This document shows, one piece after another, positions 1 to 64,000 of a DNA stretch of 64,000 nt; position 1 is the stretch's first letter; each line of letters starts with the position of its first letter. Where the stretch lies: the IMG/VR virus record IMGVR_UViG_3300005573_000052; one strand, given 5' to 3'. A model generated the notes under the pieces. The model had not been told where the DNA came from, made no database searches, and was given only the letters and a program-made list of their open reading frames with translations. The position numbers and the translations under genes are program-made. This DNA comes from a virus.

Positions 1-280
1 TCTCGACTGAAACGTCAAATACATCGCCTGCTGACGGAGGGGACGAAAGGGGGGTAGACCCATCCTTGGACTCGACGGTCCCATCCAGCAACCTCGCATA
101 AATCTCGCGCGCGCGCCGGGGCGATTTGCCCAGCACCTTGCCCACAACTTTGACCCCCTCCACTCTCGGCAACCCATTTACCAGCGTCTTGAGCGCGGCG
201 ATGAGTTCGGCGGAGTAGATGATGTTACCGCGAGAATCGGTGGAAATGGCAAGAGCTACAGGGGAGGTGAGGTCAGGCAT
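1..280 (-). CDS. hypothetical protein, 3' end outside window
   Basis: ATG at 280; open frame MPDLTSPVALAISTDSRG... runs to the window edge. Confidence 0.5.
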   Translation of the reverse strand, partial: MPDLTSPVALAISTDSRGNIIYSAELIAALKTLVNGLPRVEGVKVVGKVLGKSPRRAREIYARLLDGTVESKDGSTPLSSPPSAGDVFDVSVE

Positions 281-394
281 GGATGTGAAGGTGGGGGTAT
301 AACCGGGCGTAATGAGATGGTAAGAAATAAAGTGGTCGCCGCGAGGCCGCTGCCCGGCGGCTGCGGGATAGATACACGCGGGGAGAGGAGGTTT

Positions 395-853
395 TTAGGC
401 GTCGGGCAGCGCGTCGTCCAGATACTGGCCGGGGCCAAGAACCAGATGGTGAGTCGCCCGCGTCTCGTTCTCCATCTCGCCCAACCAGTTGTCCCAGTTA
501 GAGGCCAGTAGGATGACGAAAGACTCGGGGCTGCCGCGCTGGCGATACCGTTCCAGATATTCTGCTAGACACTGGCGTGCCGGGTAGCACACCGAAAACG
601 ACAGGTTGGCTTGAACTAGCGCGTTGCGGACGACAGAGTGAGACGAGGCCAGCACGGGACCTTCGAGGCAAGCAATGTGAAAGATGTAGTTCGCGGGGAA
701 CTCGGGGTTGGGCACCCTCGGAATCTCGCCGTGGGAAACCCAAGAGAACTGGGACGAGTCGGAGTCATGCCAGCCGCGCTTCTTGGCGGCGTAGCTCTTG
801 CCGATACCGGGGAAACCGCAGATGATCACTGGGTTATTGGGAGGGTTGGACAT
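395..853 (-). CDS. small P-loop NTPase/kinase-like protein
   Basis: Walker A IICGFPGIGKS near the N-terminus; start moved to MSNPP. Confidence 0.6.
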   Translation of the reverse strand: MSNPPNNPVIICGFPGIGKSYAAKKRGWHDSDSSQFSWVSHGEIPRVPNPEFPANYIFHIACLEGPVLASSHSVVRNALVQANLSFSVCYPARQCLAEYLERYRQRGSPESFVILLASNWDNWLGEMENETRATHHLVLGPGQYLDDALPDA

Positions 854-1638
854 GGGAGAGTGGCGTATGCGTTTTCGATGCGTTTCTTGGCGATGGCAAA
901 GTATCCCTCGTCGCGCTCGATTCCGATGAAGCGGCGTCCAGCGTTCACGCACGCCACGCCGGTTGTGCCGCTGCCCATCGTGTTGTCGAGGACCAGTTGT
1001 CCCTCGTTTGTATAGGTGCGGACGAGGTATTCCATCAGCGCAACGGGCTTTTGGGTGGGATGGTAATGGGGATCAGACGGAGCAATCCCATCAAACCGAA
1101 CAATGCTGCGCGGGTATTTGAGACCGCTCTGGTCCGTCGCCACCGTGTCACTCTCTCCGTGGTAAATATCTGACTTAGGGCGATACTTGCGCTGTCCGGG
1201 TTTGACCCCCGTCGAATTATTGGGCTTGCCCTGAGTGCGAACAGGATTATATGTCGGTTGGGACCCGTAAAACACAACCACATCTTCATGGAACTTGAGT
1301 GGACGCTTCTTGGCATCAAGAAAGCCCGTGCCCCGGTTCTTCTCCCATATCCAACAATAGCGGAACCAACTTGGGTTACTCATCACCAGCGCGCTCGTAA
1401 AAGGCTGACTCGCCGTCAGAACGATAGCTGCGCTTGGCTTGCACACACGCCAATACGCCTCCCACAACGGCACAAAGGGTATCACCGCGTCCCATTTACA
1501 GGCAGTGGTTCCATACGGCAAATCGCACATCACCATATCCACGGAGCCGTCCGGTATCTCGGTCATGCGCTCTAGGCAGTCGCCCAAGAGAAGGGTCCAA
1601 GACACAAGGGTAGAATTGACAGGGGGTGAATCGCTCAT
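826..1638 (-). CDS. DNA N6-adenine/N4-cytosine methyltransferase (beta-type motif order)
   Basis: DMVMCDLPYG catalytic motif, HPTQKPVAL, VLDNTMGSGTTG SAM motif. Confidence 0.9.
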   Translation of the reverse strand: MSDSPPVNSTLVSWTLLLGDCLERMTEIPDGSVDMVMCDLPYGTTACKWDAVIPFVPLWEAYWRVCKPSAAIVLTASQPFTSALVMSNPSWFRYCWIWEKNRGTGFLDAKKRPLKFHEDVVVFYGSQPTYNPVRTQGKPNNSTGVKPGQRKYRPKSDIYHGESDTVATDQSGLKYPRSIVRFDGIAPSDPHYHPTQKPVALMEYLVRTYTNEGQLVLDNTMGSGTTGVACVNAGRRFIGIERDEGYFAIAKKRIENAYATLPCPTLPITQ

Positions 1639-2054
1639 AAAATAATGCCAAACCGCTCCTCGAACAGCTCGGCTGACAGGGGGAAGTCAGTCTCGCACAC
1701 AATCTCGGCATACCGCCAGCCCATGATGCGGACCACCCAGTCCTCCTTCTTGATATCGCGCTTCAGGGCGTTCTGGAAACCGGCGAGCGACTTGTGGAAG
1801 AACGGATTGAAACTGTGGGAGGAGAATGGTGAAACCTCGACAACGATACCTTGGTTAACGTTAACTAGGTCAAGACGGAGGCGAGAACCGGGTATGGGTA
1901 GCTCCTCCAGCACGATATCGCGCTCCCAATAGGGCCGGAGAAACCGCTTGACCTCGCCTTGCGGGCCAGACACCTCCCGCTTCGGGTCCCAGTCGATGAG
2001 GTGGGGCTTGTGCGAGACGGTGCAGTCGCGGCCTTGAAGGTTGCGGAGGCGCAT
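1635..2054 (-). CDS. putative PD-(D/E)xK-type endonuclease
   Basis: RLDLVNVNQGIVVEV resembles a PD..ExK core; overlaps the MTase start. Confidence 0.5.
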   Translation of the reverse strand: MRLRNLQGRDCTVSHKPHLIDWDPKREVSGPQGEVKRFLRPYWERDIVLEELPIPGSRLRLDLVNVNQGIVVEVSPFSSHSFNPFFHKSLAGFQNALKRDIKKEDWVVRIMGWRYAEIVCETDFPLSAELFEERFGIIL

Positions 2055-2061
2055 GGGCGAC

Positions 2062-2268
2062 TTAGAACAATTCGCGCGAATCCGGCGCGGCGCGCGATAG
2101 GACGGGACGGGGAGTAACCGGCGGGGTATACCATGCGGCCAATGCCCGGAGAGCGCGGGGCAATGGGCTAACGGTTAGCTCGTCATCCAACTCGTAACGG
2201 CGCGCGGCGCGGGCGCATTCGGATGGTTCTTCGTCACCAGAGGTAGAATGGGGGTTGCAATCGGTCAT
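2062..2268 (-). CDS. hypothetical protein
   Basis: fills the gap in the minus-strand operon (MTDCNPH...). Confidence 0.4.
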   Translation of the reverse strand: MTDCNPHSTSGDEEPSECARAARRYELDDELTVSPLPRALRALAAWYTPPVTPRPVLSRAAPDSRELF

Positions 2269-2270
2269 GG

Positions 2271-2537
2271 TCAACCTCCGCCAATATGATTGGTCGCGTG
2301 CCCGTCTGGGTGGCGCGAAACGGACGCAACCCATTCGGACCCGTCATAGCAGGCCGGGAAGTATACCCAATTGGCAGTCCAGACCATGAACGGGCCTCCC
2401 TTGGCTCCCCCCCATCCGTCGTCAAATGTGCGGTCAAGTTGCTCGTCGGTCAGGGTGGAGGAGACAATGTCGCCCCAGACCTCCCCATGGGTGGTCAGCG
2501 CCTCGATCAGCACGGAACGCCAAGTGATGGTGCTCAT
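2271..2537 (-). CDS. hypothetical phage protein
   Basis: MSTITWRSVL...; operon packing. Confidence 0.6.
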   Translation of the reverse strand: MSTITWRSVLIEALTTHGEVWGDIVSSTLTDEQLDRTFDDGWGGAKGGPFMVWTANWVYFPACYDGSEWVASVSRHPDGHATNHIGGG

Positions 2538-2550
2538 GGAATGGTTGTGC

Positions 2551-3714
2551 TCACTTGCCCCCGACCATATCGCGGAACTTGGCGAAGAGGTAGTCGGCCA
2601 CGTCCTTGCGGGATTCCAGCAGGGCATAAAGCTGGTTCATGCCTTGGACCTTCTCGGGGATGTCGGAGAAGCCTTTGTCGGATAGCTCCTTGAGGAGGAC
2701 CGGGCTGAGCGTGAACCAACTGCCGCCCTTGGTAATCAAGCCCCAGAGAAGGAGCTGGTCGGCGATTTCTCGCTCACGCCAGATGGCAGACCCGTTAGCC
2801 ACCCCATACTTGATGGGGATTTCCACTGTGACATACCGCTTCTCAGCGCTGCTCTTCTGCAACTTGACCTTGAGGATATGCCCGAGCGCAGGATTGGTCA
2901 AGCGGTTGAGTCGCTCATCAGGGTTCTTAAGAATCAGGTCGCCCTCATACCAGTTGAGGAACTCGGCGGTCTCGTTTGCATTGTGGCTGATAGAATTCCC
3001 GCCTGAGCTGTTACCTTGACGCGGCGGGGTCTTATCATACATATTGAGCTTGATTTCTGCCGTAACCTGAGAGATAAAAAATGCGATATGGCCCATCTCG
3101 TTGAGAGCCTGACCCATGCGCTGGAACATCTGAGCGGTCAACTTGGGTGCGCCAGCCACCCGTGCCTCCTCGTCGGTAGCCTTGTTGCGGTCATTCCGCA
3201 GAATCATATTGTTGAGCGAGTCAGTCACAAAAGCATAGCGACACTTGGTGGGGTTGTTCATGACGAGGTCACGCATCATGTCGATCCACGTCTCATAGAC
3301 ACTGTTTTTGAAGATGAGGATGGTGCCGGGAACCCAGTCCTTGGCGTCCGTAACGAGAGGGTGGCGGGCGCGGGCCATGTTCTTGGTGCTGAATCGCCCC
3401 TCTGCCTTGCACCATACCGCCCGACTACCGGGCACCTCGTCAAGGAACGTGTCCACCACATTGAGGACAAACGGGGTCTTACCCAGATTCGGTCCGCCAA
3501 GAATTCGATGTGCTCCTTCAGAAAATCCGCCGATTTCCATGTCAAGATTGAGTGAGCCCGAGGAAACGCGAAACGGAGGAACGGTCTCAGTTAGGTTGTA
3601 ATGGTCCTCGGCAGTCTTCTTGAGGTAAGCCTCCATCTGTGCGGTCGGGTCAAGGACCTTCTTGTCATCGGTCTTCTCGGGGGCGGGCTTAGCGGTGGAT
3701 TTGGGATTGGCCAT
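2551..3714 (-). CDS. recA: RecA/UvsX-like recombinase
   Basis: GSLNLDMEIGG, Walker A GGPNLGKT, AEGR, VTDSL Walker B, FISQV, GGSWF. Confidence 0.85.
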   Translation of the reverse strand: MANPKSTAKPAPEKTDDKKVLDPTAQMEAYLKKTAEDHYNLTETVPPFRVSSGSLNLDMEIGGFSEGAHRILGGPNLGKTPFVLNVVDTFLDEVPGSRAVWCKAEGRFSTKNMARARHPLVTDAKDWVPGTILIFKNSVYETWIDMMRDLVMNNPTKCRYAFVTDSLNNMILRNDRNKATDEEARVAGAPKLTAQMFQRMGQALNEMGHIAFFISQVTAEIKLNMYDKTPPRQGNSSGGNSISHNANETAEFLNWYEGDLILKNPDERLNRLTNPALGHILKVKLQKSSAEKRYVTVEIPIKYGVANGSAIWREREIADQLLLWGLITKGGSWFTLSPVLLKELSDKGFSDIPEKVQGMNQLYALLESRKDVADYLFAKFRDMVGGK

Positions 3715-3761
3715 AAAAAGGAAAGGGTGAAAACAGTAGTATGAAGGGGTGGCAAAAAAAA

Positions 3762-4214
3762 TCAGGACCTGAGAAACTCCGCCACGGTGCGCGGGCGCAC
3801 GGGGGGCGGTCCAGCATAACGATAGTCACTTGGGCTGGCCGTGTCAACATCTAAAACCGGGGAAGAGTCGGTTGGAACTGCCCCGGGTTCCGGTTCAGGC
3901 GTGACCGGAAAGTCAAAGTAAAAGAGTAACCAGTCGCTGGCTAGCTGCTCGGCCCCCTCAGGCGTCCGAAACCACAGCATGGAATTGAGGCTTTGCGCCC
4001 CGAAGGGCAACTCGTGGTGCTGCCAAAAGTGCAGTTCCGGGTAGGTCTTCCAGAGCCCGTGCCATGTCGATATCTCACGCGCCCAGTCCGGTCCCTTAAA
4101 CCGCTCGAAAACCTCGGGCTTGATGTAGCGGGCAAGGATGGCCGTGATGATCTTGCGCGGGGGAGCTTTGGGGACAGGGGAGTCACTCACGCCTCGTCCT
4201 CCACGTCCACCCAT
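3762..4214 (-). CDS. hypothetical protein
   Basis: ORF track; operon packing. Confidence 0.6.
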   Translation of the reverse strand: MGGRGGRGVSDSPVPKAPPRKIITAILARYIKPEVFERFKGPDWAREISTWHGLWKTYPELHFWQHHELPFGAQSLNSMLWFRTPEGAEQLASDWLLFYFDFPVTPEPEPGAVPTDSSPVLDVDTASPSDYRYAGPPPVRPRTVAEFLRS

Positions 4215-4630
4215 GTCAATTCACCCGGTTCGCCATCCTTGTCTGCCACGATTCGCACGCGTTTGATGGTGGCCCTGTATCCCGCCACCGGGAACCGCTT
4301 ACCCGCCAAAGCCTCCCGGAAACGACGGCGGAGCTGAGTGAGATTCCATCCGCGCCACTCGATTTGGTGCTGCTCGCTGTTGCGCTCAAGTCGGCCATCC
4401 ACCACCGCGTCGATGCAGGCGCTCTCGATAAGCGACGAGGGGTCAGAGTCGCTGTTCTCACGGATAACCGGTTCGAGCATTAGGCACGGACGCCCGAACT
4501 CGTAGCCCTCGTTTTGCCATGTGAGCACGTCGAAGGTCAGTTCATCGCCTTCCCGGATTCCTAACCAATCGCCAGAGCGCAACGTCTCTGCCGGTCCGTC
4601 CTCGGTCGTTTGTTTTTCTGTGCTGCTCAT
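4187..4630 (-). CDS. hypothetical protein, paralog A
   Basis: near-identical core to 4952..5353. Confidence 0.75.
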   Translation of the reverse strand: MSSTEKQTTEDGPAETLRSGDWLGIREGDELTFDVLTWQNEGYEFGRPCLMLEPVIRENSDSDPSSLIESACIDAVVDGRLERNSEQHQIEWRGWNLTQLRRRFREALAGKRFPVAGYRATIKRVRIVADKDGEPGELTWVDVEDEA

Positions 4631-5320
4631 AGTGGTTTGGTTTTCGCGGCAGAGCCGTGGCTCATCTCAGTGTTCGGCAGAGGCGGAATGGCCCCCGCTT
4701 TTTCAAGGGCGTTTATCACCCGTGGCAAAATGCGAAATGCGTCCGCGTCTGCCTTCGGTCCGTTGTAAAACTCGAAATGCAGCGTCAGCAGTAGCTCGCG
4801 TGTATTCTCCGGTAGGTCCGTCCGTTCGGTTGGATAAAAGTTGGACGTGCGATCAAAGACGGAGCCGAACCCACCGCCAGAGCCAATGACCACAGACTGT
4901 CCGTGGTCGGACGATTGTCCGGCTGTCAGAGCCGCCGGTGTGCTGCTGTGGTCATTGCTCATCGGAATTGTTAGGAAGATCGACCCAAGAAAGGTCCCCG
5001 TGCTTGTCGCGCACGATTTTCACGCGCTTGCGGGTCGCTCGGTAGCCCGCCACCGGAAAGCGTTTGCCAGCCAGCGCCTCGTTGAAGCGGCGGCGCTTCT
5101 GTTCCAGATTCCAGCCGCGCCACTCGATTTGTTGCTGCTCGTTGTTTCGCACGAGTCGGCCATCCACCACGGCGTCGATGCACACGCTTTCGATGAGCGA
5201 TTCCGGGTCGGAGTCGCTGTTCTCGCGGATTACCGGCGCGAGCATCAGGCACGGACGCCCGAACTCGTAGCCCTCATGCTGCCAAGTGAGGACCTTGAAG
5301 GTCAGGATGTCGCCTTCGCG
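4255..5320. repeat. direct repeat of ~290 bp (paralog cores)
   Basis: identical 28-mer GGCACGGACGCCCGAACTCGTAGCCCTC at 4483-4510 and 5248-5275. Confidence 0.85.
4627..4962 (-). CDS. hypothetical protein
   Basis: lies between the paralogs with overlapping start/stop. Confidence 0.5.
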   Translation of the reverse strand: MSNDHSSTPAALTAGQSSDHGQSVVIGSGGGFGSVFDRTSNFYPTERTDLPENTRELLLTLHFEFYNGPKADADAFRILPRVINALEKAGAIPPLPNTEMSHGSAAKTKPL

Positions 5321-5353
5321 GATGGGGAGGTAGAGGGATGAGTCGTCGGCCAT
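4952..5353 (-). CDS. hypothetical protein, paralog B
   Basis: shares LTWQxEGYEFGRPCLML...IEWRGWNL...ALAGKRFPVAGYRAT with paralog A. Confidence 0.75.
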   Translation of the reverse strand: MADDSSLYLPIREGDILTFKVLTWQHEGYEFGRPCLMLAPVIRENSDSDPESLIESVCIDAVVDGRLVRNNEQQQIEWRGWNLEQKRRRFNEALAGKRFPVAGYRATRKRVKIVRDKHGDLSWVDLPNNSDEQ

Positions 5354-5360
5354 GGTCGCG

Positions 5361-5603
5361 TCAAACCACCTTGGTCACCCGGTTGGTCTCACCGTCCACA
5401 ATCAGTGTCAATTCACGCCGGTTCAGCCACTTGTCCCGGGTAGGGCGGAGAGCCCGGAGAGCGGCCTTGTCCACGCCACCCGCGCCATAGTAGACCACGG
5501 CGCACTGCTGTTTGTGCGTCATGGCGATGGACAGGGCCTCGTCCACGGTGAGACCGACGAGGACGCGGCGGAGGGCGGGGAGAGGGAGTTTGGGGGCGGG
5601 CAT
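5361..5603 (-). CDS. hypothetical protein
   Basis: operon packing. Confidence 0.6.
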   Translation of the reverse strand: MPAPKLPLPALRRVLVGLTVDEALSIAMTHKQQCAVVYYGAGGVDKAALRALRPTRDKWLNRRELTLIVDGETNRVTKVV

Positions 5604-5605
5604 GA

Positions 5606-6646
5606 TCAGGGATAAAGGTTAAACACGTCCGGGCGCGGCATTTTCTGCCCAGTCTCCTCCAAGTGGTAATCCGCCCTGCACATGAGTCTCATATGGTCCC
5701 CGAACGACATCCGCGACGGCTTCCACCCCAGCTTCTCGACCGCCTTGGCTGGGTTACCAACCAGCTTGACCACCTCGTTCGGGCGCAAACGGGTTTTGTC
5801 CAGCTTGACATACTTGCGCCAGTCAAGATTGAAGTGTCCAAAGGCCGCATCAAGGAACTGCTCGCCATGGAAACACTCGCCCCGACAGATGACAAAGGTC
5901 TCGGGGGTCGGGAGTTGGAGCATCTTCCACATCATCTCGCAGCCAAAGTCGCTCCAGTGCTCATCCCGGTAAAAATCGAGGGAGCCTAAGGTGAGTTCAT
6001 CCTGCTTGCCCAACGCAATCCGTGCTGCACCGTTGGTGACACGGCGGACGTAGAAGGATAGATTTCGGTCGCAGTTGGAGTGGTTAAAAAGCACCCCATA
6101 GGTCGCGAACATGCCCATCTGCCGGTAATACTTGACCCAACGGGTGCCAAGCTCCTTGCCGATGGCATAGGGGGAACGACACTCGTATTCGGAGGTCTCG
6201 TCAAAAGGGCAGCGAGAGGGGTCTCCACCCAACAGCTCACTGGTCGCCGCGAAGTAGACCCGGGTGGACCGGGACAGATTGTAGAGTGAGTCGAGAAAGT
6301 AAAACACGCTCATACCGTCACAGAGCACCGTGCTCTCGGCGGAAGTGAAGGAAAGACCGACGTGAGACTGAGCGGCAAGCAGATAGACTTCGTCAATCCG
6401 CGCGAATCGCTCCAACACGCCGATTATCAGGGACTTGACCGAGCCGCCGTCAGACACGTCGCAGTGCTCTAGGTGCAATGCCGGATGGTTGCCATGCTCG
6501 GCCTTTACCGAGTCCAAATTCAGGTTAGCGGTTTTGCGATAGGTGCCGATTACGGTGTAGCCCTTGGATAGGAGAAGGGAGGTAAGGGCAGAGGCATCCA
6601 TACCGGTGATGCCTGTGATGAGCGCGGTTTTGCTCGCTCCACTCAT
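5606..6646 (-). CDS. gmd: GDP-mannose 4,6-dehydratase
   Basis: KTALITGITGMDASAL, YLLAAQSHV, RVYFAATSEL, SPYAIGK, LFNH, RLRPNEV; start at MSGASK. Confidence 0.9.
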   Translation of the reverse strand: MSGASKTALITGITGMDASALTSLLLSKGYTVIGTYRKTANLNLDSVKAEHGNHPALHLEHCDVSDGGSVKSLIIGVLERFARIDEVYLLAAQSHVGLSFTSAESTVLCDGMSVFYFLDSLYNLSRSTRVYFAATSELLGGDPSRCPFDETSEYECRSPYAIGKELGTRWVKYYRQMGMFATYGVLFNHSNCDRNLSFYVRRVTNGAARIALGKQDELTLGSLDFYRDEHWSDFGCEMMWKMLQLPTPETFVICRGECFHGEQFLDAAFGHFNLDWRKYVKLDKTRLRPNEVVKLVGNPAKAVEKLGWKPSRMSFGDHMRLMCRADYHLEETGQKMPRPDVFNLYP

Positions 6647-6936
6647 ACCCCGCCCTCCCGGGCCATTTCCTCGGCACTCACCACCGGGACATCCCGCCAT
6701 TCCTCGCGCAGGTAGAACCAGCCGGTGCGGTCCGGGGTATATCCCCATAGCTCGCCCTGAGTTGGTTGGCTGTCACGGCGCACGTCGCCGTCCTGCACGA
6801 CCCAAAGCTGTTGAAGCCGCCATGGGATGATCCAACCCGGGCCAGTTTCTGCTTCTACCCAACGCAAACCGTTGGTCAGGTGCTCGAAACGGGGAATGTC
6901 GGGGGGCGGGGAGACGAGGGGAGGAGTGTCGGTCAT
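6643..6936 (-). CDS. hypothetical protein
   Basis: ATGA overlaps on both sides. Confidence 0.55.
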   Translation of the reverse strand: MTDTPPLVSPPPDIPRFEHLTNGLRWVEAETGPGWIIPWRLQQLWVVQDGDVRRDSQPTQGELWGYTPDRTGWFYLREEWRDVPVVSAEEMAREGGV

Positions 6937-7382
6937 GAAGAAAATGAGGGGTTAGAGGTGAGCAGCTCGGGGTTCTCGTGAATATTGCCGATGACTACAA
7001 TATCGTCGTTAGTCGTATAATCGCCTCCGACCAAAAATCTTGACAAGAGCCGGTCCGACTCAACCTGATATTCGACCACCGAAATGTAGAAACGGTCATC
7101 TGCTACCCCCGGAGTATCACGAGGGTAGCGAACGATATCGCCCTCATAGATATCCCGGCCATTGCGGTCGGTCAAACCCGTGAACATCTCAATCTCCCTG
7201 CCGAAACCCGCGAGACGACACACACCCGGTTCCGGGTGCAACCAGCCGATTTCGATTCGCGGGTCATCAACCCAATGGTCTACGTGCCAGACGCGGAACT
7301 TGATGACTCGGATGTTATCGGGAGTGCTCATAATAGGTGCTGCTATCTCACCATAATAGCCCAATTGGGCTGCTTGCGTCAA
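6933..7382 (-). CDS. YopX-family phage protein
   Basis: IKFRVW, MFTGLTDRNGRDIYEGDIV, VIGNIHENPELL. Confidence 0.8.
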   Translation of the reverse strand: MTQAAQLGYYGEIAAPIMSTPDNIRVIKFRVWHVDHWVDDPRIEIGWLHPEPGVCRLAGFGREIEMFTGLTDRNGRDIYEGDIVRYPRDTPGVADDRFYISVVEYQVESDRLLSRFLVGGDYTTNDDIVVIGNIHENPELLTSNPSFSS

Positions 7383-7385
7383 CCA

Positions 7386-7808
7386 CTAAATCTGCGCCAG
7401 TATCTCGGAACTCGCCCGAATCTTGGCTCCCAGCCCATCCACGATAGCTATCCCCAACTCACAACACACCACCGCCTCGGGTATTTCGCCCGCGAACCTG
7501 TCGCCGCCCTTGGCGAAGATATATCGGTGGGAATCGCCCAATTCGGCGCGGATGAGACGGATGGTAGCGCAGACGCTCTTGTCCTCGTCCACCGACAGCA
7601 CCACATCATCCACCATGGCCAGCGACCGGACTATCTCTAGCCGATCCTCCTGCGATTGAAACGACTTGGAACCCTTGAGCGCGACTTGGTAGTCCGAGTT
7701 GACGATGACTATCAGTGTGTCGCCCAGCTCCTTGGCGCGCCAAAGGTAGTCGAGATGGCCAATGTGAAGGGGGTTGAAGTAGCCTGAGGCGATAACAATC
7801 GTGGACAT
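7386..7808 (-). CDS. cytidylyl/adenylyltransferase (HIGH-motif nucleotidyltransferase)
   Basis: ASGYFNPLHIGH, LIVIVNSD, FAKGGDR. Confidence 0.85.
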   Translation of the reverse strand: MSTIVIASGYFNPLHIGHLDYLWRAKELGDTLIVIVNSDYQVALKGSKSFQSQEDRLEIVRSLAMVDDVVLSVDEDKSVCATIRLIRAELGDSHRYIFAKGGDRFAGEIPEAVVCCELGIAIVDGLGAKIRASSEILAQI

Positions 7809-7840
7809 GAGGGGCAACAGATGGAGAAGTGGTTAGACCC

Positions 7841-7869
7841 ATGATAGCTCTGTCACCCACTCCTGTCAA
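7841..7869 (-). promoter_or_regulatory. sigma70-type promoter
   Basis: TTGACA-N17-TATCAT on minus strand. Confidence 0.7.
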
Positions 7870-7896
7870 CCACGCCAATTCGCGCGAAACGGGTGA

Positions 7897-8490
7897 CTAA
7901 GCCCAGCCCCACCGCTTCAACACCCGATAAACCTGCCAAAACACACCCTTGAACCAGTCGCACCGCCGGTAGTTCTCCTCCCCGTTCAGGTATAGCGGAA
8001 GCCATGCGTGCAACACCCTGACGCGCACCTTGGCAGACCCCGACAAATCCAAAGCCACGTTGTAGGTCCGTTCGTCAGACTGGTCCGACCAATTACCCAA
8101 GTCCACGTCGGTTTCACTGCCACCCCGGATAACGCGCCCGTGCACGGTGATATCATGAGAACCGCCCTTGATAGTGGCGACGAACAGGCCGCCCGACACC
8201 CAGTCATCCGCGTAGACCTCGATATGGTGGGAGCCGTTGTTGATGTCCAAGCAGTCCTCGCGCCCGCCCGGCAGCACGCCCCGCACAATGATGCGCAGAT
8301 AGGAGCAGTTGGACACCTTGATGGTATCGCTGTGCTGGCCGCTAGGCGGATCGAAATAGCCATTGCGTCCGGTGTCGGGGTGACCCGAGACAAACCATTG
8401 CGGCCCGGTGGTATCAACCTCCACGACCAACCAATTGCCAAGGCTGCCATGCCAGCCCGCGAAATCAAGGGGGGCGTAGTTGATGTCCAT
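7897..8490 (-). CDS. hypothetical protein, possibly beta-helix-like
   Basis: repeating short beta motifs (EDCLDINNGSHHIEV, TIKGGSHDITV). Confidence 0.55.
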   Translation of the reverse strand: MDINYAPLDFAGWHGSLGNWLVVEVDTTGPQWFVSGHPDTGRNGYFDPPSGQHSDTIKVSNCSYLRIIVRGVLPGGREDCLDINNGSHHIEVYADDWVSGGLFVATIKGGSHDITVHGRVIRGGSETDVDLGNWSDQSDERTYNVALDLSGSAKVRVRVLHAWLPLYLNGEENYRRCDWFKGVFWQVYRVLKRWGWA

Positions 8491-8516
8491 GTGGCCTAAG
8501 GTGGCGAGGAATCTCC

Positions 8517-9017
8517 CTAACCCGCCATCTGGAACGGCGACGTGGAATAGGAAATGAAGGGCTTGACAGCCTCGAAGGTGTCAACGCTCATCCGCTTGCG
8601 CTTGGTGTGCCGTGCACTGGCCACGGCCTCAGTTTGCGCGAGATGGCGCGAATGGACAAAATGAATGCGGCTGAGCAGGGTTGAAGGAGAAAGGCCCGGT
8701 TTGGTGAGATAGTCATTGGCTCCAGCTCTCGCTGCGGCGGCAAGAATGGCGGGTTCAACCACCCCGCTGACCACCACCATGGGGATGCGATAGGGGGCTA
8801 GCGCCTCCACCGCCTCTACGTCGCGCGCATCGGGCAAGATCAGGTCTACCAGCAAGATATCATAACTAGGGGCGGTGGAGGAGCTTAACCGTTCCCGAGC
8901 CTCCGCCAACGTCCCAACGCAATCAACCGCTATCTCGTTCTCACCCAGCGTGGTTTGAACGAATTTGCACACCTCAACCGAGTCTTCAACGTAAAGCACG
9001 CGCATGGGGAAAGTCAT
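8517..9017 (-). CDS. stand-alone response regulator receiver-domain protein
   Basis: RVLYVEDS, YDILLVDLILPD (phospho-Asp), VVVSG, GANDYLTKP. Confidence 0.85.
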   Translation of the reverse strand: MTFPMRVLYVEDSVEVCKFVQTTLGENEIAVDCVGTLAEARERLSSSTAPSYDILLVDLILPDARDVEAVEALAPYRIPMVVVSGVVEPAILAAAARAGANDYLTKPGLSPSTLLSRIHFVHSRHLAQTEAVASARHTKRKRMSVDTFEAVKPFISYSTSPFQMAG

Positions 9018-9439
9018 TGGCCCGTAAAGGTCTTATAAAGTTGGATGGCGAAAGCGAGGAACCCTGACAATCCCATGCCAATGGCAGCAATGAGCTTCCA
9101 GCCCTGAAGCAGGCTTTTCTTGTCGTCCTGTAGCTCCTTGATGTCCGATTCAGCTCTGAGTAACCGACCATTCGTCCGGCGAACCTGAAAATGAGTCTGG
9201 ATCAGTGCGTCAACCAGCCACTTATCATATTGACCACCAACGGATAGCTCATGCATGATATGCTTATCCTGAGGAGAGGCGTCTTCAAGAAGATGTTCTG
9301 GAATTTGACTCTTGAACTCTCCCGGTGGGGTCAAGACGGGATAAGTTGAATCGGGGATGGTTTTGTCAGAGGAGTCAGATTGGCTCATGGCATGGGAGTG
9401 GGGTGAAACGAAGAGGGTAGTAGAGACCTTCATATACAC
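9014..9439 (-). CDS. membrane-anchored protein, holin-like candidate
   Basis: coiled coil then a single C-terminal TM helix; GGTGTATA motif at its 5' end. Confidence 0.55.
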   Translation of the reverse strand: MYMKVSTTLFVSPHSHAMSQSDSSDKTIPDSTYPVLTPPGEFKSQIPEHLLEDASPQDKHIMHELSVGGQYDKWLVDALIQTHFQVRRTNGRLLRAESDIKELQDDKKSLLQGWKLIAAIGMGLSGFLAFAIQLYKTFTGQ

Positions 9440-9472
9440 CGCCCGAACGCCCCAAACGGCGCGAACTGGATG

Positions 9473-10333
9473 TCAGATCGGGATCAACACCCCGTTGGGA
9501 GCGGTAAAGGCCGGGATAACCATCGGGTCCTCGTCATAGGGGATAACGATGGTCTCCTTGGTGGGCCAGATGAAAGCGGTCATATTGCCCCCGCCACGGT
9601 CCGAATAGGCGGCACCCGTATCAATTGCAGCGAATGTCTCAGTTATCTGCGCGGTTTTGACCGGAGAATGGCCAAACACCCTAAACCACCCATCCTTAGG
9701 GAAGTCGATATCACGAGCCCATAGGGCGTGATACCAGTCCCCCTGATTCGCCACTAATCCATGGCCATTATGAGTGCAAAGCAACTTGAGTCCCCGTTCA
9801 TCAACCGGCGCGCTGGGAAAGGTCAGATAAGCAGGGAGTTGCTGCATCCAGTCGAGCACCCCAGTCGGCACTTCACACCCATCCTGAAACGGGACGTTAT
9901 CGTTTTCCATGGTCCGATAACGCGGCCAATTGTCCAGTGTCGCCTCACCCCCATTCCACAGCCAGACATCCCGGTCGTAGTAACTGGAGCAACGGGCCTT
10001 GTAACCGAGGCGGGAATGGGCGGAATAGGCCAACGCCAAATCACAATGATTCCCAAGCACATTCGGCACAGAATTATCCATGGCGAACTCCACCACCTTG
10101 CGCGAGTTCGGACCCCGGTCAATCAGGTCCCCGTTGAGGACCAACTGTGCGCCCGGATACTTAGCGACGACTTGATTGAGCAGGCGGACGAGGGTATAGA
10201 ATGTCCCATGCACGTCGGACACAATCACGACGAGTTGGTCCGGCTTCGTCTCGACCTCGCGCCCGGGCGAATAGGGCGATGTGACGGAGGCGGGCAGAGA
10301 ACGGGTGGGTGGGGGTTGGCGGGGAGGAATCAT
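9473..10333 (-). CDS. calcineurin-like metallophosphoesterase (Ser/Thr phosphatase type)
   Basis: SDVHG, GDLIDRGPNS, LGNH, FGHS, IDTG motifs. Confidence 0.88.
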   Translation of the reverse strand: MIPPRQPPPTRSLPASVTSPYSPGREVETKPDQLVVIVSDVHGTFYTLVRLLNQVVAKYPGAQLVLNGDLIDRGPNSRKVVEFAMDNSVPNVLGNHCDLALAYSAHSRLGYKARCSSYYDRDVWLWNGGEATLDNWPRYRTMENDNVPFQDGCEVPTGVLDWMQQLPAYLTFPSAPVDERGLKLLCTHNGHGLVANQGDWYHALWARDIDFPKDGWFRVFGHSPVKTAQITETFAAIDTGAAYSDRGGGNMTAFIWPTKETIVIPYDEDPMVIPAFTAPNGVLIPI

Positions 10334-10348
10334 GGAGAAAGGGAGGAA

Positions 10349-10531
10349 TCAGCGGTCATCCAACCCTAGCACCTTCCCCACATAAGTCAAGCACAAACCG
10401 CAATACGCCCCGCACCCGGTCTTGCGCTGGACATCCTCCAGTGTCGTGCAACCGGACGCAAGGGTAGGGAGGGCACTGAGCGGGGTGTCGGTGCAGATGC
10501 AGGTGAGAGAGTAGGGGTCTAGCTTACCCAT
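10349..10531 (-). CDS. BFD-like [2Fe-2S] small protein
   Basis: CIC...TGCGAYCGLC; start overlaps the RNR stop (TAATG). Confidence 0.6.
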   Translation of the reverse strand: MGKLDPYSLTCICTDTPLSALPTLASGCTTLEDVQRKTGCGAYCGLCLTYVGKVLGLDDR

Positions 10532-12510
10532 TAGCGAACTGGGCAAATTCCGCCCGCACACTCAAGCGAATCAAGGGTGGCACCTCGCGCCGCTTCACCT
10601 AAACACTGCAATGGTCGCACCTTAGCAACCATCTCCCAATATTGGTTTCCGGTGATGGTTTCATAAGGAGCTTGTTGAAATCCATGTAGGTCCTTGAGTA
10701 AGAACGAGACAGATTTAACCCCCTCGGCATAATTGGTGCTCATCCATTCTTTAAGGGCAGGCAACTCCTCTGGCGTATAGTAAGCCGTCACAGAAACAGC
10801 GTTGTCAGACCAAATGGTCTGAAGCTGCTTAACTAGATCGAGCTGCTGAACTACGCTCATGTCGCCCGCAAATAATGCTCCTTCGGGGGTCTTACAAGGA
10901 AATTCCACTACCATGGTGCCGTGGTCATCGGTCCCATCAAACCGCTTTTGAAACTTAACCACATAGCCCGCATCACGACAAACCTTGACCAGTTTATCGT
11001 CACTGCTCATCCGCACACGCCGAATATAATAGGGAGAATAAGCGGGGTGCACTCCGGGGGTCGCTCCGGCCAGCAAAGATAAACTCCCGCTCGGTTTCAC
11101 CGTGGTCAGCTTGATGCTTTCGGGCCAACCGCGCAATTTGCTCCACCGCTTGTCAAGAGCGCGAAGAGCCAGATAGCAGTCATCTAGCCATGCCAGCTTG
11201 TCCAACGACTGGCACACCCCAGTAACTCCGAGGCCTAATCGCATGTTCTTGTGCACGATGACATTAGTCTCCTCGTGAATAAATGGCATGGCGGCGACGG
11301 CTTTCTGAGTCTTGTAAAGCAGAGAGGCGCAGTCAATCAACTCATCCTTAGACCGGATGTTGTTGAGGTAGAGTTCAGAAAGATTGCAACTCTCTGATGA
11401 TGAAAGACTTATCTCTGCACAAGGGTTCACACCAGAACAGTTATCCCTGTCGGCAGGATAAAGATCACTGTCCTTCATCGGTCCATCTTTCAGCCGCCCA
11501 AAGCGTTGTGACAACGGCAAATTGAAAAATCCATAAGGCTCACCCTTAGCACGCCCTGTTTTGGGGTCCAGATAATATCCATTGCCCCAGACCTCCTCCG
11601 AAATATGGTCAAACGCATCTGCGTAAATGCTGTTGTTGGACATGCCTCTCCAATTAGGAATGTTACCCAAGGTCCAATTCTTGGCACGCAAATAGAGATA
11701 GTCGTCGGGGTCTCCCAAAGCAATCGTGGCGGAGCGTCTTACGTTGCCTGCCACCACAATGGACGCAATAATATTGCAGATGTCTAATACGTCAATAGAC
11801 CGAAGCTTCTTCTCCTCACGCGACTGCATGATGCGAACAATCTTGTCTACCCCCTCCATGAGGATGCCGGGGCCACTGGCGGTGCCGCCGAAACCCACTA
11901 TTTTCTCCCCTGCGCCACGCACAAGGATAGTAGAGTAGGTCATAGACTTGCCTGTGACATAGAACGAGTCAAAGACATGAGAGAGCAACTTGATCCAGCC
12001 TTGGCGCGAATCAGGCACGATGAAATCGGCGTCCTTGGTCGCCAAGTGAGTGATAGAGACGCCCTTCTTGATGCGCGGCAACTCGTGCACGTCCTCACGA
12101 CGGACAGAAAATCCCACCCCGGCCCCTAGCATGAGGTTTTCAAATAAGAACAGGAACGCCTTAGGGTCGTTCATAGCGATATAGAAGCAGTTAAGTAGGC
12201 TATTGGCTCCGAATTTCTCCACCAATGGGGTGCCAAGCTGCCACAACATGCGCCCAGCAAGATTACAGCGCAGGTTGAAAATGTGGTCATAAAGGCGCTC
12301 TGCCTCCTCTTTGGTATATTGCGCCCCGATTTTCTGCGCCCCGTTAATGCAACGAGCAACCGTCTCATACCACTCCTCATTGGTTCCATCCGGCTTGACG
12401 CGGCTATAGGTTCGTTTGTAAACCACGTAGCCCAAACCGTTGAAACCCCAAGGCACCGTCTGGTCCTTGTAACTGTTGATGAATTCGTTGGAAAGAATAG
12501 ATTCAGACAT
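10531..12510 (-). CDS. nrdJ: class II (adenosylcobalamin-dependent) ribonucleotide reductase
   Basis: YKRTYSR, LAGRMLW, NCFY, GNVRRSA, NPCAEI, TTVKPSG, C-terminal CAGGICP. Confidence 0.93.
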   Translation of the reverse strand: MSESILSNEFINSYKDQTVPWGFNGLGYVVYKRTYSRVKPDGTNEEWYETVARCINGAQKIGAQYTKEEAERLYDHIFNLRCNLAGRMLWQLGTPLVEKFGANSLLNCFYIAMNDPKAFLFLFENLMLGAGVGFSVRREDVHELPRIKKGVSITHLATKDADFIVPDSRQGWIKLLSHVFDSFYVTGKSMTYSTILVRGAGEKIVGFGGTASGPGILMEGVDKIVRIMQSREEKKLRSIDVLDICNIIASIVVAGNVRRSATIALGDPDDYLYLRAKNWTLGNIPNWRGMSNNSIYADAFDHISEEVWGNGYYLDPKTGRAKGEPYGFFNLPLSQRFGRLKDGPMKDSDLYPADRDNCSGVNPCAEISLSSSESCNLSELYLNNIRSKDELIDCASLLYKTQKAVAAMPFIHEETNVIVHKNMRLGLGVTGVCQSLDKLAWLDDCYLALRALDKRWSKLRGWPESIKLTTVKPSGSLSLLAGATPGVHPAYSPYYIRRVRMSSDDKLVKVCRDAGYVVKFQKRFDGTDDHGTMVVEFPCKTPEGALFAGDMSVVQQLDLVKQLQTIWSDNAVSVTAYYTPEELPALKEWMSTNYAEGVKSVSFLLKDLHGFQQAPYETITGNQYWEMVAKVRPLQCLGEAARGATLDSLECAGGICPVR

Positions 12511-12617
12511 GAGGAAAATAAAAAGAGTTAGATGATGAGGGGAACGGGCAATACACCATTGATTCGGACCGGAAAAGGCGGCTATAAACAGGTCCGCGCG
12601 GGGTGTAGTGCGGGAGA

Positions 12618-13472
12618 CTACTCCCGGATTAGTTCGGGTAGCGGCAACCCCCGATTGGTGTAGTAAGACTCGTTGAAACGCAACGAGTTAGACGACTCGT
12701 CCCAGCGGAAGGAGCATTCCCAGCCCCGGCCCCGGGTTTGGTATTCCACCTTACGCTTGGACCTCGCCTTGTTGGCGGGCGTGTCGCTCAACCACGTCCA
12801 ATGGCGCGGGTTGGCCACGGTGGGCGGGATGGTCAACGATGCCATCTGCACGTCATGCACCACCGGGCAATCCATCTTGCCCCGCTCCCAAGGCCGCGTG
12901 TAACGGACATTGTTGTCGTCCCAAAACCCGTCCGCCACGTAGCCTCCGCTATTGTAGAGGCGATGAATGCGAGGCGGCGTGAACGGGTCGGCCAGAAAAG
13001 TGTGACGGTCGAACACGGCGTTCCGGTAGGACAGTCGGAACCATGTCGTCCACTCGTTGACGGCGACAAAGTCCGCAATGCGCCCGATTTCAGCGACTGA
13101 CGTAATCTCGTCGGAGTCCCATTGCCAGATGGCGGTGGTCCCACCTTGGTCTAGTGCCCATTTCAGCGCCGCGCCGCGCGCTACGACCTCGGTCCGAGGC
13201 AAGTCTCCGTTGACTATGTGATCTATCTCGCCCCGGTCGAGCGCGCTCTGAAGATACTGGCGAGTGCCGTCCGGTTTGGTCCCGGTGTGGTCGAACCCGA
13301 CAAACGGGACTGAGACCGCCACGATGCGGAACTGGTGCTCGCCGGGTTTGGCGTTACGCCGGGCCTCAATCCATGGAGTGAGCGACTCGGGCAGGTAGTC
13401 CATGGCCTGCCATGCGCAGAAGATGATGGTGAAGGTGAGGGGGTTGGGAGAGGGAGGAGAGGAATCGGTCAC
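12618..13472 (-). CDS. putative GT-A fold (GT2-like) glycosyltransferase
   Basis: WQWDSDEI DxD-like motif; glycan cluster context. Confidence 0.6.
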   Translation of the reverse strand: MTDSSPPSPNPLTFTIIFCAWQAMDYLPESLTPWIEARRNAKPGEHQFRIVAVSVPFVGFDHTGTKPDGTRQYLQSALDRGEIDHIVNGDLPRTEVVARGAALKWALDQGGTTAIWQWDSDEITSVAEIGRIADFVAVNEWTTWFRLSYRNAVFDRHTFLADPFTPPRIHRLYNSGGYVADGFWDDNNVRYTRPWERGKMDCPVVHDVQMASLTIPPTVANPRHWTWLSDTPANKARSKRKVEYQTRGRGWECSFRWDESSNSLRFNESYYTNRGLPLPELIRE

Positions 13473-13479
13473 GGGGACT

Positions 13480-13509
13480 ATGGTAGCACGGTTGGGTCGT
13501 CCCTGTCAA
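13480..13509 (-). promoter_or_regulatory. sigma70-type promoter
   Basis: TTGACA-N18-TACCAT. Confidence 0.7.
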
Positions 13510-13652
13510 CCCGTTTCTGCCCCCGTTTCGCGCGAACCACCCGCTTGCGCCCGAACACGCGCTCCCAGCCCTCCTCATACGCCCCGGGTCTGTTGCTCGG
13601 CCTGCACTTTGAGCCCTTGCCGTTTTGGCCTGTCATGCTCATCATCCGCGAA

Positions 13653-14129
13653 TCACTTGCGAAGACTGAGAAATGTGGGTCCCGGATGAAACAAAAAGTC
13701 ATTCACGCTAGCGACAACCTGCTCATCGTTCTCGGGCCAAAATTGACGGATATTGGGCAATAGGTTCAAAAATCCGCGCACGTCATGGGCGTGATGACTA
13801 ATGCCTTCGGTCTTGTAGTCCATGTCTCGGCCCGCTCCTACAAGTCGAATAGACGGACCTTCATGATTGACATAGGTCCGAAGCAATTCAAATGGACGGA
13901 ATATCTCAAAGGGCGTGATGGTGTAGCACACCGGAATCCTGCCTTCCTGAGCTAACCCGATAGCCGCGCCGACCATGACAAATTCAGCCACCCCCATATT
14001 GTGATAACGATGGAGATAATCGGTTTGGATGGGGTCAACAAAAGAAAAACCGATGTCAGCACACAAAAAATGAATCCGTTGGTCGCGAGCCATGGCCGCG
14101 TGAAGATGTTGAAAGAAAAGTTTACGCAT
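13653..14129 (-). CDS. transketolase-like, pyrimidine-binding subunit
   Basis: LCADIGF, NMGVAEFVMVGAAIGLA, RPFE, HHAHD. Confidence 0.85.
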   Translation of the reverse strand: MRKLFFQHLHAAMARDQRIHFLCADIGFSFVDPIQTDYLHRYHNMGVAEFVMVGAAIGLAQEGRIPVCYTITPFEIFRPFELLRTYVNHEGPSIRLVGAGRDMDYKTEGISHHAHDVRGFLNLLPNIRQFWPENDEQVVASVNDFLFHPGPTFLSLRK

Positions 14130-14866
14130 TATGGAGTAAAGACCTGACCGGTTGCCTGAACCGCTTCAGCTTCCGTCTTAAACTGACCCAGCCATTCATC
14201 ACCGTTCCGCGCGGCCCAGCGTTGGCTTCTGGTGACGAAATGAACGCCCTTATATCTCGATGTTTTCTGCCTTGAGCGAGGAGGATTTTTGACGACCTCT
14301 TCAATGGAGAGGCCTCGGCGAAGGGCTCCATGCAATGTGTTCGGTTTCAGTCCTAATATCTCGGCCCATTCAGCTACACATTTACTTTCGCCCCGATACT
14401 CAACATAATGTGCGTTGCGTGAGTTGCGCCCCTGTGTCTTAGCATCGGTCCACCGACAGTTGCCGGGTTCATAATTGCCGTCGTTGTTAATCCGATCTAA
14501 GGACATAGATTGAGTCGGAGGCTCTCCCATGTCTTGGTAAAACCGCGAAAACTCATGCCACTCTGAGGTTACAGTAATACCCCTCGCTCCGTAAGCGTGA
14601 TAATAAGGGGCGTCTGGCTCATAACACCGCCGCAACATATCCCTCCATGCCGCCATCGTCTTTTTATAGAACGGAGTCCGATGCTTCTTGCGGGTGCATC
14701 CGCACGATTTTGCGTCACCCGTAGTTAGTCCGCCAGTCGTTACAACGGTTTCTTTCCCACAGTCACAACGGCACAACCATCGCTTTTTCTTGTTGTTATC
14801 TACGTGGGACAATCGAACAACCGTTAATATCCCAAACCGTCTCCCCGTATAATCGCGCTCAAGCAT
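14129..14866 (-). CDS. HNH-like homing endonuclease with AP2-like C-terminus
   Basis: WLCRCDCG, YGARGITV, SLDRINNDGNYEPGNCRW, SRYKGV. Confidence 0.75.
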   Translation of the reverse strand: MLERDYTGRRFGILTVVRLSHVDNNKKKRWLCRCDCGKETVVTTGGLTTGDAKSCGCTRKKHRTPFYKKTMAAWRDMLRRCYEPDAPYYHAYGARGITVTSEWHEFSRFYQDMGEPPTQSMSLDRINNDGNYEPGNCRWTDAKTQGRNSRNAHYVEYRGESKCVAEWAEILGLKPNTLHGALRRGLSIEEVVKNPPRSRQKTSRYKGVHFVTRSQRWAARNGDEWLGQFKTEAEAVQATGQVFTP

Positions 14867-15485
14867 GACCGATAATCTCCTTGTAATCCTCCTCGGACAA
14901 GACCTTGTAATGCCCGACTATGCCGCTGAGCGAGCGATAACGGTTACAACTCGTGTGATAAATCTGAATGGTGGGGTCAAGGGCAAGAACCATCGTTTCC
15001 AACTCATGCAAATCCAGAAAACGTAAGGTCGTCTGTCCGTTGAAATTAGCATGAATGCGCAAGTTATCTATTCCATTCACGGTCTTGTGTTTGAGTGTCT
15101 CCAAGCAAGCTCCCGAATCACACTCGCCGTCACTAATCAATACATGCACATTACGCGTTCGATCAGCCATTGCCATACCTAGGGCGATAGCCAATCCACA
15201 TCCAAGACTTCCCGCACTGACATGAATGCCATTGTCTGGATCGCGGTGAGGATGAGTGCGATGCTTGAGATAAAGCTGCTCGGCGTCTCGTCCTTCATAT
15301 TTTTCCAGTGCGACGTAAAGAGCCAACCCAGCATGACCCTGACTGAGAACAAAGAGGTCGCGAGGGGCCTTAGACTGATAAATTGAATCAATGATGTCAA
15401 TGGCGGTTAAGCAGCTACTCAAATGGCCGAGTTTGTGCTTGTAGGCCAATTGGAGGATTCGGTAGTGAAGACGGGGTATGCTCAC
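14859..15485 (-). CDS. transketolase-like, TPP-binding subunit
   Basis: GHLSSCL, LSQGHAG, GSLGCGL, ISDGECDSG...N TPP motif. Confidence 0.9.
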   Translation of the reverse strand: MSIPRLHYRILQLAYKHKLGHLSSCLTAIDIIDSIYQSKAPRDLFVLSQGHAGLALYVALEKYEGRDAEQLYLKHRTHPHRDPDNGIHVSAGSLGCGLAIALGMAMADRTRNVHVLISDGECDSGACLETLKHKTVNGIDNLRIHANFNGQTTLRFLDLHELETMVLALDPTIQIYHTSCNRYRSLSGIVGHYKVLSEEDYKEIIGHA

Positions 15486-16402
15486 GGGGTAGCGTAAGGG
15501 CTGAGGTAGTAGTCGCGGGTATCCAGTATCGCCGCTTCACTGGAATAGTCAAGCTCCAAATTGAACTCGCCCTGAATACGTGTGAGATTGGCAGAGTAGC
15601 GAGACGAGCCCACGTTGGAAACAAAGGTCTGGTCCGGTGCGGCGCGTGTAACAAGGTCCGGTGCAATGAGTTGCGCGGCCCGCTCCACCGTAATAACATC
15701 GTCGGAACCCGTGTCGTAGATGATGGGAGCCCTACCCCAAACCATCACGAACAGGGCCTGAGCCACGAAATCTGTGACATGGGCGAAGGAGCGATAGCAT
15801 GGTTGGACCGACACAACGAGCGGCTGGTTGGCCCGGGCGTTACGCAGAAACGACGCGATGGCGAAGTGGCCGTTTAGGTCCATTCCCGGCCCGATGACTG
15901 CATGAGGGCGCACGATGACCGCGTTCTCCGTCGTGATGCCTTGTAACCACCATTCGGCCTCGCCCTTGACCCGGGCATAGATGGAGGTGGAGGACGCCGC
16001 TTCTACCGCGCCCGAACTGACATAGAGCAGCCGCCCATCCGCGCGAACGACACCCTTGTAGAGGTTCAGCAGCCCCCGGTAGTGCGGACTGGCCAGTCCA
16101 TGCTCAACCGACAGCATTGTGCCCGGGTCGCCCGCGCAATGGATGGTGTAGTCGGCTTGGCTCTGGAACGGCTCGATGTAGGTAGTCTCATCCATGATGT
16201 CCCAGCCCGTGCGCCGCGAACCGCCCTTGACCTCCACGTTAACCCCAACCGTATCGCGCAGATAGGCGAAATAGGCGTGGAACCATGAGCCAAAGAACCC
16301 GGTGCTGCCCGCAATGAAGACCTTGGTATTGTGCAAGGCCTCGTGAAGGGGCTCGGTGCGCTGGGCCAAGCGGGCGAGATAGCGAGGTGGTGGAGTAAAC
16401 AC
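15482..16402 (-). CDS. NAD-dependent epimerase/dehydratase (extended SDR)
   Basis: FIAGSTGFFG, YVSSGAV, YARVK; probable GTG start at 16402. Confidence 0.8.
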   Translation of the reverse strand: MFTPPPRYLARLAQRTEPLHEALHNTKVFIAGSTGFFGSWFHAYFAYLRDTVGVNVEVKGGSRRTGWDIMDETTYIEPFQSQADYTIHCAGDPGTMLSVEHGLASPHYRGLLNLYKGVVRADGRLLYVSSGAVEAASSTSIYARVKGEAEWWLQGITTENAVIVRPHAVIGPGMDLNGHFAIASFLRNARANQPLVVSVQPCYRSFAHVTDFVAQALFVMVWGRAPIIYDTGSDDVITVERAAQLIAPDLVTRAAPDQTFVSNVGSSRYSANLTRIQGEFNLELDYSSEAAILDTRDYYLSPYATP

Positions 16403-16410
16403 GGGGCGAA

Positions 16411-17100
16411 TCAGTCCCAGACAATTTGATCGCGGATTTCGGGGGACGAGAACAGTTTGACCCGGGTGAGGACGAGAGGGGTAGGCTCGGGGTGGCGAAC
16501 CGAGCGGCCCGGGATATGGAGGATGAAAGACCTGCCGGGGATAAACTGACCCGGGGTGGTCGTCGGCCAGTTGTAGTGAGCCCAGTCGTAAGAATTGAGC
16601 AGCCATTGGTCCATCACCTTGATGCGCCCCGCAAACTCAGGCTTCTCTCGGTTGTCGGTCATGGCGTTCTGCTCCTTCCACTCCCGCGCGGTATACTCGG
16701 GTTCAACCTCCAACAAGCGGTCAAGCCATGTCCTCAGCCATTCGCTCTTGCGCAGGATGAAGACCCCCGCGTTCAGCCCATTGACATCTGCCGCGATGTA
16801 GAAGTCCTTGCCGTCCTCCAATAGTGACTCTACCGTGATGGTATGGGTCATGATTTGGGCGTGGCCATTAAGACAGAGAATGACATCCACGTCGCGCCCC
16901 TCGGGAAGGTTGCCAAAGAACAGGTCACGGATATAGGCCAGTCGGTCATAGGCGTAGTAGCCGGGGTCCGCGCGATACGGACGATTGCGCACGATGTGAC
17001 AATAACCGTGCTTGGCACAGTAGGCATCCTTGACCGGACCGTTTACATCATGAAGCGGCTGGTAGTCAGGAGTGAAGAAAGAAAGGACAGCGGTAGACAT
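16411..17100 (-). CDS. GT34 (GMA12/MNN10-like) glycosyltransferase
   Basis: KDAYCAKHGY, DVNGLNAGVFILR, WKEQNAM. Confidence 0.7.
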   Translation of the reverse strand: MSTAVLSFFTPDYQPLHDVNGPVKDAYCAKHGYCHIVRNRPYRADPGYYAYDRLAYIRDLFFGNLPEGRDVDVILCLNGHAQIMTHTITVESLLEDGKDFYIAADVNGLNAGVFILRKSEWLRTWLDRLLEVEPEYTAREWKEQNAMTDNREKPEFAGRIKVMDQWLLNSYDWAHYNWPTTTPGQFIPGRSFILHIPGRSVRHPEPTPLVLTRVKLFSSPEIRDQIVWD

Positions 17101-17109
17101 GAGTGGAAG

Positions 17110-18009
17110 TCAAGGAAGAAGATGGTTCAGGCCGTTCTCGATCCGGTTCGTGGCAAAAGTCAGGTCCGATACACCGTAACGGTGAAGCTGGACGAGCTTG
17201 GAGAGCGAAATACGGAGGTAGTAGGTCCAGAAACGCAGGTCAAAGTCACTTGGCTTGGGACCGGCGTGGAGGAAATAAGAGTCGAGGAAAGTCGGCCAAG
17301 TATCCGGGGTATGCGCGACGAAGGTAGCCCAGTAAGCGAGGTCAAAAATGGGGTCGCCAATCAGCGCGTCCTCCCAGTCAATAATGGCGGTGACAAGGTC
17401 CTGCTGGACGAAGACGTTGTGATCGTTGAGATCGCCGTGGAGAAGGGTGGTGGGGAAATTGGCCCACTTGTGCTGGCTGATGAAGCCGCCAAGCTTGGAT
17501 GAGACATAATGCACCTCGGCTTGGTCAAGCAGGTTGTGCTTCGTGGCGTAGTCAAGATGGGAAATCAGGTTGGTCTGAAGGTAATAGACCCAACAACCAT
17601 GCAATCCGGTGGGGGTTTCACTAAAGGGGTCGATCAGCCCTGCGCCACGCGCGTCTACCGCGTGCAAAATCGCCAGCGTGCGCCCAAGGTCCTTGTAGGC
17701 GGCGAGCTTCTGTCCGGGCGTGACCAATCTGGCAATCGTGGCACCCTGCGCCACCTCCATCTCCTGCCACGACTGGGTGGGCTCAAAACGGACGGTCTTG
17801 ACTCGCGCCACCGGCACGCCCGCCTTGTGCGCCGCCTCGATTACCCGCCCTTCCGCGATCATGGAATAGTCGTGGGGAGTGAAGGAGTAGCGGCGCAGGG
17901 TGGGGCGGTTCGCGGCCCAGTCGATGTGATGGCGGGTGCCAACGACCGGTTCATCCGTCTTGGGATAGAACAGGGAGCGGCGATGGGCGAGATAGTCGGC
18001 GGGGGTCAC
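17110..18009 (-). CDS. aminoglycoside-phosphotransferase/choline-kinase-like kinase
   Basis: LLHGDLNDHNVFV, IIDWEDA, GDPIFDLA. Confidence 0.85.
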   Translation of the reverse strand: MTPADYLAHRRSLFYPKTDEPVVGTRHHIDWAANRPTLRRYSFTPHDYSMIAEGRVIEAAHKAGVPVARVKTVRFEPTQSWQEMEVAQGATIARLVTPGQKLAAYKDLGRTLAILHAVDARGAGLIDPFSETPTGLHGCWVYYLQTNLISHLDYATKHNLLDQAEVHYVSSKLGGFISQHKWANFPTTLLHGDLNDHNVFVQQDLVTAIIDWEDALIGDPIFDLAYWATFVAHTPDTWPTFLDSYFLHAGPKPSDFDLRFWTYYLRISLSKLVQLHRYGVSDLTFATNRIENGLNHLLP

Positions 18010-18983
18010 TGCTGGAGCGTGTAGGCAAGGTCCTCGTAGTCAAATGCGTGGATGATGAGCTGAGCCTCCTTGGCAATACGGGTGCGGATGTCCACGGGGA
18101 GATTGCGAGCCTGAGCAAGGTTGTATTCCGTGGTCGGCTTCTCGACAGTGCCCCACGGCGGCAACGTGGTCAATTCGCGTCCGTTGAAAGACGGGTAGTT
18201 CAGGGCGTCGTCCCAAGGGAGTCCGATTTGAGCGAGGATGGGTTCGAGGGCGGCACGACGGTTGGCCAACAGGTCCTCAAGGCGCACGACGTGGAAACGG
18301 CCCGCATACTTGGCTCGGTAACCGTAGGCCAGCCCATGAGCCACGTTATAGGGGAGAAGATACTCCTCAAGGGACTGCTGGGGAAACGGGCGGCGCAGGT
18401 AGTCGGCATACGCGCTGAACGGGTTGCGCACGACATGGATGATATGGGCGGTGGGGAAATCAGCAAACAGCTTGTCGGTCTCTGCCACCATGCCGGGGTT
18501 GTAGCCCACATAGTGGGTCTCACGTCCCGAGTGGTTGAGGTTCTCCCATGCGTCGAAAAAGGAGCGGAAGTAGGCTTCGATGACCCCTTGACGAAAACCC
18601 TTCAAATGGCGAATTGCCAACGGATCGGTTGTGTGTCTCAAAAACGCCTCGCGCCGCTTCTCCTCGCTCATCACCATACCGCAGTCCCTAAACTTGCTCC
18701 GTTGCGGATTGCGCAGATAGGCCTTGCACTCCTCGTCCCACAGCAGGTCAAAGGCCCGCTCGTAACTCGTGCCCTCCGGGAACTCGGGATACCCGTAACG
18801 GACCGGATGGATGGAAGGGCAGAGGATGTTGCGGGAGAACTTGGTGCCAATCTGGGACTCGAAGCCGTAAGTGAGGCAGTTGGGGTGGCCATCGAAGTGA
18901 CGATGAGTCAAATTGCCGCCGTGTTCAAATTCGGCAGAAATCATGATGAGATTGAAGGGCGTGGGTGCGCTGGTAATAGTCAT
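18006..18983 (-). CDS. sulfotransferase-family protein
   Basis: EHGGNLTHRHFDGHP (5'-PSB-like), IIHVVRNPFSAYAD (3'-PB-like), VVRLEDL. Confidence 0.7.
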   Translation of the reverse strand: MTITSAPTPFNLIMISAEFEHGGNLTHRHFDGHPNCLTYGFESQIGTKFSRNILCPSIHPVRYGYPEFPEGTSYERAFDLLWDEECKAYLRNPQRSKFRDCGMVMSEEKRREAFLRHTTDPLAIRHLKGFRQGVIEAYFRSFFDAWENLNHSGRETHYVGYNPGMVAETDKLFADFPTAHIIHVVRNPFSAYADYLRRPFPQQSLEEYLLPYNVAHGLAYGYRAKYAGRFHVVRLEDLLANRRAALEPILAQIGLPWDDALNYPSFNGRELTTLPPWGTVEKPTTEYNLAQARNLPVDIRTRIAKEAQLIIHAFDYEDLAYTLQQ

Positions 18984-18991
18984 ATCCCACC

Positions 18992-19021
18992 ATGATAGCC
19001 CGTTTGGGGTGCCACTGTCAA
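18992..19021 (-). promoter_or_regulatory. sigma70-type promoter
   Basis: TTGACA-N18-TATCAT. Confidence 0.75.
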
Positions 19022-19022
19022 C

Positions 19023-19511
19023 TCACGGTTGCGCGCGTGTGGTGTAAATGTCCGTGACAAGGCCGAGATAGTTGTCCTCGGTCATGCGCCAACGGTTCTC
19101 GTAGTAGCGGTTGTTGTCCCCGCTCATAATCCAACCTAGCCCGTCTTTTTGTGCGGTGCGATGGGATACCGGGAGAGACCCGACAGGACGCCAATTGGCG
19201 CGATAAAGCACGACCTGTCCGGCCCGGAGAGACGAATAGGGATAAGAAAAATCGACCGCAATGTAGTCACCACCGTGAATCAGCGGTTTCATTGAGCCAG
19301 TGTCGCTCACGATGAAATAGCCCCCCCGCTCCATCTCGCCCGCCCGGAACATGGCGGCGACCCTCGCCTGAGCCCCGTTTGCACAACCCCAATGCACCAC
19401 CGGGTTTTCCGGATTGGCCATCTCGTCGCACGAGGCCACGCCAAACAGCAGCCATAGGGCCAGCAACAAGGGGGCTAGGAAAGTAATTGGTCGATAGCGG
19501 GATAGATGCAT
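19023..19511 (-). CDS. S24/S26 signal-peptidase-like membrane protein
   Basis: N-terminal TM segment, TGSMKPLIHGGD, VSHR, SGDNN. Confidence 0.55.
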   Translation of the reverse strand: MHLSRYRPITFLAPLLLALWLLFGVASCDEMANPENPVVHWGCANGAQARVAAMFRAGEMERGGYFIVSDTGSMKPLIHGGDYIAVDFSYPYSSLRAGQVVLYRANWRPVGSLPVSHRTAQKDGLGWIMSGDNNRYYENRWRMTEDNYLGLVTDIYTTRAQP

Positions 19512-20296
19512 GACTTCAACGGGATGTCGTTGACCCGTAGAGCACTGAGATATATCGCATTGGGATTGATGGGTTGGATGGCAGGGAGATATTGGTCGCC
19601 ATAATAAGCAGACGAGTATAACCCAAGCGCCCGCTGCTTGTAAGCCCCGGCAACATGTCCCATGCCCGTGTCCGTGTGAATGAGAGCCCGGCAAGCCAGC
19701 ATGTTACGGACTGAGTCGAAATAGTTGGTCGGTAGACAAATTGTTCCACGTAGAACAGGCTCATCTGCCCCGCCCAACTGAAGGACACGGAATCCCTGCG
19801 ATAAGATGTAATCCGCGATGGACTGTGCTGTCTCAATGTCGAGCCGCTTGTCGTTGCCGGGGTTGTAAAAACCCGCGAAAGCCGCCAACGCCACCGCGTC
19901 CTTGAAATCGTCCCGGACACTAAACCACTTAGTCAACACGGTTGAGATATCGGCGGGGATGGGCAGCCCAACCATATATGCGGCTTCGGCATTTTGATGC
20001 CGATATCTCCACCAATCCTGTTCGCGATGAGGGGGGAAGCCGTTGAAAACTATGTCGTAACGGGAACGATGAAGATAATCACGGTCCATTTCGTTGGGCC
20101 AGCCTTGGTAAGAATTGTAAACGTGGATGTCGTCGTAGTAAGGATGCCGAGCGAAAAGAGGAGCCATGTCGGCAAACTCTGGACCGAGACCGAGAGTGAG
20201 GGACGTATTGGGGTGCTGTTCTTTGAAGGCTCGGGCGGCGACGGTGGACATGACAAGGTCACCCCGAAGACCGAGATTAAACCCTATGGCTCTCAT
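19475..20296 (-). CDS. GT9 (heptosyltransferase-like) glycosyltransferase
   Basis: LRGDLVMSTVAARAFKEQHP, HTDTGMGHVAGA. Confidence 0.75.
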   Translation of the reverse strand: MRAIGFNLGLRGDLVMSTVAARAFKEQHPNTSLTLGLGPEFADMAPLFARHPYYDDIHVYNSYQGWPNEMDRDYLHRSRYDIVFNGFPPHREQDWWRYRHQNAEAAYMVGLPIPADISTVLTKWFSVRDDFKDAVALAAFAGFYNPGNDKRLDIETAQSIADYILSQGFRVLQLGGADEPVLRGTICLPTNYFDSVRNMLACRALIHTDTGMGHVAGAYKQRALGLYSSAYYGDQYLPAIQPINPNAIYLSALRVNDIPLKSCIYPAIDQLLS

Positions 20297-21248
20297 GAGT
20301 TATGTGATTTAGTTTAGCCCGGTCTCCCCAGACAATTTTTGCCTGTTCATTATAGGCAATTGCGGCTTCTTTTTCTGTGTCAAACGATCCAAGATTGTGG
20401 TTTTTCCCACCGTGTCTTATTTGGGCAAACCATTTTCCGGTTCGCTTGTAAAATGAAACACCCCGATATTTAGAAAGTCCTCTCCCAAAATTTTCACTTT
20501 TGATTTCTTCTTGCAACCGATCACACTCAACTAAAATAAAGTTACGAGAAGACTCCAAATTAGGATTCTTCAACAGATAACATTCTCTAACTTCGGCGGC
20601 TTTCCTTTCAGAGGCGAAACGACCTAAAACTTTTCGTTTGCCATTTTCCATAACATAAGTTTTCCATTTTCCTGATACCTCTTGAATCACCCCGATAAAC
20701 AACGACGAAGTCTGTTTTTTTAATTTTGGTCGGTCTATTTTTTCCGTGACCATTTTTATTTCTTCTTCCGTTGCGTCTGGAACATTTTTCGCAGCAAATT
20801 CACCAACCAATCGTGTCGCCATTATATCCCTAGCGATGGAAGCTTCTCGCAAGGAAGTAAAATAACGAGAAACGTGTGTTTCGCCGTCAACTTTTATTTC
20901 AGCGTTCCATTTACCCGTTCTGCTATCACAATAAACGCCCCTATGTCCGACTTTGTTTGTTACATAAACTTTTGAATTATGATGATTTTGAGACTGTGTT
21001 GCCAGTCTTAAATTACTTTTTTGATTATCCAACCCATTTCCGTTAATGTGATCGACTACTTTGTCTCTAATGTCATACCCGTTTCTTTCCATGACAAAAC
21101 GATGTAAAAAACCTAACTCCGAATGTTTTGCGTAACGAGTTTGTTTTCGTGGAGACCCAGCCAAACTCCACCGAAAGGGTAGCGCAGCAAGATAATCTTC
21201 GTCGTCAAGCAGAGCCACTTTCCCTTGAGATAATTGAAGTTCTTTCAT
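20277..21248 (-). CDS. HNH-AP2 homing endonuclease
   Basis: VDHINGNGLDNQKSNLR plus AP2 repeats (SKYRGVSF...KWFAQI); AT-rich. Confidence 0.85.
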   Translation of the reverse strand: MKELQLSQGKVALLDDEDYLAALPFRWSLAGSPRKQTRYAKHSELGFLHRFVMERNGYDIRDKVVDHINGNGLDNQKSNLRLATQSQNHHNSKVYVTNKVGHRGVYCDSRTGKWNAEIKVDGETHVSRYFTSLREASIARDIMATRLVGEFAAKNVPDATEEEIKMVTEKIDRPKLKKQTSSLFIGVIQEVSGKWKTYVMENGKRKVLGRFASERKAAEVRECYLLKNPNLESSRNFILVECDRLQEEIKSENFGRGLSKYRGVSFYKRTGKWFAQIRHGGKNHNLGSFDTEKEAAIAYNEQAKIVWGDRAKLNHITHESHRV

Positions 21249-21359
21249 AGAACCTATTATACACCCACTGTCTTGCCTTTTGTGACTCGTGAGGATCAAA
21301 TCAATCTATTATTACGATCCCCACGATTCGTTCTCCCTCTCGGCTCAATTCATCTCCCC

Positions 21360-21959
21360 TTACTGGTGATGCTCCCCCAGCCCCACCTCGGCATCGCCCT
21401 CAACCAAGTGCCTGCGCTGCTTCATCAGCACCCGGGGAATTGCGTGGCCGTTGTGTCGGTCATCCCGCGCATAGACCCGAATCGGCGCGAAATGGGCGCG
21501 ATACCGGTCCTCGTAGGCCCAGCGCACATCGCCCAGAAAGTCGTCCACCAGCACCCACGGGATGTCCAAGTCGAGCGCAAGCTGGTAGTCGTTCTCCACC
21601 CCGCCGCGCGAATGGTCACCGTCGAGGTTGAACAGGTCGAACCGCTGGCCCGCCAAGTCGCCCCGCACGTCTGCACTACTTTTCTGGAGCAGAGTGAAAC
21701 GGTCGGGGAAGGCGGATTGGAGGAGAGGGGCGTTGCTCAGCAGGTTATCGGTGCCCTGCATGGGGTCCACGGAGGTCAACGTGGCGTCGCCGCTCAGGTA
21801 GAGCAAAGCCGCAGCCGAACCGCCCCGAAAGAACCCGGTTTCGAGGATGTTGCGCGGGCGCGTCAGGGCGATGACATCGGAGAAAATGGTGTGGTCGCAA
21901 CCGGGCGTAGTGCGGGTTGAGTCGTAACCGAAGTGGATTAGGAGGTCGGCGGGGGACAT
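21360..21959 (-). CDS. class I SAM methyltransferase (Methyltransf_24-like)
   Basis: ILETGFFRGGS, FDLFNLDGDHS, LVDD. Confidence 0.8.
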   Translation of the reverse strand: MSPADLLIHFGYDSTRTTPGCDHTIFSDVIALTRPRNILETGFFRGGSAAALLYLSGDATLTSVDPMQGTDNLLSNAPLLQSAFPDRFTLLQKSSADVRGDLAGQRFDLFNLDGDHSRGGVENDYQLALDLDIPWVLVDDFLGDVRWAYEDRYRAHFAPIRVYARDDRHNGHAIPRVLMKQRRHLVEGDAEVGLGEHHQ

Positions 21960-22630
21960 CACCAGTTAACCATCTCGACCGGCGTGGCATGGAGGAACTT
22001 GGCCTCCTGCTTGGGATAAAGCATGACCTTCTCGCTGTAGGGTCGGTTGGCGCAACGAAAATGATGGGCGTTCCAGCCCCGATCCCACAGCCAATAGTCG
22101 CGCACAGGAAGGGCCATCTGCCCGAGGAACTGGGCGAAGTTGTTGGGGTCTACCATGAGGGCGGGGTAGAGATAGTTATGGGTCACGTTGGCGTGCGGGA
22201 TGCTGATGATGATGTCGCCATCCGGCTTGACCAGCTTCTTGATCTCGGCAAGGCAGTGATAGGGATTAGTCAGGTGCTCTAAGGTCTCAAGACAGAAAGC
22301 TACGTCAAACGGACCGCACAAAGTCGTATCACGATAGGTGGCAAAGGGATGATGGTCCAAATCAGCCCGAAACCAGTCGCCCTTACACAACTGCTGTTCC
22401 GGGGTTACCTCTGCCCCGTCAATCACCCAGTATTCGGTGGTAGGGTCGAGTCGCTTGCCAAGGAAGCCTAGTCCTCCACCCACGTCCACCACGCGCTTGC
22501 CCTTGAGCTGTTCGCGCAGGTTCCAATGGCTGAGCATGGCGTCAAGACGAGGACCGTGGTCACGGTCATAGGCGTGAAGGTAATCTTCATCAGGGTTCTT
22601 GACGAAAAAATTAGAGACAGAGGAATCCAT
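21959..22630 (-). CDS. class I SAM methyltransferase
   Basis: VVDVGGGLG, FDVAFCLETLEHL. Confidence 0.85.
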   Translation of the reverse strand: MDSSVSNFFVKNPDEDYLHAYDRDHGPRLDAMLSHWNLREQLKGKRVVDVGGGLGFLGKRLDPTTEYWVIDGAEVTPEQQLCKGDWFRADLDHHPFATYRDTTLCGPFDVAFCLETLEHLTNPYHCLAEIKKLVKPDGDIIISIPHANVTHNYLYPALMVDPNNFAQFLGQMALPVRDYWLWDRGWNAHHFRCANRPYSEKVMLYPKQEAKFLHATPVEMVNW

Positions 22631-22654
22631 GTGAAAGCAGTTAGCGCGAATCAG

Positions 22655-23083
22655 TTAGCTCACCACTGCCGTAGCCGGGGCCACCCTAGTCTTCTCCGCC
22701 AGCCAGTGCTCCACCACCCGCTTGTGGGCCGGGCCGATGTTGGGACAGTTCGCCAGAATAGCGCGCAGATGGTCAACCTCAAACTCCTTGATGGGCCGGA
22801 ATCGGAGCGGCTGTTTACCATCCTTTCCCCTCGTGCCCCAAAGCAGCTTGGCCGCGATGACCTCAAACGGGTCTTCGTCAGTCAAACAATACTCCTGATA
22901 CCGATTCTGGGCGTCAAGACGGATGAAATCGCCCCCGCGCCGACAATACTCACGGCCACCGTCAAGGATAAGGACGCTAGAATCGGCGGCGAGCGTGTGC
23001 TCGATGTAGTCGTGGACGTGAGAGGAGACGAGGTAGAGGTCTTCCTCGTATACGTAGGCGGCGTTCTGCAACAGTGTAGGCAT
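22655..23083 (-). CDS. hypothetical phage protein
   Basis: operon packing; LDGGREYCRR...LLWGTRGKDG. Confidence 0.65.
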   Translation of the reverse strand: MPTLLQNAAYVYEEDLYLVSSHVHDYIEHTLAADSSVLILDGGREYCRRGGDFIRLDAQNRYQEYCLTDEDPFEVIAAKLLWGTRGKDGKQPLRFRPIKEFEVDHLRAILANCPNIGPAHKRVVEHWLAEKTRVAPATAVVS

Positions 23084-23379
23084 CAGAGTGTTATGGATTT
23101 GAGGGTAGTGCGATCGGAGTCAAGCAGAGACATCCCGCGCGGATTGCGACGGTCAGTCACAACCCTGAGCCCTCCCAATACCTCCTCGTTGTCCGGGATA
23201 ACGGGATAACCGTGGTGGGAATTGACTGCGCAACCAATAGAGAGATAGACAGGCGGATTATCCCAGTCCCAATTAGAGAAGGTGTAAGATTTGACTAGTC
23301 GGTCGGCACTAGCCAGTAGCTCCTCACGGATGGCGGCGGAGTGATCAGGAAGAGAAGATAGAGGGGCTTGCGTGGACAT
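23083..23379 (-). CDS. hypothetical protein
   Basis: start MSTQAP just downstream of a promoter. Confidence 0.55.
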   Translation of the reverse strand: MSTQAPLSSLPDHSAAIREELLASADRLVKSYTFSNWDWDNPPVYLSIGCAVNSHHGYPVIPDNEEVLGGLRVVTDRRNPRGMSLLDSDRTTLKSITL

Positions 23380-23394
23380 GGAAACGACAACGGT

Positions 23395-23424
23395 ATTATA
23401 GGGCATTTGGGACGCAAGTGTCAA
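23395..23424 (-). promoter_or_regulatory. sigma70-type promoter
   Basis: TTGACA-N18-TATAAT, perfect hexamers. Confidence 0.8.
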
Positions 23425-24206
23425 GTCGCAATCAGCGGCTTGGTCAAATCGTCCTCCTCGGCGGGCGACGCAACACCAATGTGCCCGCACCGGATCATCT
23501 CGGGGTTGAAGCAAGCGAAGGGGAGGCCAGTTTCATTCCACGAAAGGAGTGCCATAGCCCGTCCCATGCCGTGCTCGGAATGGCGCGGCAAATTGGTCTT
23601 GGCTATGAAGGTAAGTGCGGCGCGAAGGTCCCGTGTGCGCGCAACATGAGGGTGATTGGACCAATCGTTCTGCCGGAACCAGCGCGATTCAATCAAGTCC
23701 ATCACCGCCCGGCCATCAATGTTGTGCTTGGCCTTGAGGCCGTTAATCCGATCCATCTCATTGGTGAACCGTGGGATGCGGACTTGGACGATGGAAGGGT
23801 CCTTGTCAAGGATGGAAACCGCCTCGTGCAACCAGTATTCGAGATCAAACTCATAGGGGCGAACCTGCCAATCGTCCTCCGAAAAATAAATGTAGGGAGT
23901 AGTGACATGGCCGAGTAACGTCATTTGGTCCTGCAAAAAGCCGAGCTGGTGGGAGTCGTCATTGTGCCTCCACTGTCCAACTGTCGTGCGTCCATGAAAC
24001 CCGTGTTCGCGCAGAAACGCCGCCATCTCCTTGGCCTTCGCTTCGCCTTCGGGTGTTGGGTCTACCTTGATGTGGCTGAGTAAATCTCCCCACGATGACG
24101 CAGGCACTTGGGCGAGAAGGGATTGGACGGTCCGTTGATAGGTAGAGCGCCCGAAATGCCCTTTGGAACTCGTGTATAAGCAAACGGTTAGGTTATTGGG
24201 GTGCAT
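23421..24206 (-). CDS. putative GT-A fold glycosyltransferase
   Basis: YIYFSEDDW motif; cluster context. Confidence 0.55.
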   Translation of the reverse strand: MHPNNLTVCLYTSSKGHFGRSTYQRTVQSLLAQVPASSWGDLLSHIKVDPTPEGEAKAKEMAAFLREHGFHGRTTVGQWRHNDDSHQLGFLQDQMTLLGHVTTPYIYFSEDDWQVRPYEFDLEYWLHEAVSILDKDPSIVQVRIPRFTNEMDRINGLKAKHNIDGRAVMDLIESRWFRQNDWSNHPHVARTRDLRAALTFIAKTNLPRHSEHGMGRAMALLSWNETGLPFACFNPEMIRCGHIGVASPAEEDDLTKPLIAT

Positions 24207-24217
24207 GGAAAAGCGAA

Positions 24218-25099
24218 CTAGGGAATAGGTAGAGCTTTGCGCGGGTCGTGGCTGTCAACCACGTCGGTTCGCCCGCAAACCACATGGTGATAGTGATCCG
24301 AAAGCACCTTCTCCGCCCGCAGATAATCCTTTAGCTCCTCATCCAGCGGCGCGGACAGGAGAGCGGTGAGGCCATCGGTGGTGAGGGGGTAGCCCCGGGT
24401 CTTCATCAACCGCCTGAACGCCAACCGCCTCTCCTCGCGCTCGGCAAACTGCTGGTTGCGGTCCCCGGGGGGAAAGTGGTCGAGACCAAGGGCACAGGTG
24501 TTGGAACCGGCGGGATAACTGATGTAGTAACGACTGTAATGCGTCAGCCAGTGGAATGGCTGGTTCGCGCGCTTGACAGGCCGCACGTTCAACCTCACCT
24601 TGCTCTCGTCCGGCTCAATAGTGGACCACTCTATCCCCCGCCCATTCCAGCCGATAAGACTCCAATGCGGCGAATTGCGGTATTCCATGGTCTCACGATA
24701 ACGCATAAGGTAAGGCTTTCCCCACCCAAAAATAACATCCACGTCAGTCTCGTCCATCATCGGACCAATCTCGGTCTTGATGCGCGAGACGAACTCGATA
24801 GCAGGGCGTTCTTCAAGATCGGACCAAAGGACATAGTCTCCCTCTTCTATCGGCCCGCAGAACAGGGTGTGGTTCATGTTATGGAAATGACGGCCGCGAG
24901 ACCACGGAGCATAAATGATCTTCCCCGCCCCTTTGACCGACTCCAGATAGCGCGAGACGGGAGCGTCGGTGGGAACATCATTGAGCGACCAGACCACTCC
25001 GTCCAGCCACGGGAGCAACGGCTCAACCATCTCGGTTGCGTTTTCGGCAGACGGGGAGCCCGACATGCTAGTGAGCCAGAGTTTGGGTGCGGGAGTCAT
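24218..25099 (-). CDS. putative GT-A fold glycosyltransferase
   Basis: YVLWSDLEER motif; similar layout to 26022..26840. Confidence 0.55.
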   Translation of the reverse strand: MTPAPKLWLTSMSGSPSAENATEMVEPLLPWLDGVVWSLNDVPTDAPVSRYLESVKGAGKIIYAPWSRGRHFHNMNHTLFCGPIEEGDYVLWSDLEERPAIEFVSRIKTEIGPMMDETDVDVIFGWGKPYLMRYRETMEYRNSPHWSLIGWNGRGIEWSTIEPDESKVRLNVRPVKRANQPFHWLTHYSRYYISYPAGSNTCALGLDHFPPGDRNQQFAEREERRLAFRRLMKTRGYPLTTDGLTALLSAPLDEELKDYLRAEKVLSDHYHHVVCGRTDVVDSHDPRKALPIP

Positions 25100-25320
25100 G
25101 ATTTAGGCGTGATGACGACGTTGCCCTTGTGCAAAACCGTCTTAAACCCTCCATCAAACTCAAGCACATTCCCATCCGCGTCGGTCGCATAACACAATGC
25201 CTCCCCGCTCTCTTCGTCGGCCGTAATGCAACGACCAAGGAGTTTCCCGTCCAAGGTGACGGTCGCACCGAAAGCATCAGAGGAATAACCCGGATCGGTT
25301 TTGTCTACACTAAGCCTCAT
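25096..25320 (-). CDS. hypothetical protein
   Basis: ATGA overlaps. Confidence 0.6.
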   Translation of the reverse strand: MRLSVDKTDPGYSSDAFGATVTLDGKLLGRCITADEESGEALCYATDADGNVLEFDGGFKTVLHKGNVVITPKS

Positions 25321-25613
25321 GACTGGTTCTCCCCTCCTGCTCGCTCGTCCTCATCCTCCGCCGCCTTACGCAGCAGAGCCATCTTGGCGTCGTCGGCTAT
25401 GGCGTAAGCAACCGCCCTTTCCACCGCCTCAACCATCCCGGTGTCATCGGGCAAGACGCAGCCCGCTTCAGACTCATCAAATCCCACGCATCGTCCCTCC
25501 GGTCCGTAAAGCGTAACCCAGCCCGCGCCGCGCTCAATGCAGACCTTGAGGACGTAGTCGAGGGGGAGATGTTCGCAAGCGCGGTCGAGAGCGTCGGAGA
25601 GGGTAATGCTCAT
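25317..25613 (-). CDS. hypothetical protein
   Basis: overlapping start/stop with neighbours. Confidence 0.6.
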   Translation of the reverse strand: MSITLSDALDRACEHLPLDYVLKVCIERGAGWVTLYGPEGRCVGFDESEAGCVLPDDTGMVEAVERAVAYAIADDAKMALLRKAAEDEDERAGGENQS

Positions 25614-25987
25614 TTAGAATCGTCCCACTTGCCAATGGTGCGCAAAAACGCCTCGGCGCGCTGGGGGGCAGTTACTCCGTGAGCCCACCGATGGATGGGG
25701 ATGGAGTTGGCGTCGTCGGCCGCGCGAACGGCGAAAGGAATGAGGTGCCCGTGATACTCCCATGTCTGAGACATGGTTAAAGTCATTTCCGCCTCATGCA
25801 TCCAGTCCAGACTCTGAGTATAGTTCGGCACGAACCTTCACCGTCCATCCACCGGGCTATTTCCGCGCAGACCCTCCCACGGATAAAGGCATCGTGGATC
25901 AATATCCACGTCTTGGCCCGATTCATAGCGGATGTCGGTCCAACCGCAGGAGGTGGCGATGGCGATATTTTGGGCTTGAGGAGTCAT
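25610..25987 (-). pseudogene. hypothetical phage gene interrupted by an in-frame TGA, or two small ORFs
   Basis: ATG 25987 (MTPQAQNIAIATSCGW) is in frame with 25831..25610; single TGA at 25838-25840. Confidence 0.45.
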
Positions 25988-26000
25988 GGGGGAGAAAGCT

Positions 26001-26030
26001 ATGATAGCCCGGTTGGGACGGTTATGTCAA
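26001..26030 (-). promoter_or_regulatory. sigma70-type promoter
   Basis: TTGACA-N18-TATCAT. Confidence 0.75.
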
Positions 26031-26840
26031 GGGCAAACCATGCTTGATGAGCGGGTGGCCGTCCAACTGATATCGCTCGGTCGCCACGTCCTCGGTCGCG
26101 CCGGACCGCTTCTCCCAGTGCTCTTTCCAGAACTCCTTGCCCAGTTTGGCCTTGCGTTCAAGGTCAAGGAAACCGAGGTGAACTACATAAGGCGACGCGA
26201 CCAACATATAAACAAGGTTAGGCTGGAGATAGGGGCGAGGAGCCAACGGCATAAACTGGGCCAACTCGCCATTCGCCAGTAGGGGCTCAGTCGAGTCGCT
26301 GGCTTTGGTGTTAAACAGCCCGCCACCCATCTCGGCGAACCGGGGCACTCCGCGCCGCACGACGCTGGCCTTGTGGAGGCGAAATTTTACACCCACCTGC
26401 TGGTCCGCGCGAATCAGACTCATGTCCGAATATACGTCGATAACCGGGATGAGGTAGCCGTCTGTGAACGGGTTGGACAGCAAGGACTCTGCGGCGGCAT
26501 TCCACATTGGGCGATTGGACAGGGGGAACAGTTCGTCGGCATCAGCGATGACCCGGATAGGATGAACGCACGCCTCCAACGCGGCAGTCTTCAGGTCGCC
26601 ATCGAACCGGTTGTTACGGCGGTAGTCGATGGTGGTTTGGATGACCTTGAACCGATCCGCGCCCAATTCGCGCTCGTAGGCGAGGAGACGGTCGAGCGTA
26701 TCGTCATCGGAGGGGACGGTGGCACAGACCGTCTGGTCGAAGAACTGGGTAAAATTGTGGACGCAGCCGTCGAGGTCGAAGTCGCGCAAACGGGCGTTAA
26801 AGAGGTAAAAATATAGGCTTAGCTTAGGTGCATCGCTCAT
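26022..26840 (-). CDS. GT2-like glycosyltransferase
   Basis: VIADADELF DxD motif, SDDDT, VHLGF. Confidence 0.65.
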   Translation of the reverse strand: MSDAPKLSLYFYLFNARLRDFDLDGCVHNFTQFFDQTVCATVPSDDDTLDRLLAYERELGADRFKVIQTTIDYRRNNRFDGDLKTAALEACVHPIRVIADADELFPLSNRPMWNAAAESLLSNPFTDGYLIPVIDVYSDMSLIRADQQVGVKFRLHKASVVRRGVPRFAEMGGGLFNTKASDSTEPLLANGELAQFMPLAPRPYLQPNLVYMLVASPYVVHLGFLDLERKAKLGKEFWKEHWEKRSGATEDVATERYQLDGHPLIKHGLPLT

Positions 26841-27166
26841 ACGCCATCCTCCTCCTTGGAATACCCATCCGGGTCCAGCCACACCCCTGCGCTCAACCCT
26901 CGTATCGCGGGCTTGGTCGGCTCCCGCTTCACCGTCACTTGGTCCCTCACCGGCATCCCCACTTGGTCAAACAGGGCCAGCACCTTCTCCACAGTGCACT
27001 TGTCGGAGCGGGAATGGTGGTAACGCCAGTCTTCCATCACGTCCTTCATGACACTGTAGACCTCCCAAGGCATGTCGTAGGTGATGGTCTCGGTGGAGGA
27101 GACTTGGACGATCCGGGCGGTTTGAGGAGCGACGATGTTCATGTCCAGTTCTCCAAATGCGACCAC
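26837..27166 (-). CDS. hypothetical protein
   Basis: operon packing. Confidence 0.5.
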   Translation of the reverse strand: MVAFGELDMNIVAPQTARIVQVSSTETITYDMPWEVYSVMKDVMEDWRYHHSRSDKCTVEKVLALFDQVGMPVRDQVTVKREPTKPAIRGLSAGVWLDPDGYSKEEDGV

Positions 27167-28008
27167 ATGACCTCGTGATCCAAGTCAACCAGCACCTTGT
27201 CCTCGCCGGGCACAGTGGTCCATCCACTCTCCCTCTTCACCGTCTTCCCATCCATCCAAAGGCCAACCTCGGGATGAAGGTGACACACGGCGGCAGTCGG
27301 GTCATGAAAGGCCTTGGAGTCGTGCCCCTCGAAATAGAGCCTCGCCGCCTCGCAAAATAGCTCTGACGCAGCGTTGATAGGCTTCCCAAACCGGGCGAAT
27401 CGCTTCCGGTCGAACTGGACCGTATGACACACGTTCTTCCCGACCATCTGGCGCGGCATCGCGGCACTGAGGAACCGTTGCCCGTTGGGGCGGTCGGCGT
27501 TGAGGTTGAAAGTGGGCATCCATGCTTTGTCCTCGAACTTGTCGAGGGTGATCTGGGGACGATAGACCGAGTAGGGGACGAAGCCACCTTGCATGGTGGT
27601 GCGGCTAAAGGGCCAATCCTTCGCCCATTCAGACCCCAGATAGGTGCCTACGCTCGTCACAGGACCAATCACGAACGCCTCTACGTCCTCGCGCGTGTCA
27701 TCCTCCATGATGCTATAGACCACGTCGATACCCGACACGTCCGCCTCTGCGTGCAGGGGCTTGCCATAACGCTGGAGCAAAGCGCGGTGAATGGAGCTAG
27801 ATATTCCTTTCTTGCGCCCCATCTGTGCCGCGCCGATAGGGATGTCCAGCTTTAACCGTTCGCACACCAGCCGCGCAATGGCTATCTGGTCGGGGTCACC
27901 CGGCGACACGCAGATCGCGCGGATGTTGACTCCCGCCGCCGCAAGGTAGCAAATGGCAAATAGGTCATCGGGGTCGTGACCAAGGTCGGTCTCGATAACG
28001 AGGTTCAT
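27139..28008 (-). CDS. inosine-uridine-preferring nucleoside hydrolase family protein
   Basis: IETDLGHDPDD Asp cluster, GPVT, MQGG, FNL, HDP. Confidence 0.8.
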   Translation of the reverse strand: MNLVIETDLGHDPDDLFAICYLAAAGVNIRAICVSPGDPDQIAIARLVCERLKLDIPIGAAQMGRKKGISSSIHRALLQRYGKPLHAEADVSGIDVVYSIMEDDTREDVEAFVIGPVTSVGTYLGSEWAKDWPFSRTTMQGGFVPYSVYRPQITLDKFEDKAWMPTFNLNADRPNGQRFLSAAMPRQMVGKNVCHTVQFDRKRFARFGKPINAASELFCEAARLYFEGHDSKAFHDPTAAVCHLHPEVGLWMDGKTVKRESGWTTVPGEDKVLVDLDHEVMWSHLENWT

Positions 28009-28892
28009 CGCCCCTCCCTCTCCGCCACGCGCCGCCGCAAATCCCGAATGTAGTCGGTTTCCATCTGGGCCAGCATGGTGTGGTCCCAGCACCGGAACGA
28101 GTCCTTGATCTCCTGTGACGGGATGCGTCCGTCCTCCCAGTCGCCCCGTGCTGCGACGGCAAACTCCTCGTCAGTCAGCTTGGGGTAGGCCGGATTCTTA
28201 ATCTTGGGCGGCACGATACAAAAGAGAGATTTCACATCCGTGCGATGGCACCACAGCCCGCCGTCCCCCATGTCTCGAACCGCATAGACCCCGTTGTCCT
28301 GAACGAGAGGAGCCGGATAGATATGGTGGACCAAATTGTGCTCCCGGTAAAACCGCTGCATTTGGGCCTCGCGCCATTCGCCGTCATGGTAGGGACCGGC
28401 TCCGTGGTAACCCAGCACCCCGGCACGCTCAAGGTCTTGGTAGAACATGGTGGGAATGATATGGGCACGTTCCGAGTAGGTATCTGGCCCGCACGGCGCG
28501 CCCGCGAGACTGATGGAGGCGATGATTCGACCCTGTGGGTCCTTCTGGCCCAGTAGCGAGACGATGTGGTCCAACTCGGTTTGCTCCAAGTCGCACGCGA
28601 AGAACTGGTCACACTGGACCGAGCAGGTGATGGGCGACGCGGACAGCGCAAAGGTATCACGGGTCCCGAGCCCCAGTCCTCGCGACTCGCAGTTGACGAT
28701 AAGCTGGTCAACCAGTCCCTCCCTCACAAAGCCCAGTGCGTAATCCTCGCCGCTCCCGTTATCGCAGAAGATGATGCGATGCGGGACTTTGACGTGGTCG
28801 CGGATGGATTTGAGACAGATGTGGCTCTCAATGGGGCGACGGTAATCTAGGACCACGATGGAGAGAAGGGGCTCAGTGTAGGTGGGGGTCAT
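28005..28892 (-). CDS. GT2-family glycosyltransferase
   Basis: LSIVVLDY, IIFCDNGS, VQCD. Confidence 0.7.
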   Translation of the reverse strand: MTPTYTEPLLSIVVLDYRRPIESHICLKSIRDHVKVPHRIIFCDNGSGEDYALGFVREGLVDQLIVNCESRGLGLGTRDTFALSASPITCSVQCDQFFACDLEQTELDHIVSLLGQKDPQGRIIASISLAGAPCGPDTYSERAHIIPTMFYQDLERAGVLGYHGAGPYHDGEWREAQMQRFYREHNLVHHIYPAPLVQDNGVYAVRDMGDGGLWCHRTDVKSLFCIVPPKIKNPAYPKLTDEEFAVAARGDWEDGRIPSQEIKDSFRCWDHTMLAQMETDYIRDLRRRVAEREGR

Positions 28893-29125
28893 GATTGGGT
28901 GAGTTGCCTGCTCGCTATCTCAATCTCCGTATCGGCCTCCGCCCATCCCGCGCAAAAAGACTCCCGAAACAGCCCCACGTCTTCGGGCATCGGCGCGCCC
29001 ATGTCACGCATGAACCATCCGGCCAAAAACGGGCCTAACTGAGGCGAGTTCCCAGAAGAAAAGTCCTCCCAGCGGCGGCAAACCACAGACCAACGGACAA
29101 GGGCGGAGTCCAAGGTGGTGATCAT
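28889..29125 (-). CDS. hypothetical protein
   Basis: ATGA overlaps. Confidence 0.55.
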   Translation of the reverse strand: MITTLDSALVRWSVVCRRWEDFSSGNSPQLGPFLAGWFMRDMGAPMPEDVGLFRESFCAGWAEADTEIEIASRQLTQS

Positions 29126-29586
29126 GATTGGGCTTCCGGGCTCTCCCCGTCCTTGGGCGGCGGGATCATCATGAGGCCATCCCGATAAACGGCGACGATT
29201 TCGTGATCAGGTGTATAGGTGACGATGGTGCCAAGAAGCCCCTTAGATACAAAAACGAGCGCCGGTGAAAAAAGAACGGACCGGGCCACTGCACACCGTT
29301 CCGCAAGGACCCTGTAATCGTCAGACCCGTAGGCCAGCTTGTTGAACTGCCAAAAGCCCGGAACGCGCCCATCGTCATCGGGCACATGACTGGCAGCCCA
29401 AAGCAAAAACGGCACACCCGCCGCCTCCAGTTTGGCCGAGCACTCCTCGATGACCTCAAGACGCACCCGCTCCTCGTCGCTCATCTTGGTCTTCAACTCG
29501 GCACGCGTCCGGTTAAGGTCCTCTTGGACGGCCTCGAAATGCTCGGCGTTGTTCGGGATGGTGGGAGCAATAGGTTTGGTGCTCAT
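29122..29586 (-). CDS. hypothetical protein
   Basis: operon packing. Confidence 0.6.
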   Translation of the reverse strand: MSTKPIAPTIPNNAEHFEAVQEDLNRTRAELKTKMSDEERVRLEVIEECSAKLEAAGVPFLLWAASHVPDDDGRVPGFWQFNKLAYGSDDYRVLAERCAVARSVLFSPALVFVSKGLLGTIVTYTPDHEIVAVYRDGLMMIPPPKDGESPEAQS

Positions 29587-29589
29587 AAA

Positions 29590-30546
29590 TCAGGTTTCCT
29601 TGCTCAGCTTGCCAACCACATCCAATATGCGTCGCGCCACGGCAGTCTTGCCCAGATAGTCGCGCAACACCTCAGCCCGTTCCAAGCAATACGCCTGTTC
29701 GCGCGCCTTGAGGTCAGGGTTGCTCTCCAGCAGCCTGAGCCGATAGGCCACGGAATGAGCGTTGGGGTAACAGCCCCAGTAGGCTGGATAAAAGCCCTCG
29801 TGAAAGGTGGTGAGGTCCGAACAGACGATGGGAATGGCCCCGCAAACGATGCCTTCGAGCGGCGGCAATTCCAGTCCGCCCGCCGCCGAGGCACAGAGAA
29901 CGTAGTCCACAGAATTGTAGAGGTCGCTTAGCATCTCGGGCGAAACGGAGCCCATGTAAGTCCCCCAACCGAGCGGCTCACTACCAACCACCGCCACCTC
30001 GGTCTCCGAAAACCCGGCCATGACAAGGGCATTGACGGCCAGTTCGGCGCGCTTGGAGGGGTCACGCAACCGGCCCACCATCATGGCTTTAAACTGGGGA
30101 TAAGGACGTTTGCCCGCAACCCGCGCGTCCGCCGTCACGTCCATGATAGGCTGGTAGATTAGGTAGGAGGGCAGCGCGTAATACCGGTGAATCTGGGACT
30201 GGACGTAGCGCGAAATGGCGCAGATGGCGTCGGCGCGCTTGAGGATGTCGAGCTTCTCGTAGGGGTTGTAGCCGGAGGGGAGGTTCCACTCGGGAACATC
30301 GAGACAGGTGAGAACAAGCTTGGCGGAAGGGGCATGGGCATCTCGCCAGTTCGCGGCTTCCTCCCAACGCTCGCTGTCGTTGGCGTAGACGAAGTAAGGG
30401 AGATTGCCGGGCTGCTCGTCGCCCTCCATCGCCCCCAAGGCGCGGAATCCGTCCTCAATTCTGGGCAATTGTGAGGACAAGTGACGCGCGCCAAAGGCCT
30501 TGAATCGCAGACGGGAATAAAGGGGGGCAGTTATGGGAGCATCCAT
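29590..30546 (-). CDS. GT4 (GT-B) glycosyltransferase
   Basis: ADAICAISRYV, VGR, LYNSVD, GGLELPPLEGIVCG. Confidence 0.75.
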   Translation of the reverse strand: MDAPITAPLYSRLRFKAFGARHLSSQLPRIEDGFRALGAMEGDEQPGNLPYFVYANDSERWEEAANWRDAHAPSAKLVLTCLDVPEWNLPSGYNPYEKLDILKRADAICAISRYVQSQIHRYYALPSYLIYQPIMDVTADARVAGKRPYPQFKAMMVGRLRDPSKRAELAVNALVMAGFSETEVAVVGSEPLGWGTYMGSVSPEMLSDLYNSVDYVLCASAAGGLELPPLEGIVCGAIPIVCSDLTTFHEGFYPAYWGCYPNAHSVAYRLRLLESNPDLKAREQAYCLERAEVLRDYLGKTAVARRILDVVGKLSKET

Positions 30547-30564
30547 GAGAACAGGTGTATACGC

Positions 30565-30656
30565 ATAGTAGCCTGATTGAGCCCGCGTTGTCAACCCAAA
30601 TCTCGCCCGATTCGCGCGCTTTGTGGTTGACACGCCCGGCCCAAACGGGCTATGGT
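30565..30656. promoter_or_regulatory. back-to-back sigma70-type promoters at the strand switch
   Basis: minus: TTGACA-N18-TACTAT (30594-30565); plus: TTGACA-N18-TATGGT (30627-30656). Confidence 0.75.
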
Positions 30657-30686
30657 TTTCCTCGTTCCTTGCAGTCAGTCCAATTT

Positions 30687-30871
30687 TCCGGGCAAACCGG
30701 AGCGTAATGGGGCGGTGCGTTAATCACTGGTCACTTCATCGCGCGAGCAGTCACCCCACCAAAAGCTGCTCGACGGGCGAAAGTCCGTCAGGTATTGTGC
30801 CGCCGGTTTTCGGTATTGGTTGTCCGGTGGTCAGCATTCCATACCTGTTGGGCAAGCACGTAAAACCCAAC
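30687..30871 (+). ncRNA. candidate structured ncRNA
   Basis: five consecutive hairpins downstream of the plus promoter; no convincing ORF. Confidence 0.4.
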
Positions 30872-31266
30872 CCCCCTCTCGTTCTTTGACCCTTTCCTAT
30901 CCACCCCCAAGGTATTCACGTCCACTCGCGGTCGCGCGTGGGCAGGCTCCACATCCCAATACCGGCTTAGGCTTGTTTCTCCGAAACGGCCACTTAACCG
31001 ATGCGATAACTGAGCTAGGTGCCGCCCCGAACTGGCGCGCTTTGAGTCCCCCGAGAAGCGGGAACGCAAGGGTGGATGGGTTTTATTTTGAGTGGCGGCG
31101 TGGAAAGGACTGGAGAAATCCGGTCGCGCAGACACGCACCATGGCGTTCCAATGTATGTCGCGGCCTGCGGAGATTGACACCGACAGGCGGTAAGGCTGG
31201 CGCACCTCTACACATGACGGTGCCAACAAGCGATTCGGCTCAAAACCGAACATCCGCAGATCACGG

Positions 31267-31860
31267 ATGCGAGTTACGACAGTCCCGAACGTAGTCACAG
31301 CCGGGTTAGCGTCCGGCCCACTCTATCTCGTTGCGCAGTGTCCTCTCTCCCGGTGCTACATCGAGACGCGGCAGAAAGCCGTGGAGAAGCAACAGCCACC
31401 CGACACCTCTCCCCATGGAGTCAATCATGGGCCTATTTTTCCTGTGTCCGACTTTTCCCTCTCTGCCCGGCCTGCCAATTCGCGCGAACTGGCCTGCCAT
31501 CTGTCCACTCTGCGCCCCTACCAAGTGGTCCATATCCCGGTAGACGGACGCCACATCTACTCCTTTGCCGTGATAGGCGCGACGCCCGGCACCAACCGGC
31601 AAGGCTCATGGAATGACTCGGCGGTCCCCCGCCAGATGGCGATAATCTGGTATCGCGAGTCCGAACGACACTTCACCCTGCAATACTACCCACACCAAGA
31701 CGCGGCGCAAATCGTGGAGAAGCTGCCGTTTTCGGCACTAGGCCAAGCAGTGGATGACCTAATCGCCGCCGGATTTGATATGAGACAACCCGTTGCAAAC
31801 CAACCAGTTACGCAACCTACTCCACAAATCGCACAAAAACACTTGCCAAACGCGGGGTAA
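31267..31860 (+). CDS. hypothetical protein
   Basis: longest ORF in the interval. Confidence 0.5.
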   Translation: MRVTTVPNVVTAGLASGPLYLVAQCPLSRCYIETRQKAVEKQQPPDTSPHGVNHGPIFPVSDFSLSARPANSRELACHLSTLRPYQVVHIPVDGRHIYSFAVIGATPGTNRQGSWNDSAVPRQMAIIWYRESERHFTLQYYPHQDAAQIVEKLPFSALGQAVDDLIAAGFDMRQPVANQPVTQPTPQIAQKHLPNAG

Positions 31861-32407
31861 CTGGGCTACTATGCTGGTATACAAATCACAAGTCGGCGGG
31901 TGTATAGCCCGCTGACACAATCTCAACCACTCTCCCAATTTCACCTTCCATGTCCATAACCCACCAATTTACGCTTACTACCCGGACCACATCGCTGGCC
32001 TCGGCGCAGTTGCGCGAACAGGGGTATTGCGGCGTGGCGAGTTGGTCCAAGATGGATAAAGCCATTGCGACCAATTCACCCACGGCGGAGGGTCTCTCCG
32101 ACAAGCTCACCTAAGAACCATTCTTAGCCAAACTTTTCAAGACCCGCCCAAAGCCTAGCAGCCAAAGCGGGTTTTTTCTTTGACATATCACATAACTCGG
32201 GTAGGCACTCCCCGAGACTAAAGAACTAGAGTCACCGCAGCCGGGCGAGAGCTATGTCCTTGAATCTCGCTTTACCCCACGGGAGGGCGCTATCCCGCGA
32301 CTTTTGCCTGCTTTCCACTACGAGAGCAAGGGTTTCAGAGTAAACGATACGATTGCAGGGGAGAGTGGTTTGGTAAGCAAAACCCAAAGACCTCCCCTTT
32401 ATTTTCT

Positions 32408-32479
32408 GGCCCATTCGATAATCAGCTATGTCGGCGTGTTTTCACCACGCAGTAGGGAGGGCGGCACTCCCATGGGCTA
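32408..32479 (+). tRNA. tRNA-Glu(UUC)
   Basis: GGCCCAT/ATGGGCT; GCGTG-TTTTCAC-CACGC; T-loop GGCGGCA. Confidence 0.8.
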
Positions 32480-32480
32480 A

Positions 32481-32555
32481 GCCTCAGAGATGTTGACAGA
32501 TGCATGTCAGTCCGCCAGACTGAATGACCCGGAGCGTTGCCGGGCTGGGGCACCA
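32481..32555 (+). tRNA. tRNA-Gly(GCC)
   Basis: GCCTCAG/CTGGGGC; TCAGT-CCGCCAG-ACTGA; CCA. Confidence 0.8.
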
Positions 32556-32560
32556 ATTTA

Positions 32561-32641
32561 TCCCTCGTTAGCTCAGTCGGGTTAAGAGCAGCCCGCTTTT
32601 AACGGGTAGGTCGCGTTGTTCCCAACACGCACGGGGGACCA
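32561..32641 (+). tRNA. tRNA-Lys(UUU)
   Basis: GCCCG-CTTTTAA-CGGGT; irregular T arm; CCA. Confidence 0.85.
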
Positions 32642-32709
32642 TTCCTGTTAGACAGATTTCGGACCAGCGGTCCATAAACCTCTAACGACTGGGTGTATAT
32701 TACGGCGAC

Positions 32710-33708
32710 ATGTCCAACAAACGTCGCACAAGCGCCATATGGCAAATGCCATCAGATCAGTTCAAGACCATCGTTGCTCAGAGTTTTACTCTGACAGAGG
32801 TTCTTTCGCATTTCTCAATGCGCAACGTAGGTAGTAACAATCTCACCCTCAAGCGTCGCATCAAGGAGGAAGGAGTAGACATCTCTCATTTTAGACGAAA
32901 GGGTGGTGGTCGAAAGGGTCCGCGAGGCATGACACTCGAAGAGTGTATGTCCACCGTATTTATCGAAGGAAAGGTGGGATGTAAAAGCTCCGTGAGGCGT
33001 TACCTGAGAAGGTTCAAGTTGGTAGAAGAAAAATGTGCCATATGCTCACTGGGGCTAGAATGGAACGGCCAACCTCTTACACTTCAATTGGATCATATTA
33101 GTGGAGATTCTACGGACGACAGAGTGGAAAACTTGCGTTGGATATGTCCCAACTGCCACAGCCAGACAGATACCTACACCGGTAAGGCGAACAAAGGCCG
33201 GGTAGGGGCTAAAATCTTTTCACTTCCTAAAAGGACCGTTCCCACTGCCAACGAAACTTTGGTTATTACCGACAACGGAGAGACAAACATAGTCAAACGG
33301 GCTTCAATGACACGGGCCGAGATTAACGCCAAACACCGTAGCCATTGGCCATCCAAGGAGACATTGAGTGCCAAGGTATGGGAGAAGCCTCTCACTCACC
33401 TGAAAGACGAGTTTGGGTTCAAATCTATTACCTCGTTAAAGCAAATGATCAAGTTGTATCAAATACAAGCACCTCCTGTCGGATTCTGGGCTCGTTTGAA
33501 AGCCGGTTGGTCACGCGACCAAGCTATCAACCCTCCCACGCAGGCTCCGAAAAGATGCCTTCGTAAATTCACTGACGATCAAGTGCGTGAAATTCGCTCT
33601 CGCCTCGATAAAGGAGACAAACCGGCGGCTCTGGCTAGGGCCTATGGATGTAGCCACAAGACGATGCGAGATATACGAGACCGTCAACGATACGTTTCCG
33701 TCGTCTAA
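32710..33708 (+). CDS. HNH homing endonuclease in the tRNA island
   Basis: CAIC...LQLDHISGDSTDDRVENLRWICPNCH; HTH-like C-terminus. Confidence 0.85.
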   Translation: MSNKRRTSAIWQMPSDQFKTIVAQSFTLTEVLSHFSMRNVGSNNLTLKRRIKEEGVDISHFRRKGGGRKGPRGMTLEECMSTVFIEGKVGCKSSVRRYLRRFKLVEEKCAICSLGLEWNGQPLTLQLDHISGDSTDDRVENLRWICPNCHSQTDTYTGKANKGRVGAKIFSLPKRTVPTANETLVITDNGETNIVKRASMTRAEINAKHRSHWPSKETLSAKVWEKPLTHLKDEFGFKSITSLKQMIKLYQIQAPPVGFWARLKAGWSRDQAINPPTQAPKRCLRKFTDDQVREIRSRLDKGDKPAALARAYGCSHKTMRDIRDRQRYVSVV

Positions 33709-33772
33709 TCTTTCCAGTCCCGGAGGCCATTCCTAGCGCGACCTTTCCAAGGCGTGATGAATCCCGAGTTTT

Positions 33773-33846
33773 GACGGATTAGCCAAGCGGCGAGGCCACC
33801 CTCTGCAAAAGGGTTCAGACCAGTTCGACTCTGGTATCCGTCTCCA
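33773..33846 (+). tRNA. tRNA-Cys(GCA)
   Basis: ACCCT-CTGCAAA-AGGGT; TTCGA; U73-CCA. Confidence 0.92.
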
Positions 33847-33938
33847 CCTTTCCCCCTCCGTAAGATGTCCCTTAGCAGGGTTTAAGATACGGCGTGCGTG
33901 CTGACAAGGCAAAGCGCAAGGGATGCGAGGAAAATTTT

Positions 33939-34018
33939 GGGGCACGGGGCTGCTTGGCGTGGCCACCTCTTTTGCACAGAGGTTAATCAGCAGGTTTCGA
34001 TCATCTGGTGCTCCACCA
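33939..34018 (+). tRNA. tRNA-Ala(UGC)
   Basis: G3-U70; CCTCT-TTTGCAC-AGAGG; CCA. Confidence 0.85.
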
Positions 34019-34140
34019 ATTTATGCGGCCTCGGATAAACGGGGTTCCATGGTAGCTTGAAGCGGGGGTGCACTCCTGCCATTGGCCATGAGAGCCGTTA
34101 CGTCCGGCATGGGTGAAAATCCTTGAGTCCGCCCAATTTA

Positions 34141-34215
34141 GCCTCAGAGATGTTGATGGACACATGCGAGTTTTCCAAACTTGACTACTCGGATCGTTAC
34201 CGGGCTGGGGCACCA
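34141..34215 (+). tRNA. tRNA-Gly(UCC)
   Basis: same acceptor stem as Gly(GCC); loop TTTCCAA; CCA. Confidence 0.85.
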
Positions 34216-34302
34216 TCGTGTATTAGACCGTTAAAGACGCGGGGCAGATTGTAAACCTGTCGCCTTCGGGCCGACTCAGAGCGTTACTGAGATACACGAC
34301 CA
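34216..34302 (+). tRNA. tRNA-Tyr(GUA)
   Basis: loop TTGTAAA; long variable arm; CCA. Confidence 0.85.
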
Positions 34303-34308
34303 TTTCAC

Positions 34309-34381
34309 TGGCAGATAGCTTAAGTAGTGAAGCCCGCGATTGATAATCGCGAGAGTATCAGTGCAAATCTGATTCTGCCAA
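34309..34381 (+). tRNA. tRNA-Ile(GAU)
   Basis: CGCGA-TTGATAA-TCGCG; no encoded CCA. Confidence 0.85.
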
Positions 34382-34389
34382 ATTTTCCA

Positions 34390-34464
34390 CAGGACCGACA
34401 GGTATGTTATCGGCGAGCACTCCAAACGCTACGCGAGTTAGTTAAATTCTAACCGGTCCTGCCA
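34390..34464 (+). tRNA. tRNA-Trp(CCA)
   Basis: CAGGACC/GGTCCTG; loop CTCCAAA. Confidence 0.8.
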
Positions 34465-34465
34465 T

Positions 34466-34537
34466 GGAGTCCGGTCTAGTGGCCAGTTTCCCCTGAAGAG
34501 GGAGACGGACGCGATGCGATCTCGCGGGGCTCCACCA
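34466..34537 (+). tRNA. tRNA-Phe(GAA)
   Basis: TTCCC-CTGAAGA-GGGAG; CCA. Confidence 0.8.
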
Positions 34538-34545
34538 TTTTACGT

Positions 34546-34628
34546 TGCAGTCACAAGCCGAATGACGCTGAGGGTCTTCATACGTCCCGCGAAAGCTATG
34601 CCGAGTGAAACTCTCGGGGCTGCATCCA
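34546..34628 (+). tRNA. tRNA-Met(CAU) with extended variable region
   Basis: loop TTCATAC; GC-GAAA-GC extra hairpin; CCA. Confidence 0.7.
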
Positions 34629-34632
34629 ACTT

Positions 34633-34708
34633 TCACTCCGTGGGACATTGGTTGTCCGCCAGTTTTGGGAACTGGATCAAGTGTGTCCGATTCACACCGG
34701 GGTGACCA
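34633..34708 (+). tRNA. tRNA-Pro(UGG)
   Basis: CCAGT-TTTGGGA-ACTGG; CCA. Confidence 0.85.
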
Positions 34709-34783
34709 TCTTGAGGGAAACGCGGGTTCAACCCCCGCCGGGGCCACGGGGCCTCGTCGTCTAGACAGGTTAAGAAACCCTCT
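34709..34783 (+). ncRNA. circularly permuted, anticodon-less tRNA-like RNA
   Basis: 3' half (GAGGG-AAAC-T arm-CGGGGCCA) precedes 5' half (GGCCTCG-D arm-CCCTC). Confidence 0.75.
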
Positions 34784-34792
34784 AACTTTTTT

Positions 34793-34870
34793 GGCGCGTT
34801 AGCTCAGTCCATTCAGAGCAGCCCGTTGTCTGCGGGAAGGCCATGGGAGAGAAGCCCATACGCGCCGCCA
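34793..34870 (+). tRNA. tRNA-Asp(GUC)
   Basis: loop TTGTCTG; T-loop AGAGAAG; G73-CCA. Confidence 0.8.
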
Positions 34871-34874
34871 TTTT

Positions 34875-35032
34875 CTCCTGTGTCCGTCTGATTATCCCGT
34901 GCGTAGGGACTCAGCGCTAGTTGACAGCAACGCCACCGCTTTGTGGCTTAGGCTTAGCTAAACCCAATGCGTCCCGTAGTAGGTGAAAATTAGCTCTCAT
35001 CGCCCGGGCTACGCGATTGGTAGACACAGGAG
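34875..35032 (+). ncRNA. tmRNA mRNA-like-domain-like RNA
   Basis: 10-bp closing helix, pk1-like pseudoknot, UAGUU|GAC resume context, 12-codon frame. Confidence 0.5.
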
Positions 35033-35046
35033 GATTCATTTCGTTT

Positions 35047-35135
35047 GGGGGATTAGCTCAGTTGATTAGAGCGCTTCGTTTACACCGAAGAGGCCGAATA
35101 GGTTCACGCGGGTTTGAATCCTGCATCCCTCACCA
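35047..35135 (+). tRNA. tRNA-Val(UAC) with long variable arm
   Basis: CTTCG-TTTACAC-CGAAG; 17-nt variable region; CCA. Confidence 0.85.
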
Positions 35136-35141
35136 TTTTAT

Positions 35142-35238
35142 TGCTCAGACCCAGATGGCATGTTAGCTGGCTTCGACTGTTAATCGAATGCGGGGAGATA
35201 GTCTCAAACCAACGGTGGGGCGGCACCACCCTGAGCAG
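35142..35238 (+). tRNA. tRNA-Asn(GUU) with long variable insertion
   Basis: TTCGA-CTGTTAA-TCGAA; T-loop GGCGGCA; G73. Confidence 0.75.
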
Positions 35239-35239
35239 C

Positions 35240-35315
35240 GGGAGACGAATCGTCTAGTGACGATGTTTGCACGACACGCAAAATCAGTAGGGTGCAATCC
35301 CCTAGTCTCCCACCA
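35240..35315 (+). tRNA. tRNA-Val(GAC)
   Basis: TTTGC-ACGACAC-GCAAA; CCA. Confidence 0.8.
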
Positions 35316-35321
35316 TTTTAC

Positions 35322-35400
35322 CGGTCTGTAGGGTAGCCTGCCTTATCCCGCTTGCATGGGGTGCAAGAAATCGCCAGTTGAAATCTGGCCAGACCGACCA
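35322..35400 (+). tRNA. tRNA-Pro(GGG)
   Basis: CTTGC-ATGGGGT-GCAAG; C1-G72, A73. Confidence 0.85.
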
Positions 35401-35406
35401 TTTTAT

Positions 35407-35483
35407 CAGCACGTAGCTCAGCCTAGCAGAGCGATTGCCTCGGGTGCAATAGGTCGGGGATGCGATTTCCTCCGTGCTGACCA
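35407..35483 (+). tRNA. tRNA-Pro(CGG)
   Basis: ATTGC-CTCGGGT-GCAAT; CCA. Confidence 0.88.
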
Positions 35484-35487
35484 TTTC

Positions 35488-35640
35488 CGGGCTCGCAAGG
35501 GTCCGTTGTCATTCCACCTACGATGCAGCTTTACCGCTGACGCAACCGGAGGCAACAACGGAATGCACTTCCAGTGTCGTCCAAGCCTCGATAGGCGGCA
35601 CTCGAACAGGCAGGATACTACTGCGGGAGTCGTAGACATT
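35488..35640 (+). ncRNA. candidate structured ncRNA
   Basis: multiple hairpins plus long-range CTACGA/TCGTAG pairing; followed by a T-run. Confidence 0.4.
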
Positions 35641-35644
35641 TTTT

Positions 35645-35769
35645 GGGCCGTCAGTCGGCGCGCAACGGGGACAAACCCACCGGTAATCAACCCGGTCGCG
35701 ACCGGCACTAGCGAGCCGTGCGATTGCCTACGGGAGCGCGCGGAGAGGATGCGATTTCCTCGCGGTCCA
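35645..35769 (+). ncRNA. alanyl-acceptor tRNA-like RNA (tmRNA TLD-like)
   Basis: GGGCCGT/GCGGTCC with G3-U70 and A73; no D stem; 3-nt linker to T arm. Confidence 0.6.
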
Positions 35770-35781
35770 CTTTTGTTTTAC

Positions 35782-35888
35782 CGTGCTGAAGTTCAGCGTA
35801 AGGCCCGGGTTGATCACCGGGAGATAACGCGAGGAGAACACTCCCCGGAAGGAGAAGGTAGGAGGTGAAATACCTCTCGGCACGACCA
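35782..35888 (+). ncRNA. tRNA-like RNA with 8-nt anticodon loop and 39-nt insertion
   Basis: CGTGCTG/CGGCACG-A-CCA; CCCGG-GTTGATCA-CCGGG. Confidence 0.55.
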
Positions 35889-35949
35889 ATTCCGCGCTCA
35901 TTCTGGAAAGTCTGTAAAGCCGACGCGGGCAAAGTATCGGCGCTTTCAT

Positions 35950-36026
35950 GGTCCTCTGATGTAAATGGATAAGCATACCGCCCTTTGAAGGCGAGAGTCA
36001 CGTTTGCCAAGCGTGGGGGACTGCCA
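35950..36026 (+). tRNA. tRNA-Gln(UUG)
   Basis: CCGCC-CTTTGAA-GGCGA; G73-CCA. Confidence 0.8.
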
Positions 36027-36033
36027 ATTTTAC

Positions 36034-36109
36034 TGCTCCGTGGGATAACATCTAGTCCACACCCCTCTGAAGGGTCGAGGCGTCCGTGAGACTCGGGCCG
36101 GGGCAGCCA
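36034..36109 (+). tRNA. tRNA-Gln(CUG)
   Basis: ACCC-CTCTGAA-GGGT; G73-CCA. Confidence 0.8.
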
Positions 36110-36113
36110 TTTT

Positions 36114-36189
36114 GGGCCGTTAGCTCATTCAGCAGAGTATCGCTATGGCATAGCGGAGGTGGGGAGAGCAAAGCTCCCACGGTCCACCA
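36114..36189 (+). tRNA. tRNA-Ala(GGC)
   Basis: G3-U70; TCGCT-ATGGCAT-AGCGG; T-loop AGCAAAG. Confidence 0.85.
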
Positions 36190-36190
36190 A

Positions 36191-36445
36191 TTTCAAGCAG
36201 GAGAGCGTTCGCGGCAGAGATTGCTACGGCCATCTGTCGAGGAAGTTCGCGCCAGAAAAGAAGCCGACTGGGAGGGTGGCTTGGCTTGACCGCCGTCATT
36301 CTTACCGATGACCACCACCCGCCAACACCACATGGTATCTGCAACCCGAAAGCGCCCGAGGGTAGTTCTTCCCGCCAGCAGGGCATGGTTGGGGCTCAGA
36401 CAAATGAACGCATGAAACAGAAGCGCGGCTACGTCCACTTGAAAA
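36191..36445 (+). ncRNA. rnpB: RNase P RNA-like ribozyme with reduced specificity domain
   Basis: GAGGAAGTTCGCGC (CR-I) pairs with ACAGAAGCGCGGCTA (CR-V); P1, P2, P3, P5, P15 (GGGTAG) and P18 can all be drawn. Confidence 0.8.
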
Positions 36446-36451
36446 TTTTAC

Positions 36452-36538
36452 GGATCGGTCCCTATAGCAGCGATTAGCCCTGACTCTTAATCAGGTTGGC
36501 GAAAGCCTACGACGTGGGTGCGAGTCCCACCCGGTCCA
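36452..36538 (+). tRNA. tRNA-Lys(CUU) with long variable arm
   Basis: CCTGA-CTCTTAA-TCAGG; GGC-GAAA-GCC arm. Confidence 0.8.
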
Positions 36539-36539
36539 C

Positions 36540-36613
36540 GGTAGAGACAGCAAGAGCTGAGGACGGTTTCATAAGCCGTGCCGAGTAGGTTGCAATTACC
36601 TCCTCTACCACCA
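36540..36613 (+). tRNA. tRNA-Met(CAU)
   Basis: ACGGT-TTCATAA-GCCGT; CCA. Confidence 0.75.
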
Positions 36614-36617
36614 TTTT

Positions 36618-36693
36618 GCTGACCAAGCATAGACAGCGATGCACCACATTGGTAATGTGGATATGATGGGCGCACATCCCATGGTCAGCTCCA
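36618..36693 (+). tRNA. tRNA-Thr(GGU)
   Basis: CCACA-TTGGTAA-TGTGG; T-loop CGCACAT. Confidence 0.85.
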
Positions 36694-36698
36694 TTTTT

Positions 36699-36786
36699 GG
36701 GGTTGTGGCGTAACTGGATAGCCGTGCGAGGTCGAGAGCCTCGTGGTCGTGAGACCGTAGGGGTCCGAGTCCCCTCTTCCCCACCA
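36699..36786 (+). tRNA. tRNA-Leu(GAG)
   Basis: CGAGG-TCGAGAG-CCTCG; variable arm; CCA. Confidence 0.8.
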
Positions 36787-36791
36787 TTTTC

Positions 36792-36866
36792 GGGCGTATG
36801 ACGTAACTGGATAACCGTGCTGAGTTTAGACCTCAGATTTTGCAGGTCCGAGTCCTGCTACGCCTA
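36792..36866 (+). tRNA. tRNA-Leu(UAG) with short variable loop
   Basis: CTGAG-TTTAGAC-CTCAG; variable loop ATTTT. Confidence 0.8.
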
Positions 36867-36867
36867 C

Positions 36868-36942
36868 GGGGTCATCGAATAAGAGTAGTTCACCAGATTC
36901 TCAATCTGGAAATCGGAGTGCGTTGGCTCCGTGGCCCCACCA
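36868..36942 (+). tRNA. tRNA-Glu(CUC)
   Basis: CCAGA-TTCTCAA-TCTGG; CCA. Confidence 0.8.
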
Positions 36943-36947
36943 ATTTA

Positions 36948-37030
36948 CGGCTAGTGGATAAGGGAAACTGGTTACAACCGCGAAACTTAAAATTTCGTAT
37001 CCGCTGTGGGTCCGAATCCCACCTAGCCGA
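36948..37030 (+). tRNA. tRNA-Leu(UAA)
   Basis: CGAAA-CTTAAAA-TTTCG. Confidence 0.8.
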
Positions 37031-37035
37031 CTTTC

Positions 37036-37127
37036 GGGCGTATGGTGTAACAGAAACACGGAGGTCTCAAAAGCCTCTTTTGGGGCTCGCCCCCATATTT
37101 ACGGAGCATTGCCGTATACGCCCACCA
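37036..37127 (+). tRNA. tRNA-Leu(CAA)
   Basis: GAGGT-CTCAAAA-GCCTC; long variable arm; CCA. Confidence 0.82.
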
Positions 37128-37132
37128 TCTTT

Positions 37133-37269
37133 CAGCGGTAGCATATCGGTCAATGCTGTCCTCGCAACATGGGACTAGTCTGCCCAGCCTCCAAAGGCCA
37201 CGGATTAAGGTTGGGCAGAGAGACGCCCGCAAAGAGCGTTGAAGTGGGGTTCAAATCCCCTCACGCTGA
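37133..37269 (+). ncRNA. tRNA-like RNA with ~65-nt two-hairpin insertion
   Basis: CAGCG/CGCTG acceptor, D arm GCAT/ATGC, T arm GGGG-TTCAAAT-CCCC; 8-nt anticodon loop. Confidence 0.55.
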
Positions 37270-37350
37270 ATTCACCTATAGGGTTGACGGGCGGTAGCGC
37301 AGTTTGGCGACACCGGGTCGCTCGCAAACTGCTCCGATACCCTCCTTTTC

Positions 37351-37425
37351 GCGCATGTAGCTCAAAGGAAGAGCAGAGGACTCATAATCCTTTGGTTGAG
37401 ATGTCGGAATTCTCCGTGCGCACCA
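37351..37425 (+). tRNA. tRNA-Ile2/Met(CAU)
   Basis: GAGGA-CTCATAA-TCCTT-TGGT resembles Ile2-type anticodon arms; CCA. Confidence 0.8.
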
Positions 37426-37429
37426 TTTT

Positions 37430-37507
37430 GGTTCCTACTCCTAGATCAGCGAGGACCTCGACTCGTAATCGAGAACTGAGGCGGCTGCGATGCCGCAGGA
37501 ACCTCCA
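37430..37507 (+). tRNA. tRNA-Thr(CGU)
   Basis: CTCGA-CTCGTAA-TCGAG; U73-CCA. Confidence 0.8.
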
Positions 37508-37526
37508 TCTTTTTTTACTTTTTCAC

Positions 37527-37556
37527 TTGACACCGGCCACCCAATCGGGCTATGGT
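37527..37556 (+). promoter_or_regulatory. sigma70-type promoter of the Y RNA-Ro60 unit
   Basis: TTGACA-N18-TATGGT after a T-rich tract. Confidence 0.7.
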
Positions 37557-37584
37557 ATCCGTGTTCATTCTCACTTTCCCTTTT

Positions 37585-37661
37585 GCCGTGGTGCCAGACG
37601 ACCAGTTCCTCGCTGTAATCGACCGGACGAAAGTCCACTCTGGTCGTCGCCTGTTCCCGGC
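37585..37661 (+). ncRNA. Y-RNA-like RNA A
   Basis: GCCG/CGGC and CGACCAG/CTGGTCG stems; TGGTG...TCGCCTGTTCC motif shared with B and C. Confidence 0.7.
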
Positions 37662-37670
37662 AGTTATTTT

Positions 37671-37758
37671 TCTGCGATGGCGTCAGATGACGGTTACTTC
37701 TTCAATCCATAACTGAATCGCCCGCAAGGGCTAACCGTTCTCGCTTGTTCCTCGCAGA
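37671..37758 (+). ncRNA. Y-RNA-like RNA B
   Basis: TCTGCGA/TCGCAGA and ACGGTTA/TAACCGT stems; TGGCG...TCGCTTGTTCC. Confidence 0.7.
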
Positions 37759-37775
37759 TTCTCTTTCTCACTTTT

Positions 37776-37919
37776 GGAGTGGCGTAGAGCTAACCAGTTC
37801 CTCGAATACGGATCGAGAGGTCGGGGTTCAAATCCCCGGTGTCGCTTCGGCGACACTAGTGTAACGGTAGCACGCTTAGTGGTCGCAAGGCCACGCTCTG
37901 GTGCTCGCTTGTTCCCTCC
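37776..37919 (+). ncRNA. YrlA-like Y RNA C with permuted tRNA domain
   Basis: T arm, 7-bp acceptor-like stem capped by cUUCGg, D arm; shared motif; directly upstream of the TROVE gene. Confidence 0.85.
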
Positions 37920-37973
37920 AAATTCATTTCCTCGTTGCGCAGCAATTACGCCGCCGACGATGGCACTAGACCC

Positions 37974-39293
37974 ATGAAGACCAATACAAAATCCCCCCGC
38001 GCCAAAGTGTTTACCCACGAAGGTGCTCCCGCTGCCCACGCCACCGCCAAGCAGCAACTCCGCCGCTCCGTCATGTCCTGCATGCTCTGGGAGTCGGAAT
38101 TCCATGAAAGCGGCGAAGATATCGCCCAGCGAATCGCCTCGCTCGTTGCCAAGTGCAAACCTGAGGACGTGGCACTGATCGCTCGCGAAGCCCGCGAACA
38201 GATGAAACTGCGACATGTCCCGCTGCTCCTCGTGCGTGAAATGGCCCGCCTGCCTTCTCACCGCCCTTACGTGGCCGACACGCTTAACGCCGTCATCCAG
38301 CGCGCCGACGAACTCTCCGAGTTTCTGGCTATCTACTGGAAGTCGGGCAAAGACCAGCCTCTCGCCGCTCAGGTCAAAAAGGGACTGGCTCGGGCCTTCA
38401 CCCGATTCGATGAGTATGCCCTGAGCAAATATGACCGCGCCGGTGATGTCAAACTGCGGGATGCTCTCTTCCTCTGTCATGCCAAGCCGCAGGACAAGAA
38501 GCAAGAACGCCTGTGGAAACGACTCGTCAATGGCGAATTGAAGCCTGCCGGAACTTGGGAAGAGCAGCTTTCCGCCGGTAAGGACAAAAAGGCAGTGTTC
38601 ACCAAGTTGATCAAAGACGGTGAACTGGGCGCTCTCGCCCTGCTCCGCAACCTGCGCGGCATGACCGAGGCGGGAGTTAGCCACGAAATCATCACCCAAG
38701 CATTGGCTGGCATGAAAACCGAGCGGGTTCTCCCGTTTCGCTTCATCTCTGCCGCACGCTACGCCCCCCAGTTCGAGGCCGAATTGGAACAGGCGATGTT
38801 CAAGTGTCTTGAGGGAGTGGACAAGCTGAAGGGCTACACCATTCTGCTTGTGGACGTGTCGGGCTCCATGGATTCACCGATCAGCGCCAAGTCTGACCTG
38901 ACGCGTATCGACGCTGCTTGCGGACTCGCCATCCTATTGCGCGAAATCTGCGAACGGGTGGATATCTGCACGTTCTCCAGCGGGATAGTCGGAGTCCCTC
39001 CTCGCCGAGGATTCGCGCTGCGGGATGCCATCAAGAACTCGCAGCCCCATGCAAGCACCGATCTAGGTAGAGCACTCGATACCCTCAAGTATGGAACGGG
39101 TAAAGATCGCATCGTCGTCATCACGGACGAACAGTCCCATACGGCGGTTAATTCCCCCAAGACCACGGGTTACATGCTCAACGTCGCTTCAGCGGCAAAC
39201 GGAGTGGGTTACGGGGCCTGGAACCATATCGACGGTTGGAGTGAGAGTTGTGTGAAATTCGTGGCCGAGCTGGAGAAGCAAAGCGCCGATTGA
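37974..39293 (+). CDS. rsr: Ro60/Rsr TROVE-domain RNA-binding protein with vWA domain
   Basis: FTHEGAPA, KLRHVPL, IQRADE, FDEYALSKY, TWE, LALLRNLR, LPFRF, LVDVSGSM (MIDAS), VITDEQ. Confidence 0.95.
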   Translation: MKTNTKSPRAKVFTHEGAPAAHATAKQQLRRSVMSCMLWESEFHESGEDIAQRIASLVAKCKPEDVALIAREAREQMKLRHVPLLLVREMARLPSHRPYVADTLNAVIQRADELSEFLAIYWKSGKDQPLAAQVKKGLARAFTRFDEYALSKYDRAGDVKLRDALFLCHAKPQDKKQERLWKRLVNGELKPAGTWEEQLSAGKDKKAVFTKLIKDGELGALALLRNLRGMTEAGVSHEIITQALAGMKTERVLPFRFISAARYAPQFEAELEQAMFKCLEGVDKLKGYTILLVDVSGSMDSPISAKSDLTRIDAACGLAILLREICERVDICTFSSGIVGVPPRRGFALRDAIKNSQPHASTDLGRALDTLKYGTGKDRIVVITDEQSHTAVNSPKTTGYMLNVASAANGVGYGAWNHIDGWSESCVKFVAELEKQSAD

Positions 39294-39316
39294 CCGGGCT
39301 GAAAGGTCAAGTTTAC

Positions 39317-39349
39317 AGAGGGGGCGAACAAGCCTCCTCTTTCTTTTTT
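39317..39349 (+). terminator. intrinsic terminator
   Basis: AGAGGGGG/CCTCCTCT stem plus T tract after rsr. Confidence 0.65.
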
Positions 39350-39351
39350 AC

Positions 39352-39427
39352 GGCTCGTTGCCTCAGTGTTCACAGGAGTGCCTTTGTAGCGCACCATTCG
39401 GCGGTTAAAATCCGCCACGAGCCTCCA
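39352..39427 (+). tRNA. tRNA-Thr(UGU)
   Basis: loop TTTGTAG; GGCTCGT/ACGAGCC; U73-CCA. Confidence 0.75.
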
Positions 39428-39434
39428 TTTTCAC

Positions 39435-39596
39435 GCCCTAGTAGCTCAGGCCCTACCAAATATCGGGTATCAGAAGAGCGCGCTCATTAGTTGGTCACCC
39501 AAGCGAACGGCACTTAGTGAACTCATCAATTGAGGGTTTGCGATGCTGCCGTTCGACAAGCGAGGTCGTCGGTGCCAAATCCGACCTAGGGCTCCA
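39435..39596 (+). tRNA. tRNA with ~65-nt insertion in the anticodon loop and a hairpin in the D loop
   Basis: perfect GCCCTAG/CTAGGGC, GCTC/GAGC D stem, CGCTC/AAGCG, AGGTC, T arm, CCA. Confidence 0.65.
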
Positions 39597-39602
39597 TTTC
39601 AT

Positions 39603-39681
39603 GGTGACAAAGGCAGAAGTAACTCAAAGCGCGGCCCTGTGAAGGCCGTTTAAGCGGGTGTGAGACCCGTTTGTCACCCCA
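39603..39681 (+). tRNA. tRNA-His(GUG)
   Basis: 8-bp acceptor with G-1:C73; CGGCC-CTGTGAA-GGCCG. Confidence 0.88.
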
Positions 39682-39687
39682 ATTCAC

Positions 39688-39764
39688 GCGACACTCGGCA
39701 ACCGAATAGTCACCCTGCTTGCGGAGCAGAATCAGTCCCAGTTTGAATCTGGGGTGTCGCACCA
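39688..39764 (+). tRNA. tRNA-Arg(GCG)
   Basis: CTGC-TTGCGGA-GCAG; CCA. Confidence 0.78.
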
Positions 39765-39772
39765 TTTTTCAT

Positions 39773-39855
39773 GCGAGCGTAGCCGAAGGGAGCTTCTATC
39801 TCCTTCCCCGTAACCGGAGCTGCAAATGGAGGTTCGACTCCTCTCGCTCGTGCCA
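39773..39855 (+). tRNA. arm-swapped tRNA-Arg(UCU)-like
   Basis: anticodon hairpin (loop CTTCTAT) precedes D-like arm (loop AACCGGA); canonical T arm; G73-CCA. Confidence 0.65.
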
Positions 39856-39859
39856 TTTC

Positions 39860-39935
39860 GCGCTGGTCGGCAATGTATAGTCAACCTCGTTTCGACCGAG
39901 AATCAGTGTGGGTTAGAGTCTCACCCGGCGCACCA
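39860..39935 (+). tRNA. tRNA-Arg(UCG)
   Basis: CTCG-TTTCGAC-CGAG; CCA. Confidence 0.8.
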
Positions 39936-39941
39936 TTTCAC

Positions 39942-40022
39942 GCGAACGTATCCCCTCGGTTTCCTAAACCGGCGAAAGGGTAATCGGAATCCATGGAGGA
40001 TCGTCCCCTCTCGTTCGCACCA
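39942..40022 (+). tRNA. arm-swapped tRNA-Arg(CCU)-like
   Basis: TCGGT-TTCCTAA-ACCGG precedes GGGT-AATCGGA-ATCC; A73-CCA. Confidence 0.7.
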
Positions 40023-40099
40023 CTTGAACCCCATGAAGGTTCCACCCGGCGAGCCTCGGACAGAGCGGTTACAGGCCGAATCACAGCGTTAATTTTTAC

Positions 40100-40189
40100 G
40101 GAGAGGTGGCAGAGTGGCCTATTGCACTGAGCTTGAAACTCAGAACAGAGTAATATCTGTCGCGAGTCCGAATCTCGCTCTCTCCTCCA
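40100..40189 (+). tRNA. tRNA-Ser(UGA)
   Basis: CTGAG-CTTGAAA-CTCAG; long variable arm; CCA. Confidence 0.9.
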
Positions 40190-40193
40190 TCTT

Positions 40194-40283
40194 AGAGAGC
40201 CAACTGAACGAGGTTCAGGACTGCTTGGAAAGCAGCTCGGGCCGCGCAAGCGACCTACGGGGCAGCACCGTGACTCTCTGCCA
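40194..40283 (+). tRNA. tRNA-Ser(GGA)
   Basis: CTGC-TTGGAAA-GCAG; G73-CCA. Confidence 0.82.
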
Positions 40284-41409
40284 TTTTCACCGGTCGTCCA
40301 CGTCTCCCTCGAAAAGTCGAAGACAACAATCCAAATCGTATCATCGCGTCACGTGTTACCTCGTGATTAAATCCAATGGCTAATCCAGCCTGTCGAAGAG
40401 ACCCTTTCGTTTTAAACACTTCGTAAGCTAATTGTGCCTGCTCGGCTGTTGGACGATGAAGTGGTTTACGAATGCGTTTTTGGCTCACGAGAGCCTGTTC
40501 ATGAGTATATCCCGCATGGCGTCGAACCCAATAACCTATAGGAGGTAACGCAACTCCGTATCGCTTGGCCCAACGACGAACCGAGTTACCGTTTACGCCA
40601 TAATCCTTGGCTATGTTCTCTATGGACTTACTCCACACAAGGATGGTCAACTCTTCCTTGGAAGGCCACACTACCTTACGGGAGGCCACTGCGGCAGCAG
40701 CTCGATTGCCATATATGGGCTTGTCCAGAGAACGCAAATATTCTTTCGCCTCGGGAGTCATAGCCCTAACGGATCGTTCTTTGGGGGATATCCGTATGTG
40801 CACGTCACCGAGGTCTCGCGACGTATCCGGTTCGTCTGTAGACCGAAAAACCAACCCCTCTTTGGCCATGATTCCATGAATGGTGTCGTAATTACGACCC
40901 TTAGGGGCCAAACCCAATCGCCGACACACATCACTCGGACTAGTGCATTGGGGGATTGCCTCAATATACATCTGGCGAGATACCTTGACTGTTCGTTTAC
41001 GCGTGGCGGCCCCCTTGTGATTAGGGGCTAATCCATGACAATTTCGACAAAGAACCTGAAGATTCTTTAACTCGTTATTATTATGGTTACCGTCTACGTG
41101 ATGTAACTCTATCGGTATCGGCTCTCCCTGCCATCTGTCATTACCGCATCTCTCACAGACAGGACTTTTAAGACCCTCTCGAAAAAGACGCTTCTTCAAA
41201 TTATCGCTCGCGAGAGGATACTGATTAGATAGGTAAACCTCGATAGGGCGTCCACTGTAAGGGGGCCAGTGAGACGTGTCAATCTGATTCTCGGCAAGGA
41301 GTCGTCTAATACGTTTTTTGTCTCCTCCTCCAAGAAGACGCAAAAGCATATTGCAGGAGGTTGATTCGGCGGCAAGTTGACGTAGTTGGTCGATATTAAG
41401 GGTAGTCAT
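40255..41409 (-). CDS. HNH homing endonuclease, antisense to the tRNA island
   Basis: CERC...IELHHVDGNHNNNELKNLQVLCRNCH; shares WPSKE..VW.K..PP.G.W with 32710. Confidence 0.85.
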   Translation of the reverse strand: MTTLNIDQLRQLAAESTSCNMLLRLLGGGDKKRIRRLLAENQIDTSHWPPYSGRPIEVYLSNQYPLASDNLKKRLFREGLKSPVCERCGNDRWQGEPIPIELHHVDGNHNNNELKNLQVLCRNCHGLAPNHKGAATRKRTVKVSRQMYIEAIPQCTSPSDVCRRLGLAPKGRNYDTIHGIMAKEGLVFRSTDEPDTSRDLGDVHIRISPKERSVRAMTPEAKEYLRSLDKPIYGNRAAAAVASRKVVWPSKEELTILVWSKSIENIAKDYGVNGNSVRRWAKRYGVALPPIGYWVRRHAGYTHEQALVSQKRIRKPLHRPTAEQAQLAYEVFKTKGSLRQAGLAIGFNHEVTRDAMIRFGLLSSTFRGRRGRPVKMAESHGAAP

Positions 41410-41475
41410 GTTCACCCTAGATACACCGCTGAAGACCCGGTTTGTGTGCAATTCTCCACTTTCCGCCATTTTTAC

Positions 41476-41565
41476 GGTAGGTGAATCCGTGCAGGTCACG
41501 GAGCGGCCCTCGAAAAGCCTGCGCGCCCGCAAGGACGTTTTCTGCGACTGAAACGCCTACCGCCA
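41476..41565 (+). tRNA. tRNA-Ser(CGA)
   Basis: loop CTCGAAA; variable arm; G73-CCA. Confidence 0.72.
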
Positions 41566-41566
41566 C

Positions 41567-41654
41567 GGTAGATAAACTCGGGAAGCCCGGGCGCGCATTG
41601 CTAATGCGATGGACGGCGAAAGCCGTTGAGGACCATGACCTCTGTCTACCGCCA
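41567..41654 (+). tRNA. tRNA-Ser(GCU)
   Basis: CGCA-TTGCTAA-TGCG; GACGGC-GAAA-GCCGTT arm; G73-CCA. Confidence 0.85.
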
Positions 41655-41741
41655 TTTTGCCCTTGACATTCGCTCCCCTATCACACGAAATCCTACTCCT
41701 GTTCCTCTCCCCATATCCACTTCACCCCCCTATCACCAATC

Positions 41742-42365
41742 ATGAGCACCATCCTCGACAAGCAGATTTGCCTCAAGCTAAACAAGAACTGGCAAGGCGT
41801 AGGCTTTGTCACGATAAAACAAGCTGTCACCTTCCTCTGCTCGGAGCAGGACGGCGAGCATCCCGGTTTCGCGCTCGATATCGAGATGGTCACAAATGAG
41901 AACGGCGAATCGGTCCTGTCCTACGCCAACCCGACCAAGTGGGAGGACTGGCTGAAGCTTCCCGTGCGCGAGTCCGACCTTGCTATCACGACTGGTCGCG
42001 GGCAAATTCGCGCTCCGCTGGTAGTTGTCTGTGCCAACTATGCCAAGGTTCCGACCCGCACCACGCGCTGGTCCACGGGCAATGTCCATCGCCGCGACAA
42101 TTACACCTGCGCCTACACGGGCGAGAAGCTCAGTCACGCAACCGCCACGGTTGACCATATCCAGCCCCGTTCACGCGGCGGCAAGGACGCGTGGGAAAAT
42201 ACCGTGTCGTGTCACAAGCGCGTCAACCTGCTCAAGGCCGACCGCACGCCCGAGGAAGCCGGACTGAAACTGCTCGTCAAGCCCAAGGCTCCGCCCATCA
42301 TGCCCGTGGTCATCACGGCGGATGAGGCGCGGCACGAGGCGCAGCGACACTTCCTGATTAACTAG
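41742..42365 (+). CDS. HNH endonuclease (McrA-like)
   Basis: RDNYTCAYTG...TVDHIQPRSRGGKDAWENTVSCHKRVN. Confidence 0.88.
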   Translation: MSTILDKQICLKLNKNWQGVGFVTIKQAVTFLCSEQDGEHPGFALDIEMVTNENGESVLSYANPTKWEDWLKLPVRESDLAITTGRGQIRAPLVVVCANYAKVPTRTTRWSTGNVHRRDNYTCAYTGEKLSHATATVDHIQPRSRGGKDAWENTVSCHKRVNLLKADRTPEEAGLKLLVKPKAPPIMPVVITADEARHEAQRHFLIN

Positions 42366-42376
42366 CCCAGCCCATC

Positions 42377-42412
42377 AATCCCTCTGACCTTAACCGGCGG
42401 AGGGATTTTTTT
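42377..42412 (+). terminator. intrinsic terminator
   Basis: AATCCCTC/GAGGGATT stem plus T tract. Confidence 0.65.
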
Positions 42413-43004
42413 GTTGACATCGTATGACCAATTTGTCTATCATGAAGTAAACGTGACCCAACTGACCTTCAACCAAGTTCTTCATCGAGAGTATTTGGGC
42501 TCGCCCGTCTGGAAAGCAAAACGAGAAGAGGCCATAAATCATTATGGGCCAGTCTGTTCTCGATGCAAAGAATACGGAACAGACGTTCATCATAAAACTT
42601 ACATTCGGTGGGGTGGCAATGAATTAATGGAAGACCTTGAAATCATGTGTCGTGAGTGCCACGACGCGCATCATCGGGTAGAAAAGGCAACCCGACAAAA
42701 GAAAATCAAGAAAAAAGGTCTACGCAGAGAAGCTATCTACCGATACCTGTCTCCAAGCCAAAAGAAAATCCTAATTGACAGGTTCTCTCTGTCTGGAGAT
42801 AAGGACCTCTACGGAAGAATTGTTTTAAGTAACTCCTTGCCAATAATTAACGAAGCGTTGAAAATTCTTGGTTGTGATTACGCCTATGGACCAAAACAAA
42901 TTTTCAGACCTCCTGTAAGCAAAAAAGAAAGAGAAAAAAATCTTCAACGGGTAAAAAGACAAGAGGAGGCTTACAAACTCGCAATCTCAGGTAAATTACC
43001 GTAA
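42411..43004 (+). CDS. HNH endonuclease (true start probably GTG ~42453)
   Basis: CSRC...VHHKTY...NE...LEIMCRECH; TTGACA-N18-TATCAT at 42414-42443. Confidence 0.75.
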   Translation: MLTSYDQFVYHEVNVTQLTFNQVLHREYLGSPVWKAKREEAINHYGPVCSRCKEYGTDVHHKTYIRWGGNELMEDLEIMCRECHDAHHRVEKATRQKKIKKKGLRREAIYRYLSPSQKKILIDRFSLSGDKDLYGRIVLSNSLPIINEALKILGCDYAYGPKQIFRPPVSKKEREKNLQRVKRQEEAYKLAISGKLP

Positions 43005-43019
43005 CAATCTACAATCTCA

Positions 43020-43760
43020 ATTTAACCACGAGTGTATCTCGTGATCCTACAGTCACTGGCCCGGGTTTAATGGGCGGCACTGGCGACGGGTGTCAAAGTA
43101 AGCCGTCGTAGTTTCATGGATAGGTTCCGCTTGCCGCTGCTGAGTTTGCCACTTCTAAGCAGGAAAGTCGGTTGCAACACCGATGGGGATGAAACATGTC
43201 ACTCTTACCTCGTTCGCGGGAGTCATCCGCCGCGACGTTCCGGGCAACCGGGGCCGGAAGAGTGTTCTATGGGATAGGGACGGGGAGAAACCGTATTGAA
43301 ACAGCGCCGCGCTTTAACCGCCCGGTTCTGGCTCTCCGAGACCATCAGGGTCGAATTGGAACCGAGACGTTGGTAAAAGACCCGCGAAGCTCTCGCGCGA
43401 CTTCCATAGGCTTTCTGCTTCCCTTTTCGCCCGGCGATAGGGAAAGTGGTTACCCATGAACAGGTTTCCACTTTCGTTGCTGTCGCAACGAGGCACTCCG
43501 CTGCGCTCCGTGCCAAATGACGAGAATTACTATCTTTCGCTTCTCCTCTCCACCTTTCTCCTTCGCCCGGTTCACGGGTGCTCCTTGAAGCCCTCTCTCT
43601 TACGTCTCACCCCTAAAGCTGAACACCTATAACTAATGGGGCTTAACGTTGAGCCCATTTCGCCGGAAACCCGGTTCATCTGAAAAATTACTCATGGTTC
43701 AGTGAATAGTATAATACTAGTGATGGTTCAGTATCTGTAGGCCAAGTTCCTGCTACCCAA
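43020..43760. other. long non-coding, hairpin-rich interval
   Basis: no credible ORF; about ten stem-loops. Confidence 0.45.
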
Positions 43761-43778
43761 AGAAATGCGCGAAAAAGG

Positions 43779-43808
43779 TTGACACTTGGAGGGAAACCGG
43801 GCTACAAT
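43779..43808 (+). promoter_or_regulatory. sigma70-type promoter
   Basis: TTGACA-N18-TACAAT. Confidence 0.78.
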
Positions 43809-43869
43809 AGCCGTGTCAGAGTTCCCGGTTGCACCGTTACGCACCCCAATCTCACCGCTTTACCCCTTC

Positions 43870-44361
43870 ATGCTCACCATCGCCTACGTCAAGAACCTTC
43901 TGTTCTCGCATTTCCTGTCCCAAACGACCTTTGACCTGAAAAGCGACCTAGCCTCCATCAAATTCCCGGCATCCAAGGGCAAGGGGGTGGAGTTGGATTC
44001 AAATCTAGCCGATAAGCATTCCGCCCTTGTGCGCGCCGCGCTGGATGACTTTGTCAAGGACGACATGTTGGTGGAGTTGGAACCCAAGGGGAGTGGTCTC
44101 TACATCCTACGCCTTCCGCTTGACAGCTTTACCCAGACCGTGGAAATCTCGCCCGGATTGGCGGAGATGATTGCCGACCTCATCAATGGGTTCGGTGAGG
44201 CCCAAGACCGGGCCTTGGGTTCAGAGGATGAGGAGGAAGATTTTGAGGGAGAGGCGCGGCAGCACTATCAGTGCGACCGGATGAACCTGAGCGAACGGGA
44301 CATCGCCATCATTGTGCATATCTGCCATTCGCTCATCAACGACATAGGTGACGGGAAGTAA
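43870..44361 (+). CDS. hypothetical protein
   Basis: MLTIAYVKNL, downstream of the promoter. Confidence 0.65.
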   Translation: MLTIAYVKNLLFSHFLSQTTFDLKSDLASIKFPASKGKGVELDSNLADKHSALVRAALDDFVKDDMLVELEPKGSGLYILRLPLDSFTQTVEISPGLAEMIADLINGFGEAQDRALGSEDEEEDFEGEARQHYQCDRMNLSERDIAIIVHICHSLINDIGDGK

Positions 44362-44379
44362 TAAGGGGAGACATTCCAC

Positions 44380-45264
44380 ATGGACACTCTTGCCTTTCTC
44401 GTCGTCTACGTCCTGTCCGCCGCATTCCTGTTCCATGTGTGGGCAAGGTCCGATTTGACCAAGGTGCCGCGCGAATGGGTCATGCGCGTTTCGCCGGGCT
44501 GGGTGAAATACATGATGCAGTGTCCATTATGTCTGGCGTTTCATGCTGGATGGTTGGGCACGGTGGGATATTGGCTGGCCACGGGCGTAGTGCTGTTCGC
44601 GCCGGTCATCCTGTTTGCCGCGCCGATGGCGGTGCTGATGGTTGACTTGGCCCTGCGCGCTCTAATTCGCGCGAACGAGCCTCCGCTACTTGAGGTGAGC
44701 TGTGGGTCTCAGGAGTCGGTTCTAAACCTTTTCTCGTCATGGGCGAACGACAAAAAAGAAAGAGAGAGGCTGATCAATGACGCTGTGACCGCACAACTAG
44801 TCAGAACGACATTGGCAGGTCCAAGCACGATTTTGTCTTCAGGTCTTCCACGGGCAGTTTTAACCCCTGAGGGTGAAGTGCGGACGGGTTGGGATAGCTC
44901 CATTCTGCCCGGTCAATTTCATACTCCGCCACCCCCCTTGTGGAAGGGACCCATCCCAGAGGGGTGGGAAGTGACAGATTCAGGAACTCTTTACGGATTA
45001 TCGTTCTCGTGTCCCGGGTTGCACGGGCGCAAGGTTCGGACTTCGTATTTTCAAGGTAAGACCGGGGTTATCGTTAATGGATTCCGTAACGGCGATGATT
45101 GCTCGGACGCATGGGGAGAATTGATGTATACACTACGATGGGAACCAAACCAGATATGGTTTGATCAACCCCTAATAGGCGAAAGCTCTGTGCCCGTCAA
45201 GAGTTGTGTATTTCTGGACGATGGGGAGCCGTTTAACCCCGTCGCCCACGAGCAGACCAAGTAA
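44380..45264 (+). CDS. hypothetical membrane protein
   Basis: three N-terminal hydrophobic helices; CPLC motif. Confidence 0.65.
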   Translation: MDTLAFLVVYVLSAAFLFHVWARSDLTKVPREWVMRVSPGWVKYMMQCPLCLAFHAGWLGTVGYWLATGVVLFAPVILFAAPMAVLMVDLALRALIRANEPPLLEVSCGSQESVLNLFSSWANDKKERERLINDAVTAQLVRTTLAGPSTILSSGLPRAVLTPEGEVRTGWDSSILPGQFHTPPPPLWKGPIPEGWEVTDSGTLYGLSFSCPGLHGRKVRTSYFQGKTGVIVNGFRNGDDCSDAWGELMYTLRWEPNQIWFDQPLIGESSVPVKSCVFLDDGEPFNPVAHEQTK

Positions 45265-45273
45265 CGCCGCCCC

Positions 45274-45912
45274 ATGACCGAATACGAACTCATCGAGCGG
45301 GTTAAGACCTCCCAAGACAGTCAGGCCCTCGTGGACCTCGTCAACCAGCACACCGGGGCCTATTTCGCGGTGGTCAACCGCTACGCCTCGGCCTACCCCG
45401 GCGTCATCCGCGCCGAAGACATGGGCGATGACAAGCTGCTCAACTTCTATACCTTCATCTGTGCCTACGACCCGACCAAGGGGACCAAGCTAAGCACGTT
45501 TATCACCCAGCGCACCGACTACCTGTGCAAAGTCATGCTGAAGAAGGGGAAACACAACCCGCTGGATGGGTGTGGATATGGCTCATCCGGCATCATGCCC
45601 ATCACCGAAATGGGCGAATTGGGGGAGAGCGGCTCGACCAGCACATTGCGCCCGCTCAATCTGACCGACACCAGCCGGGAAGCTCAGGTGTCCGAGGAGG
45701 CCGGGCTGCACTTGGATGGCGATGCAGTCATGCAGGCGGCGGAAGAGGTATGTCCCGACAAACGGTTCGGGCGCGTGTTTGCTCTGCGTCACCATGAGGG
45801 GCTGAGTTGGCGCGAGATTGGGCGGAAGATGAAGCTGAGCCACGAGCGCGTGCGCAGACTCTACTTGGAGCACGTCGGGGCGGTGGTGGAAGGGATGAAG
45901 GAGACGGTATGA
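45274..45912 (+). CDS. RNA polymerase sigma factor (sigma70 family)
   Basis: region 2 YDPTKGTKLSTFI; region 4 LSWREIGRKMKLSHERVRRL. Confidence 0.85.
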   Translation: MTEYELIERVKTSQDSQALVDLVNQHTGAYFAVVNRYASAYPGVIRAEDMGDDKLLNFYTFICAYDPTKGTKLSTFITQRTDYLCKVMLKKGKHNPLDGCGYGSSGIMPITEMGELGESGSTSTLRPLNLTDTSREAQVSEEAGLHLDGDAVMQAAEEVCPDKRFGRVFALRHHEGLSWREIGRKMKLSHERVRRLYLEHVGAVVEGMKETV

Positions 45913-46172
45913 ACCTCCTCCGCCAAACCCTCAACTGGTTCAACCTCCAGTCCGCCGCCAAGAAACGGCGCGAAAAGGTTGTAGCCCAGTCCTACCAGAC
46001 CGATGTCACCCATTCGCTCTGGATGCCGACCCCCAACCGGTATATCGAACACGACATCGGGTTCAAGCTAATCAAGATGCCAGACGGGTCCAAGCAACGG
46101 GTCAGGACGCGCAAGGTCGCTGATACCGGCGGAGTAGCGTTTTACGTGTTTGACGAGTCGTTTCGGTTTTGA
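45909..46172 (+). CDS. hypothetical protein
   Basis: ATGA overlap with the sigma gene. Confidence 0.55.
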   Translation: MNLLRQTLNWFNLQSAAKKRREKVVAQSYQTDVTHSLWMPTPNRYIEHDIGFKLIKMPDGSKQRVRTRKVADTGGVAFYVFDESFRF

Positions 46173-46211
46173 GTTTTTCACTGTTACCAATTACCCCACT
46201 TCCTTCCCCCT

Positions 46212-47291
46212 ATGTCCAATCAGTTTGTTTTTAACGCGCCCCTCAACAACGTGAGTTTTGGTCAAACCTCAATCGCCATCCTCCGCGAGATGTATAAGCG
46301 CGGATTGATGCCTCAGATCATGCCCATCGGGCAAGTAGACCTATCGTCTCAAAAGCCGGATCAAGGGTTCAATGTCTGGCTCCAAAACTGCATCAATAGC
46401 GCGCCCCTGAAGCACTCGCGCAAGAACACGGCTTACAAGCTCTGGCACGTAATGCAATCAAACGAGACATACTCATCCCAAGACAGTCGCCTCATCACAT
46501 TCCAAGAAACGGGGCAGCTTACCCCGGTTGAAGTGAACCTGCTTAAGCAACAGGACAAGGTCTATGTGACCAACCGATATGCCCAAACGTTTTTCAGGAT
46601 GTATGGGATTGAAACGACGTATATGCCGCTCGGGTTTGACTCTCACAACTTCACCTCACTCCCGGTCCGTCCAAAAATTGAAGGAGTGACATCTTGGCTC
46701 TTGACATCAAAAGCGGAGCACCGCAAGCATACCTATCGTCAACTCGGGCTTTGGGCAAAGAAATATGGGAACAGGAAGGAACATAGGCTGAATGCGGCGA
46801 TGACCAATCCATTCCTGAAACCGGAAGACCAGCAAGCGTTGATTTCGCGGGCGTTGGACGGGAAGGCTTATTGGAACATCAATTGGCTGGATTTTGCGCC
46901 GACCAACGCGGAGTATTCGTGCACCCTCCAGTCGTCCGACATTATCCTGTGCTGTAGTGGAAGCGAGGGGTTTGGATTGCCAGAGTTCCATGCGACAGCA
47001 CTGGGCGCGTGGCCAGTGGCTCTCAAGGCTCACTCGTATCTCGATTTCTTCACCGACGAGAACGCAGTGCTGGTCAACCCCAACGGGATGGTTCCCGTCT
47101 ATGACGGAATCTTCTTCCGGGAAGACTCCCCAATTAACAAGGGTAACATTTTTTCGTTCGCTGATGAAGATTGGTATGCGGCGTGTGAGGAGGCGGAAAG
47201 ACGAGTTAAGTTGTTGGGAGTCAATAAGAAGGGTCTTGAACTTAAAAATTGGACATACGCTAAAGCTGTCGATATTTTGATGGAGAAATAA
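46212..47291 (+). CDS. GT4-like glycosyltransferase
   Basis: PLGFD, KAEHRK, SGSEGFGLPEFHATALG. Confidence 0.75.
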   Translation: MSNQFVFNAPLNNVSFGQTSIAILREMYKRGLMPQIMPIGQVDLSSQKPDQGFNVWLQNCINSAPLKHSRKNTAYKLWHVMQSNETYSSQDSRLITFQETGQLTPVEVNLLKQQDKVYVTNRYAQTFFRMYGIETTYMPLGFDSHNFTSLPVRPKIEGVTSWLLTSKAEHRKHTYRQLGLWAKKYGNRKEHRLNAAMTNPFLKPEDQQALISRALDGKAYWNINWLDFAPTNAEYSCTLQSSDIILCCSGSEGFGLPEFHATALGAWPVALKAHSYLDFFTDENAVLVNPNGMVPVYDGIFFREDSPINKGNIFSFADEDWYAACEEAERRVKLLGVNKKGLELKNWTYAKAVDILMEK

Positions 47292-47317
47292 AACCCATTG
47301 AGAATGGGTGTATATAG

Positions 47318-48388
47318 GTGAAACCCCACCTCTCCATGAAAAGGAAAATACAAAAAGAATGGCATGAAGAAATCTGCCAAAAACGGCGAAGCGGCCAGAC
47401 CGTAAAGTCTTTGGCAAAAGAATATAATGTTAGCGAAACAGCCATCGGAAGAACGCTTAGGGCGAATGGGGTAAAAATAGCACCGCGATATTTTCGCAAA
47501 CATTGGTTTGATTTCCGTTTTTTTGATGAGATCGACTCCGAAGAAAAATCTTACATTTTGGGCTTTTTATATGCAGACGGCTCCAATTGTCCTAAAAATG
47601 GTAAGGTTACTTTAGAACTTCAGGATGCTGATAAGGAAATTTTAGAAAAAATTGCAACGGCAATAGGTTTCAGCGGAAAGTTATTTCCTTTAACCCCAAG
47701 ATGCAAAGGGAAGGTTTATCCTTCATGCCGACTTTCACTAAATAGTCGAATATTTTCAGATCGTTGTTCTGAACTCGGAGTTGTTTATGACAAATCCTTT
47801 AAGATTCAGATGCCTTCAGAAACAATTGTTCCTCCCTCTCTTCTTCCCCATTTTATCCGGGGCTATTTTGACGGAGATGGGAGCTTTTCTTTTCGACCAG
47901 AAAAGAGTCGCTTTGCAACGATAAATTTTATTGGGAACCCCTTGTTTATCGACCAATTACAACAATATTTTGTATCTGCTCTCAGCATCAAAGGGTCCAC
48001 CCATCCTCATAAAAACCAAAAATCGAAATATCTAGGTATCTCTGGTAACCTTCAGATAGAAAGGGTTTTGGAACATTTGTATCAAAATGCCACCATTTAT
48101 CTTAAACGGAAACACGATAAGTATATTATCTTTAAGGGGTTGCGTAGAACTTTCTCTCGTAAGGCCGGATGCTCATCTCGGTTTTTTGGTGTTTCTAAAA
48201 CTGAAGACAAAACATGGAAAGCTGGGGTAAATTTTGGAGGCAAACAGCACTATCTGGGAGCCTTTAAGACAGAGGAGGAGGCGGCACGGGTTTACGATAA
48301 ATGGTGTAGAGAACGAGGTCACAATCTTCAGTTGTTGAATTTTCCTAAGTCCGAGGCGGTAGACATACTGCTTGCTGGGGTAGGGTAA
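47318..48388 (+). CDS. LAGLIDADG homing endonuclease with AP2-like C-terminus
   Basis: YILGFLYADGS and FIRGYFDGDGS; AT-rich. Confidence 0.88.
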   Translation: MKPHLSMKRKIQKEWHEEICQKRRSGQTVKSLAKEYNVSETAIGRTLRANGVKIAPRYFRKHWFDFRFFDEIDSEEKSYILGFLYADGSNCPKNGKVTLELQDADKEILEKIATAIGFSGKLFPLTPRCKGKVYPSCRLSLNSRIFSDRCSELGVVYDKSFKIQMPSETIVPPSLLPHFIRGYFDGDGSFSFRPEKSRFATINFIGNPLFIDQLQQYFVSALSIKGSTHPHKNQKSKYLGISGNLQIERVLEHLYQNATIYLKRKHDKYIIFKGLRRTFSRKAGCSSRFFGVSKTEDKTWKAGVNFGGKQHYLGAFKTEEEAARVYDKWCRERGHNLQLLNFPKSEAVDILLAGVG

Positions 48389-48415
48389 AAATGGCCCGAT
48401 TATCGCCCCAAAAAC

Positions 48416-48457
<42 letters not shown>

Positions 48458-48534
48458 AGTAGAGGAGACGTGTGTTTGTTGGTGTATCAGGTGATGATAT
48501 CACCTCAAGCCTTCCTCCTTAACCCACTCCCATC

Positions 48535-48918
48535 ATGGCCATTATCAACCCCGTCGCCCAGACGCCCTTCGGTGCGGCCCTCACCAATGTTGCGCTTTCC
48601 TCCCTCAGTGTCCAATACATGCAGGACAACTGCGTGGTCCAGACCCTCGGGGCTACGGGGGTCGATGATGGGTATGCTGGCATTTACACGTTCTCCGGGG
48701 CCTGTGCGGTTGCGGCGGACGGGTTCAACGTGCTGGTTACACCGACCACGGGCCGGTGGATTAACTGTGCGACGCGCACCCCGGCAAGCGTCAATTTGAC
48801 TGGGGACGTAACGGGCGCAGGAGGCACTACGGTTATCGTGGCTCCGAACGGGTTGCCCGTGACAGCCATATCTAAGAAAGCCACTGATGCCACGGCCTGC
48901 CCATCACCCTCTACGTGA
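48535..48918 (+). CDS. hypothetical, possibly virion protein
   Basis: GGTGTAT motif upstream; NLTGDVTG motif. Confidence 0.6.
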   Translation: MAIINPVAQTPFGAALTNVALSSLSVQYMQDNCVVQTLGATGVDDGYAGIYTFSGACAVAADGFNVLVTPTTGRWINCATRTPASVNLTGDVTGAGGTTVIVAPNGLPVTAISKKATDATACPSPST

Positions 48919-49298
48919 AAGACGTGCCCGTGCTGACGAGCGGTGCGCCTGCGGACATTGCGACGATTGCGGTGCCTGCGGGGATTACGCGGTGGATGAT
49001 TCAAAGCTCTTTTGATATTGCATCAAACCCAAGGGCCATTGGATGTTCTGCCGTAGTAGAAAGCGCAGTAGGCACGCTGGCCTCCGGGATTTTCCGGGTG
49101 AACACAGCGGATGCTGGAGGGGGGATGACCCTCATTATCATAGAAAATCGGCTGACCACGGCGGGGAGCATAGCTGTTTTCGAGATGGGAGACGAAGTAG
49201 ATATGTCAACGAACACGACTCTTTACCTCCATCAATCAACAGCCTCCGCCAACGCAGGCACCGTTTCATTCTACTTGACAATATATCCCCTCCCTTAA
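48915..49298 (+). CDS. hypothetical, possibly virion protein
   Basis: GTGA overlap; beta-rich composition. Confidence 0.55.
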   Translation: MKDVPVLTSGAPADIATIAVPAGITRWMIQSSFDIASNPRAIGCSAVVESAVGTLASGIFRVNTADAGGGMTLIIIENRLTTAGSIAVFEMGDEVDMSTNTTLYLHQSTASANAGTVSFYLTIYPLP

Positions 49299-49816
49299 AT
49301 GTGTTTCCAGTGATTCCTTAGGACGATATCTCTGACACATCCACACCCAACCCCGAACTGTCGGGATATAGCCGGTCGGGAGACTCCAGACGAGCGAAGC
49401 CTCCTAATCTCTAAAACGTCAGAATCGGTCAGCTTCGCGTTGTGGTGGCTCATCCCCTTCCTTCCCGTCTTCAGTCCAGTCCTGAACGCGTGATTATGGT
49501 TTTCACTGACCGAAACCCACTCAAGATTTTCACTTCGATTGTCCGATTTTATGCCGTTTTTATGGTTAACCTGAGGTTTGTTGTCGGGGTTAGGAACGAA
49601 CGCTATAGCCACTAGTCTATGGACGAGAAAACTTTTCGCGACTCCATCTCGTTGAAGGGTCGTCCCGGGATATAGGCCCGGGAGAACGGCAATTCTCATT
49701 ATGTGAATTTTCGGCTTGGTTCTCCGAGAATTCATCAAGGAACGCACTCGTCCTAGATTACTGATCTCGTAGAGGTTCTCAAAGCCTAGAATTGGTTTCC
49801 ATTGTTCATTGTCCAT
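49295..49816 (-). CDS. NUMOD4-HNH homing endonuclease
   Basis: EQWKPILGFENLYEISNLGRVRS; VNHKNGIKSDNRSENLEW. Confidence 0.9.
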   Translation of the reverse strand: MDNEQWKPILGFENLYEISNLGRVRSLMNSRRTKPKIHIMRIAVLPGLYPGTTLQRDGVAKSFLVHRLVAIAFVPNPDNKPQVNHKNGIKSDNRSENLEWVSVSENHNHAFRTGLKTGRKGMSHHNAKLTDSDVLEIRRLRSSGVSRPAISRQFGVGCGCVRDIVLRNHWKHI

Positions 49817-49944
49817 ACCTTCTTATAGCCATAAGAGATAAAAGTGTCAAGTCCATTCTATTTACCCGCTGCCTTAAGCCGTGGGAGCGAGACAGGTAAT
49901 CCAACAATCGGTTCGGGTGTATAGAAGAGACACGCAGTCCACCC

Positions 49945-50541
49945 ATGCCCTCACCGTCCTCCCTATCACTCCCGTCCAGCTCGACCAAGTGCCCATGGTG
50001 CGGGCTGCTCACCGCCGGGCGAGACGCAGCGCGAAAGGACAACTGGTGTGATAACGGGCATCATTATTCAGACCTATCGGCGCTGATAGCCTCGATTAGC
50101 ACCGTTGACTCCTCCGCTCCCACCTCCGCGAAGGAACCCCGTGACTCAACCATCAAGGAGAGGAATAAAACAGCTAGCAATCCGCCCGCTGACCAGTATC
50201 CCAACCCGAGTGGGGGTGGGCCAGCTAGCTCGCCCAATCCTGACAACCCGACTGTCCAGAACATCCCCATCGACACGACGTATGTCGGTAGTCCACCCGA
50301 TTACTCAACCCAGCAGTGGTTCATGGGCAAGCGTTCTGATACCACGGCATGGGTGCTGGATTGCGACGAGAAGACTGGGTTTGCCAAATGGCCGCTCTCG
50401 TTCAAGGTCATCGAGCACGATTTCACCCGTCCGAACAAGCCATTGAACCGGGGGCAGGAGTCCAAGACTACGCCCAATGCCGCGCCGGACAAAGGTGGTG
50501 AGACCTCTCCTCCGTCCATCGGCCCGGTTGGTGCTGCCTAG
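49945..50541 (+). CDS. hypothetical protein
   Basis: GGGTGTATAG upstream; CPWC motif. Confidence 0.55.
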   Translation: MPSPSSLSLPSSSTKCPWCGLLTAGRDAARKDNWCDNGHHYSDLSALIASISTVDSSAPTSAKEPRDSTIKERNKTASNPPADQYPNPSGGGPASSPNPDNPTVQNIPIDTTYVGSPPDYSTQQWFMGKRSDTTAWVLDCDEKTGFAKWPLSFKVIEHDFTRPNKPLNRGQESKTTPNAAPDKGGETSPPSIGPVGAA

Positions 50542-50570
50542 CCGCCCGCCGCCCGGTTCGCGCGGACGAG

Positions 50571-50600
50571 TTGACAGATCATCCTCACGTAGCCTACAAT
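50571..50600 (+). promoter_or_regulatory. sigma70-type promoter
   Basis: TTGACA-N18-TACAAT. Confidence 0.78.
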
Positions 50601-50608
50601 ACCCTATC

Positions 50609-51016
50609 ATGCCCCTTTACGCCTTTGAACATGCCAAGACCGGCGAAGTGCGAGAAATCGTATTTCACATGAACGAGGACAAGACTTACAATGGGGAGGA
50701 TGGAAAGGAGAAGGGGCTATGGAAGCGGGTGTGGTTGAAGCCGCAGATGGCGGTGGACGCAAAACCGGTGGACCCGTTCTCGCCCAAGGATTTCGTCAAG
50801 GCCACCAACAAGAAGGGTTCGCTAGGAGACCTCTGGGACCGTTCAGCCGAGCTGTCGGCCCAACGCGAGGAGAAACTGGGTGAAGACCCGGTGAAAAAGA
50901 AGTTCTACAAGCAATACTCAGCGAAGCGCAAAGGGACAAAGCACCCGCAGGAGGCGCGCGAGAACGTGACCAAAAAAATGAAGGGGATTGGGCTGACTGC
51001 CAAGTGGGACGACTAG
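50609..51016 (+). CDS. FmdB-like protein lacking the Cys ligands
   Basis: MPLYAFEHAKTGEVRE. Confidence 0.6.
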   Translation: MPLYAFEHAKTGEVREIVFHMNEDKTYNGEDGKEKGLWKRVWLKPQMAVDAKPVDPFSPKDFVKATNKKGSLGDLWDRSAELSAQREEKLGEDPVKKKFYKQYSAKRKGTKHPQEARENVTKKMKGIGLTAKWDD

Positions 51017-51231
51017 AATCCATCCGCCCCGCTCGCCCGCATTCCGGCAATCCAGTTAGCCCGTTCCGTGGTCAGCCAGACCCACTTGGCCCGCGCATAA
51101 CCCACATCATAACCCACTTTCTCTGATTCCAGCCACTTAACCCGCGCAATCTGTTCCTGCTCAGCTAGATGCCGAGAAAATAGTGAGGAATGCTCGATGG
51201 GAAAAGCGCCGGTTAGAGAGGTATCGCTCAT
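51013..51231 (-). CDS. hypothetical protein
   Basis: KWLESEKVGYDVG motif. Confidence 0.6.
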   Translation of the reverse strand: MSDTSLTGAFPIEHSSLFSRHLAEQEQIARVKWLESEKVGYDVGYARAKWVWLTTERANWIAGMRASGADGF

Positions 51232-51238
51232 TTGGGAG

Positions 51239-51268
51239 TTGACAGTTGGACCCCAACTGGGCTATCAT
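51239..51268 (+). promoter_or_regulatory. sigma70-type promoter
   Basis: TTGACA-N18-TATCAT. Confidence 0.78.
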
Positions 51269-51321
51269 ACACCTGTCAGTCACTTCACCCATACCCAACA
51301 ACACCCAACCCATACATCACC

Positions 51322-51996
51322 ATGGCATTCGGCAAAGGCTCAGGCTCCAACTTCCCTCCGGGAACCAAAGTATATTACGTCAAGATTCGCTCCAAGGACC
51401 TCCCGGCTCCCATTTTTGAAGTCGCTCAAAAGGGCGAAGATGGCAAACCGGTTATTGTTGACCCCGCCGCGACCCGTGTCAGCGGTAACATCATCGGTGT
51501 CAACCACAAGGAATTCACCAACCCGAAGAATAAGGAGGTCATCAAGTCTGTCACCGTGATGATTCAAGATGGCAACGAGGCCTACTACGTAGGCGTGCCC
51601 TACTCGTATCTTGGTCGCGGGATCATGAATAGCATTCTGGCCTTGACCAAATTTGGTGGGGTAGAAATGTCGCTCTACCAGAGCAAGCCGAAACCCGATT
51701 CCGTCAACAAGACGGGCTTCGCCTCCTGTGCGCTCCGCCAAAACGGTGAGTTGGTCTATGGCCGATTCAAGAAGGAAGACTTGCCCGAGATCAAGAAGGT
51801 TAAGGTTGGCGATAAGACCTTCTCGGACGATGCGGAAATCAACGCCTTCTTCAAGGCCCACATCGAGGAACTGAACAAGGTTATCAAGGCCAAAACGCCC
51901 GAGGTTAGTGGCGAGCTGACGCATACCGAACCCGTTTCGGGCGGCGCAACCAATTTTGTTACGGGGGAGGACCTTGACAGCGATGTTCCTTTTTGA
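51322..51996 (+). CDS. putative single-stranded DNA-binding protein
   Basis: acidic C-terminal tail DLDSDVPF. Confidence 0.6.
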   Translation: MAFGKGSGSNFPPGTKVYYVKIRSKDLPAPIFEVAQKGEDGKPVIVDPAATRVSGNIIGVNHKEFTNPKNKEVIKSVTVMIQDGNEAYYVGVPYSYLGRGIMNSILALTKFGGVEMSLYQSKPKPDSVNKTGFASCALRQNGELVYGRFKKEDLPEIKKVKVGDKTFSDDAEINAFFKAHIEELNKVIKAKTPEVSGELTHTEPVSGGATNFVTGEDLDSDVPF

Positions 51997-52430
51997 TGTC
52001 CGAGAGTAAGATTTGCAGGCGTTGTGCTCAGTCAAAGTCTTTGAGTGAGTTCTATCCTCACTCAAAGATGAAGGATGGACATCTAAATATCTGCAAGTCC
52101 TGCACAAAAGCAAGGGTTTCTGCTCATAGAGCAGCTAACGTAGACAAGATAAGAAATTATGATAGAAAAAGATATCAAGAGTCTGCGCGAAAAGAAAAAG
52201 CTGCCACAAGAGCCAAACAGTTTAGGGTTGATTTCCCTCAGAAATATAAAGCTCACATGGCAGTGGGAAACGCAGTCCGAGACGGAAGGTTAGAAAAGAA
52301 ACCCTGCGAACGGTGTGGAAGAGAAGATTCTCACGGTCATCATCATGATTACGGTCGTCCTTTAGACGTGGTTTGGCTTTGCCCCGTTTGTCACGCCAAG
52401 GAGCACAAACGAATAAAAGACTCCCACTAG
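51993..52430 (+). CDS. small HNH-like endonuclease
   Basis: CRRC...CKSC; CERC...HGHHHDYGRPLDVVWLCPVCH. Confidence 0.75.
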   Translation: MMSESKICRRCAQSKSLSEFYPHSKMKDGHLNICKSCTKARVSAHRAANVDKIRNYDRKRYQESARKEKAATRAKQFRVDFPQKYKAHMAVGNAVRDGRLEKKPCERCGREDSHGHHHDYGRPLDVVWLCPVCHAKEHKRIKDSH

Positions 52431-52441
52431 GCACTTACCCC

Positions 52442-52471
52442 AAGGGGCCGGAGCAATCCGGTCCCTTTTTT
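52442..52471 (+). terminator. intrinsic terminator
   Basis: AAGGGGCCGGA/TCCGGTCCCTT stem plus T tract. Confidence 0.7.
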
Positions 52472-52482
52472 GTGCGCGCGAG

Positions 52483-52512
52483 TTGACAGTGAGGGGCTTG
52501 GGTGGATATGAT
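52483..52512 (+). promoter_or_regulatory. sigma70-type promoter
   Basis: TTGACA-N18-TATGAT. Confidence 0.75.
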
Positions 52513-52528
52513 AGGGGATATCCCATCC

Positions 52529-54511
52529 ATGTCTCGCCATCGTATCCTGCTCCAGACCAACCCTTGCTTTTTGCGCACAGGTTTAGCCGAGAACGCCAAG
52601 ACCCTCCTCCGTTACCTCTACTCCCGGCCCGATCTCTACGAGATAGCTCACTACTGCACGCAGGGCACCGTAACCAACGACCCACGCCTAAACCTCACCC
52701 CGTGGAAATCGTTTGGATGCATTCCGCCCGACCAAGAAATCATCAACCGTATCAACTCGGACCCCGGGTTTGCGCGCAACGCCACGTATGGCTCGGTCAA
52801 CATTGACAACGTGGTCAAGGAGTGGAAGCCGACCATCTGGATTGGGTCGGACGACGTGTGGAGTCATCCGCTTTCCGATTACGCCGAGAAGCCATGGTTC
52901 CAGCGCATCAACTCCATCCACCATTCCACGATTGATTCTGTTCCAGTGCTGGATCAAGCCTTTGAACAGGCCAAGAAGTCCAAGGTCTATCTGACGTGGG
53001 CCAAGTTCGCGGCGAAAGAGATGCGCCGGGTGGGCGGCGCGACGATGAACCACGTCTCGTCCATCTACGGCGCGATGGATACCAAGCTGTTCAGTCCGGT
53101 CTCCGAACAGGAGCGGCAAGCCTTTCGCGCGCGCTTCAATATCAGCCCCGATACCTTCGTCTTCCTATTCGTGTCCCGCAACCAGTTGCGCAAGCAGTTC
53201 CCGCGCTGTCTGGAGGCGTTCGCCATGTTCAAGCGCGACAACCCCGGCGTCAAGGCCAAGCTGCACTTTCACACCTCGTTCTCCGAGAAGGGCATGGGCT
53301 GGGACATCGAAAAGCTGGCGAAGTATCACGGTATCAAGACAGAGGACATCCTGTGCACCTACGTGTGCAAGGCGTGCGGTGCGTGGCTTATCGCCCCCTA
53401 TACCGGCGAAGATATCAACTGCCCGGTATGTCACGCCGAAAAAAGCATGGTGACCGCCAGCATCGTCCACGGCGTGCCGGGCGACCAGATGAGACTCGTC
53501 TATGGGGTTGCGGATGCGTGCCTGAGCATCTTCACCTCGGGCGGACAGGAATACCATAACGTCCAGTCGCTGCTCTGCGGCAAGCCCGTCGCTATCACCA
53601 ACTATTCATGTGGCGAGGATTTCTGCACCGACGAAACCGGCCCCTTCGTCTACCCCATCCGGTGGAAACCGTATGACGAGGCGGGGACGAATTTCACCAA
53701 GGCCGCGAGCGATGCGACTGAAATCGCCCGTTTCATGCGCAAGGTGGTCAATACGTCGAAGCGTGACTTGGCAGCATCGGCGGAAAAGGGGCGCGACTGG
53801 GCGGTGCGTAATTTCAGTATCGAGACCATCGGGGCGCAGTGGGATAAGCTGTTTGCGTCGTTGCCCTCCAATCTGGACTGGAGCACCGTGGACCTGACCA
53901 AGGCCGCGCCCAAGAACCCGGATTATCGCCCCGCAGCGGAAATCACGGACGACGGGAGCTGGCTGAAGGACATCTATCAGGGCATTCTGAATATGGCGGT
54001 GTCGGACCGGGATGAGGGATTATTGCACTGGCTGGAGCGACGACGGGCGGGTATCACCCGGGAGCAGATTCTCGCGTTTTTCGTCCAGACGGCCCAGCAG
54101 GAGAACCAGAAGAATGGGCATAGCACGGCGGGCGCGCCGACTGACTTTGGCGCGTTGCTGGACAATACGGGCAGGAAGCGAGGGCTAATCGTCATCAAGG
54201 AGAGCGTGGGCGACATCTGCATGGTCACATCCCTGTTCCCCTCATTCCACCGCCAGCATCCTGACACGGACCTGTATGTCATGGTGGGCCCCAAATATGC
54301 CGAGTTGCTGGCGGGCAATGAGCATGTCCACAAGGTGCTGCCCTACATCCCGGCGGGCGAATTGGAGTTGGCGATGATTGGACAGGGGACGGGGCGGGCT
54401 CTGTTCGATTGTTTTTATCACCCGGCTATCACCGCTCAACGCCACCTTGGCTACCTCAGTTCGCCCGAGCCCGAGTTCGACGTGAAAGACAAGACGGAGA
54501 CCCAATCATGA
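52529..54511 (+). CDS. GT4 glycosyltransferase with Zn-ribbon insert and GT9-like C-terminal segment
   Basis: VSRNQLRK, CKAC...CPVC, SGGQEY, ESVGDICMVTSL. Confidence 0.75.
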   Translation: MSRHRILLQTNPCFLRTGLAENAKTLLRYLYSRPDLYEIAHYCTQGTVTNDPRLNLTPWKSFGCIPPDQEIINRINSDPGFARNATYGSVNIDNVVKEWKPTIWIGSDDVWSHPLSDYAEKPWFQRINSIHHSTIDSVPVLDQAFEQAKKSKVYLTWAKFAAKEMRRVGGATMNHVSSIYGAMDTKLFSPVSEQERQAFRARFNISPDTFVFLFVSRNQLRKQFPRCLEAFAMFKRDNPGVKAKLHFHTSFSEKGMGWDIEKLAKYHGIKTEDILCTYVCKACGAWLIAPYTGEDINCPVCHAEKSMVTASIVHGVPGDQMRLVYGVADACLSIFTSGGQEYHNVQSLLCGKPVAITNYSCGEDFCTDETGPFVYPIRWKPYDEAGTNFTKAASDATEIARFMRKVVNTSKRDLAASAEKGRDWAVRNFSIETIGAQWDKLFASLPSNLDWSTVDLTKAAPKNPDYRPAAEITDDGSWLKDIYQGILNMAVSDRDEGLLHWLERRRAGITREQILAFFVQTAQQENQKNGHSTAGAPTDFGALLDNTGRKRGLIVIKESVGDICMVTSLFPSFHRQHPDTDLYVMVGPKYAELLAGNEHVHKVLPYIPAGELELAMIGQGTGRALFDCFYHPAITAQRHLGYLSSPEPEFDVKDKTETQS

Positions 54512-55782
54512 CCAAGCTAGTATCCCAATATGCCAAGGCTACAGGCCTGACGGTGTCGAAGCCAAACATCAAGGAGCAGTTCTATCCCATAGCGTTTGAC
54601 CGGTATGTCACGTTGCAGACGGGCGCGGGTCAGGACCCCAAAAAATACAGCTACTATCAGGAAGTTATCGCGCTGGTCAAGCCCATCCTCGACGCCAACC
54701 ATATCATCATCCTGCATCTCGGCGGCAAGGACGACCCGCAGGTCAACGGCGTGCATGATTTGCGCGGCAAGACCACCTTCCTGCAAGCCAACTATCTCAT
54801 CAAGCGCGCGGTCGCCCATATGGGCAACGATAGCTGGCTGATGCACTGCGCGGGCTGGCACTTCAAGCCACTGATAGGCCTGTTCGGCTCCACCCACCCG
54901 GATCAACACGGCCCCTATTGGTGCGACCCGGCCAACACGGTGCTGCTTCAGTCCCACCGCTGGGGTGGAAAACCGACTTACAGTGCGGGCGAGAATCCGA
55001 AGAGCATCGACACCATTCCGCCCGAACAGGTGGCTAACGCCCTCCTGCGCCTCCTCGGCATTAAGGACCAGTTTGCCTACCAGACCCGGTTCATCGGCCT
55101 GCTCTACACTGCCACGGTCATTGACCTCATCCCCGACTCCTTCCCGAACGCCGAGTTCTTGCCGGGCGCGCCGCTCAACGTCCGCATGGACTATTTGCAC
55201 AACGAGCAGGTGCTGGCTGACCTGCTGGCAACGGGCCGTAGGGTTAACATCTTCACCAAGGCCCCGATGGACATCAACTTGCTGAACAACCATCGGGGTC
55301 AGGTGCTGTCCTACAACCATGAGCTGGACGCGGGCACAGACGAGGCCAAGCTGCCCACCCTGCAATACGTGGACTTGATTCGCGCTGTGTGCCCGCACTA
55401 CGCCTTCTTCACGCGCGAGCAGGACGCGGCGAAGGTCAGTGCCCTGCGCTTCCGCTACTTTGACCACGTCACGGTCGAGCAGGTCAAGGACTTGACCAAG
55501 GAGGAATATCTGGGAGCGGCGATGGCCTATCTGAACTGGAAGGGCGAAGAGAAAAGGCTTGACTTGGGTAGGGAAGTGGCGCAGACTGGCGGGGTGCTCC
55601 GGTTCAAGACCAACAAGTTCATTTTAGCGGGTGGTTCGGCCTACCTCTCATACGCTCATCTCGCCGCCAAACAACCCACTCAGTCGCTTCAGGCGAACGA
55701 GGGGGAGGTAATTGACACTCCAGACCTGTGGAGAGATATCAATCACATGATGGTAACTTGGACTCCGGGCACACCCTCTTAA
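54508..55782 (+). CDS. GT9-like glycosyltransferase
   Basis: LHLGGKDD, DLRGKTT, GNDSWLMHCAG, GLFG. Confidence 0.7.
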   Translation: MTKLVSQYAKATGLTVSKPNIKEQFYPIAFDRYVTLQTGAGQDPKKYSYYQEVIALVKPILDANHIIILHLGGKDDPQVNGVHDLRGKTTFLQANYLIKRAVAHMGNDSWLMHCAGWHFKPLIGLFGSTHPDQHGPYWCDPANTVLLQSHRWGGKPTYSAGENPKSIDTIPPEQVANALLRLLGIKDQFAYQTRFIGLLYTATVIDLIPDSFPNAEFLPGAPLNVRMDYLHNEQVLADLLATGRRVNIFTKAPMDINLLNNHRGQVLSYNHELDAGTDEAKLPTLQYVDLIRAVCPHYAFFTREQDAAKVSALRFRYFDHVTVEQVKDLTKEEYLGAAMAYLNWKGEEKRLDLGREVAQTGGVLRFKTNKFILAGGSAYLSYAHLAAKQPTQSLQANEGEVIDTPDLWRDINHMMVTWTPGTPS

Positions 55783-55788
55783 CTTCCT

Positions 55789-56616
55789 ATGTCAACCCCT
55801 CCTGACTCCCCCGCTCCTCTCTCCCGCGCCTTTGAGCGCGACGCCCGCGGCCTCATCAAGGGCGTGGATTACTTCTATACCCCCGAAGGTCTGGTGGACT
55901 ATCGCCGTATGGTCTCGCCACGCTTCCTCTATGTCGCCCGTGAACACGAGGCCAAGGTGATTCAGCAGCAAAACAAGCCGTTGGCTGAGATTGACCTGCT
56001 GGCTGTGCGCGACGAATGGCTGCGCATCAGGATCGGCGGTATCAACCAACTCGCCCAACTGCGCGGGTATACGGACCTGAATTACTCCCAGTTCCAGACT
56101 CGCGAGGGATTCGCGGCGGTCGTGTGCTCGATGACGTTCATCGGCAACTACGAGACCAGCCATCAACCATTCACCTGCTCAGCCATCGCCAGCGCCACGA
56201 TGCGTTCCGTGGACCGCAATTTCACCCCCTATCTTGAGACGTTTGCCGAAAACCGGGCGTTCAGTCGATGCGTGAAGCGGGCACTCCAACTCAACATCCT
56301 CGCCGATATTGAGATTGGTGGAGATGGGCGGGATGCGGCCAAGGATAACGGTTCGGACGCTGAGGTTCATGAGGCAGTCATTGGCACGGCCCCGGGCGGC
56401 TTTGAGCCCAAGGACGAGCTGGCTCGCCTCTGCGCGGCGCAGAAGACCCCCATCACGTTTGAGGCCCTGAAGACCGGCGCGCTGAAATACGTGGCGGAAC
56501 TGAAGTCCAACCCGGCGGAATGGACGGGGTTTGATTCCATCCAGCCCATTGATGCCTACGTGCTCATCAACAAGATTCGTGACGGGGCGAACAAGGTCAA
56601 GGCAGGGCAACGGTAA
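55789..56616 (+). CDS. putative single-strand annealing recombinase (Rad52/Sak-like)
   Basis: GGINQLAQLRG, AENRAFSRCVKRAL; near the SSB-like gene. Confidence 0.5.
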   Translation: MSTPPDSPAPLSRAFERDARGLIKGVDYFYTPEGLVDYRRMVSPRFLYVAREHEAKVIQQQNKPLAEIDLLAVRDEWLRIRIGGINQLAQLRGYTDLNYSQFQTREGFAAVVCSMTFIGNYETSHQPFTCSAIASATMRSVDRNFTPYLETFAENRAFSRCVKRALQLNILADIEIGGDGRDAAKDNGSDAEVHEAVIGTAPGGFEPKDELARLCAAQKTPITFEALKTGALKYVAELKSNPAEWTGFDSIQPIDAYVLINKIRDGANKVKAGQR

Positions 56617-56631
56617 CGAAAAAGGTTAGCC

Positions 56632-56925
56632 ATGACGGGCTCTCCCTCAACTCCCGCCGATTCAACGGCCCCGTGTGCCGGCCTCGGCTCTGAGCGATTG
56701 TTAGCCGTTTCCTCTGTGAGCAGGCATGGCACGTTACACGAGTGGGAGCTGTGTGCTGATGGAATCTACTATTCCCGTTGCGGGCGCACATGGGAGAAAC
56801 CGGAAAACCTACAGAATACCACGGAGGCGATAAAGCGGTGCCGCTTTTGCTTTCCGGCTAATATTGACAGTCAGACGCAGCCACCATCACCAATCAGCCT
56901 TAACCATGCCAACCTTGACGCCTGA
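56632..56925 (+). CDS. hypothetical protein
   Basis: ORF track; Cys-containing. Confidence 0.45.
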   Translation: MTGSPSTPADSTAPCAGLGSERLLAVSSVSRHGTLHEWELCADGIYYSRCGRTWEKPENLQNTTEAIKRCRFCFPANIDSQTQPPSPISLNHANLDA

Positions 56926-57130
56926 AAACAAAAACGTGAGTGCCAGCCGGACAAATAAGGTCGTTATTCGTGGTGTCCTTGTCAGGGGTCTCCTGAAATC
57001 GTGGGCATGGTTCTGGTGCATAATCGCCGCGCCATTTGGATACATAACCGTGCTCTGCTCCTTAATCGGACTTGGCCCGAAGAAGGCTAAAAATTGGGCA
57101 AAACACTGCGGACTTCCGTGGTTTCCCTAA
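56906..57130 (+). CDS. hypothetical membrane protein
   Basis: hydrophobic segment. Confidence 0.45.
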   Translation: MPTLTPENKNVSASRTNKVVIRGVLVRGLLKSWAWFWCIIAAPFGYITVLCSLIGLGPKKAKNWAKHCGLPWFP

Positions 57131-57193
57131 CAAACGCACTTCAGACACGAGCGAAGCGAGTCGTCTGTAAAGCAATAGTTAGACTTTCACTTT

Positions 57194-57430
57194 ATGATTA
57201 AAGGACGAAAATTTTACGAAAAAAACTGGAGACGGCTAGAGCAAAACGAGATTCCAGCTTACGGAGACGTTTGGTTCCCCGGCGGCCCATGTTCAGGATG
57301 GAAGCCAAGAGTCTTAAAAGAAGGCGAGGACTGTTTAGACCCCGTTGGTGCTCAGGATGGGGCTATTTACCGGAAACGTAATGGAAAGAAGCCGGAATTT
57401 TGGACGCCTAACGAAAAAGGCCAAACATGA
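57194..57430 (+). CDS. hypothetical protein
   Basis: operon packing. Confidence 0.5.
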   Translation: MIKGRKFYEKNWRRLEQNEIPAYGDVWFPGGPCSGWKPRVLKEGEDCLDPVGAQDGAIYRKRNGKKPEFWTPNEKGQT

Positions 57431-57687
57431 CGCACTCTCATTCATCTCTAACAAATTATCCGGCAACGTGTGCGGCATTGCCTGTGCCGCCGGATTCGGC
57501 GGAGGACGCTTTATTACCAGAAACAGAAGTTCGGGCGGAGTATGACCGCCTGTGCAAGCAACTCGACACAACCAAATGGACCGCCGCCGATTACGGAACT
57601 TTTTTCTGTTTCTTTTCCCACGGGTGGTATGGTCGCGCTTCTGAAGCGGCCTATCAACAGAAGCCGAACGGTCCCGATGACGCATGA
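57427..57687 (+). CDS. hypothetical protein
   Basis: ATGA overlaps. Confidence 0.5.
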   Translation: MTHSHSSLTNYPATCAALPVPPDSAEDALLPETEVRAEYDRLCKQLDTTKWTAADYGTFFCFFSHGWYGRASEAAYQQKPNGPDDA

Positions 57688-57917
57688 TGAAACCGGCCAA
57701 AACACTCTCAAAGACGCAGCGAAATTCGCTGTGTCTGACAGGTGATTGGGCGCAGGAGATGCGAAAGCACCAAGAGCGCGCCGCAGTAGCGCGTGATATG
57801 ATGTATCGCTCCGATACGCTCATTGAGCATAAAAGGTGGAAGGCTTTCTGCGAAAGCCGCGAGCGAATGGCCGAGACATGCGTCCCTCTAGCACCCAACA
57901 CCAAAATTGTGCCATAA
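57684..57917 (+). CDS. hypothetical protein
   Basis: ATGA overlap. Confidence 0.5.
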   Translation: MMKPAKTLSKTQRNSLCLTGDWAQEMRKHQERAAVARDMMYRSDTLIEHKRWKAFCESRERMAETCVPLAPNTKIVP

Positions 57918-57960
57918 CAGGACGCAGCCTTGAGAAAATGCTTGACAAGCTGGTCAAAGT

Positions 57961-58185
57961 ATGAATAATGGAGAGAATATGAAAAAACTTACGAAAGAAT
58001 TGGTTGGCAAAACGCTCAAATGCGGGGAAGAATGGTATGGTGGTTTTGTTTTTTACGTTGGCGTATACCAAAGTCCTAAGGGCGACTTTTTGGCTGAACG
58101 AAAAGTGTATGTAAATTCATACACGAACAAGATTGAAAGGGAGAAAAAAATGCGGAAGTGTTTGTGCCTTTTGGGTTTGAGATAG
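57961..58185 (+). CDS. hypothetical protein (AT-rich)
   Basis: TTGACA at 57942 upstream. Confidence 0.45.
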   Translation: MNNGENMKKLTKELVGKTLKCGEEWYGGFVFYVGVYQSPKGDFLAERKVYVNSYTNKIEREKKMRKCLCLLGLR

Positions 58186-58215
58186 CCAGCGAATCTGACT
58201 TGCCAAACTCTAAAG

Positions 58216-58539
58216 ATGAACCAGATGGCCAATCTACCTGACATGAAAACCACCAAAAAACATGCGCGCGTGCATCTTGGCTTTGGCGATTTGTTCGGCG
58301 AGGGCGCTTGGCCGCTCCCGAAACGCTTCGATTTTCCGGACGGATCAACGCTGCGGCGCTTTGCCCGCAAGACTCCCCGAGATGGTGGAACTACCGACTG
58401 CGTGGACTGCGGCACCGCAATCTCACAGGGTGCACTCTGCGCCTCGTGCTGGGCAAAATGCGCTTTTCCATCTTCGCTGAACGTGGAGATGAGCCACGGC
58501 GCTCGCGAGGACGGAGCTAAGCACAACCCAAAACCATGA
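58216..58539 (+). CDS. hypothetical protein with Zn-finger
   Basis: CVDC...CASC. Confidence 0.5.
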   Translation: MNQMANLPDMKTTKKHARVHLGFGDLFGEGAWPLPKRFDFPDGSTLRRFARKTPRDGGTTDCVDCGTAISQGALCASCWAKCAFPSSLNVEMSHGAREDGAKHNPKP

Positions 58540-58582
58540 CGCGAGCGACGTTGGTTCTCTATCGACTGGTTAGCCACTTTTT

Positions 58583-58858
58583 ATGGACGCAATACAAAAC
58601 CCAATAATCCCCGACGCCTACGCGAACTTCGCGAGGGCTTGCGCTGCGCTCGCCGAGAGCCACGGCATCTCAACCTTCCAACTCAAGATCACGCCGAAGT
58701 GGCGCGACCCGATGCCGCCGAACGTCCAAATTCACGGCGACGTGCAGATCAACTATGCGGCCACGGACGGACGCGGACGCCCATGCACAAACCTCAGCGT
58801 GTATCTGACGACCAACACGCAACTGGGCGTCGTCCGCACACCGGAGTCTTGTGGCTAA
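58583..58858 (+). CDS. hypothetical protein
   Basis: ORF track. Confidence 0.55.
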   Translation: MDAIQNPIIPDAYANFARACAALAESHGISTFQLKITPKWRDPMPPNVQIHGDVQINYAATDGRGRPCTNLSVYLTTNTQLGVVRTPESCG

Positions 58859-58900
58859 CAAACAGGTGAGCAACGCCCCGCAGAGCGTGCCGCCGACCCT

Positions 58901-59167
58901 TTGAAAACCATGAACTCTCCGAGCGTAGAACAAACTCACGAGCAACCCCCGATGCGGGGCGTTGGCTCTAGCGACAGTTCGGCAATTCGCGAGATGCACC
59001 TCGGAACAATGACCGACGCCGAGCAGCGCCGCTGCCTCGAAATCGGGAAGCGCATCCCATCGCTGCGCTGGTGGTATTCGATGCACGCAAAACTCGGCTG
59101 CTCTCCCCGTGACGCGGTGGACGCCGGACGTTTCGCCGACGTGGAAGCCCTCTTGCCGAACATTTAG
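58901..59167 (+). CDS. hypothetical protein
   Basis: ORF track. Confidence 0.5.
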   Translation: MKTMNSPSVEQTHEQPPMRGVGSSDSSAIREMHLGTMTDAEQRRCLEIGKRIPSLRWWYSMHAKLGCSPRDAVDAGRFADVEALLPNI

Positions 59168-59237
59168 CTCAGCCACGGCGCAAGCCGTTGGCTGGGGCGT
59201 CTGGTTGGGCGCTTCCCGACCGAAAACCAAAACATCA

Positions 59238-59480
59238 ATGCACTACAGAAACGGCCGAGAGGCCAAAAACGGTGACAAAATCGTCCGCCTGAACGGCGGC
59301 AAAATCGAAGCCTTCGGCGTGCTGCACAGCGCCACTCCGGGTAACGACTACTGCAACGGCAATATCGCCGTGGTCCAGTCCGCGCAGGAATACGCCTGCA
59401 TGTGCGACTGCATCCACGTCGATGACCTCGCGGCGATCCTCGCCGAAAAGGGCCTAGATAAACGTCCCGCTGGCAAGTGA
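59238..59480 (+). CDS. hypothetical protein
   Basis: MHYRNGREAKNGDKIV. Confidence 0.6.
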   Translation: MHYRNGREAKNGDKIVRLNGGKIEAFGVLHSATPGNDYCNGNIAVVQSAQEYACMCDCIHVDDLAAILAEKGLDKRPAGK

Positions 59481-59513
59481 TGCCTGACAGCCGGGAAAGA
59501 CCGGCACCAATCT

Positions 59514-59867
59514 ATGAACACTCGAAATCTCAACTGGGCGCAGGTGAAACCGCTGGAAGACAAGCAACTCTTCATCGGGTGCGCGTGCTGCTCGACCGCG
59601 TGCCGAATCGCTCACGCTGACCTGCCAATCGCGGTCGGCTTCGGCTCCGCTGTGCTCACGAAAGACGACGAGCTGATCTACTCCGAGACGCAGGACGGGC
59701 CGGTCTGGACCGTGGCAGACGCCGAAAAGCTCGCCGCAGCCGACCCGGATCACGACTGGCGTATCCAGAAGGACGGGCCGCTGCACGGTGAAACCTTCCA
59801 GCGCCACGCGAAAGGCAAATATGCCGGCCAGTGGGTCTGCATCGAGAGCAACCAAGGCTTCGCATGA
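59514..59867 (+). CDS. hypothetical protein
   Basis: CACC motif; ORF track. Confidence 0.6.
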   Translation: MNTRNLNWAQVKPLEDKQLFIGCACCSTACRIAHADLPIAVGFGSAVLTKDDELIYSETQDGPVWTVADAEKLAAADPDHDWRIQKDGPLHGETFQRHAKGKYAGQWVCIESNQGFA

Positions 59868-60045
59868 TTTCGCCCAACAAAGGAATATGACGACTAGCAC
59901 CTCATAATCGCCTCTAATTAAACAAGCAAACAAATCCGTATCAATGTGTTGCGGCGTTAGCGAGACAACCGCAGGCATTATCAGCTTTGTTTTACTCCGT
60001 CCTAAGTTAAGAGCATAGAGCGGTGTATAGAAGGGGAACCGCTCC

Positions 60046-60495
60046 ATGTCCTCCCTGTTCACCCCCACCCAGTTAACCAGCTATGACGCCGCGCTGGACA
60101 ACGTGTTCGACACGTTCAAGCGCCCCATCATGGCGTATGTCGAGGCGCAGGCTATAACCCTGTCGTCTTCAATGACTTACAGCCGGTTCGGCCAGCATGA
60201 CCAGAATGTGCTGAACCCTCCGGTCACCCCCCAAGGCACCCAGATTTACGCGTGTATCAGGTATGGCAACGGTCAAGCTTACGATTTCATGGCCCCGGGC
60301 AGTGATGTGCAGTTAAAACTGCGCGAATCGGAAGGACTGGTTCGCATCAAGGTAGACGCGACTGGCTACGAAATCATGAAGAATGCCAAAACGGTGGTCT
60401 TGGATGGTTTCACTTTCACCATTGACTCGACGCCGCGCCCGCATGGGCTGGTCACTCCGCACCGTTGGACATTCATGATGCGGAAAACGGATTAA
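60046..60495 (+). CDS. putative head-tail adaptor/closure protein
   Basis: late motif upstream; position before the neck/tail genes. Confidence 0.55.
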   Translation: MSSLFTPTQLTSYDAALDNVFDTFKRPIMAYVEAQAITLSSSMTYSRFGQHDQNVLNPPVTPQGTQIYACIRYGNGQAYDFMAPGSDVQLKLRESEGLVRIKVDATGYEIMKNAKTVVLDGFTFTIDSTPRPHGLVTPHRWTFMMRKTD

Positions 60496-60499
60496 GGCC

Positions 60500-61159
60500 A
60501 TGGCCATCTACATCGACATCCCGTTGCGGACACGCCAAGCCATCATTGAGGAGGCGGGATTGACTGTCCGGCGCGAAGCCGAGCGGGTCATCAAACGGGA
60601 GTATTTCGACCCGGCGGTGGAGCAGATGAAGCAGGATTTTCTGAGCCATCCAGTGACGGAGGAACTGAAGCTGGGAGCGCAAAATGCCGCCAAGACGCCC
60701 AATATCAGTGGGACACTGGAAGGCGATTTCAAGCTGGATGGCGAGGACACAACCACGCCTAACCTGTTCTCGTTCATTGGGTTCAATGAGGGAGAAGACC
60801 CCACGGTGCCCATTGAGGAAGCTCTGAACTCGCGCCAACCGGGCATCGGCCCCACCCTTGAGTTTAAAGAGAAACAGAAGAATGACAAAGGGGTGAGATT
60901 CGTGTTTCAGGTGTCTGCGCCAGACGAGAACGTCATCTACAATGACACTCCCATGCCGGGGTGGGATGACATGTCGTGGGCTTACCGCATCGAGCACGGC
61001 ATCCCGGGCATCGGGTTCTTTCTCAATGCCGAGCGCAAGAACAGCTTGTCGGGTGGAGGTATTCAGGTTCGCAATAAACTGCGGGGAGGGCGTTTTCGCC
61101 CGGTTAGCTACCTCACCACCATCTTCAAGGACTTCCTGCGGCGCGCGACGCCGAAGTGA
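60500..61159 (+). CDS. putative neck/tail-completion protein
   Basis: synteny; WAYRIEHGIPG. Confidence 0.5.
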   Translation: MAIYIDIPLRTRQAIIEEAGLTVRREAERVIKREYFDPAVEQMKQDFLSHPVTEELKLGAQNAAKTPNISGTLEGDFKLDGEDTTTPNLFSFIGFNEGEDPTVPIEEALNSRQPGIGPTLEFKEKQKNDKGVRFVFQVSAPDENVIYNDTPMPGWDDMSWAYRIEHGIPGIGFFLNAERKNSLSGGGIQVRNKLRGGRFRPVSYLTTIFKDFLRRATPK

Positions 61160-61220
61160 TGGGTAGAGCGGGTGTATAGGAGGGGAAAGGTGTGCCTAGG
61201 CAGGCCACCGACACTCCCTC

Positions 61221-62090
61221 ATGGTCCCCCAGTTCTCCAATAACCTATACGCGAGCACCTTCCTCTGGCTTGAACATCAGTTCGCCCAGAAGGCGGTCGC
61301 GTATCAGACCCTGACGACCCCACTCTACTACGTGCCCGACACCCAGTTGCCAGTGGGTTACGTGCGCTACAGTTCGCCTCTAAAAGGCTGGGTTTATGAT
61401 TCGGGTGTCAGTGGAGCAGTGGTGATTCAAACGGTCAGCGGGGCAAGCGGCATTTTGCTCCAACGGTCGAGCGGGATGAAGATCGACTACAACAACGGTG
61501 GCATCATCCTACCCTCTTCTTATGGCACAGGTCTCACGCTGACTGGCACTTACAGCTTCCGTGAGGTCAATATGTATCAGGCCAATGAGACTCAAGAGGC
61601 CCTGATTACGCAGGGAAAGTTCTTCCGCAACCCCCGGTTCGTTTATCAAGCCACCTCAGGTATAGCTCCCTATACCTATGTCACGCCCGCCGTGTTTCTT
61701 GACATCCTCAGTTCCAAAACCGATGCATTCCAGTTTGGCGGGTTGATAGAAAGCACCGTGACCTTCACGGCGACCATTTTGGCTGAATCCACCTTCCAGC
61801 TCAACGCGTTGCTGTCCATTTCCAGTGACCAGAAATATCAGTATCTGCCCGTCTTCAACGCCATTGATGACGTGGTGGACGAATGGGGCGATACCAAAAG
61901 CGGGCTCTACAATTACAATGCGCTGGTTGAGATGTGGGGCACGCCCGGCAATCTCGCCTACGTCAAAAACGTGAGAACGGCCAAAATGTCGGACCGGGTC
62001 AAGGCCAACCCTCTGCTGTTCATCGGAGTGGCTGATTTCGAGATAAGCTATGTCCGGCAAGCACCGATTTCGACTAATGTGTTCGTTTGA
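61221..62090 (+). CDS. putative tail terminator/completion protein
   Basis: synteny; late motif upstream. Confidence 0.5.
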   Translation: MVPQFSNNLYASTFLWLEHQFAQKAVAYQTLTTPLYYVPDTQLPVGYVRYSSPLKGWVYDSGVSGAVVIQTVSGASGILLQRSSGMKIDYNNGGIILPSSYGTGLTLTGTYSFREVNMYQANETQEALITQGKFFRNPRFVYQATSGIAPYTYVTPAVFLDILSSKTDAFQFGGLIESTVTFTATILAESTFQLNALLSISSDQKYQYLPVFNAIDDVVDEWGDTKSGLYNYNALVEMWGTPGNLAYVKNVRTAKMSDRVKANPLLFIGVADFEISYVRQAPISTNVFV

Positions 62091-62269
62091 TGACTGTTTC
62101 ACTCCGCTACCCCAAGTGTATCTCCTGCTCTCAACCCCTTTTTCCAGTCCAGCTAGCCCAAGGTCCAAGGTAACGTAACCCACCCCGCCCATGCCCAACG
62201 CACGTTAGCTCGGGTAAAAATAACAAGAGAATCTGTCGAATCTTGTTCTGGCGGGTGTATAGTAGGCCG

Positions 62270-63508
62270 ATGCACAAAGGTTACAGTTTCCGCCTTTACC
62301 CGACAGAGACCCAAAAGGCTCTGCTTGAAAAGCATTTTGGTTGCGCTAGATGGGTCTATAATTGGGCTCTGGAACAGAAAATCGCCTATTACCAGAAAGA
62401 AAAAAAGGGAGTGTCAATGTATGAGGTGGCAAGGGAATTGACCAAGCTAAAGCGTGAAGAGGGGAAAGAATGGCTTCAAGAAGTGTCGAGTCAGTCTCTC
62501 GGCTATTCCATGATGCATTTGGATAGAGCTTTTACTAATTTTTTCAAGCACAAAAAGGGATTTCCTAAGTTCAAAAGCAAGAAAAAGAGCCGAGCGAGTT
62601 TCACTCACAATTTGAGTAACGATCTCAACGAAGAGAAGGGGCTTGTTTACGCAACCAATTTTAGAGAGGGGATAAGATGTGTTTTCACTCGTCCTGTCGA
62701 AGGGAAGATTAAGCGGATGACGTTTTCCCGGACCAAGACGGGAAAATACTATGTCGGGATATTAGTCGAGACCCCGGAGGAGTTCCCCACACCCCCGCCT
62801 CCAAGGGAAGAACTCTCCGTAGGAATAGACTTAGGGCTGAAGACGTTTGCAACATTAGACGACGGAACCAAGATTGATACCCCGAAATTCCTTCAAGGTT
62901 CCCTCCAAAGGCTCAGGCGAGCGCAAAAGCATTTAAGTCGCTGCCAATATGGGTCCAAAAATTGGGAAAAGGCGCGTGACAAGGTGGCCAGACTGCATGA
63001 GCACGTAGCTAACTCCCGAAAAGATTTTCTGCACAAGGTCAGTCATAAACTAGTATGCGATAATCAAGCTACTACGTTATGCATTGAAAACTTGGACATA
63101 ACAGAAATGATAGAAAAGGCCCCTTCGCGGCGTAAAAGGTCGATTTACGACGCGGGGTGGAGGATGTTTAGGGGTATGCTAGAATACAAGTGCGAGTGGC
63201 ACGGCAAAAATTTAATGATGATAGGCCAGTTCGAGCCTTCAAGCAAGATATGCTCGTGCTGTGGGGAGATGAACAAAGACCTCGGCAAAAAACGAGAATG
63301 GACGTGTAAAAAATGTGAGACACACCACGACCGAGACATCAATGCCGCCAAAAACATAAAAAAAATAGCCTTTTGCAAGCAGAACACTGTGTCTGCCAAG
63401 ATTTTACCGCCGGACAGGCGGGATGTTAAGCCTGTGGAGAGTTCCGTTTTGGAATTCAACGAAGCAGGAACGGAAAAGGATCGCCTAACTCCCTCACGGG
63501 GTGTATAG
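62270..63508 (+). CDS. tnpB: TnpB RNA-guided endonuclease (IS200/IS605 or IS607 type), no TnpA nearby
   Basis: YSFRLYPT, FGCARWVYN, GIDLG, CIENL, CSCC...CKKC, DRDINAAKNI. Confidence 0.93.
   Translation: MHKGYSFRLYPTETQKALLEKHFGCARWVYNWALEQKIAYYQKEKKGVSMYEVARELTKLKREEGKEWLQEVSSQSLGYSMMHLDRAFTNFFKHKKGFPKFKSKKKSRASFTHNLSNDLNEEKGLVYATNFREGIRCVFTRPVEGKIKRMTFSRTKTGKYYVGILVETPEEFPTPPPPREELSVGIDLGLKTFATLDDGTKIDTPKFLQGSLQRLRRAQKHLSRCQYGSKNWEKARDKVARLHEHVANSRKDFLHKVSHKLVCDNQATTLCIENLDITEMIEKAPSRRKRSIYDAGWRMFRGMLEYKCEWHGKNLMMIGQFEPSSKICSCCGEMNKDLGKKREWTCKKCETHHDRDINAAKNIKKIAFCKQNTVSAKILPPDRRDVKPVESSVLEFNEAGTEKDRLTPSRGV
63405..63500 (+). ncRNA. TnpB omega-RNA scaffold and possible guide
   Basis: AAGCCTGTGGAG...GAAGCAGGAA overlapping the tnpB 3' end. 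Confidence 0.6.
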
Positions 63509-63552
63509 ACGTAAACCGACTCTGGTGTCAATTTTCTTTCAAGGAGCCCACA

Positions 63553-64000
63553 ATGCCTAACACATTTTTCCAAGGTGCCGAACTGGCCATGTCCAGCGGC
63601 GTAACGCCCGGAGTAATGGCCAACATCCAGCGTCTTCAGGATGTCCGCATTGACTACCAGATTCCCCGCACCGAGGTCCGAACCTTGGGCCGTTTCAAAC
63701 CCCTGAACGACCGCCCAGTAATCAATTATACCCCGGTTAACATGTCGGTCAGCTACGTCAAGTCTAACAAGGACGTAGAACGTAATTTAGGCATCCTGAA
63801 CAGCACGGGTGTGGCTGTGCAAATCGGTCAGAATGTGGAACTTACAAGCTGGGGCTGTCGGAACTACACGCTTTACAACGCTCCGGTCACATCGCCCAAC
63901 TACGCCAATGAGTGGGACGTTGTCTCAGGCGTCCTCAAGTCGTTCGCGCTCAATGGGTCGGTTGGCCAGCCGGTCAACGGGTCGTTCAGTGTGGAAGCCC
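63553..64000 (+). CDS. putative major tail/tube protein (partial)
   Basis: MPNTFFQGAE...RLQDVRIDYQIPRTEVRTLG; late motif upstream. Confidence 0.55.
   Translation, partial: MPNTFFQGAELAMSSGVTPGVMANIQRLQDVRIDYQIPRTEVRTLGRFKPLNDRPVINYTPVNMSVSYVKSNKDVERNLGILNSTGVAVQIGQNVELTSWGCRNYTLYNAPVTSPNYANEWDVVSGVLKSFALNGSVGQPVNGSFSVEA

Follow-up and report, generated by a model that had tools for sequence, protein, structure and literature searches.

Within the window, the 64,000-nt stretch of viral DNA analyzed here (IMG/VR record IMGVR_UViG_3300005573_000052), positions 32408–41654 of the plus strand carry 41 tRNA genes of an uncultured phage, a set that is both complete and non-redundant. The genes stand head to tail in tight blocks, and a cut-down RNase P RNA is encoded with them. 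The set comprises 39 different anticodons, of which only CAU is repeated (three copies), serves 20/20 amino acids and, counting wobble, reads 61/61 sense codons; it had earlier been called near-complete. The stretch is present as DNA in hot-spring metagenomes, in two runs that belong to two different studies. Genes within a block lie 1–9 nt apart, while the blocks are separated by 77–1505 nt housing other structured RNAs, two HNH endonuclease genes (32710–33708, plus strand, within the array; 40255–41532, opposite strand) and a Ro60 gene. The preliminary description had given a packing of 0–7 nt. ARAGORN with default settings recovered 13/41 tRNAs and Rfam 9/41, and a cloverleaf scanner agnostic of loop sequence gave 24 matches on the plus strand of positions 32408–41654 and no match on the minus strand. 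U33 is retained in 22/24 of these matches and R37 in 23/24. The stems were found to be kept, as had been claimed, with standard pairs in 97.3% of the stem and 54:58 cells of a 119-tRNA alignment versus 56% after shuffling. The same applies to the identity elements, since both Ala tRNAs carry G3:U70 and the His tRNA carries G-1 (39603) and C73.

The TTC-type T-loop sequence is near-universal in tRNAs. In the window, 38/41 units have a non-TTC T-loop and only 10/41 retain U54 and U55. The three units with TTC are tRNA-Cys(GCA) (33773–33846; TTCGACT with D-loop GG), tRNA-Ala(UGC) (33939–34018; TTCGATC) and an odd Arg-like unit (UCU) whose D/anticodon arrangement is irregular (39773–39855; TTCGACT). 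Two control phages are canonical (CcrColossus, 27/27 TTC; PhaR5, 7/8), so the deviation in the window is far beyond chance and the systematic departure from TTCRANY reported earlier is borne out. All T-loops quoted in that description were located, its CCATGAC reading ACCATGA in the register used here.

The variant T-loops occur with several D-loop dinucleotides. D-loop AG accompanies the T-loops of tRNA-Glu(UUC) (32408–32479; GGCGGCA; no CCA, next tRNA 1 nt on), tRNA-Gly(GCC) (32481–32555; AGCGTTG; A8/U14), tRNA-Ile(GAU) (34309–34381; TGCAAAT; no CCA), tRNA-Val(GAC) (35240–35315; TGCAATC), tRNA-Pro(CGG) (35407–35483; TGCGATT), tRNA-Ala(GGC) (36114–36189; AGCAAAG), tRNA-Thr(GGU) (36618–36693; CGCACAT, C54/C58) and tRNA-Leu(CAA) (37036–37127; AGCATTG). 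T-loops that likewise carry GC at 55-56 are found in tRNA-Tyr(GUA) (34217–34302; AGCGTTA; long variable arm), tRNA-Phe(GAA) (34466–34537; TGCGATC), tRNA-Asn(GUU) (35142–35238; GGCGGCA; variable region 25 nt, no CCA), tRNA-Lys(CUU) (36452–36538; TGCGAGT; variable region 18 nt, no CCA), the second tRNA(CAU) (36540–36613; TGCAATT) and tRNA-Thr(CGU) (37430–37507; a 6-nt loop, TGCGAT). D-loop GG is found in tRNA-Gly(UCC) (34141–34215; ATCGTTA, an A54/U58 swap), tRNA-Pro(UGG) (34634–34708; TCCGATT), tRNA-Leu(GAG) (36699–36786; TCCGAGT), tRNA-Leu(UAG) (36792–36866; TCCGAGT; no CCA), the third tRNA(CAU) (37351–37425; GTCGGAA, G54/G58) and tRNA-Ser(UGA) (40100–40189; TCCGAAT); tRNA-Leu(UAA) (36948–37030; no CCA) has the T-loop TCCGAAT. 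GA is present in tRNA-Val(UAC) (35047–35135; TTTGAAT; A19:U56, variable region 17 nt) and tRNA-Arg(GCG) (39688–39764; TTTGAAT; GA within the D region), GC in tRNA-Pro(GGG) (35322–35400; TTGAAAT; C19:G56), GT in tRNA-Trp(CCA) (34391–34464; TTAAATT; GT within the D region), tRNA-Thr(UGU) (39352–39427; TTAAAAT; U19:A56) and tRNA-Arg(UCG) (39860–39935; TTAGAGT; GT within the D region), and AT in the first tRNA(CAU) (34546–34628; TGAAACT; variable region 12 nt), tRNA-Asp(GUC) (34793–34870; AGAGAAG) and tRNA-Gln(CUG) (36034–36109; TGAGACT).

The remaining units comprise tRNA-His(GUG) (39604–39681; TGTGAGA), tRNA-Lys(UUU) (32562–32641), whose irregular T-arm has an 8-nt loop or a bulged stem, tRNA-Gln(UUG) (35950–36026; TTGCCAA), which fails the D/T matching rule described below, tRNA-Glu(CUC) (36868–36942) with an 8-nt T-loop, TGCGTTGG, and an Arg-like unit (CCU) of irregular arrangement (39942–40022; ATCGTCC). 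Three Ser tRNAs have D stems of 6 bp, namely Ser(GGA) (40194–40283; GAG triloop, T-loop GGCAGCA), Ser(CGA) (41476–41565; 8-nt T-loop) and Ser(GCU) (41567–41654; AAG triloop, T-loop ACCATGA). Further tRNA-like RNAs are a 158-nt unit with insertions and an 8-nt T-loop (39435–39596) and a 140-nt RNA (37131–37275) that has the canonical T-loop TTCAAAT with GG in its D-loop and lacks a 7-nt anticodon loop. Y-RNA-like RNAs (37527–37930), one of them with a tRNA-like module at 37779–37846 bearing the canonical TTCAAAT, lie upstream of the Ro60 homolog (TROVE and vWA domains; 37935–39293), all on the plus strand. The modules near Ro60 thus keep TTCAAAT in the same genome as the variant tRNAs. As regards a possible quality-control role of the Ro60/Y RNAs, a tRNA array (at least seven tRNAs within 10 kb) was present at only 6 distinct of 26 Ro60-linked loci, L005 being a duplicate of L015.

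Our analysis revealed that T-loop positions 55-56 co-vary with D-loop positions 18-19, in the combinations UC/GG, GC/AG, UU/GA, UG/GC and UA/GU. The D-loop dinucleotide predicted from the T-loop was present in 21/24 loop-agnostic matches in the window. In the window and its Ro60-linked relatives, 95/104 tRNAs matched, whereas shuffling gave 44.5 on average (sd 3.9) and reached the observed value in 0/20,000 rounds, and for the non-canonical T-loops only, 43/49 matched versus 14.6. Among distinct pooled phage tRNAs 205/223 matched, compared to 110 ± 5.8 after shuffling; only the 19:56 Watson-Crick rule was fixed beforehand, the A18/G55 rule was derived from the same data used to test it, and the D-loop match was scored leniently, over an 18-nt stretch, for 15/41 units. 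G55-C56 was paired with D-loop AG in 47/52 cases and with GG in 3/52, while U55-C56 was paired with GG in 131/135 (Fisher p = 1.7e-36). The 19:56 pair remains Watson-Crick (G:C, A:U, C:G or U:A), and G18/U55 is replaced mostly by A18/G55. Positions 54 and 58 co-vary as well, the combinations being U-A (173), A-U (23), G-G (12), A-A (5) and C-C (4), and a tool count of 54:58 gave 89 UA, 15 AU with both sides changed and 0 single-side changes. G53:C61 is retained in 20/24 and R57 in 23/24 loop-agnostic matches of the window. The paralogs Gly(GCC) and Gly(UCC) have an identical acceptor stem, and what sets them apart is a matched AG/GC versus GG/UC change. Since each T-loop change has a matching D-loop change, the contact between the two loops is conserved through compensation. 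These comparisons of sequence show that the tRNA elbow is rebuilt with other nucleotides, most often A18/G55, and that the cloverleaf and the D/T contact are kept; the elbow loss proposed in the preliminary description is not upheld.

Such rewiring could have arisen by neutral compensatory drift without adaptive value, the tertiary nucleotides wandering among combinations of the same shape, because phage tRNAs act briefly and need no host modifications of the T-loop and D-loop, which would free the otherwise universal nucleotides. At least six 18-19/55-56 combinations and five 54/58 combinations were observed, several of them within one genome, the TTC share varies from 0% to 100% across related phages, and U8·A14, variable in 8/24 matches in the window, shows the same substitution series as U54·A58. 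Several matched solutions per genome and a varying U8:A14 are what drift under relaxed sequence constraint would give with no defense pressure. However, the 38/41 non-TTC fraction is extreme and there is a directional bias to G55/A18 (19/41 tRNAs in the window, 10/12 in L225, 8/8 in L193). Moreover, the unusual T-loop CGCAC(A/G)T of Thr(GGU) recurs in distant samples, the hot-spring tRNA (CGCACAT) being 81% identical to its soil-metagenome ortholog (Ga0137404 contig; CGCACGT), and the modules beside Ro60 have not drifted from TTCAAAT. We therefore consider drift possible, although the less likely course.

The RNase P RNA (36191–36445, plus strand) is 255 nt long and retains P1–P5 (including P4), CR-I, P15/16, CR-IV and CR-V. 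UGGGAG, a variable hairpin and GCCAACACCACA stand in place of the specificity domain, of which no CR-II/CR-III was recognizable or alignable, in line with the earlier observation that the elbow-reading domain is missing. The RNA itself is real, with at least 14 distinct homologs showing compensatory pairs. In a literature search, no published description was found of either rewired tRNA elbows or the mini RNase P. Cleavage by RNase P in front of every tRNA would release the set from polycistronic precursors, and the mini RNA, presumably with a host protein subunit, may add processing capacity. Units lacking CCA have the next tRNA 1 nt away, while those with CCA are followed by a spacer of 4–9 nt, mostly T-rich.

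It had been proposed that the elbow is lost, with a private RNase P devoid of the elbow-reading domain maturing the tRNAs and Ro60/Y RNAs performing quality control; such a loss would resemble that in animal mitochondria. Co-loss of the tRNA elbow and of its reading by RNase P does have a mitochondrial precedent (PMC3664808, PMC4810234), which the unalignable CR-II/CR-III region and the 3–5-nt D-loops of the three Ser tRNAs would fit. Nevertheless, the D/T-loop covariation already contradicts elbow loss, and even the short Ser D-loops hold a matching AG or G. In addition, the mini RNase P also adjoins canonical tRNAs in several phage lineages (TTC in 17/17 in L074, 17/20 in L089, 15/16 in L229 and, in smaller sets, 4/4 in L183, 6/7 in L163 and 5/6 in L207). 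Conversely, in the relative L015 11/23 T-loops are variant, and the RNase P RNA beside them, of type A (147.6 bits), retains both elbow-docking T-loops, AG..A and UG..A, so that carriage of rnpB is not tied to degenerate T-loops. Docking consists of stacking on the flat 19:56 pair, whose bases are not read (PMC3664808, PMC4810234). The proposal thus appears improbable, and we infer that the mini RNase P RNA is not specially adapted to variant elbows.

Heat adaptation, in which alternative corner nucleotides stabilize unmodified tRNAs at hot-spring temperatures, would suit the source of the DNA, but is quite unlikely given the same variants in the relatives L193, L221 and L225 from other metagenome projects (known by project, not habitat) and in many samples represented by IMG/VR contigs. 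That the units are decayed pseudogenes or non-decoding look-alikes is hardly credible: most fall below default ARAGORN and Rfam thresholds and some neighboring units are truly non-decoding tRNA-like RNAs, but they have intact stems, conserved U33 and R37, identity elements and a full range of anticodons without redundancy.

We thus favor, with a probability of roughly 0.55, a reading in which the elbow contact is kept with matched nucleotides, the tRNAs are functional and the main benefit is translation under a T-loop-directed host defense. Judging from their sequences, the variant tRNAs would fold into the normal L-shape and function in translation. What would be lost is U54-U55-C56/G18-G19, the sequence read by T-loop-specific proteins such as TrmA-, TruB- and TrmH-type modification enzymes and T-loop-cutting nucleases. 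The Schlafen nuclease Cash, activated by cA4 and dependent on U54 and U55, is a candidate defense type. This Chloroflexi enzyme cuts on the 5′ side of U55 within UUC, and a single substitution of U54 or U55 abolishes cleavage (PMC13462974); in the window UUC is present in only 3/41 tRNAs. Two points speak against the defense benefit: U-C sites in some anticodon loops are further targets of Cash, and the window tRNAs do not avoid them; and ten window tRNAs still carry U54-U55. By analogy with Cash, escape from tRNA-targeting defense is plausible, and the phage would most likely benefit by still translating while the host defense destroys canonical tRNAs at the T-loop. The completeness of the tRNA set would then be explained as well.

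The window belongs to a large uncultured phage, and its genes include those for a ribonucleotide reductase, glycosyltransferases, a UvsX-like recombinase and several HNH endonucleases. As DNA, the stretch was found in two metagenome runs from hot springs, which come from two studies. A host clue was sought through the ribonucleotide reductase, which gave just two distant MAG matches and was uninformative on the host, while the ORF upstream of the tRNA island had no relatives among viral contigs. On the plus strand of the island (32408-41654), ARAGORN reported 13 tRNAs by default and about 30 at a lowered threshold, and Rfam reported 8-9 at its gathering score. A custom cloverleaf scanner, whose score depends on the four stems plus U33 and R37 and is blind to the sequence of the D-loop and T-loop, was run over both strands of the 64-kb window; its 24 matches all lie on the plus strand. 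Most of the remaining gaps were resolved by a more relaxed search that took the acceptor and T-arm as anchors. In total, the island holds 41 tRNA genes with 39 distinct anticodons, the sole repeat being CAU (three copies), as expected for an initiator, an elongator Met and an Ile2 tRNA. Nine of the 41 reach the 29 bits of RF00005, and the rest score below this threshold because of their variant loops.

The set covers 20 of 20 amino acids and, by standard wobble, 61 of 61 sense codons. Both Ala tRNAs have G3:U70, and tRNA-His has G-1 (39603) and C73. In the strict window matches the 7-nt anticodon loop carries U33 in 22/24 and R37 in 23/24, and in an alignment of 119 tRNAs 97.3% of the stem and 54:58 cells are paired, compared to 56% after shuffling. 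CCA is encoded in 35 of the 41 genes, and behind these lies a mostly T-rich spacer of 4-9 nt. Of the six genes that lack it, five (Glu-UUC, Asn, Lys-CUU, Leu-UAG and Leu-UAA) have the next tRNA 1-5 nt downstream, and the sixth, Ile-GAU, 9 nt downstream. By architecture and anticodon content the island units are tRNAs, yet they fall outside the "universal nucleotide" criteria of RF00005. Bacterial long variable arms are normally confined to Leu, Ser and Tyr tRNAs; long variable regions (12-25 nt) were observed here in Val-UAC (35047-35135), Asn-GUU (35142-35238), Lys-CUU (36452-36538) and one of the CAU tRNAs (34546-34628). Furthermore, Ser-GGA (40194-40283), Ser-CGA (41476-41565) and Ser-GCU (41567-41654) combine a 6-bp D stem and a 3-5-nt loop into a D arm resembling that of tRNA-Sec, unlike the fourth Ser tRNA, Ser-UGA (40100), whose D arm is normal.

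T54-Psi55-C56 and G18-G19 are regarded as universal in cytoplasmic tRNA. A T-loop starting with TTC was found in 3 of the 41 window tRNAs, the other 38 being without UUC; among the strict, loop-agnostic matches TTC occurred in 3/24 and the D-loop GG in 9/24. Applied to two cultured phages, the same scanner gave TTC in 27/27 and GG in 26/27 tRNAs for Caulobacter phage CcrColossus, a jumbo phage with a large tRNA cluster, and TTC in 7/8 for Acinetobacter phage PhaR5, so that the systematic T-loop deviation reported in the preliminary description is real. The aberrant loops quoted there were all recovered, "CCATGAC" reading ACCATGA in the register used here. The window shares with CcrColossus and with canonical RF00005 tRNA clusters the cloverleaf, the 7-nt anticodon loop with U33, the identity elements and the gene clustering, and its genome, like that of CcrColossus, carries a Ro60 (TROVE) gene. 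Unlike CcrColossus, it has A18/G55, 19:56 pairs other than G:C and 54/58 pairs with swapped partners.

In the elbow of canonical tRNA there are two pairs, G19 with C56 and T54 with A58, and G18 is stacked between bases 57 and 58, where it touches Psi55 (PMC4810234). The deviation had been described as a loss of this elbow, which is not supported by our analysis, since positions 18-19 track positions 55-56. T-loop UC goes with D-loop GG, GC with AG, UU with GA, UG with GC, UA with GU and GA with AU. The covariation set comprised the tRNA arrays of the window and of relatives found through Ro60, to which arrays adjoining mini RNase P genes were later added. A register-tolerant matching rule was used because D-loop length varies, with shuffled T-loop/D-loop assignment as the null model; a count of 18/19 in MAFFT columns was dropped in favor of permutation tests, as the D-loop register differs between rows. 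In 15 of the 41 window units the D-loop match was checked leniently. The two loops matched in 95 of 104 tRNAs from the window and its Ro60-linked relatives (shuffled, 44.5 ± 3.9; none of 20,000 shuffles as high), in 43 of the 49 with non-canonical T-loops (shuffled, 14.6 ± 2.9) and, with the mini RNase P arrays included, in 205 of 223 distinct tRNAs (shuffled, 110 ± 5.8). G55-C56 was accompanied by AG in 47/52 and by GG in 3/52 cases, and U55-C56 by GG in 131/135 (Fisher p = 1.7e-36), the A18/G55 rule having been derived and tested on the same data and the 19:56 Watson-Crick rule alone having been set beforehand.

The 54-58 pair behaves similarly. The pooled combinations are U-A (173), A-U (23), G-G (12), A-A (5) and C-C (4), and the 119-tRNA alignment contains 89 UA and 15 AU pairs with no single-side changes. 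Window tRNAs retain G53:C61 in 20/24 and R57 in 23/24 cases. Gly-GCC and Gly-UCC, paralogs with an identical acceptor stem and a nearly identical D stem, show a matched change (AG/AGCGTTG vs. GG/ATCGTTA), and even the three Ser tRNAs with short D-loops hold a matching AG or G. The pooled U8:A14 series (U-A 175, A-A 15, A-U 7, G-G 6, C-C 3; non-U:A in 8/24 window tRNAs) also consists of same-shape replacements, indicating that the re-coding extends across the tertiary core and is strongest in the elbow. The constraints of the fold are retained while U54, U55, C56, G18 and G19 are replaced. A literature search on phage tRNA elbow covariation or A18/G55 yielded nothing relevant.

A mitochondrial-type, elbow-less tRNA was rejected, as the D/T-loop covariation means that the contact is kept. 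Animal mitochondrial tRNAs and tRNA-Pyl are without G18-G19 and T-Psi-C (PMC7609411, PMC4810234) and in this absence of "universal" D-loop and T-loop nucleotides they resemble the window tRNAs; in animal mitochondria, docking T-loops are missing as well from both RNase P and the L1 stalk. However, their D/T contact is weakened or gone and their loops are shrunken, whereas the window tRNAs have loops of normal size that make contact through matched substitutions.

The RNase P RNA of the island, here called mini RNase P (255 nt; 36191-36445, plus strand), has its best clan match in RF00373, though weakly (26.2 bits vs. a gathering score of 84; that of RF00010 is 100). CR-I, CR-IV, CR-V and P4 align to the model, and the specificity-domain part is skipped. 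P4 is flanked by CR-I (GAGGAA...) and CR-V (ACAGAA...) and CR-IV is present, as in an RNase P catalytic domain; of the features expected of type A RF00010, the double T-loop module is not recognizable and the score stays below the gathering threshold. With bacterial type A RNA (RF00010) it shares P4 with its three conserved regions, P3 and P15/16, and it is unlike it in its length of about 255 nt and its lack of CR-II/CR-III. A strongly reduced specificity domain is a feature of archaeal type T RNase P RNA.

An exact CR-I 15-mer used as a probe was rejected, giving mostly chance matches in coding DNA. Homologs were sought with a CR-I-based pattern and then a family HMM, and the longer CR-I pattern combined with the HMM separated true homologs from chance matches, leading to 6 IMG/VR and 13 metagenome loci, almost all adjoining tRNA genes. 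Twenty further metagenome loci matching the longer pattern but having no mini RNase P homolog contained no Rfam family at all, and a single-sequence nhmmer search gave no match in the Ro60-linked loci. Once identical copies had been merged, the alignment comprised 14 distinct sequences including the window. RNAalifold supported the helices P3, P4 and P15/16 as well as a stem that follows a conserved UGGGAG, and 17 of the 32 pairs show compensatory changes; the P4 columns are the same in 13 or more of the 14 homologs, and compensatory pairs lie in P3 and P15/16. The specificity domain is replaced by a conserved stub consisting of UGGGAG, a hairpin of variable length and GUUAAUACCACA, and the region between the P5 strands measures about 75 nt in the window and down to about 30 nt in three related loci (L209, L185 and L151), the smallest members.

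In bacterial RNase P, a double T-loop formed by AG..A and UG..A docks the tRNA elbow (PMC3664808). Neither AG..A (J11/12) nor UG..A (facing junction strand) was recognizable in mini RNase P, whose corresponding region does not align to RF00010. The description of an RNase P RNA without its elbow-reading domain is supported, no CR-II/CR-III specificity domain being recognizable and the inter-P5 region unalignable to the model. A lone UGGGA pentamer is conserved in the family and may still represent a reduced docking element. The gene starts 1 nt past the CCA of tRNA-Ala(GGC) (36189-36191) and ends 6 nt before tRNA-Lys(CUU) (36445-36452), and since it abuts both tRNAs, the RNA is probably excised from the same precursor by its own activity. 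A six-frame regular-expression search for the RnpA "RNR" motif, a weak search covering 64 kb of genome, found none, and literature searches on phage-encoded RNase P RNA returned nothing relevant. In the soil-metagenome contig L221, two mini RNase P copies lie in opposite orientation (1750-1979, plus; 3505-3742, minus), one with several small indels.

The preliminary description had tied the elbow change to this RNA, as a private, elbow-blind processing system. When the check it proposed was run, mini RNase P was not found to be coupled to odd elbows. Among the loci carrying it, TTC T-loops make up 17/17 in L074, 4/4 in L183, 15/16 in L229, 17/20 in L089, 6/7 in L163, 5/6 in L207, 5/6 in L082, 2/5 in L185, 1/12 in L225, 0/8 in L193 and 0/8 in L221. 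The converse case also exists. The related phage L015, a 109-kb IMG/VR contig with terminal repeats, carries within its tRNA array a genuine type A RNase P RNA (7071-7392; RF00010, 147.6 bits vs. a gathering score of 100), which keeps both docking loops, AGUGA and UGAAA, with P13/P14 and P18 deleted; nonetheless, 11 of its 23 T-loops are variant. RNase P docks the elbow by stacking on the flat 19:56 pair, without reading its bases (PMC4810234, PMC3664808), and the combination of a docking module with variant elbows in L015 fits this mode. Given the covariation and the canonical tRNAs beside mini RNase P, there is no support for the central interpretation, in which an elbow loss is tied to a private RNase P.

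Ro60 was recognized by its TROVE domain (PF05731, E = 2.2e-18), followed by a vWA domain (VWA_2, E = 3.8e-06). An array of at least seven tRNAs within 10 kb was found in 6 distinct of 26 Ro60-linked loci (L005 duplicates L015), and two complete 45-kb Ro60 phages lack any tRNA array within 10 kb of the gene in both directions; Ro60 is not tied to tRNA arrays. Beside Ro60 in the window lie two tRNA-like modules (37131-37275 and 37779-37846) with a canonical TTCAAAT, the first also with the D-loop GG, and neither has a normal anticodon loop. Several stretches of the array have neither ORF nor cloverleaf (33847-33938, 34019-34140, 34709-34792, 34871-35046, 35484-35949, 39435-39596 and 40023-40099), and such stretches contain tRNA-like RNAs of 124 nt (35645-35768) and 103 nt (35782-35888) and a 158-nt unit with insertions. 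In addition, three HNH genes and one LAGLIDADG gene are located in or next to the island (32710-33708, plus; 40255-41532, minus; 41742-42365, plus; 47318-48388, plus), the minus-strand HNH gene sharing about 28 nt with tRNA-Ser(GGA) at the 3' end of the latter.

Regarding the cause of the re-coding, escape from host defence appears to be the most interesting open hypothesis. Cash, a CRISPR-associated Schlafen of a Chloroflexi bacterium, is activated by cA4 and cuts many tRNAs 5' of U55 in UUC, and a single substitution of U54 or U55 abolishes cleavage (PMC13462974). U54 or U55 is missing in 31 of the 41 window tRNAs, and U54-U55 is kept in 10. Judging from the published need for these bases, the 31 tRNAs are candidates for Cash resistance. 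More generally, the variant tRNAs would no longer be substrates of enzymes acting on U54, U55, C56, G18 and G19, and they may escape proteins reading those bases; a complete replacement set would fit a nuclease that destroys most host tRNAs. T5 phage tRNAs evade tRNA-cutting defences through changes in the anticodon loop. The logic of T5 and of the Cash precedent is the same, in that the phage supplies tRNAs without the recognition nucleotides of the nuclease, but in the window the change would affect the T-loops of a whole tRNA set and be compensated in the D-loops. We tentatively propose, at a probability of about 35%, that this uncultured phage lineage carries complete tRNA sets whose elbow follows an alternative scheme (A18·G55, a 19:56 pair of any Watson-Crick kind and same-shape 54·58) and which act as a nuclease-proof, modification-independent translation kit, letting the phage outlast T-loop-directed tRNA destruction by host immunity. 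Neutral compensatory drift would account for the re-coding nearly as well, and both the variety of elbow solutions and the parallel change at 8:14 are in line with it. It sits less easily with how extreme the share of variant T-loops is, with the bias toward G55/A18 and with the same unusual loops turning up again in distant samples, while canonical TTCAAAT is kept in the Ro60-adjacent tRNA-like modules of the same genome.

With 13 of 41 tRNAs recovered by default ARAGORN and 9 of 41 by Rfam, tRNA counts in phage metagenomes are underestimated, and the mini RNase P RNA constitutes a recurrent family unannotated by Rfam. The alternative elbows are candidate orthogonal tRNA scaffolds, and defence escape, as a phage counter-measure to nucleases that cut the T-loop, is a concrete hypothesis amenable to bench experiments. 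A complete natural set with matched alternatives separates conservation required by the fold from conservation as a handle for proteins, and natural double-mutant pairs such as Gly-GCC and Gly-UCC are available for testing. If the tRNAs do act as the proposed translation kit, T54-Psi55-C56 and G18-G19 would be dispensable for tRNA function in bacteria.

Follow-up and report, generated by a model that had tools for sequence, protein, structure and literature searches.

RNase P RNA, a trans-acting ribozyme of ancient origin, has been described in cells and organelles. Among viral RNAs, theta ribozymes are small, HDV-like and self-cleaving. Those of gut phages adjoin phage tRNAs and are linked to tRNA processing (PMC10879173). 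The camelpox virus RNA that resembles RNase P RNA is inactive in vitro, and a decoy role was proposed for it (PMC3001073). In cellular RNase P RNAs, the GGU of L15 is the element that pairs with tRNA RCCA (PMC10731613). Class A C-domains retain activity in isolation, whether or not protein is present (PMC5839562, PMC11143913), and in the isolated E. coli C-domain P6 matters and P18 is dispensable (PMC5839562). Deletion of the S-domain from E. coli RNase P RNA cuts both efficiency and tRNA affinity (PMC11143913, PMC5839562). Methanocaldococcus uses a G-U-U variant of P4 (G40, U41, U42), and deletion or change of U42 cripples the activity of the M. jannaschii RNA (PMC6565675).

We identified an RNase P RNA homolog of 254 nt, P1 to P1, at 36191-36444 (+) of a 64-kb stretch of viral DNA (the window), using sequence, Rfam, covariation and a family model. 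The window appears to come from a large bacteriophage, with genes for a UvsX-like recombinase, ribonucleotide reductase, glycosyltransferases, a sigma-70-like protein, HNH nucleases and Ro60. The RNA has the universal RNase P RNA features that can be tested, namely the P4 pseudoknot with a bulged U and, in order, CR-IV, P2, P5 and the J5/15 A anchor, and it lacks features that define class A, type T and type M. The elements of the locus are given below, with pairing percentages as the share of paired cells in an alignment of 38 family members.

32408-40189, +, tRNA island of at least 25 genes, likely substrates
36114-36189, +, tRNA-Ala(GGC), ending in CCA, one base ahead of P1; same neighbour in the related phage G477
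36191-97/36438-44 and 36200-02/36434-36, +, P1, from sequence and fold, outside the covariation count
36205-10/36406-11, +, P2, 6 bp, 94% paired, two-sided changes at 6/6 pairs
36213-18/36233-38, +, P3 hairpin, from sequence only, preceded by J2/3 GC
from 36239, +, CR-I, from sequence
36244-52/36423-30, +, P4 with bulged U36247, 99% paired, two-sided changes at 4 pairs
36253-56/36338-41, +, P5, 99% paired, two-sided changes at every pair
36259-62/36366-69, +, P6 pseudoknot, 90% paired, two-sided changes at every pair
36263-36336, +, remnant S-domain, 74 nt, a single interrupted arm
36263-66/36333-36, +, outer helix of the remnant, 34% paired family-wide, present in a subgroup
36269-71/36328-30, +, inner helix of the remnant, 91% paired
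36272-73 (GA) opposite 36321-27, +, 2x7 internal loop, a conserved motif
36274-36320, +, variable branched hairpin, distal helix 96% paired
36342-44, +, J5/15 CAA, with A36343 as the A anchor
36345-47/36391-93, +, P15, 3 bp, 96.5% paired
36354-57/36381-84, +, P16, 69% paired
36360-62/36371-73, +, P17, 61% paired
36387-89, +, L15 GGU, RCCA-binding, columns at least 90% conserved
36398-405, +, CR-IV, from sequence and alignment
36417-22, +, CR-V, from sequence and alignment
36452-36537, +, tRNA-Lys(CUU), 7 nt downstream of the P1 end; same neighbour in G477

The first-pass annotation had proposed a virus-encoded RNase P RNA inside a tRNA island, and the homolog is borne out by the family model, by covariation and by its tRNA neighbours. 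No RNase P RNA match in the window reaches the Rfam gathering thresholds (84 bits for RNaseP_arch, RF00373, and 100 bits for the bacterial class A model, RF00010). A cmsearch with the Rfam models, the check that the annotation had proposed, does match the archaeal model from end to end (36193-36442, 26.2 bits, E 1.7e-5), a weak score below the gathering cut-off that is the best Rfam match of the window. A family covariance model built from 32 relatives, with the window sequence excluded, gives the window RNA 111.7 bits and the runner-up in the window 8.5 bits. The long non-coding gap at 43040-43515 does not match this model. The window has a single instance of the combined CR-I/P4/CR-V motif, against none in 300 shuffles. 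Another assembly record, which may derive from the same sample, has an identical RNA stretch. A blastn search of cultured phages with the window RNA as query returned chance-level matches only.

Covariation across the 38 aligned sequences scores 0.597, as compared to 0.188 when shuffled and at most 0.143 with the partners slid, and kinship among the aligned sequences inflates such scores. The result supports the conclusion that P2, P4, P5, the P6 pseudoknot and P15 have been kept through compensatory change; without such change it is difficult to account for pairs in P4, P5 and P6 that take up to four different standard types. It also argues against a decaying pseudogene. The lower pairing of P16, P17 and the outer S-domain helix reflects rows of the alignment in which they shift in register or are missing. 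Plain minimum free energy folding does not recover the modelled structure, and the stability of the fold is not unusual (z -0.06); the nested skeleton, at -62.3 kcal/mol with its pseudoknots uncounted, lies about 21 kcal/mol above the minimum of -83.4.

P1, P2, P3, CR-I, P4 with its bulged U, P5, the CAA, CR-IV and CR-V had already been placed correctly on the sequence in the first-pass annotation; P6, P16 and P17, which we find to be present, were absent from that description. The P18 drawn there (36375-79/36388-92), together with a P15 partner in the G run at 36360-62, pairs at the chance level (52.8%, against 53.8% in shuffles). The interval from P15 to CR-IV is also too short for P18, which we reject, and the 3' strand of P15 is at 36391-93. 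The tRNA-binding GGU had likewise been misplaced, the RCCA-binding one being that at 36387-89.

P4 aligns without gaps to the E. coli P4, as A-U, G-C and U-G pairs, the bulged U36247 and then five pairs. By E. coli P4 numbering, we take U36247 to be the equivalent of U69; A36343 in J5/15 is presumably the equivalent of A248. G36245-U36246-U36247 matches G40-U41-U42 of M. jannaschii, with U36247 in the place of U42 (PMC6565675). The difference from the E. coli P4 that was noted earlier stands, and can be specified as the G-U-U variant that Methanocaldococcus shares (PMC6565675). Across the family the bulged U, the A anchor, the L15 GGU, CR-IV and CR-V are all conserved, with the conservation from CR-IV to the P4 3' strand (36398-36431) partly fixed by the search patterns. 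The variable 4-mers of P4 take 34 different forms among the 134 reduced members, each of which was chosen for at least 7/8 P4 pairs. With P6 kept and P18 absent, the phage RNA retains what the isolated E. coli C-domain requires and lacks what that domain can do without (PMC5839562).

The specificity region had been described as shrunken to about 80 nt and with no recognisable CR-II or CR-III. We find a remnant of 74 nt, and P8/P9, CR-II and CR-III are absent from the window RNA. Among 134 reduced members a CR-II/CR-III pattern turned up in one, which on visual inspection is a false positive. As a matter of speculation, the 2x7 internal loop might be a remnant of the P10/P11 contact with the T-stem.

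A first IMG/VR scan, with the 3' motifs alone as its pattern, yielded at least 120 loci. Although CR-I was not in that pattern, it lies upstream, with a complementary P4, in about 69 of the 120 loci listed. Further scans brought the count to 142 distinct relatives, which answers the suggestion of a viral database survey; tRNA genes are in the locus for 125/142, and about 17/142 have no tRNA nearby. The family is larger than 142, because the patterns miss members with altered CR-I or CR-V. Such altered members include the RNAs of loci L283 (5952-6173) and L493, in one of which the G-C pair at the P4 base has become C-G. Ultra-small members of about 165-180 nt, apparently also without P6, P16 and P17, occur in L084 (666-844, -) and L124 (9879-10042, +). 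The ultra-small members score 55-64 bits on the family model and 44.4 bits on RF00373.

The nearest phage, G477 (219 kb, 96% complete), was retrieved by its recombinase alone (47% identity). Its RNA lies between the same tRNA-Ala(GGC) and tRNA-Lys(CUU), with compensatory changes in P6 and in the outer S-domain helix. A broad recombinase scan returned distant fragments only, and the TROVE-related viruses that we examined have no copy of the RNA. The RNA is also found in huge phages of 735 kb and 635 kb. A cultured carrier, Stenotrophomonas phage DLP6 (KU682439.2, 105774-106022), has an unannotated copy in its tRNA cluster that scores 54.7 bits on RF00010, below the 100-bit cut-off. Since DLP6 is in culture, the gene is open to experiment. 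A GTDB scan, covering the short form of the pattern only, picked up RNAs from DPANN archaea with a type M layout, as well as two MAG contigs of phage-like character, L173 (CALFYV010000090.1) and L175 (JAAXWV010000224.1). One of the two MAG contigs is 546 kb long and encodes a terminase, a tail sheath and, close to the RNA, an SmpB-like ORF; the other match sits in a 3-kb tRNA array.

We found no published phage RNase P RNA gene in the searchable, mostly open-access full-text literature. Term look-ups in the huge-phage paper, the DLP6 paper, the viral tRNA survey and the 2026 type T paper returned no phage RNase P RNA. The reduced forms are missed by the Rfam cut-offs. With well over 100 phage copies, from full-length class A to half-size, the family forms a natural deletion series, informative about how small an RNase P can be and about the purpose of the specificity domain. 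Maturation of tRNAs would join the translation steps taken over by large phages, and compact, elbow-independent versions may suit RNA-targeting tools and orthogonal tRNA sets.

Like bacterial class A RNA (E. coli M1 RNA/rnpB; RF00010), the window RNA has P1-P6, P15-P17, the bulged U of P4, the J5/15 CAA, the L15 GGU, CR-I, CR-IV and CR-V. Unlike it, the RNA is 254 nt long (class A about 377), lacks P8, P9, P12-P14, P18, CR-II and CR-III, has a P15 of 3 bp and a P4 base of A-G-U-U in place of A-A-G-U, scores below the RF00010 cut-off and is encoded by a virus. A full S-domain together with the same P4 variant occurs in about seven phage members. Four of these full-length members were tested; they have P18 and score 158-189 bits on RF00010, over the cut-off. 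Because such members exceed the RF00010 threshold and share the P4 variant, we conclude that the family originates from bacterial class A RNA, its likeness to archaeal type T being convergent. The first-pass annotation had been reminded of type T RNAs; the resemblance holds, and the kinship does not. As in type T (PMC3579882), a class A-like catalytic domain is joined to the loss of most of the S-domain, and P18 is missing. The 3-bp P15 may parallel that of type T, which is one pair short, and the remnant helices might correspond to the type T P10, which stops before P11/P12. Unlike type T, the phage RNA has a P2 of 6 bp (type T 3) and a P5/P15 linker of 3 nt (type T 2) and retains a different piece of the S-domain; type T also uses archaeal proteins.

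The G-U-U at the P4 catalytic centre is shared with archaeal type M and DPANN RNAs (M. jannaschii; RF00373; PMC6565675). Those RNAs, however, keep CR-II/CR-III and are without P6, P16 and P17, which is the opposite reduction, and the DPANN RNAs reach no more than 22 bits with the phage family model. In Micrarchaeota and Aenigmatarchaeota (L174-L218) we saw compact RNase P RNAs that combine a type M layout with the G-U-U variant. No donor of the P4 variant was found in the sampled genomes of CPR (Patescibacteria) or Bdellovibrionota, whose RNAs have a canonical P4. The phage RNA is like the theta ribozymes in being a virus-encoded RNA tied to tRNA processing, and unlike them in that those are small and HDV-like. 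It is like the camelpox RNA (PMC3001073) in being virus-encoded and RNase P-resembling, that poxvirus RNA being inactive.

A descriptor search identified 25 tRNA genes in the island, with 0 on the reverse strand and 0 in shuffles. CCA is encoded by 19/23 window tRNAs. A canonical T-loop is found in 1/25 window tRNAs, 0/27 in G477 and 0/22 in a third relative, as compared to 976/1193 for tRNAs beside reduced RNAs. G55 occurs with a D-loop AG in 79/98 tRNAs and U55 with GG in 1124/1185, which suggests that A18-G55 replaces G18-U55 in these phage tRNAs. C56 is retained in 15/23 window tRNAs; from these sequences, the elbow appears partly rewired and not lost. The T-loop/D-loop swap is seen in the window (32408-40189), in L493 (G477, 63000-83000) and in L398, L056, L369 and L131. 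Arrays that are mostly non-canonical occur in 0/5 carriers of a full S-domain and 10/94 of a reduced one; this association between S-domain loss and T-loop change is not significant (Fisher p = 1). They are scattered over the RNA tree (FastTree, 148 columns, unrooted), with 9 changes for 9 rows. A complete 109-kb phage has 10/22 non-canonical T-loops, yet no match to the family model. The idea that the S-domain was lost to suit remodelled tRNAs fails family-wide, given this test and the canonical tRNAs beside most reduced RNAs. Because most carriers have normal tRNAs, the S-domain was probably lost first, with T-loop drift later in some lineages, an order read against a weak, unrooted tree.

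We consider it likely that the RNA is a phage-encoded ribozyme that uses host RnpA to mature the 5' ends of phage tRNAs. It would descend from a bacterial class A RNA and remove 5' leaders from polycistronic phage pre-tRNAs, with which it would be co-transcribed as part of the tRNA array. The complete catalytic domain, whose fold has covariation support, would bind Mg2+ at the bulged U of P4, as its homologs suggest. The substrate would be gripped by the acceptor stem, through pairing of the 3' RCCA with the L15 GGU and through the J5/15 A anchor, elements that are conserved. Cleavage of the tRNA-Lys(CUU) leader would free the 3' end of the ribozyme. Host RnpA is the presumed cofactor because a phage gene is absent from the records searched: 49 records of carrier viruses, including 10 with a completeness of 90% or more, yielded none, neither did TIGR00188 in 5 more carriers, closer-related or T-loop-remodelled, and the RnpA RNR motif is absent from the 64-kb window. 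The genome of the window's own virus was examined within those 64 kb, so the cofactor could be a phage protein. Lacking the CR-II/CR-III platform for the T-loop, the ribozyme would take little account of the tRNA elbow, a tolerance that may have allowed or accompanied the wholesale T- and D-loop remodelling in this phage lineage. Placement among likely substrates, conserved compensatory structure, full-length class A kin and CCA-encoding tRNAs support the proposal. Against it stand the presence of a host RNase P, which leaves most carriers, with tRNAs of normal appearance, no evident need for a second enzyme, the energy gap between the nested skeleton and the minimum free energy fold, the harm done to the E. 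coli RNA by S-domain deletion, and the inactivity of the sole earlier viral RNase P-like RNA, that of camelpox.

A stronger form of this proposal, which overlaps it, makes the RNA part of a private system: host RNase P could not process elbow-remodelled phage tRNAs, themselves altered to evade tRNA-targeting defences. In all three members of the lineage that were examined, the RNA is present and canonical T-loops are all but absent, and the mostly non-canonical arrays fall among the reduced carriers. We regard it as possible but doubtful, since that contrast is not significant, most reduced RNAs lie among normal tRNAs, non-canonical arrays are scattered on the tree, C56 persists in most window tRNAs, and the 109-kb phage has altered T-loops and no match. 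Equally tentative is the broader suggestion of a widespread, elbow-independent, phage-specific type of RNase P RNA with a minimum of about 165-180 nt, serving here as the private route for a near-complete, host-evading, rewired tRNA set. An active endonuclease might instead have been retargeted, as RNase MRP was from RNase P, with tmRNA, Y RNA, 4.5S-like hairpins or mRNAs of host or phage as its main substrates. E. coli RNA without residues 94-204 loses pre-tRNA cleavage and still cuts pre-4.5S with protein (PMC11143913), there is a conserved internal loop particular to the remnant S-domain, and some loci have no nearby tRNA. The consistent siting inside tRNA arrays and the retained RCCA-binding L15 make this unlikely.

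The absence of the main substrate-reading module would also suit a decoy or sponge, in which the RNase P-like fold sequesters host RnpA or tRNAs, or absorbs a defence, and cleavage is incidental. Such a role was proposed for the camelpox RNA (PMC3001073), and the island has other decoy-like RNAs (Ro60 gene). A decoy is nevertheless highly improbable given the conserved bulged U, A anchor, L15 GGU, CR-IV and CR-V, and sequestration of RnpA would stop maturation of the phage's own tRNAs. Scores far under the Rfam cut-offs, a P4 variant shared with DPANN archaea and two matches in bacterial MAGs could point to a host rnpB fragment, an archaeal type T or M gene, a pseudogene or a by-product of minus-strand ORFs of 81-85 aa. 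The DPANN RNAs differ in layout and score poorly on the phage model; the MAG matches are the 546-kb contig with terminase and tail sheath and the 3-kb tRNA array; and the sampled Patescibacteria and Bdellovibrionota RNAs have a canonical P4. With a copy in the cultured phage DLP6 and covariation opposed to decay, a non-viral or non-functional origin is largely refuted and barely tenable. The phage-encoded ribozyme acting on phage tRNAs remains the preferred reading.

Several further features of the island were observed. Promoter and terminator counts are at the chance level. Variable arms of 12-25 nt occur on the normally short-arm tRNAs Met, Val, Asn and Lys (34546, 35047, 35142, 36452), and the Leu(UAG) tRNA at 36792 has a variable arm of 5 nt. 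The Ro60/TROVE gene (37974-39293) lies within the island, in a region (37527-39340) that also has a match to a sigma-70-like promoter, a terminator and, upstream, repeated RNA-like units that may be Y RNAs. ORFs at 32710-33708 (+), 40255-41532 (-) and 41742-43004 (+) interrupt or flank the island; among such ORFs two match HNH families, and others are homing endonuclease-like by eye, without a Pfam match. A transposase-family (TnpB-like) gene lies at 62243-63508 (+).

What the first reader, a model, noticed from the sequence alone, without database searches (positions are those of the whole stretch)
37527..39349. Ro60 operon with three tandem paralogous Y-like RNAs
Seen: promoter, RNA A (77 nt), RNA B (88 nt), RNA C (144 nt), TROVE gene, terminator. 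All three RNAs share one architecture with different, covarying stems: terminal stem; TGGYG-Y-AGA; second stem (CGACCAG/CTGGTCG, ACGGTTA/TAACCGT, ACCAG/CTGGT); pyrimidine tract; hairpin; GNRA hairpin; invariant TCGCYTGTTCC. Known: bacterial Rsr binds Y RNAs encoded next to it, and YrlA mimics tRNA and can tether PNPase. Inference: a phage RNA quality-control or anti-defence RNP with interchangeable RNA subunits. A and B would be missed by tRNA-like models, and the shared motif may define a new Ro-binding site.
Basis: partly seen in the sequence, partly recalled or inferred. Interest (0 to 1): 0.88.

Follow-up and report, generated by a model that had tools for sequence, protein, structure and literature searches.

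The report
Phage Ro60 gene with three Y RNAs
An uncultured hot-spring phage carries a Ro60 (TROVE) gene preceded by three small Y RNA genes, two short and one with a tRNA-shaped head; this is real but ordinary, because hundreds of related phage Ro60 genes have the same arrays of one to eight Y RNAs.

Summary
Between a promoter-like site and a TROVE/Ro60 gene lie three tandem RNAs: A 37583-37663, B 37671-37758 and C 37773-37922. All three share one "handle": a terminal stem, a bulged U, a GG/CC pair step, a conserved asymmetric loop and a second stem.

A covariance model built without the window's sequences finds exactly these three in the window (47, 36 and 26 bits; next best 14). Two models of this handle gave 149 and 206 matches beside related TROVE genes in two sets of loci. 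Every match lies on the TROVE strand. Pairing is 91-94% and covariation is strong.

These are bacterial-type Y RNAs. The 5' motif is a variant of the published GNCGAA(N)G Ro-binding motif. C has the V / T arm / closed acceptor hairpin / D arm order of YrlA. A and B are short, YrlB-like.

The protein models as a Ro60 ring, closest to Thermus phage phiLo Ro60, which was shown to bind two upstream Y-like RNAs.

Three units is typical: 31 of 43 loci have three or more. This is a new member of a known kind.

Modest additions: the family is absent from Rfam, its 3' strand is also conserved in this clade, and all three window RNAs share a rare GNRA hairpin. Binding and function remain inferred.

The parts
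37527..37556 (+). Sigma-70-like promoter candidate (TTGACA, 18-nt spacer, TATGGT) about 27 nt upstream of RNA A
   Evidence: 10 of 12 matches. Only one such site in 2.5 kb, but shuffles also give about one, so position is the only support.
37583..37663 (+). Y RNA A (short, YrlB-like). Terminal stem 37583-37588 / 37658-37663; 5' motif 37589-37598; second stem 37599-37605 / 37640-37646; small hairpin 37610-37622; GNRA hairpin 37625-37636; 3' motif 37647-37657.
   Evidence: z -3.1. Leave-out model R2: 36.4 bits, E 2.6e-7 over the whole window.
37671..37758 (+). Y RNA B (short, YrlB-like). Terminal stem 37671-37677 / 37752-37758; 5' motif 37678-37687; second stem about 37688-37696 / 37732-37740; UACUUC block about 37694-37699; GNRA hairpin 37720-37731; 3' motif 37741-37751.
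   Evidence: R2: 47.1 bits, E 4e-10.
37773..37922 (+). Y RNA C (YrlA-like): the same handle as A and B around a permuted tRNA-like head
   Evidence: R2 26.0 bits and R1 28 bits. Aligns with 25 long units from other loci.
37801..37873 (+). tRNA-like module of C: V hairpin 37801-37817, T arm 37822-37838 (UUCAAAU loop), closed acceptor-like hairpin 37839-37856 (UUCG loop), D arm 37859-37873
   Evidence: Alignment A4 shows invariant T-loop and D-loop nucleotides. The element order matches YrlA in PMC4201824. Weak Rfam match to a tRNA-like family at 37779-37845.
37879..37894 (+). Extra GNRA-capped hairpin of C, at the same place as the GNRA hairpins of A and B (26-27 nt from the 3' end)
   Evidence: only 9 of 149 family members carry such a hairpin there, among them all three window RNAs.
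37974..39293 (+). Ro60/TROVE protein gene, 439 aa (HEAT-repeat ring plus vWA domain with a DxSxS metal site at residues 294-298)
   Evidence: Pfam TROVE 2.2e-18 and VWA_2. PDB phmmer 9l5y/9kop 2e-21. AlphaFold2 pLDDT 85. Foldseek 9kop TM 0.70 and 1yvp TM 0.70. D294, S296 and S298 are invariant in 21 homologues.
39317..39349 (+). Intrinsic-terminator-like hairpin (9 bp) plus T run, 24 nt after the stop codon
   Evidence: The count of such sites in the region is not above shuffles; position is the support.

Best explanation
The locus is a phage Ro60-Y RNA module. One transcript probably starts near 37557. It would carry three Y RNAs and then the Ro60 mRNA, and be cut in the U-rich 7- and 14-nt spacers.

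Each RNA uses the same handle to sit on the outer face of the Ro60 ring. The handle is a terminal stem, a bulged U, a GG/CC step, an asymmetric internal loop (5' YGNA, 3' GNUUGUU) and a second stem, followed by UACUUC.

The variable distal part would be the effector end. In C it is a permuted tRNA body of the YrlA type. In A and B it is two small hairpins, YrlB-like. By analogy with Deinococcus, Salmonella and Thermus phage phiLo, these RNAs would gate the Ro60 cavity and tether Ro60 to host factors such as PNPase. That would give the phage control over the turnover of structured or damaged RNAs. The module sits in the phage's tRNA gene array, so tRNAs are the likeliest clients.

Shown here:
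- The three RNAs belong to a large, covarying RNA family that is strictly linked in position and strand to this TROVE clade.
- The protein has the Ro60 fold.

Inferred:
- Binding, co-transcription and processing, partner proteins, and the biological role.
For: - Model R1 gave 149 hits (E <= 1e-3) in 342 kb from 44 TROVE loci. All are on the TROVE strand and next to the gene.
- Model R2, which contains no window sequence, gave 206 hits in 80 separate metagenome loci, again all on the TROVE strand.
- In whole phage genomes (CcrColossus 280 kb, a Brevundimonas phage 357 kb, Tabio 43 kb) every hit lies just upstream of TROVE.
- Covariation: 91% and 94% of cells are paired against 38-54% when partners are slid. 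The covariation score is 0.84 and 0.88 against about 0.1-0.15. All 16 and 17 pairs show double changes.
- Conserved unpaired blocks are listed.
- Lengths are bimodal, about 65 nt and about 130 nt. The long form has a T arm, closed acceptor hairpin and D arm, as in YrlA.
- A Streptomyces phage hit shows the canonical GCGAAG followed by UUACUUC.
- The protein has the Ro60 fold.
- Published precedent: phiLo Ro60 binds two upstream Yrl RNAs and forms a ternary complex with host PNPase (PMC12135203). M. smegmatis YrlA and YrlB are processed from one precursor upstream of rsr.
Against: - There is no expression or binding data for this phage. No RNA run holds the locus.
- The promoter and terminator are consensus matches no more frequent than in shuffled sequence.
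- The window's RNAs deviate from the family consensus. A and B have one extra nucleotide in the 5' motif, and A and C read UUCCUC in place of UACUUC.
- C scores only 26-28 bits, because its 112-nt insert is penalised.
- No RtcB, RNA ligase or PNPase gene was found among 30 of the window's largest ORFs. The partner is therefore unknown, and the rest of the genome is not held.
Confidence: 0.85

Rival explanations
1. The three structures are cis-acting leader elements of the Ro60 mRNA, not stable trans-acting RNAs. Ro60 would bind its own 5' UTR to autoregulate translation or mRNA stability.
For: In the window, and in most loci, the units lie directly upstream of TROVE on the same strand with very short spacers. 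Only one promoter-like site precedes them.
Against: In several loci the units lie downstream of the gene: L018 3649-3942, L028 4336-4604, L005 3880-4090, L006 4000-4073, L008 3948-4029. Arrays of up to eight units with elaborate tRNA-like heads are far more than a binding site needs. Characterised homologues are stable RNAs (PMC4201824, PMC12135203). Autoregulation could still coexist with a trans role.
Confidence: 0.07
2. The units are decayed tRNA genes or tRNA-array debris (pseudo-tRNAs, processing punctuation) that merely sit next to TROVE, with no Ro60 binding.
For: The locus is embedded in a tRNA array. Long units contain T and D arms, and some are annotated or scored as tRNA in other phages.
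Against: The conserved part is the non-tRNA handle, with compensatory changes in every pair. Short units have no tRNA features at all. Hits occur only beside TROVE and only on its strand, including in whole phage genomes.
Confidence: 0.03
3. The RNAs bind Ro60, but the main role is decoy or anti-defence. The tRNA-shaped head and the other heads would sequester host tRNA-targeting nucleases or hijack PNPase away from CRISPR RNA maturation, rather than serve RNA quality control.
For: The locus lies in a phage tRNA array, as do many relatives. Heads differ within arrays, with different D-arm types in one locus. This kind of role was proposed for phiLo (PMC12135203).
Against: There is no direct evidence. 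No defence or counter-defence gene is linked in the window. The idea is not exclusive of the main explanation.
Confidence: 0.15

Closest known systems
YrlA and YrlB, bacterial and actinophage Y RNAs (Chen et al. 2014, PMC4201824; YrlA crystal structure, bioRxiv 10.1101/312249)
   Same: Encoded next to Ro60 on the same strand. The 5' and 3' ends pair into a long stem. A 5'-strand motif is related to GNCGAA(N)G, followed by a YUAY-type element. One RNA has V, T arm, closed acceptor hairpin and D arm in that order (C). Others are short hairpins with pyrimidine-rich loops (A, B). In M. smegmatis two RNAs come from one upstream precursor.
   Different: The 5' motif is a variant (GGYGNAG; A and B have one extra base). 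The 3' strand is also strongly conserved in this clade, whereas only the 5' strand is reported conserved across bacteria. There are three RNAs rather than two. All three carry an extra GNRA hairpin. The protein belongs to a shorter (about 430-450 aa) TROVE clade.
Thermus phage phiLo Ro60 with Yrl1 and Yrl2 (PMC12135203; PDB 9KOP, 9L5Y)
   Same: A phage Ro60 with tandem Y-like RNAs immediately upstream. It is the closest solved structure to this protein (phmmer 2e-21; Foldseek TM 0.70). Both come from a thermal habitat.
   Different: Only 24% identity in the structural alignment. phiLo has two RNAs, identified by a CGAA motif, and no tRNA-like head is described. In phiLo, binding and PNPase complex formation were shown; here nothing is tested.
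Deinococcus radiodurans Rsr / Yrn1 / PNPase (RYPER)
   Same: Ro60 ring plus a Y RNA that tethers an exoribonuclease. Several small RNAs are encoded upstream of rsr. Yrn1 has a T-arm-like element.
   Different: Yrn1 is considered an independent lineage with a different module order. No PNPase link is shown here.
Metazoan Y RNAs (Rfam RF00019)
   Same: Terminal stem with a bulged nucleotide and conservation on both strands of the Ro-binding helix; several paralogous Y RNAs for one Ro60.
   Different: No sequence or model match (no Rfam hit at E <= 10). Different motifs, and no Pol III or La features.

Membership tests
Ro60 / TROVE protein | TROVE domain above Pfam's curated cut-off | tested here: met
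   PF05731, 67.1 bits against a cut-off of 23.
Ro60 / TROVE protein | C-terminal vWA domain with a DxSxS metal-binding site | tested here: met
   VWA_2 27.9 bits. D294, S296 and S298 are invariant in 21 homologues.
Ro60 / TROVE protein | Overall fold like solved Ro60 rings | tested here: met
   AlphaFold2 pLDDT 85, pTM 0.79. The top 13 Foldseek hits are all Ro60 (9kop, 9l5y, 1yvp, 2i91, 2nvo), TM 0.60-0.72.
Ro60 / TROVE protein | Binds Y RNA | not testable with these tools
   Needs EMSA or RIP.
Bacterial Y RNA, YrlA type (RNA C) | Encoded within a few kb of Ro60 on the same strand | tested here: met
   C ends 51 nt before the ATG.
Bacterial Y RNA, YrlA type (RNA C) | 5' and 3' ends pair into a long stem that holds the Ro-binding site | tested here: met
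   both helices are supported by compensatory changes across more than 260 distinct family members.
Bacterial Y RNA, YrlA type (RNA C) | GNCGAA(N)G motif near the 5' end | tested here: inconclusive
   C reads GGCGUAG, 6 of 7 positions. The clade consensus is GGYGNAG. The canonical form is seen in a Streptomyces phage hit of the same model.
Bacterial Y RNA, YrlA type (RNA C) | V, T arm, closed acceptor stem-loop and D arm in this order, with tRNA-like conserved loop nucleotides | tested here: met
   Coordinates in parts; alignment A4; order as described.
Bacterial Y RNA, YrlA type (RNA C) | tRNA-type modifications and tRNA-enzyme substrate | not testable with these tools
   Experimental.
Short Y RNA, YrlB type (RNAs A and B) | Same Ro-binding handle, no tRNA-like domain, hairpin with pyrimidine-rich loop, co-encoded with a YrlA | tested here: met
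   YrlB itself has no published sequence model, so the likeness is architectural only.
Any Rfam family (Y_RNA, tRNA and others) | Match at the gathering score | tested here: not met
   No hit to A, B or C at gathering. At E <= 10 the only matches are a sub-threshold tRNA-like one inside C and a sub-threshold sRNA-family one (RF03070) at 37840-37872. Related loci give only tRNA hits inside long units.

The most novel reading that the evidence does not exclude
The Y RNA arrays may be an adaptor library. One Ro60-binding handle would be reused under many different heads: distinct tRNA-body mimics, short hairpins and, in this phage, a shared GNRA hairpin. A single phage Ro60 could then be directed to, or act as a decoy for, several host tRNA-binding enzymes and nucleases during infection. 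In this phage that would work together with its unusual tRNA set and its own RNase P RNA. The conserved 3' strand would then mark a two-strand Ro60 recognition mode specific to this short TROVE clade.
Probability: 0.15. Interest if true: 0.75.

Novelty: new member of a known kind. Interest (0 to 1): 0.42.

Why it matters
For this window the result is mainly correct annotation. There are three Y RNA genes and a Ro60 gene in a phage tRNA island, not a new class of element.

The by-products are useful:
- A covariance model for a Y RNA family that Rfam lacks. It found more than 350 matches beside phage and prophage TROVE genes.
- Evidence that arrays of three to eight Y RNAs mixing short and tRNA-like forms are the rule in this clade.
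- A two-strand conserved handle that can guide mutagenesis.
- Cultured phages in which the system can be tested: Caulobacter CcrColossus with eight units, Xanthomonas Tabio with five, and Bacteroides crAss001.
- Some "tRNA" annotations in published phage genomes are actually Y RNA heads.

Tried and rejected
- Rfam at gathering score and at E <= 10 gave no Y RNA family match.
- No whole genome is held for the window. There is no megablast relative among phage records.
- Sequencing runs: two hot-spring DNA runs hold the locus, one of them probably the source. Both are identical over what they cover, so there is no strain covariation. No RNA holder is listed. The third run matched only short, unlike pieces of the TROVE gene.
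- No homologue above 65% identity was found in the viral, genome or metagenome collections. Orthologue-by-orthologue covariation of A, B and C could therefore not be done.
- Supplementary tables of Chen 2014 and two reviews are not held. I could not check whether any phage of this clade was already listed there.
- Control genomes of the genome search gave no loci for Salmonella or Mycobacterium, so the model was not run on the type YrlA genes.
- A mutual-information scan of the internal loop found one extra covarying pair (G14-C232) and no other pairing.
- Pfam scans of 30 of the window's largest ORFs found no RtcB, RNA ligase or PNPase.
- RNA C's head and the free-standing tRNA-like head at 34709-34786 align only loosely, so they are not recent copies.

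Full report
**What is there**

Reading 37300-39600 shows the following, in order:
- a TTGACA / 18 nt / TATGGT site at 37527-37556;
- three structured segments;
- an ORF whose first ATG is at 37974 and which ends at 39293;
- a 9-bp GC-rich hairpin with a T run at 39317-39349.

The ORF is a TROVE protein with a vWA domain. Its only sequence matches among solved structures are the Ro60 of Thermus phage phiLo (2e-21). An AlphaFold2 model built on 21 homologues (pLDDT 85) superposes on phiLo, Xenopus, human and Deinococcus Ro60 with TM 0.60-0.72. The DxSxS metal site is invariant in the 21 homologues.

**The three RNAs**

That architecture is:
- a terminal stem;
- an unpaired U;
- a GG/CC step;
- an internal loop;
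- a second stem;
- a pyrimidine tract;
- distal hairpins;
- a conserved 3' strand.

The spacers are 7 and 14 nt and U-rich. C ends 51 nt before the ATG.

**Is it more than chance, and does it recur?**

A motif scan and a simple stem finder showed the same unit repeated upstream of TROVE in several phages. These include Caulobacter phages CcrColossus and CcrPW (8 units each), Brevundimonas phages (4-5) and Xanthomonas phage Tabio (3-5).

I aligned 23 short units (A1). RNAalifold gave two helices, with compensatory changes in 14 of 16 pairs. Model R1, built from this alignment, found:
- 108 hits in the first 36 sources;
- 83 hits in 20 loci from genome assemblies;
- 149 hits at E <= 1e-3 in a de-duplicated set of 44 sources.

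Every hit is on the TROVE strand and adjacent to the gene. In the 64-kb window there are only the three.

In complete phage genomes all hits lie directly upstream of TROVE: 8 in CcrColossus, 3 in a 357-kb Brevundimonas phage and 5 in Tabio. The one exception is a weak hit in a Rhizobium phage, about 8 kb upstream.

Because A and B were in the seed of R1, I built R2 from 26 units of other loci only. R2 scores B 47.1, A 36.4 and C 26.0 bits, and the next best hit scores 14.1. On 80 separate metagenome loci R2 gave 206 hits, again all on the TROVE strand.

Pair counts on the two model-fitted alignments:

| Measure | A2 | A7 |
|---|---|---|
| Cells paired | 91% | 94% |
| Cells paired with partners slid | 40-54% | 38-54% |
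| Covariation score | 0.84 | 0.88 |
| Covariation score with partners slid | 0.11-0.15 | 0.10-0.14 |
| Pairs with double changes | 16 of 16 | 17 of 17 |

These alignments are fitted to the model, which favours the structure. The size of the effect and the MAFFT-based result make the helices secure.

**Family anatomy**

Column statistics give this consensus:
- stem 1;
- U (147 of 149);
- GG;
- Y;
- G (149 of 149);
- N, A, G;
- stem 2;
- UACUUC (each position 124-148 of 149);
- a variable part;
- stem 2';
- C-G-N-U-U-G-U-U-C-C;
- stem 1'.

The GG/CC step covaries to A-U in a minority of units. One more pair, G14-C232, shows covariation. The rest of the loop (4 nt against 7 nt) does not pair.

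Lengths are bimodal. About 65 nt units have no T arm. About 130 nt units have a V hairpin, a T arm, a closed acceptor-like hairpin and a D arm (alignment A4). Most loci combine both kinds. Of 43 loci with hits, 39 have two or more units and 31 have three or more. The window's two short plus one long is ordinary.

**What it is**

The order V, T, closed acceptor stem-loop, D inside a long terminal stem is the definition of YrlA (PMC4201824). The same paper reports:
- a GNCGAA(N)G motif near the 5' end, shared by YrlA and YrlB;
- a conserved YUAY at the start of the V region;
- short companion Y RNAs with pyrimidine-rich loops;
- in M. smegmatis, both RNAs upstream of rsr on one precursor.

The clade's GGYGNAG aligns position by position with that motif, and UUAC within UACUUC fits YUAY. 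R1's hit in Streptomyces phage Kradal reads GCGAAGG, a stem, then UUACUUC, which is the canonical form. Weaker hits at the right place and strand also occur upstream of TROVE in Rhodococcus, Allomeiothermus and Gordonia phage loci.

C is therefore a YrlA-type Y RNA, and A and B are YrlB-like short Y RNAs.

Rfam 15 has no model that finds A or B; for C it gives only two partial, sub-threshold matches, neither to a Y RNA family.

A phage precedent with biochemistry exists. Thermus phage phiLo Ro60 has two Y-like RNAs upstream, binds both, and forms a complex with host PNPase (PMC12135203). Jumbo-phage TROVE genes have also been noted in the literature (PMC7824862).

**What is slightly new**

- The 3' strand of the handle is almost as conserved as the 5' strand. 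The literature states that only the 5' strand is conserved across bacterial Y RNAs (10.1101/312249).
- Arrays reach eight units in Caulobacter phages and in contigs binned with Acidobacteriota, which are the closest relatives of this protein at 57-65% identity.
- Heads differ within arrays. For example, D arms of different types occur in one locus.
- A GNRA-capped hairpin 26-27 nt from the 3' end occurs in all three window RNAs but in only six other units of 149. This suggests either duplication within this lineage or a partner specific to this phage.
- A and C also share the UUCCUC variant, and A and B share an extra base in the 5' motif.

**Context**

The module sits in a tRNA array: 13 ARAGORN genes and further Rfam hits between 32.5 and 40.2 kb. 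Relatives are often flanked by tRNA or tmRNA genes. The source is a hot-spring metagenome. Pfam scans of 30 of the largest ORFs found no RtcB, RNA ligase or PNPase. The rest of the genome is not available.

**Mechanism**

Shown: family membership of the RNAs, their strict linkage to TROVE, and the Ro60 fold of the protein.

Inferred from characterised systems:
- the handle binds the outer surface of the ring;
- the RNAs gate the cavity and tether effectors, with PNPase the best-documented partner;
- the RNAs are cut out of one precursor;
- the clients are structured RNAs, plausibly tRNAs given the neighbourhood.

A cis-regulatory leader role is unlikely as the sole function, because several loci place the units downstream of the gene. 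A "tRNA debris" reading is excluded by the covarying non-tRNA handle and by the strand and position specificity.

**Verdict**

This is a real, well-supported Ro60-Y RNA locus and a new member of a known kind. Its claim of a new Ro-binding site is only partly right, and its interest score was too high given the 2014 and 2025 literature.

Noticed in passing
L004 1628-1695 (CcrColossus 'tRNA-Gln'); L010 2266-2340 (Kikimora 'tRNA-Ser'); L002 2324-2394, L019 2825-2891, L021 2434-2494 (Rfam tRNA hits): Annotated or Rfam-scored 'tRNAs' upstream of TROVE in published phage genomes lie inside long Y RNA units (L004 1624-1788, L010 2268-2399 and others). They are probably Y RNA heads mis-called as tRNA genes.
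   Followed up: partly
window 37428-37507: A cloverleaf-like RNA directly after the tRNA at 37351-37422, with a 7-bp acceptor stem, a CGU anticodon-like loop and a terminal UCCA. Its T loop is an atypical 6-nt loop. Both ARAGORN and Rfam miss it. A T run follows, just before the promoter-like site.
   Followed up: partly
window 37351-37422: A tRNA with a CAU anticodon found by Rfam (50 bits) but not by ARAGORN. Its T arm has non-standard pairs.
   Followed up: no
window 39435-39598: A tRNA-like gene with matching acceptor strands and a terminal UCCA, but about 70-90 extra nucleotides inside it. Seen only by eye; also noted by the earlier scan.
   Followed up: no
L060 (Allomeiothermus silvanus plasmid pMESIL01) 2965-6318: Here the TROVE gene is followed directly by an RNB-domain exoribonuclease gene and preceded by a weak Y-like hit (2743-2818, 21 bits), next to a type I-C CRISPR adaptation module. 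This is a possible hard-wired Ro60-exonuclease pair.
   Followed up: no
L061 (Deinococcus gobiensis plasmid P2) 2765-2968: A TROVE gene of the phage clade (53% identity) sits on a bacterial megaplasmid with one short and one long Y RNA upstream. It is flanked by a transposase and a BrnT/CopG toxin-antitoxin pair.
   Followed up: no
L010 5841-6186; L006 1-216: A permuted tmRNA (Rfam RF04321) and an annotated tmRNA lie within a few kb of TROVE in a Brevundimonas phage and a crAss-like phage.
   Followed up: no
window 62243-63508: An IS605 OrfB/TnpB-like ORF (HTH, OrfB_IS605 and Cas12f-like TNB domains) in the phage genome. The window also holds several HNH and LAGLIDADG endonuclease ORFs (41742-43004, 47318-48388, 20277-21299).
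   Followed up: no
L003 (Ralstonia phage RsoM2USA) 2100-2510: This TROVE gene (49% identity) has no detectable Y RNA unit within 2.5 kb on either side, only a tRNA at 2213-2284. It is an exception to the rule.
   Followed up: partly
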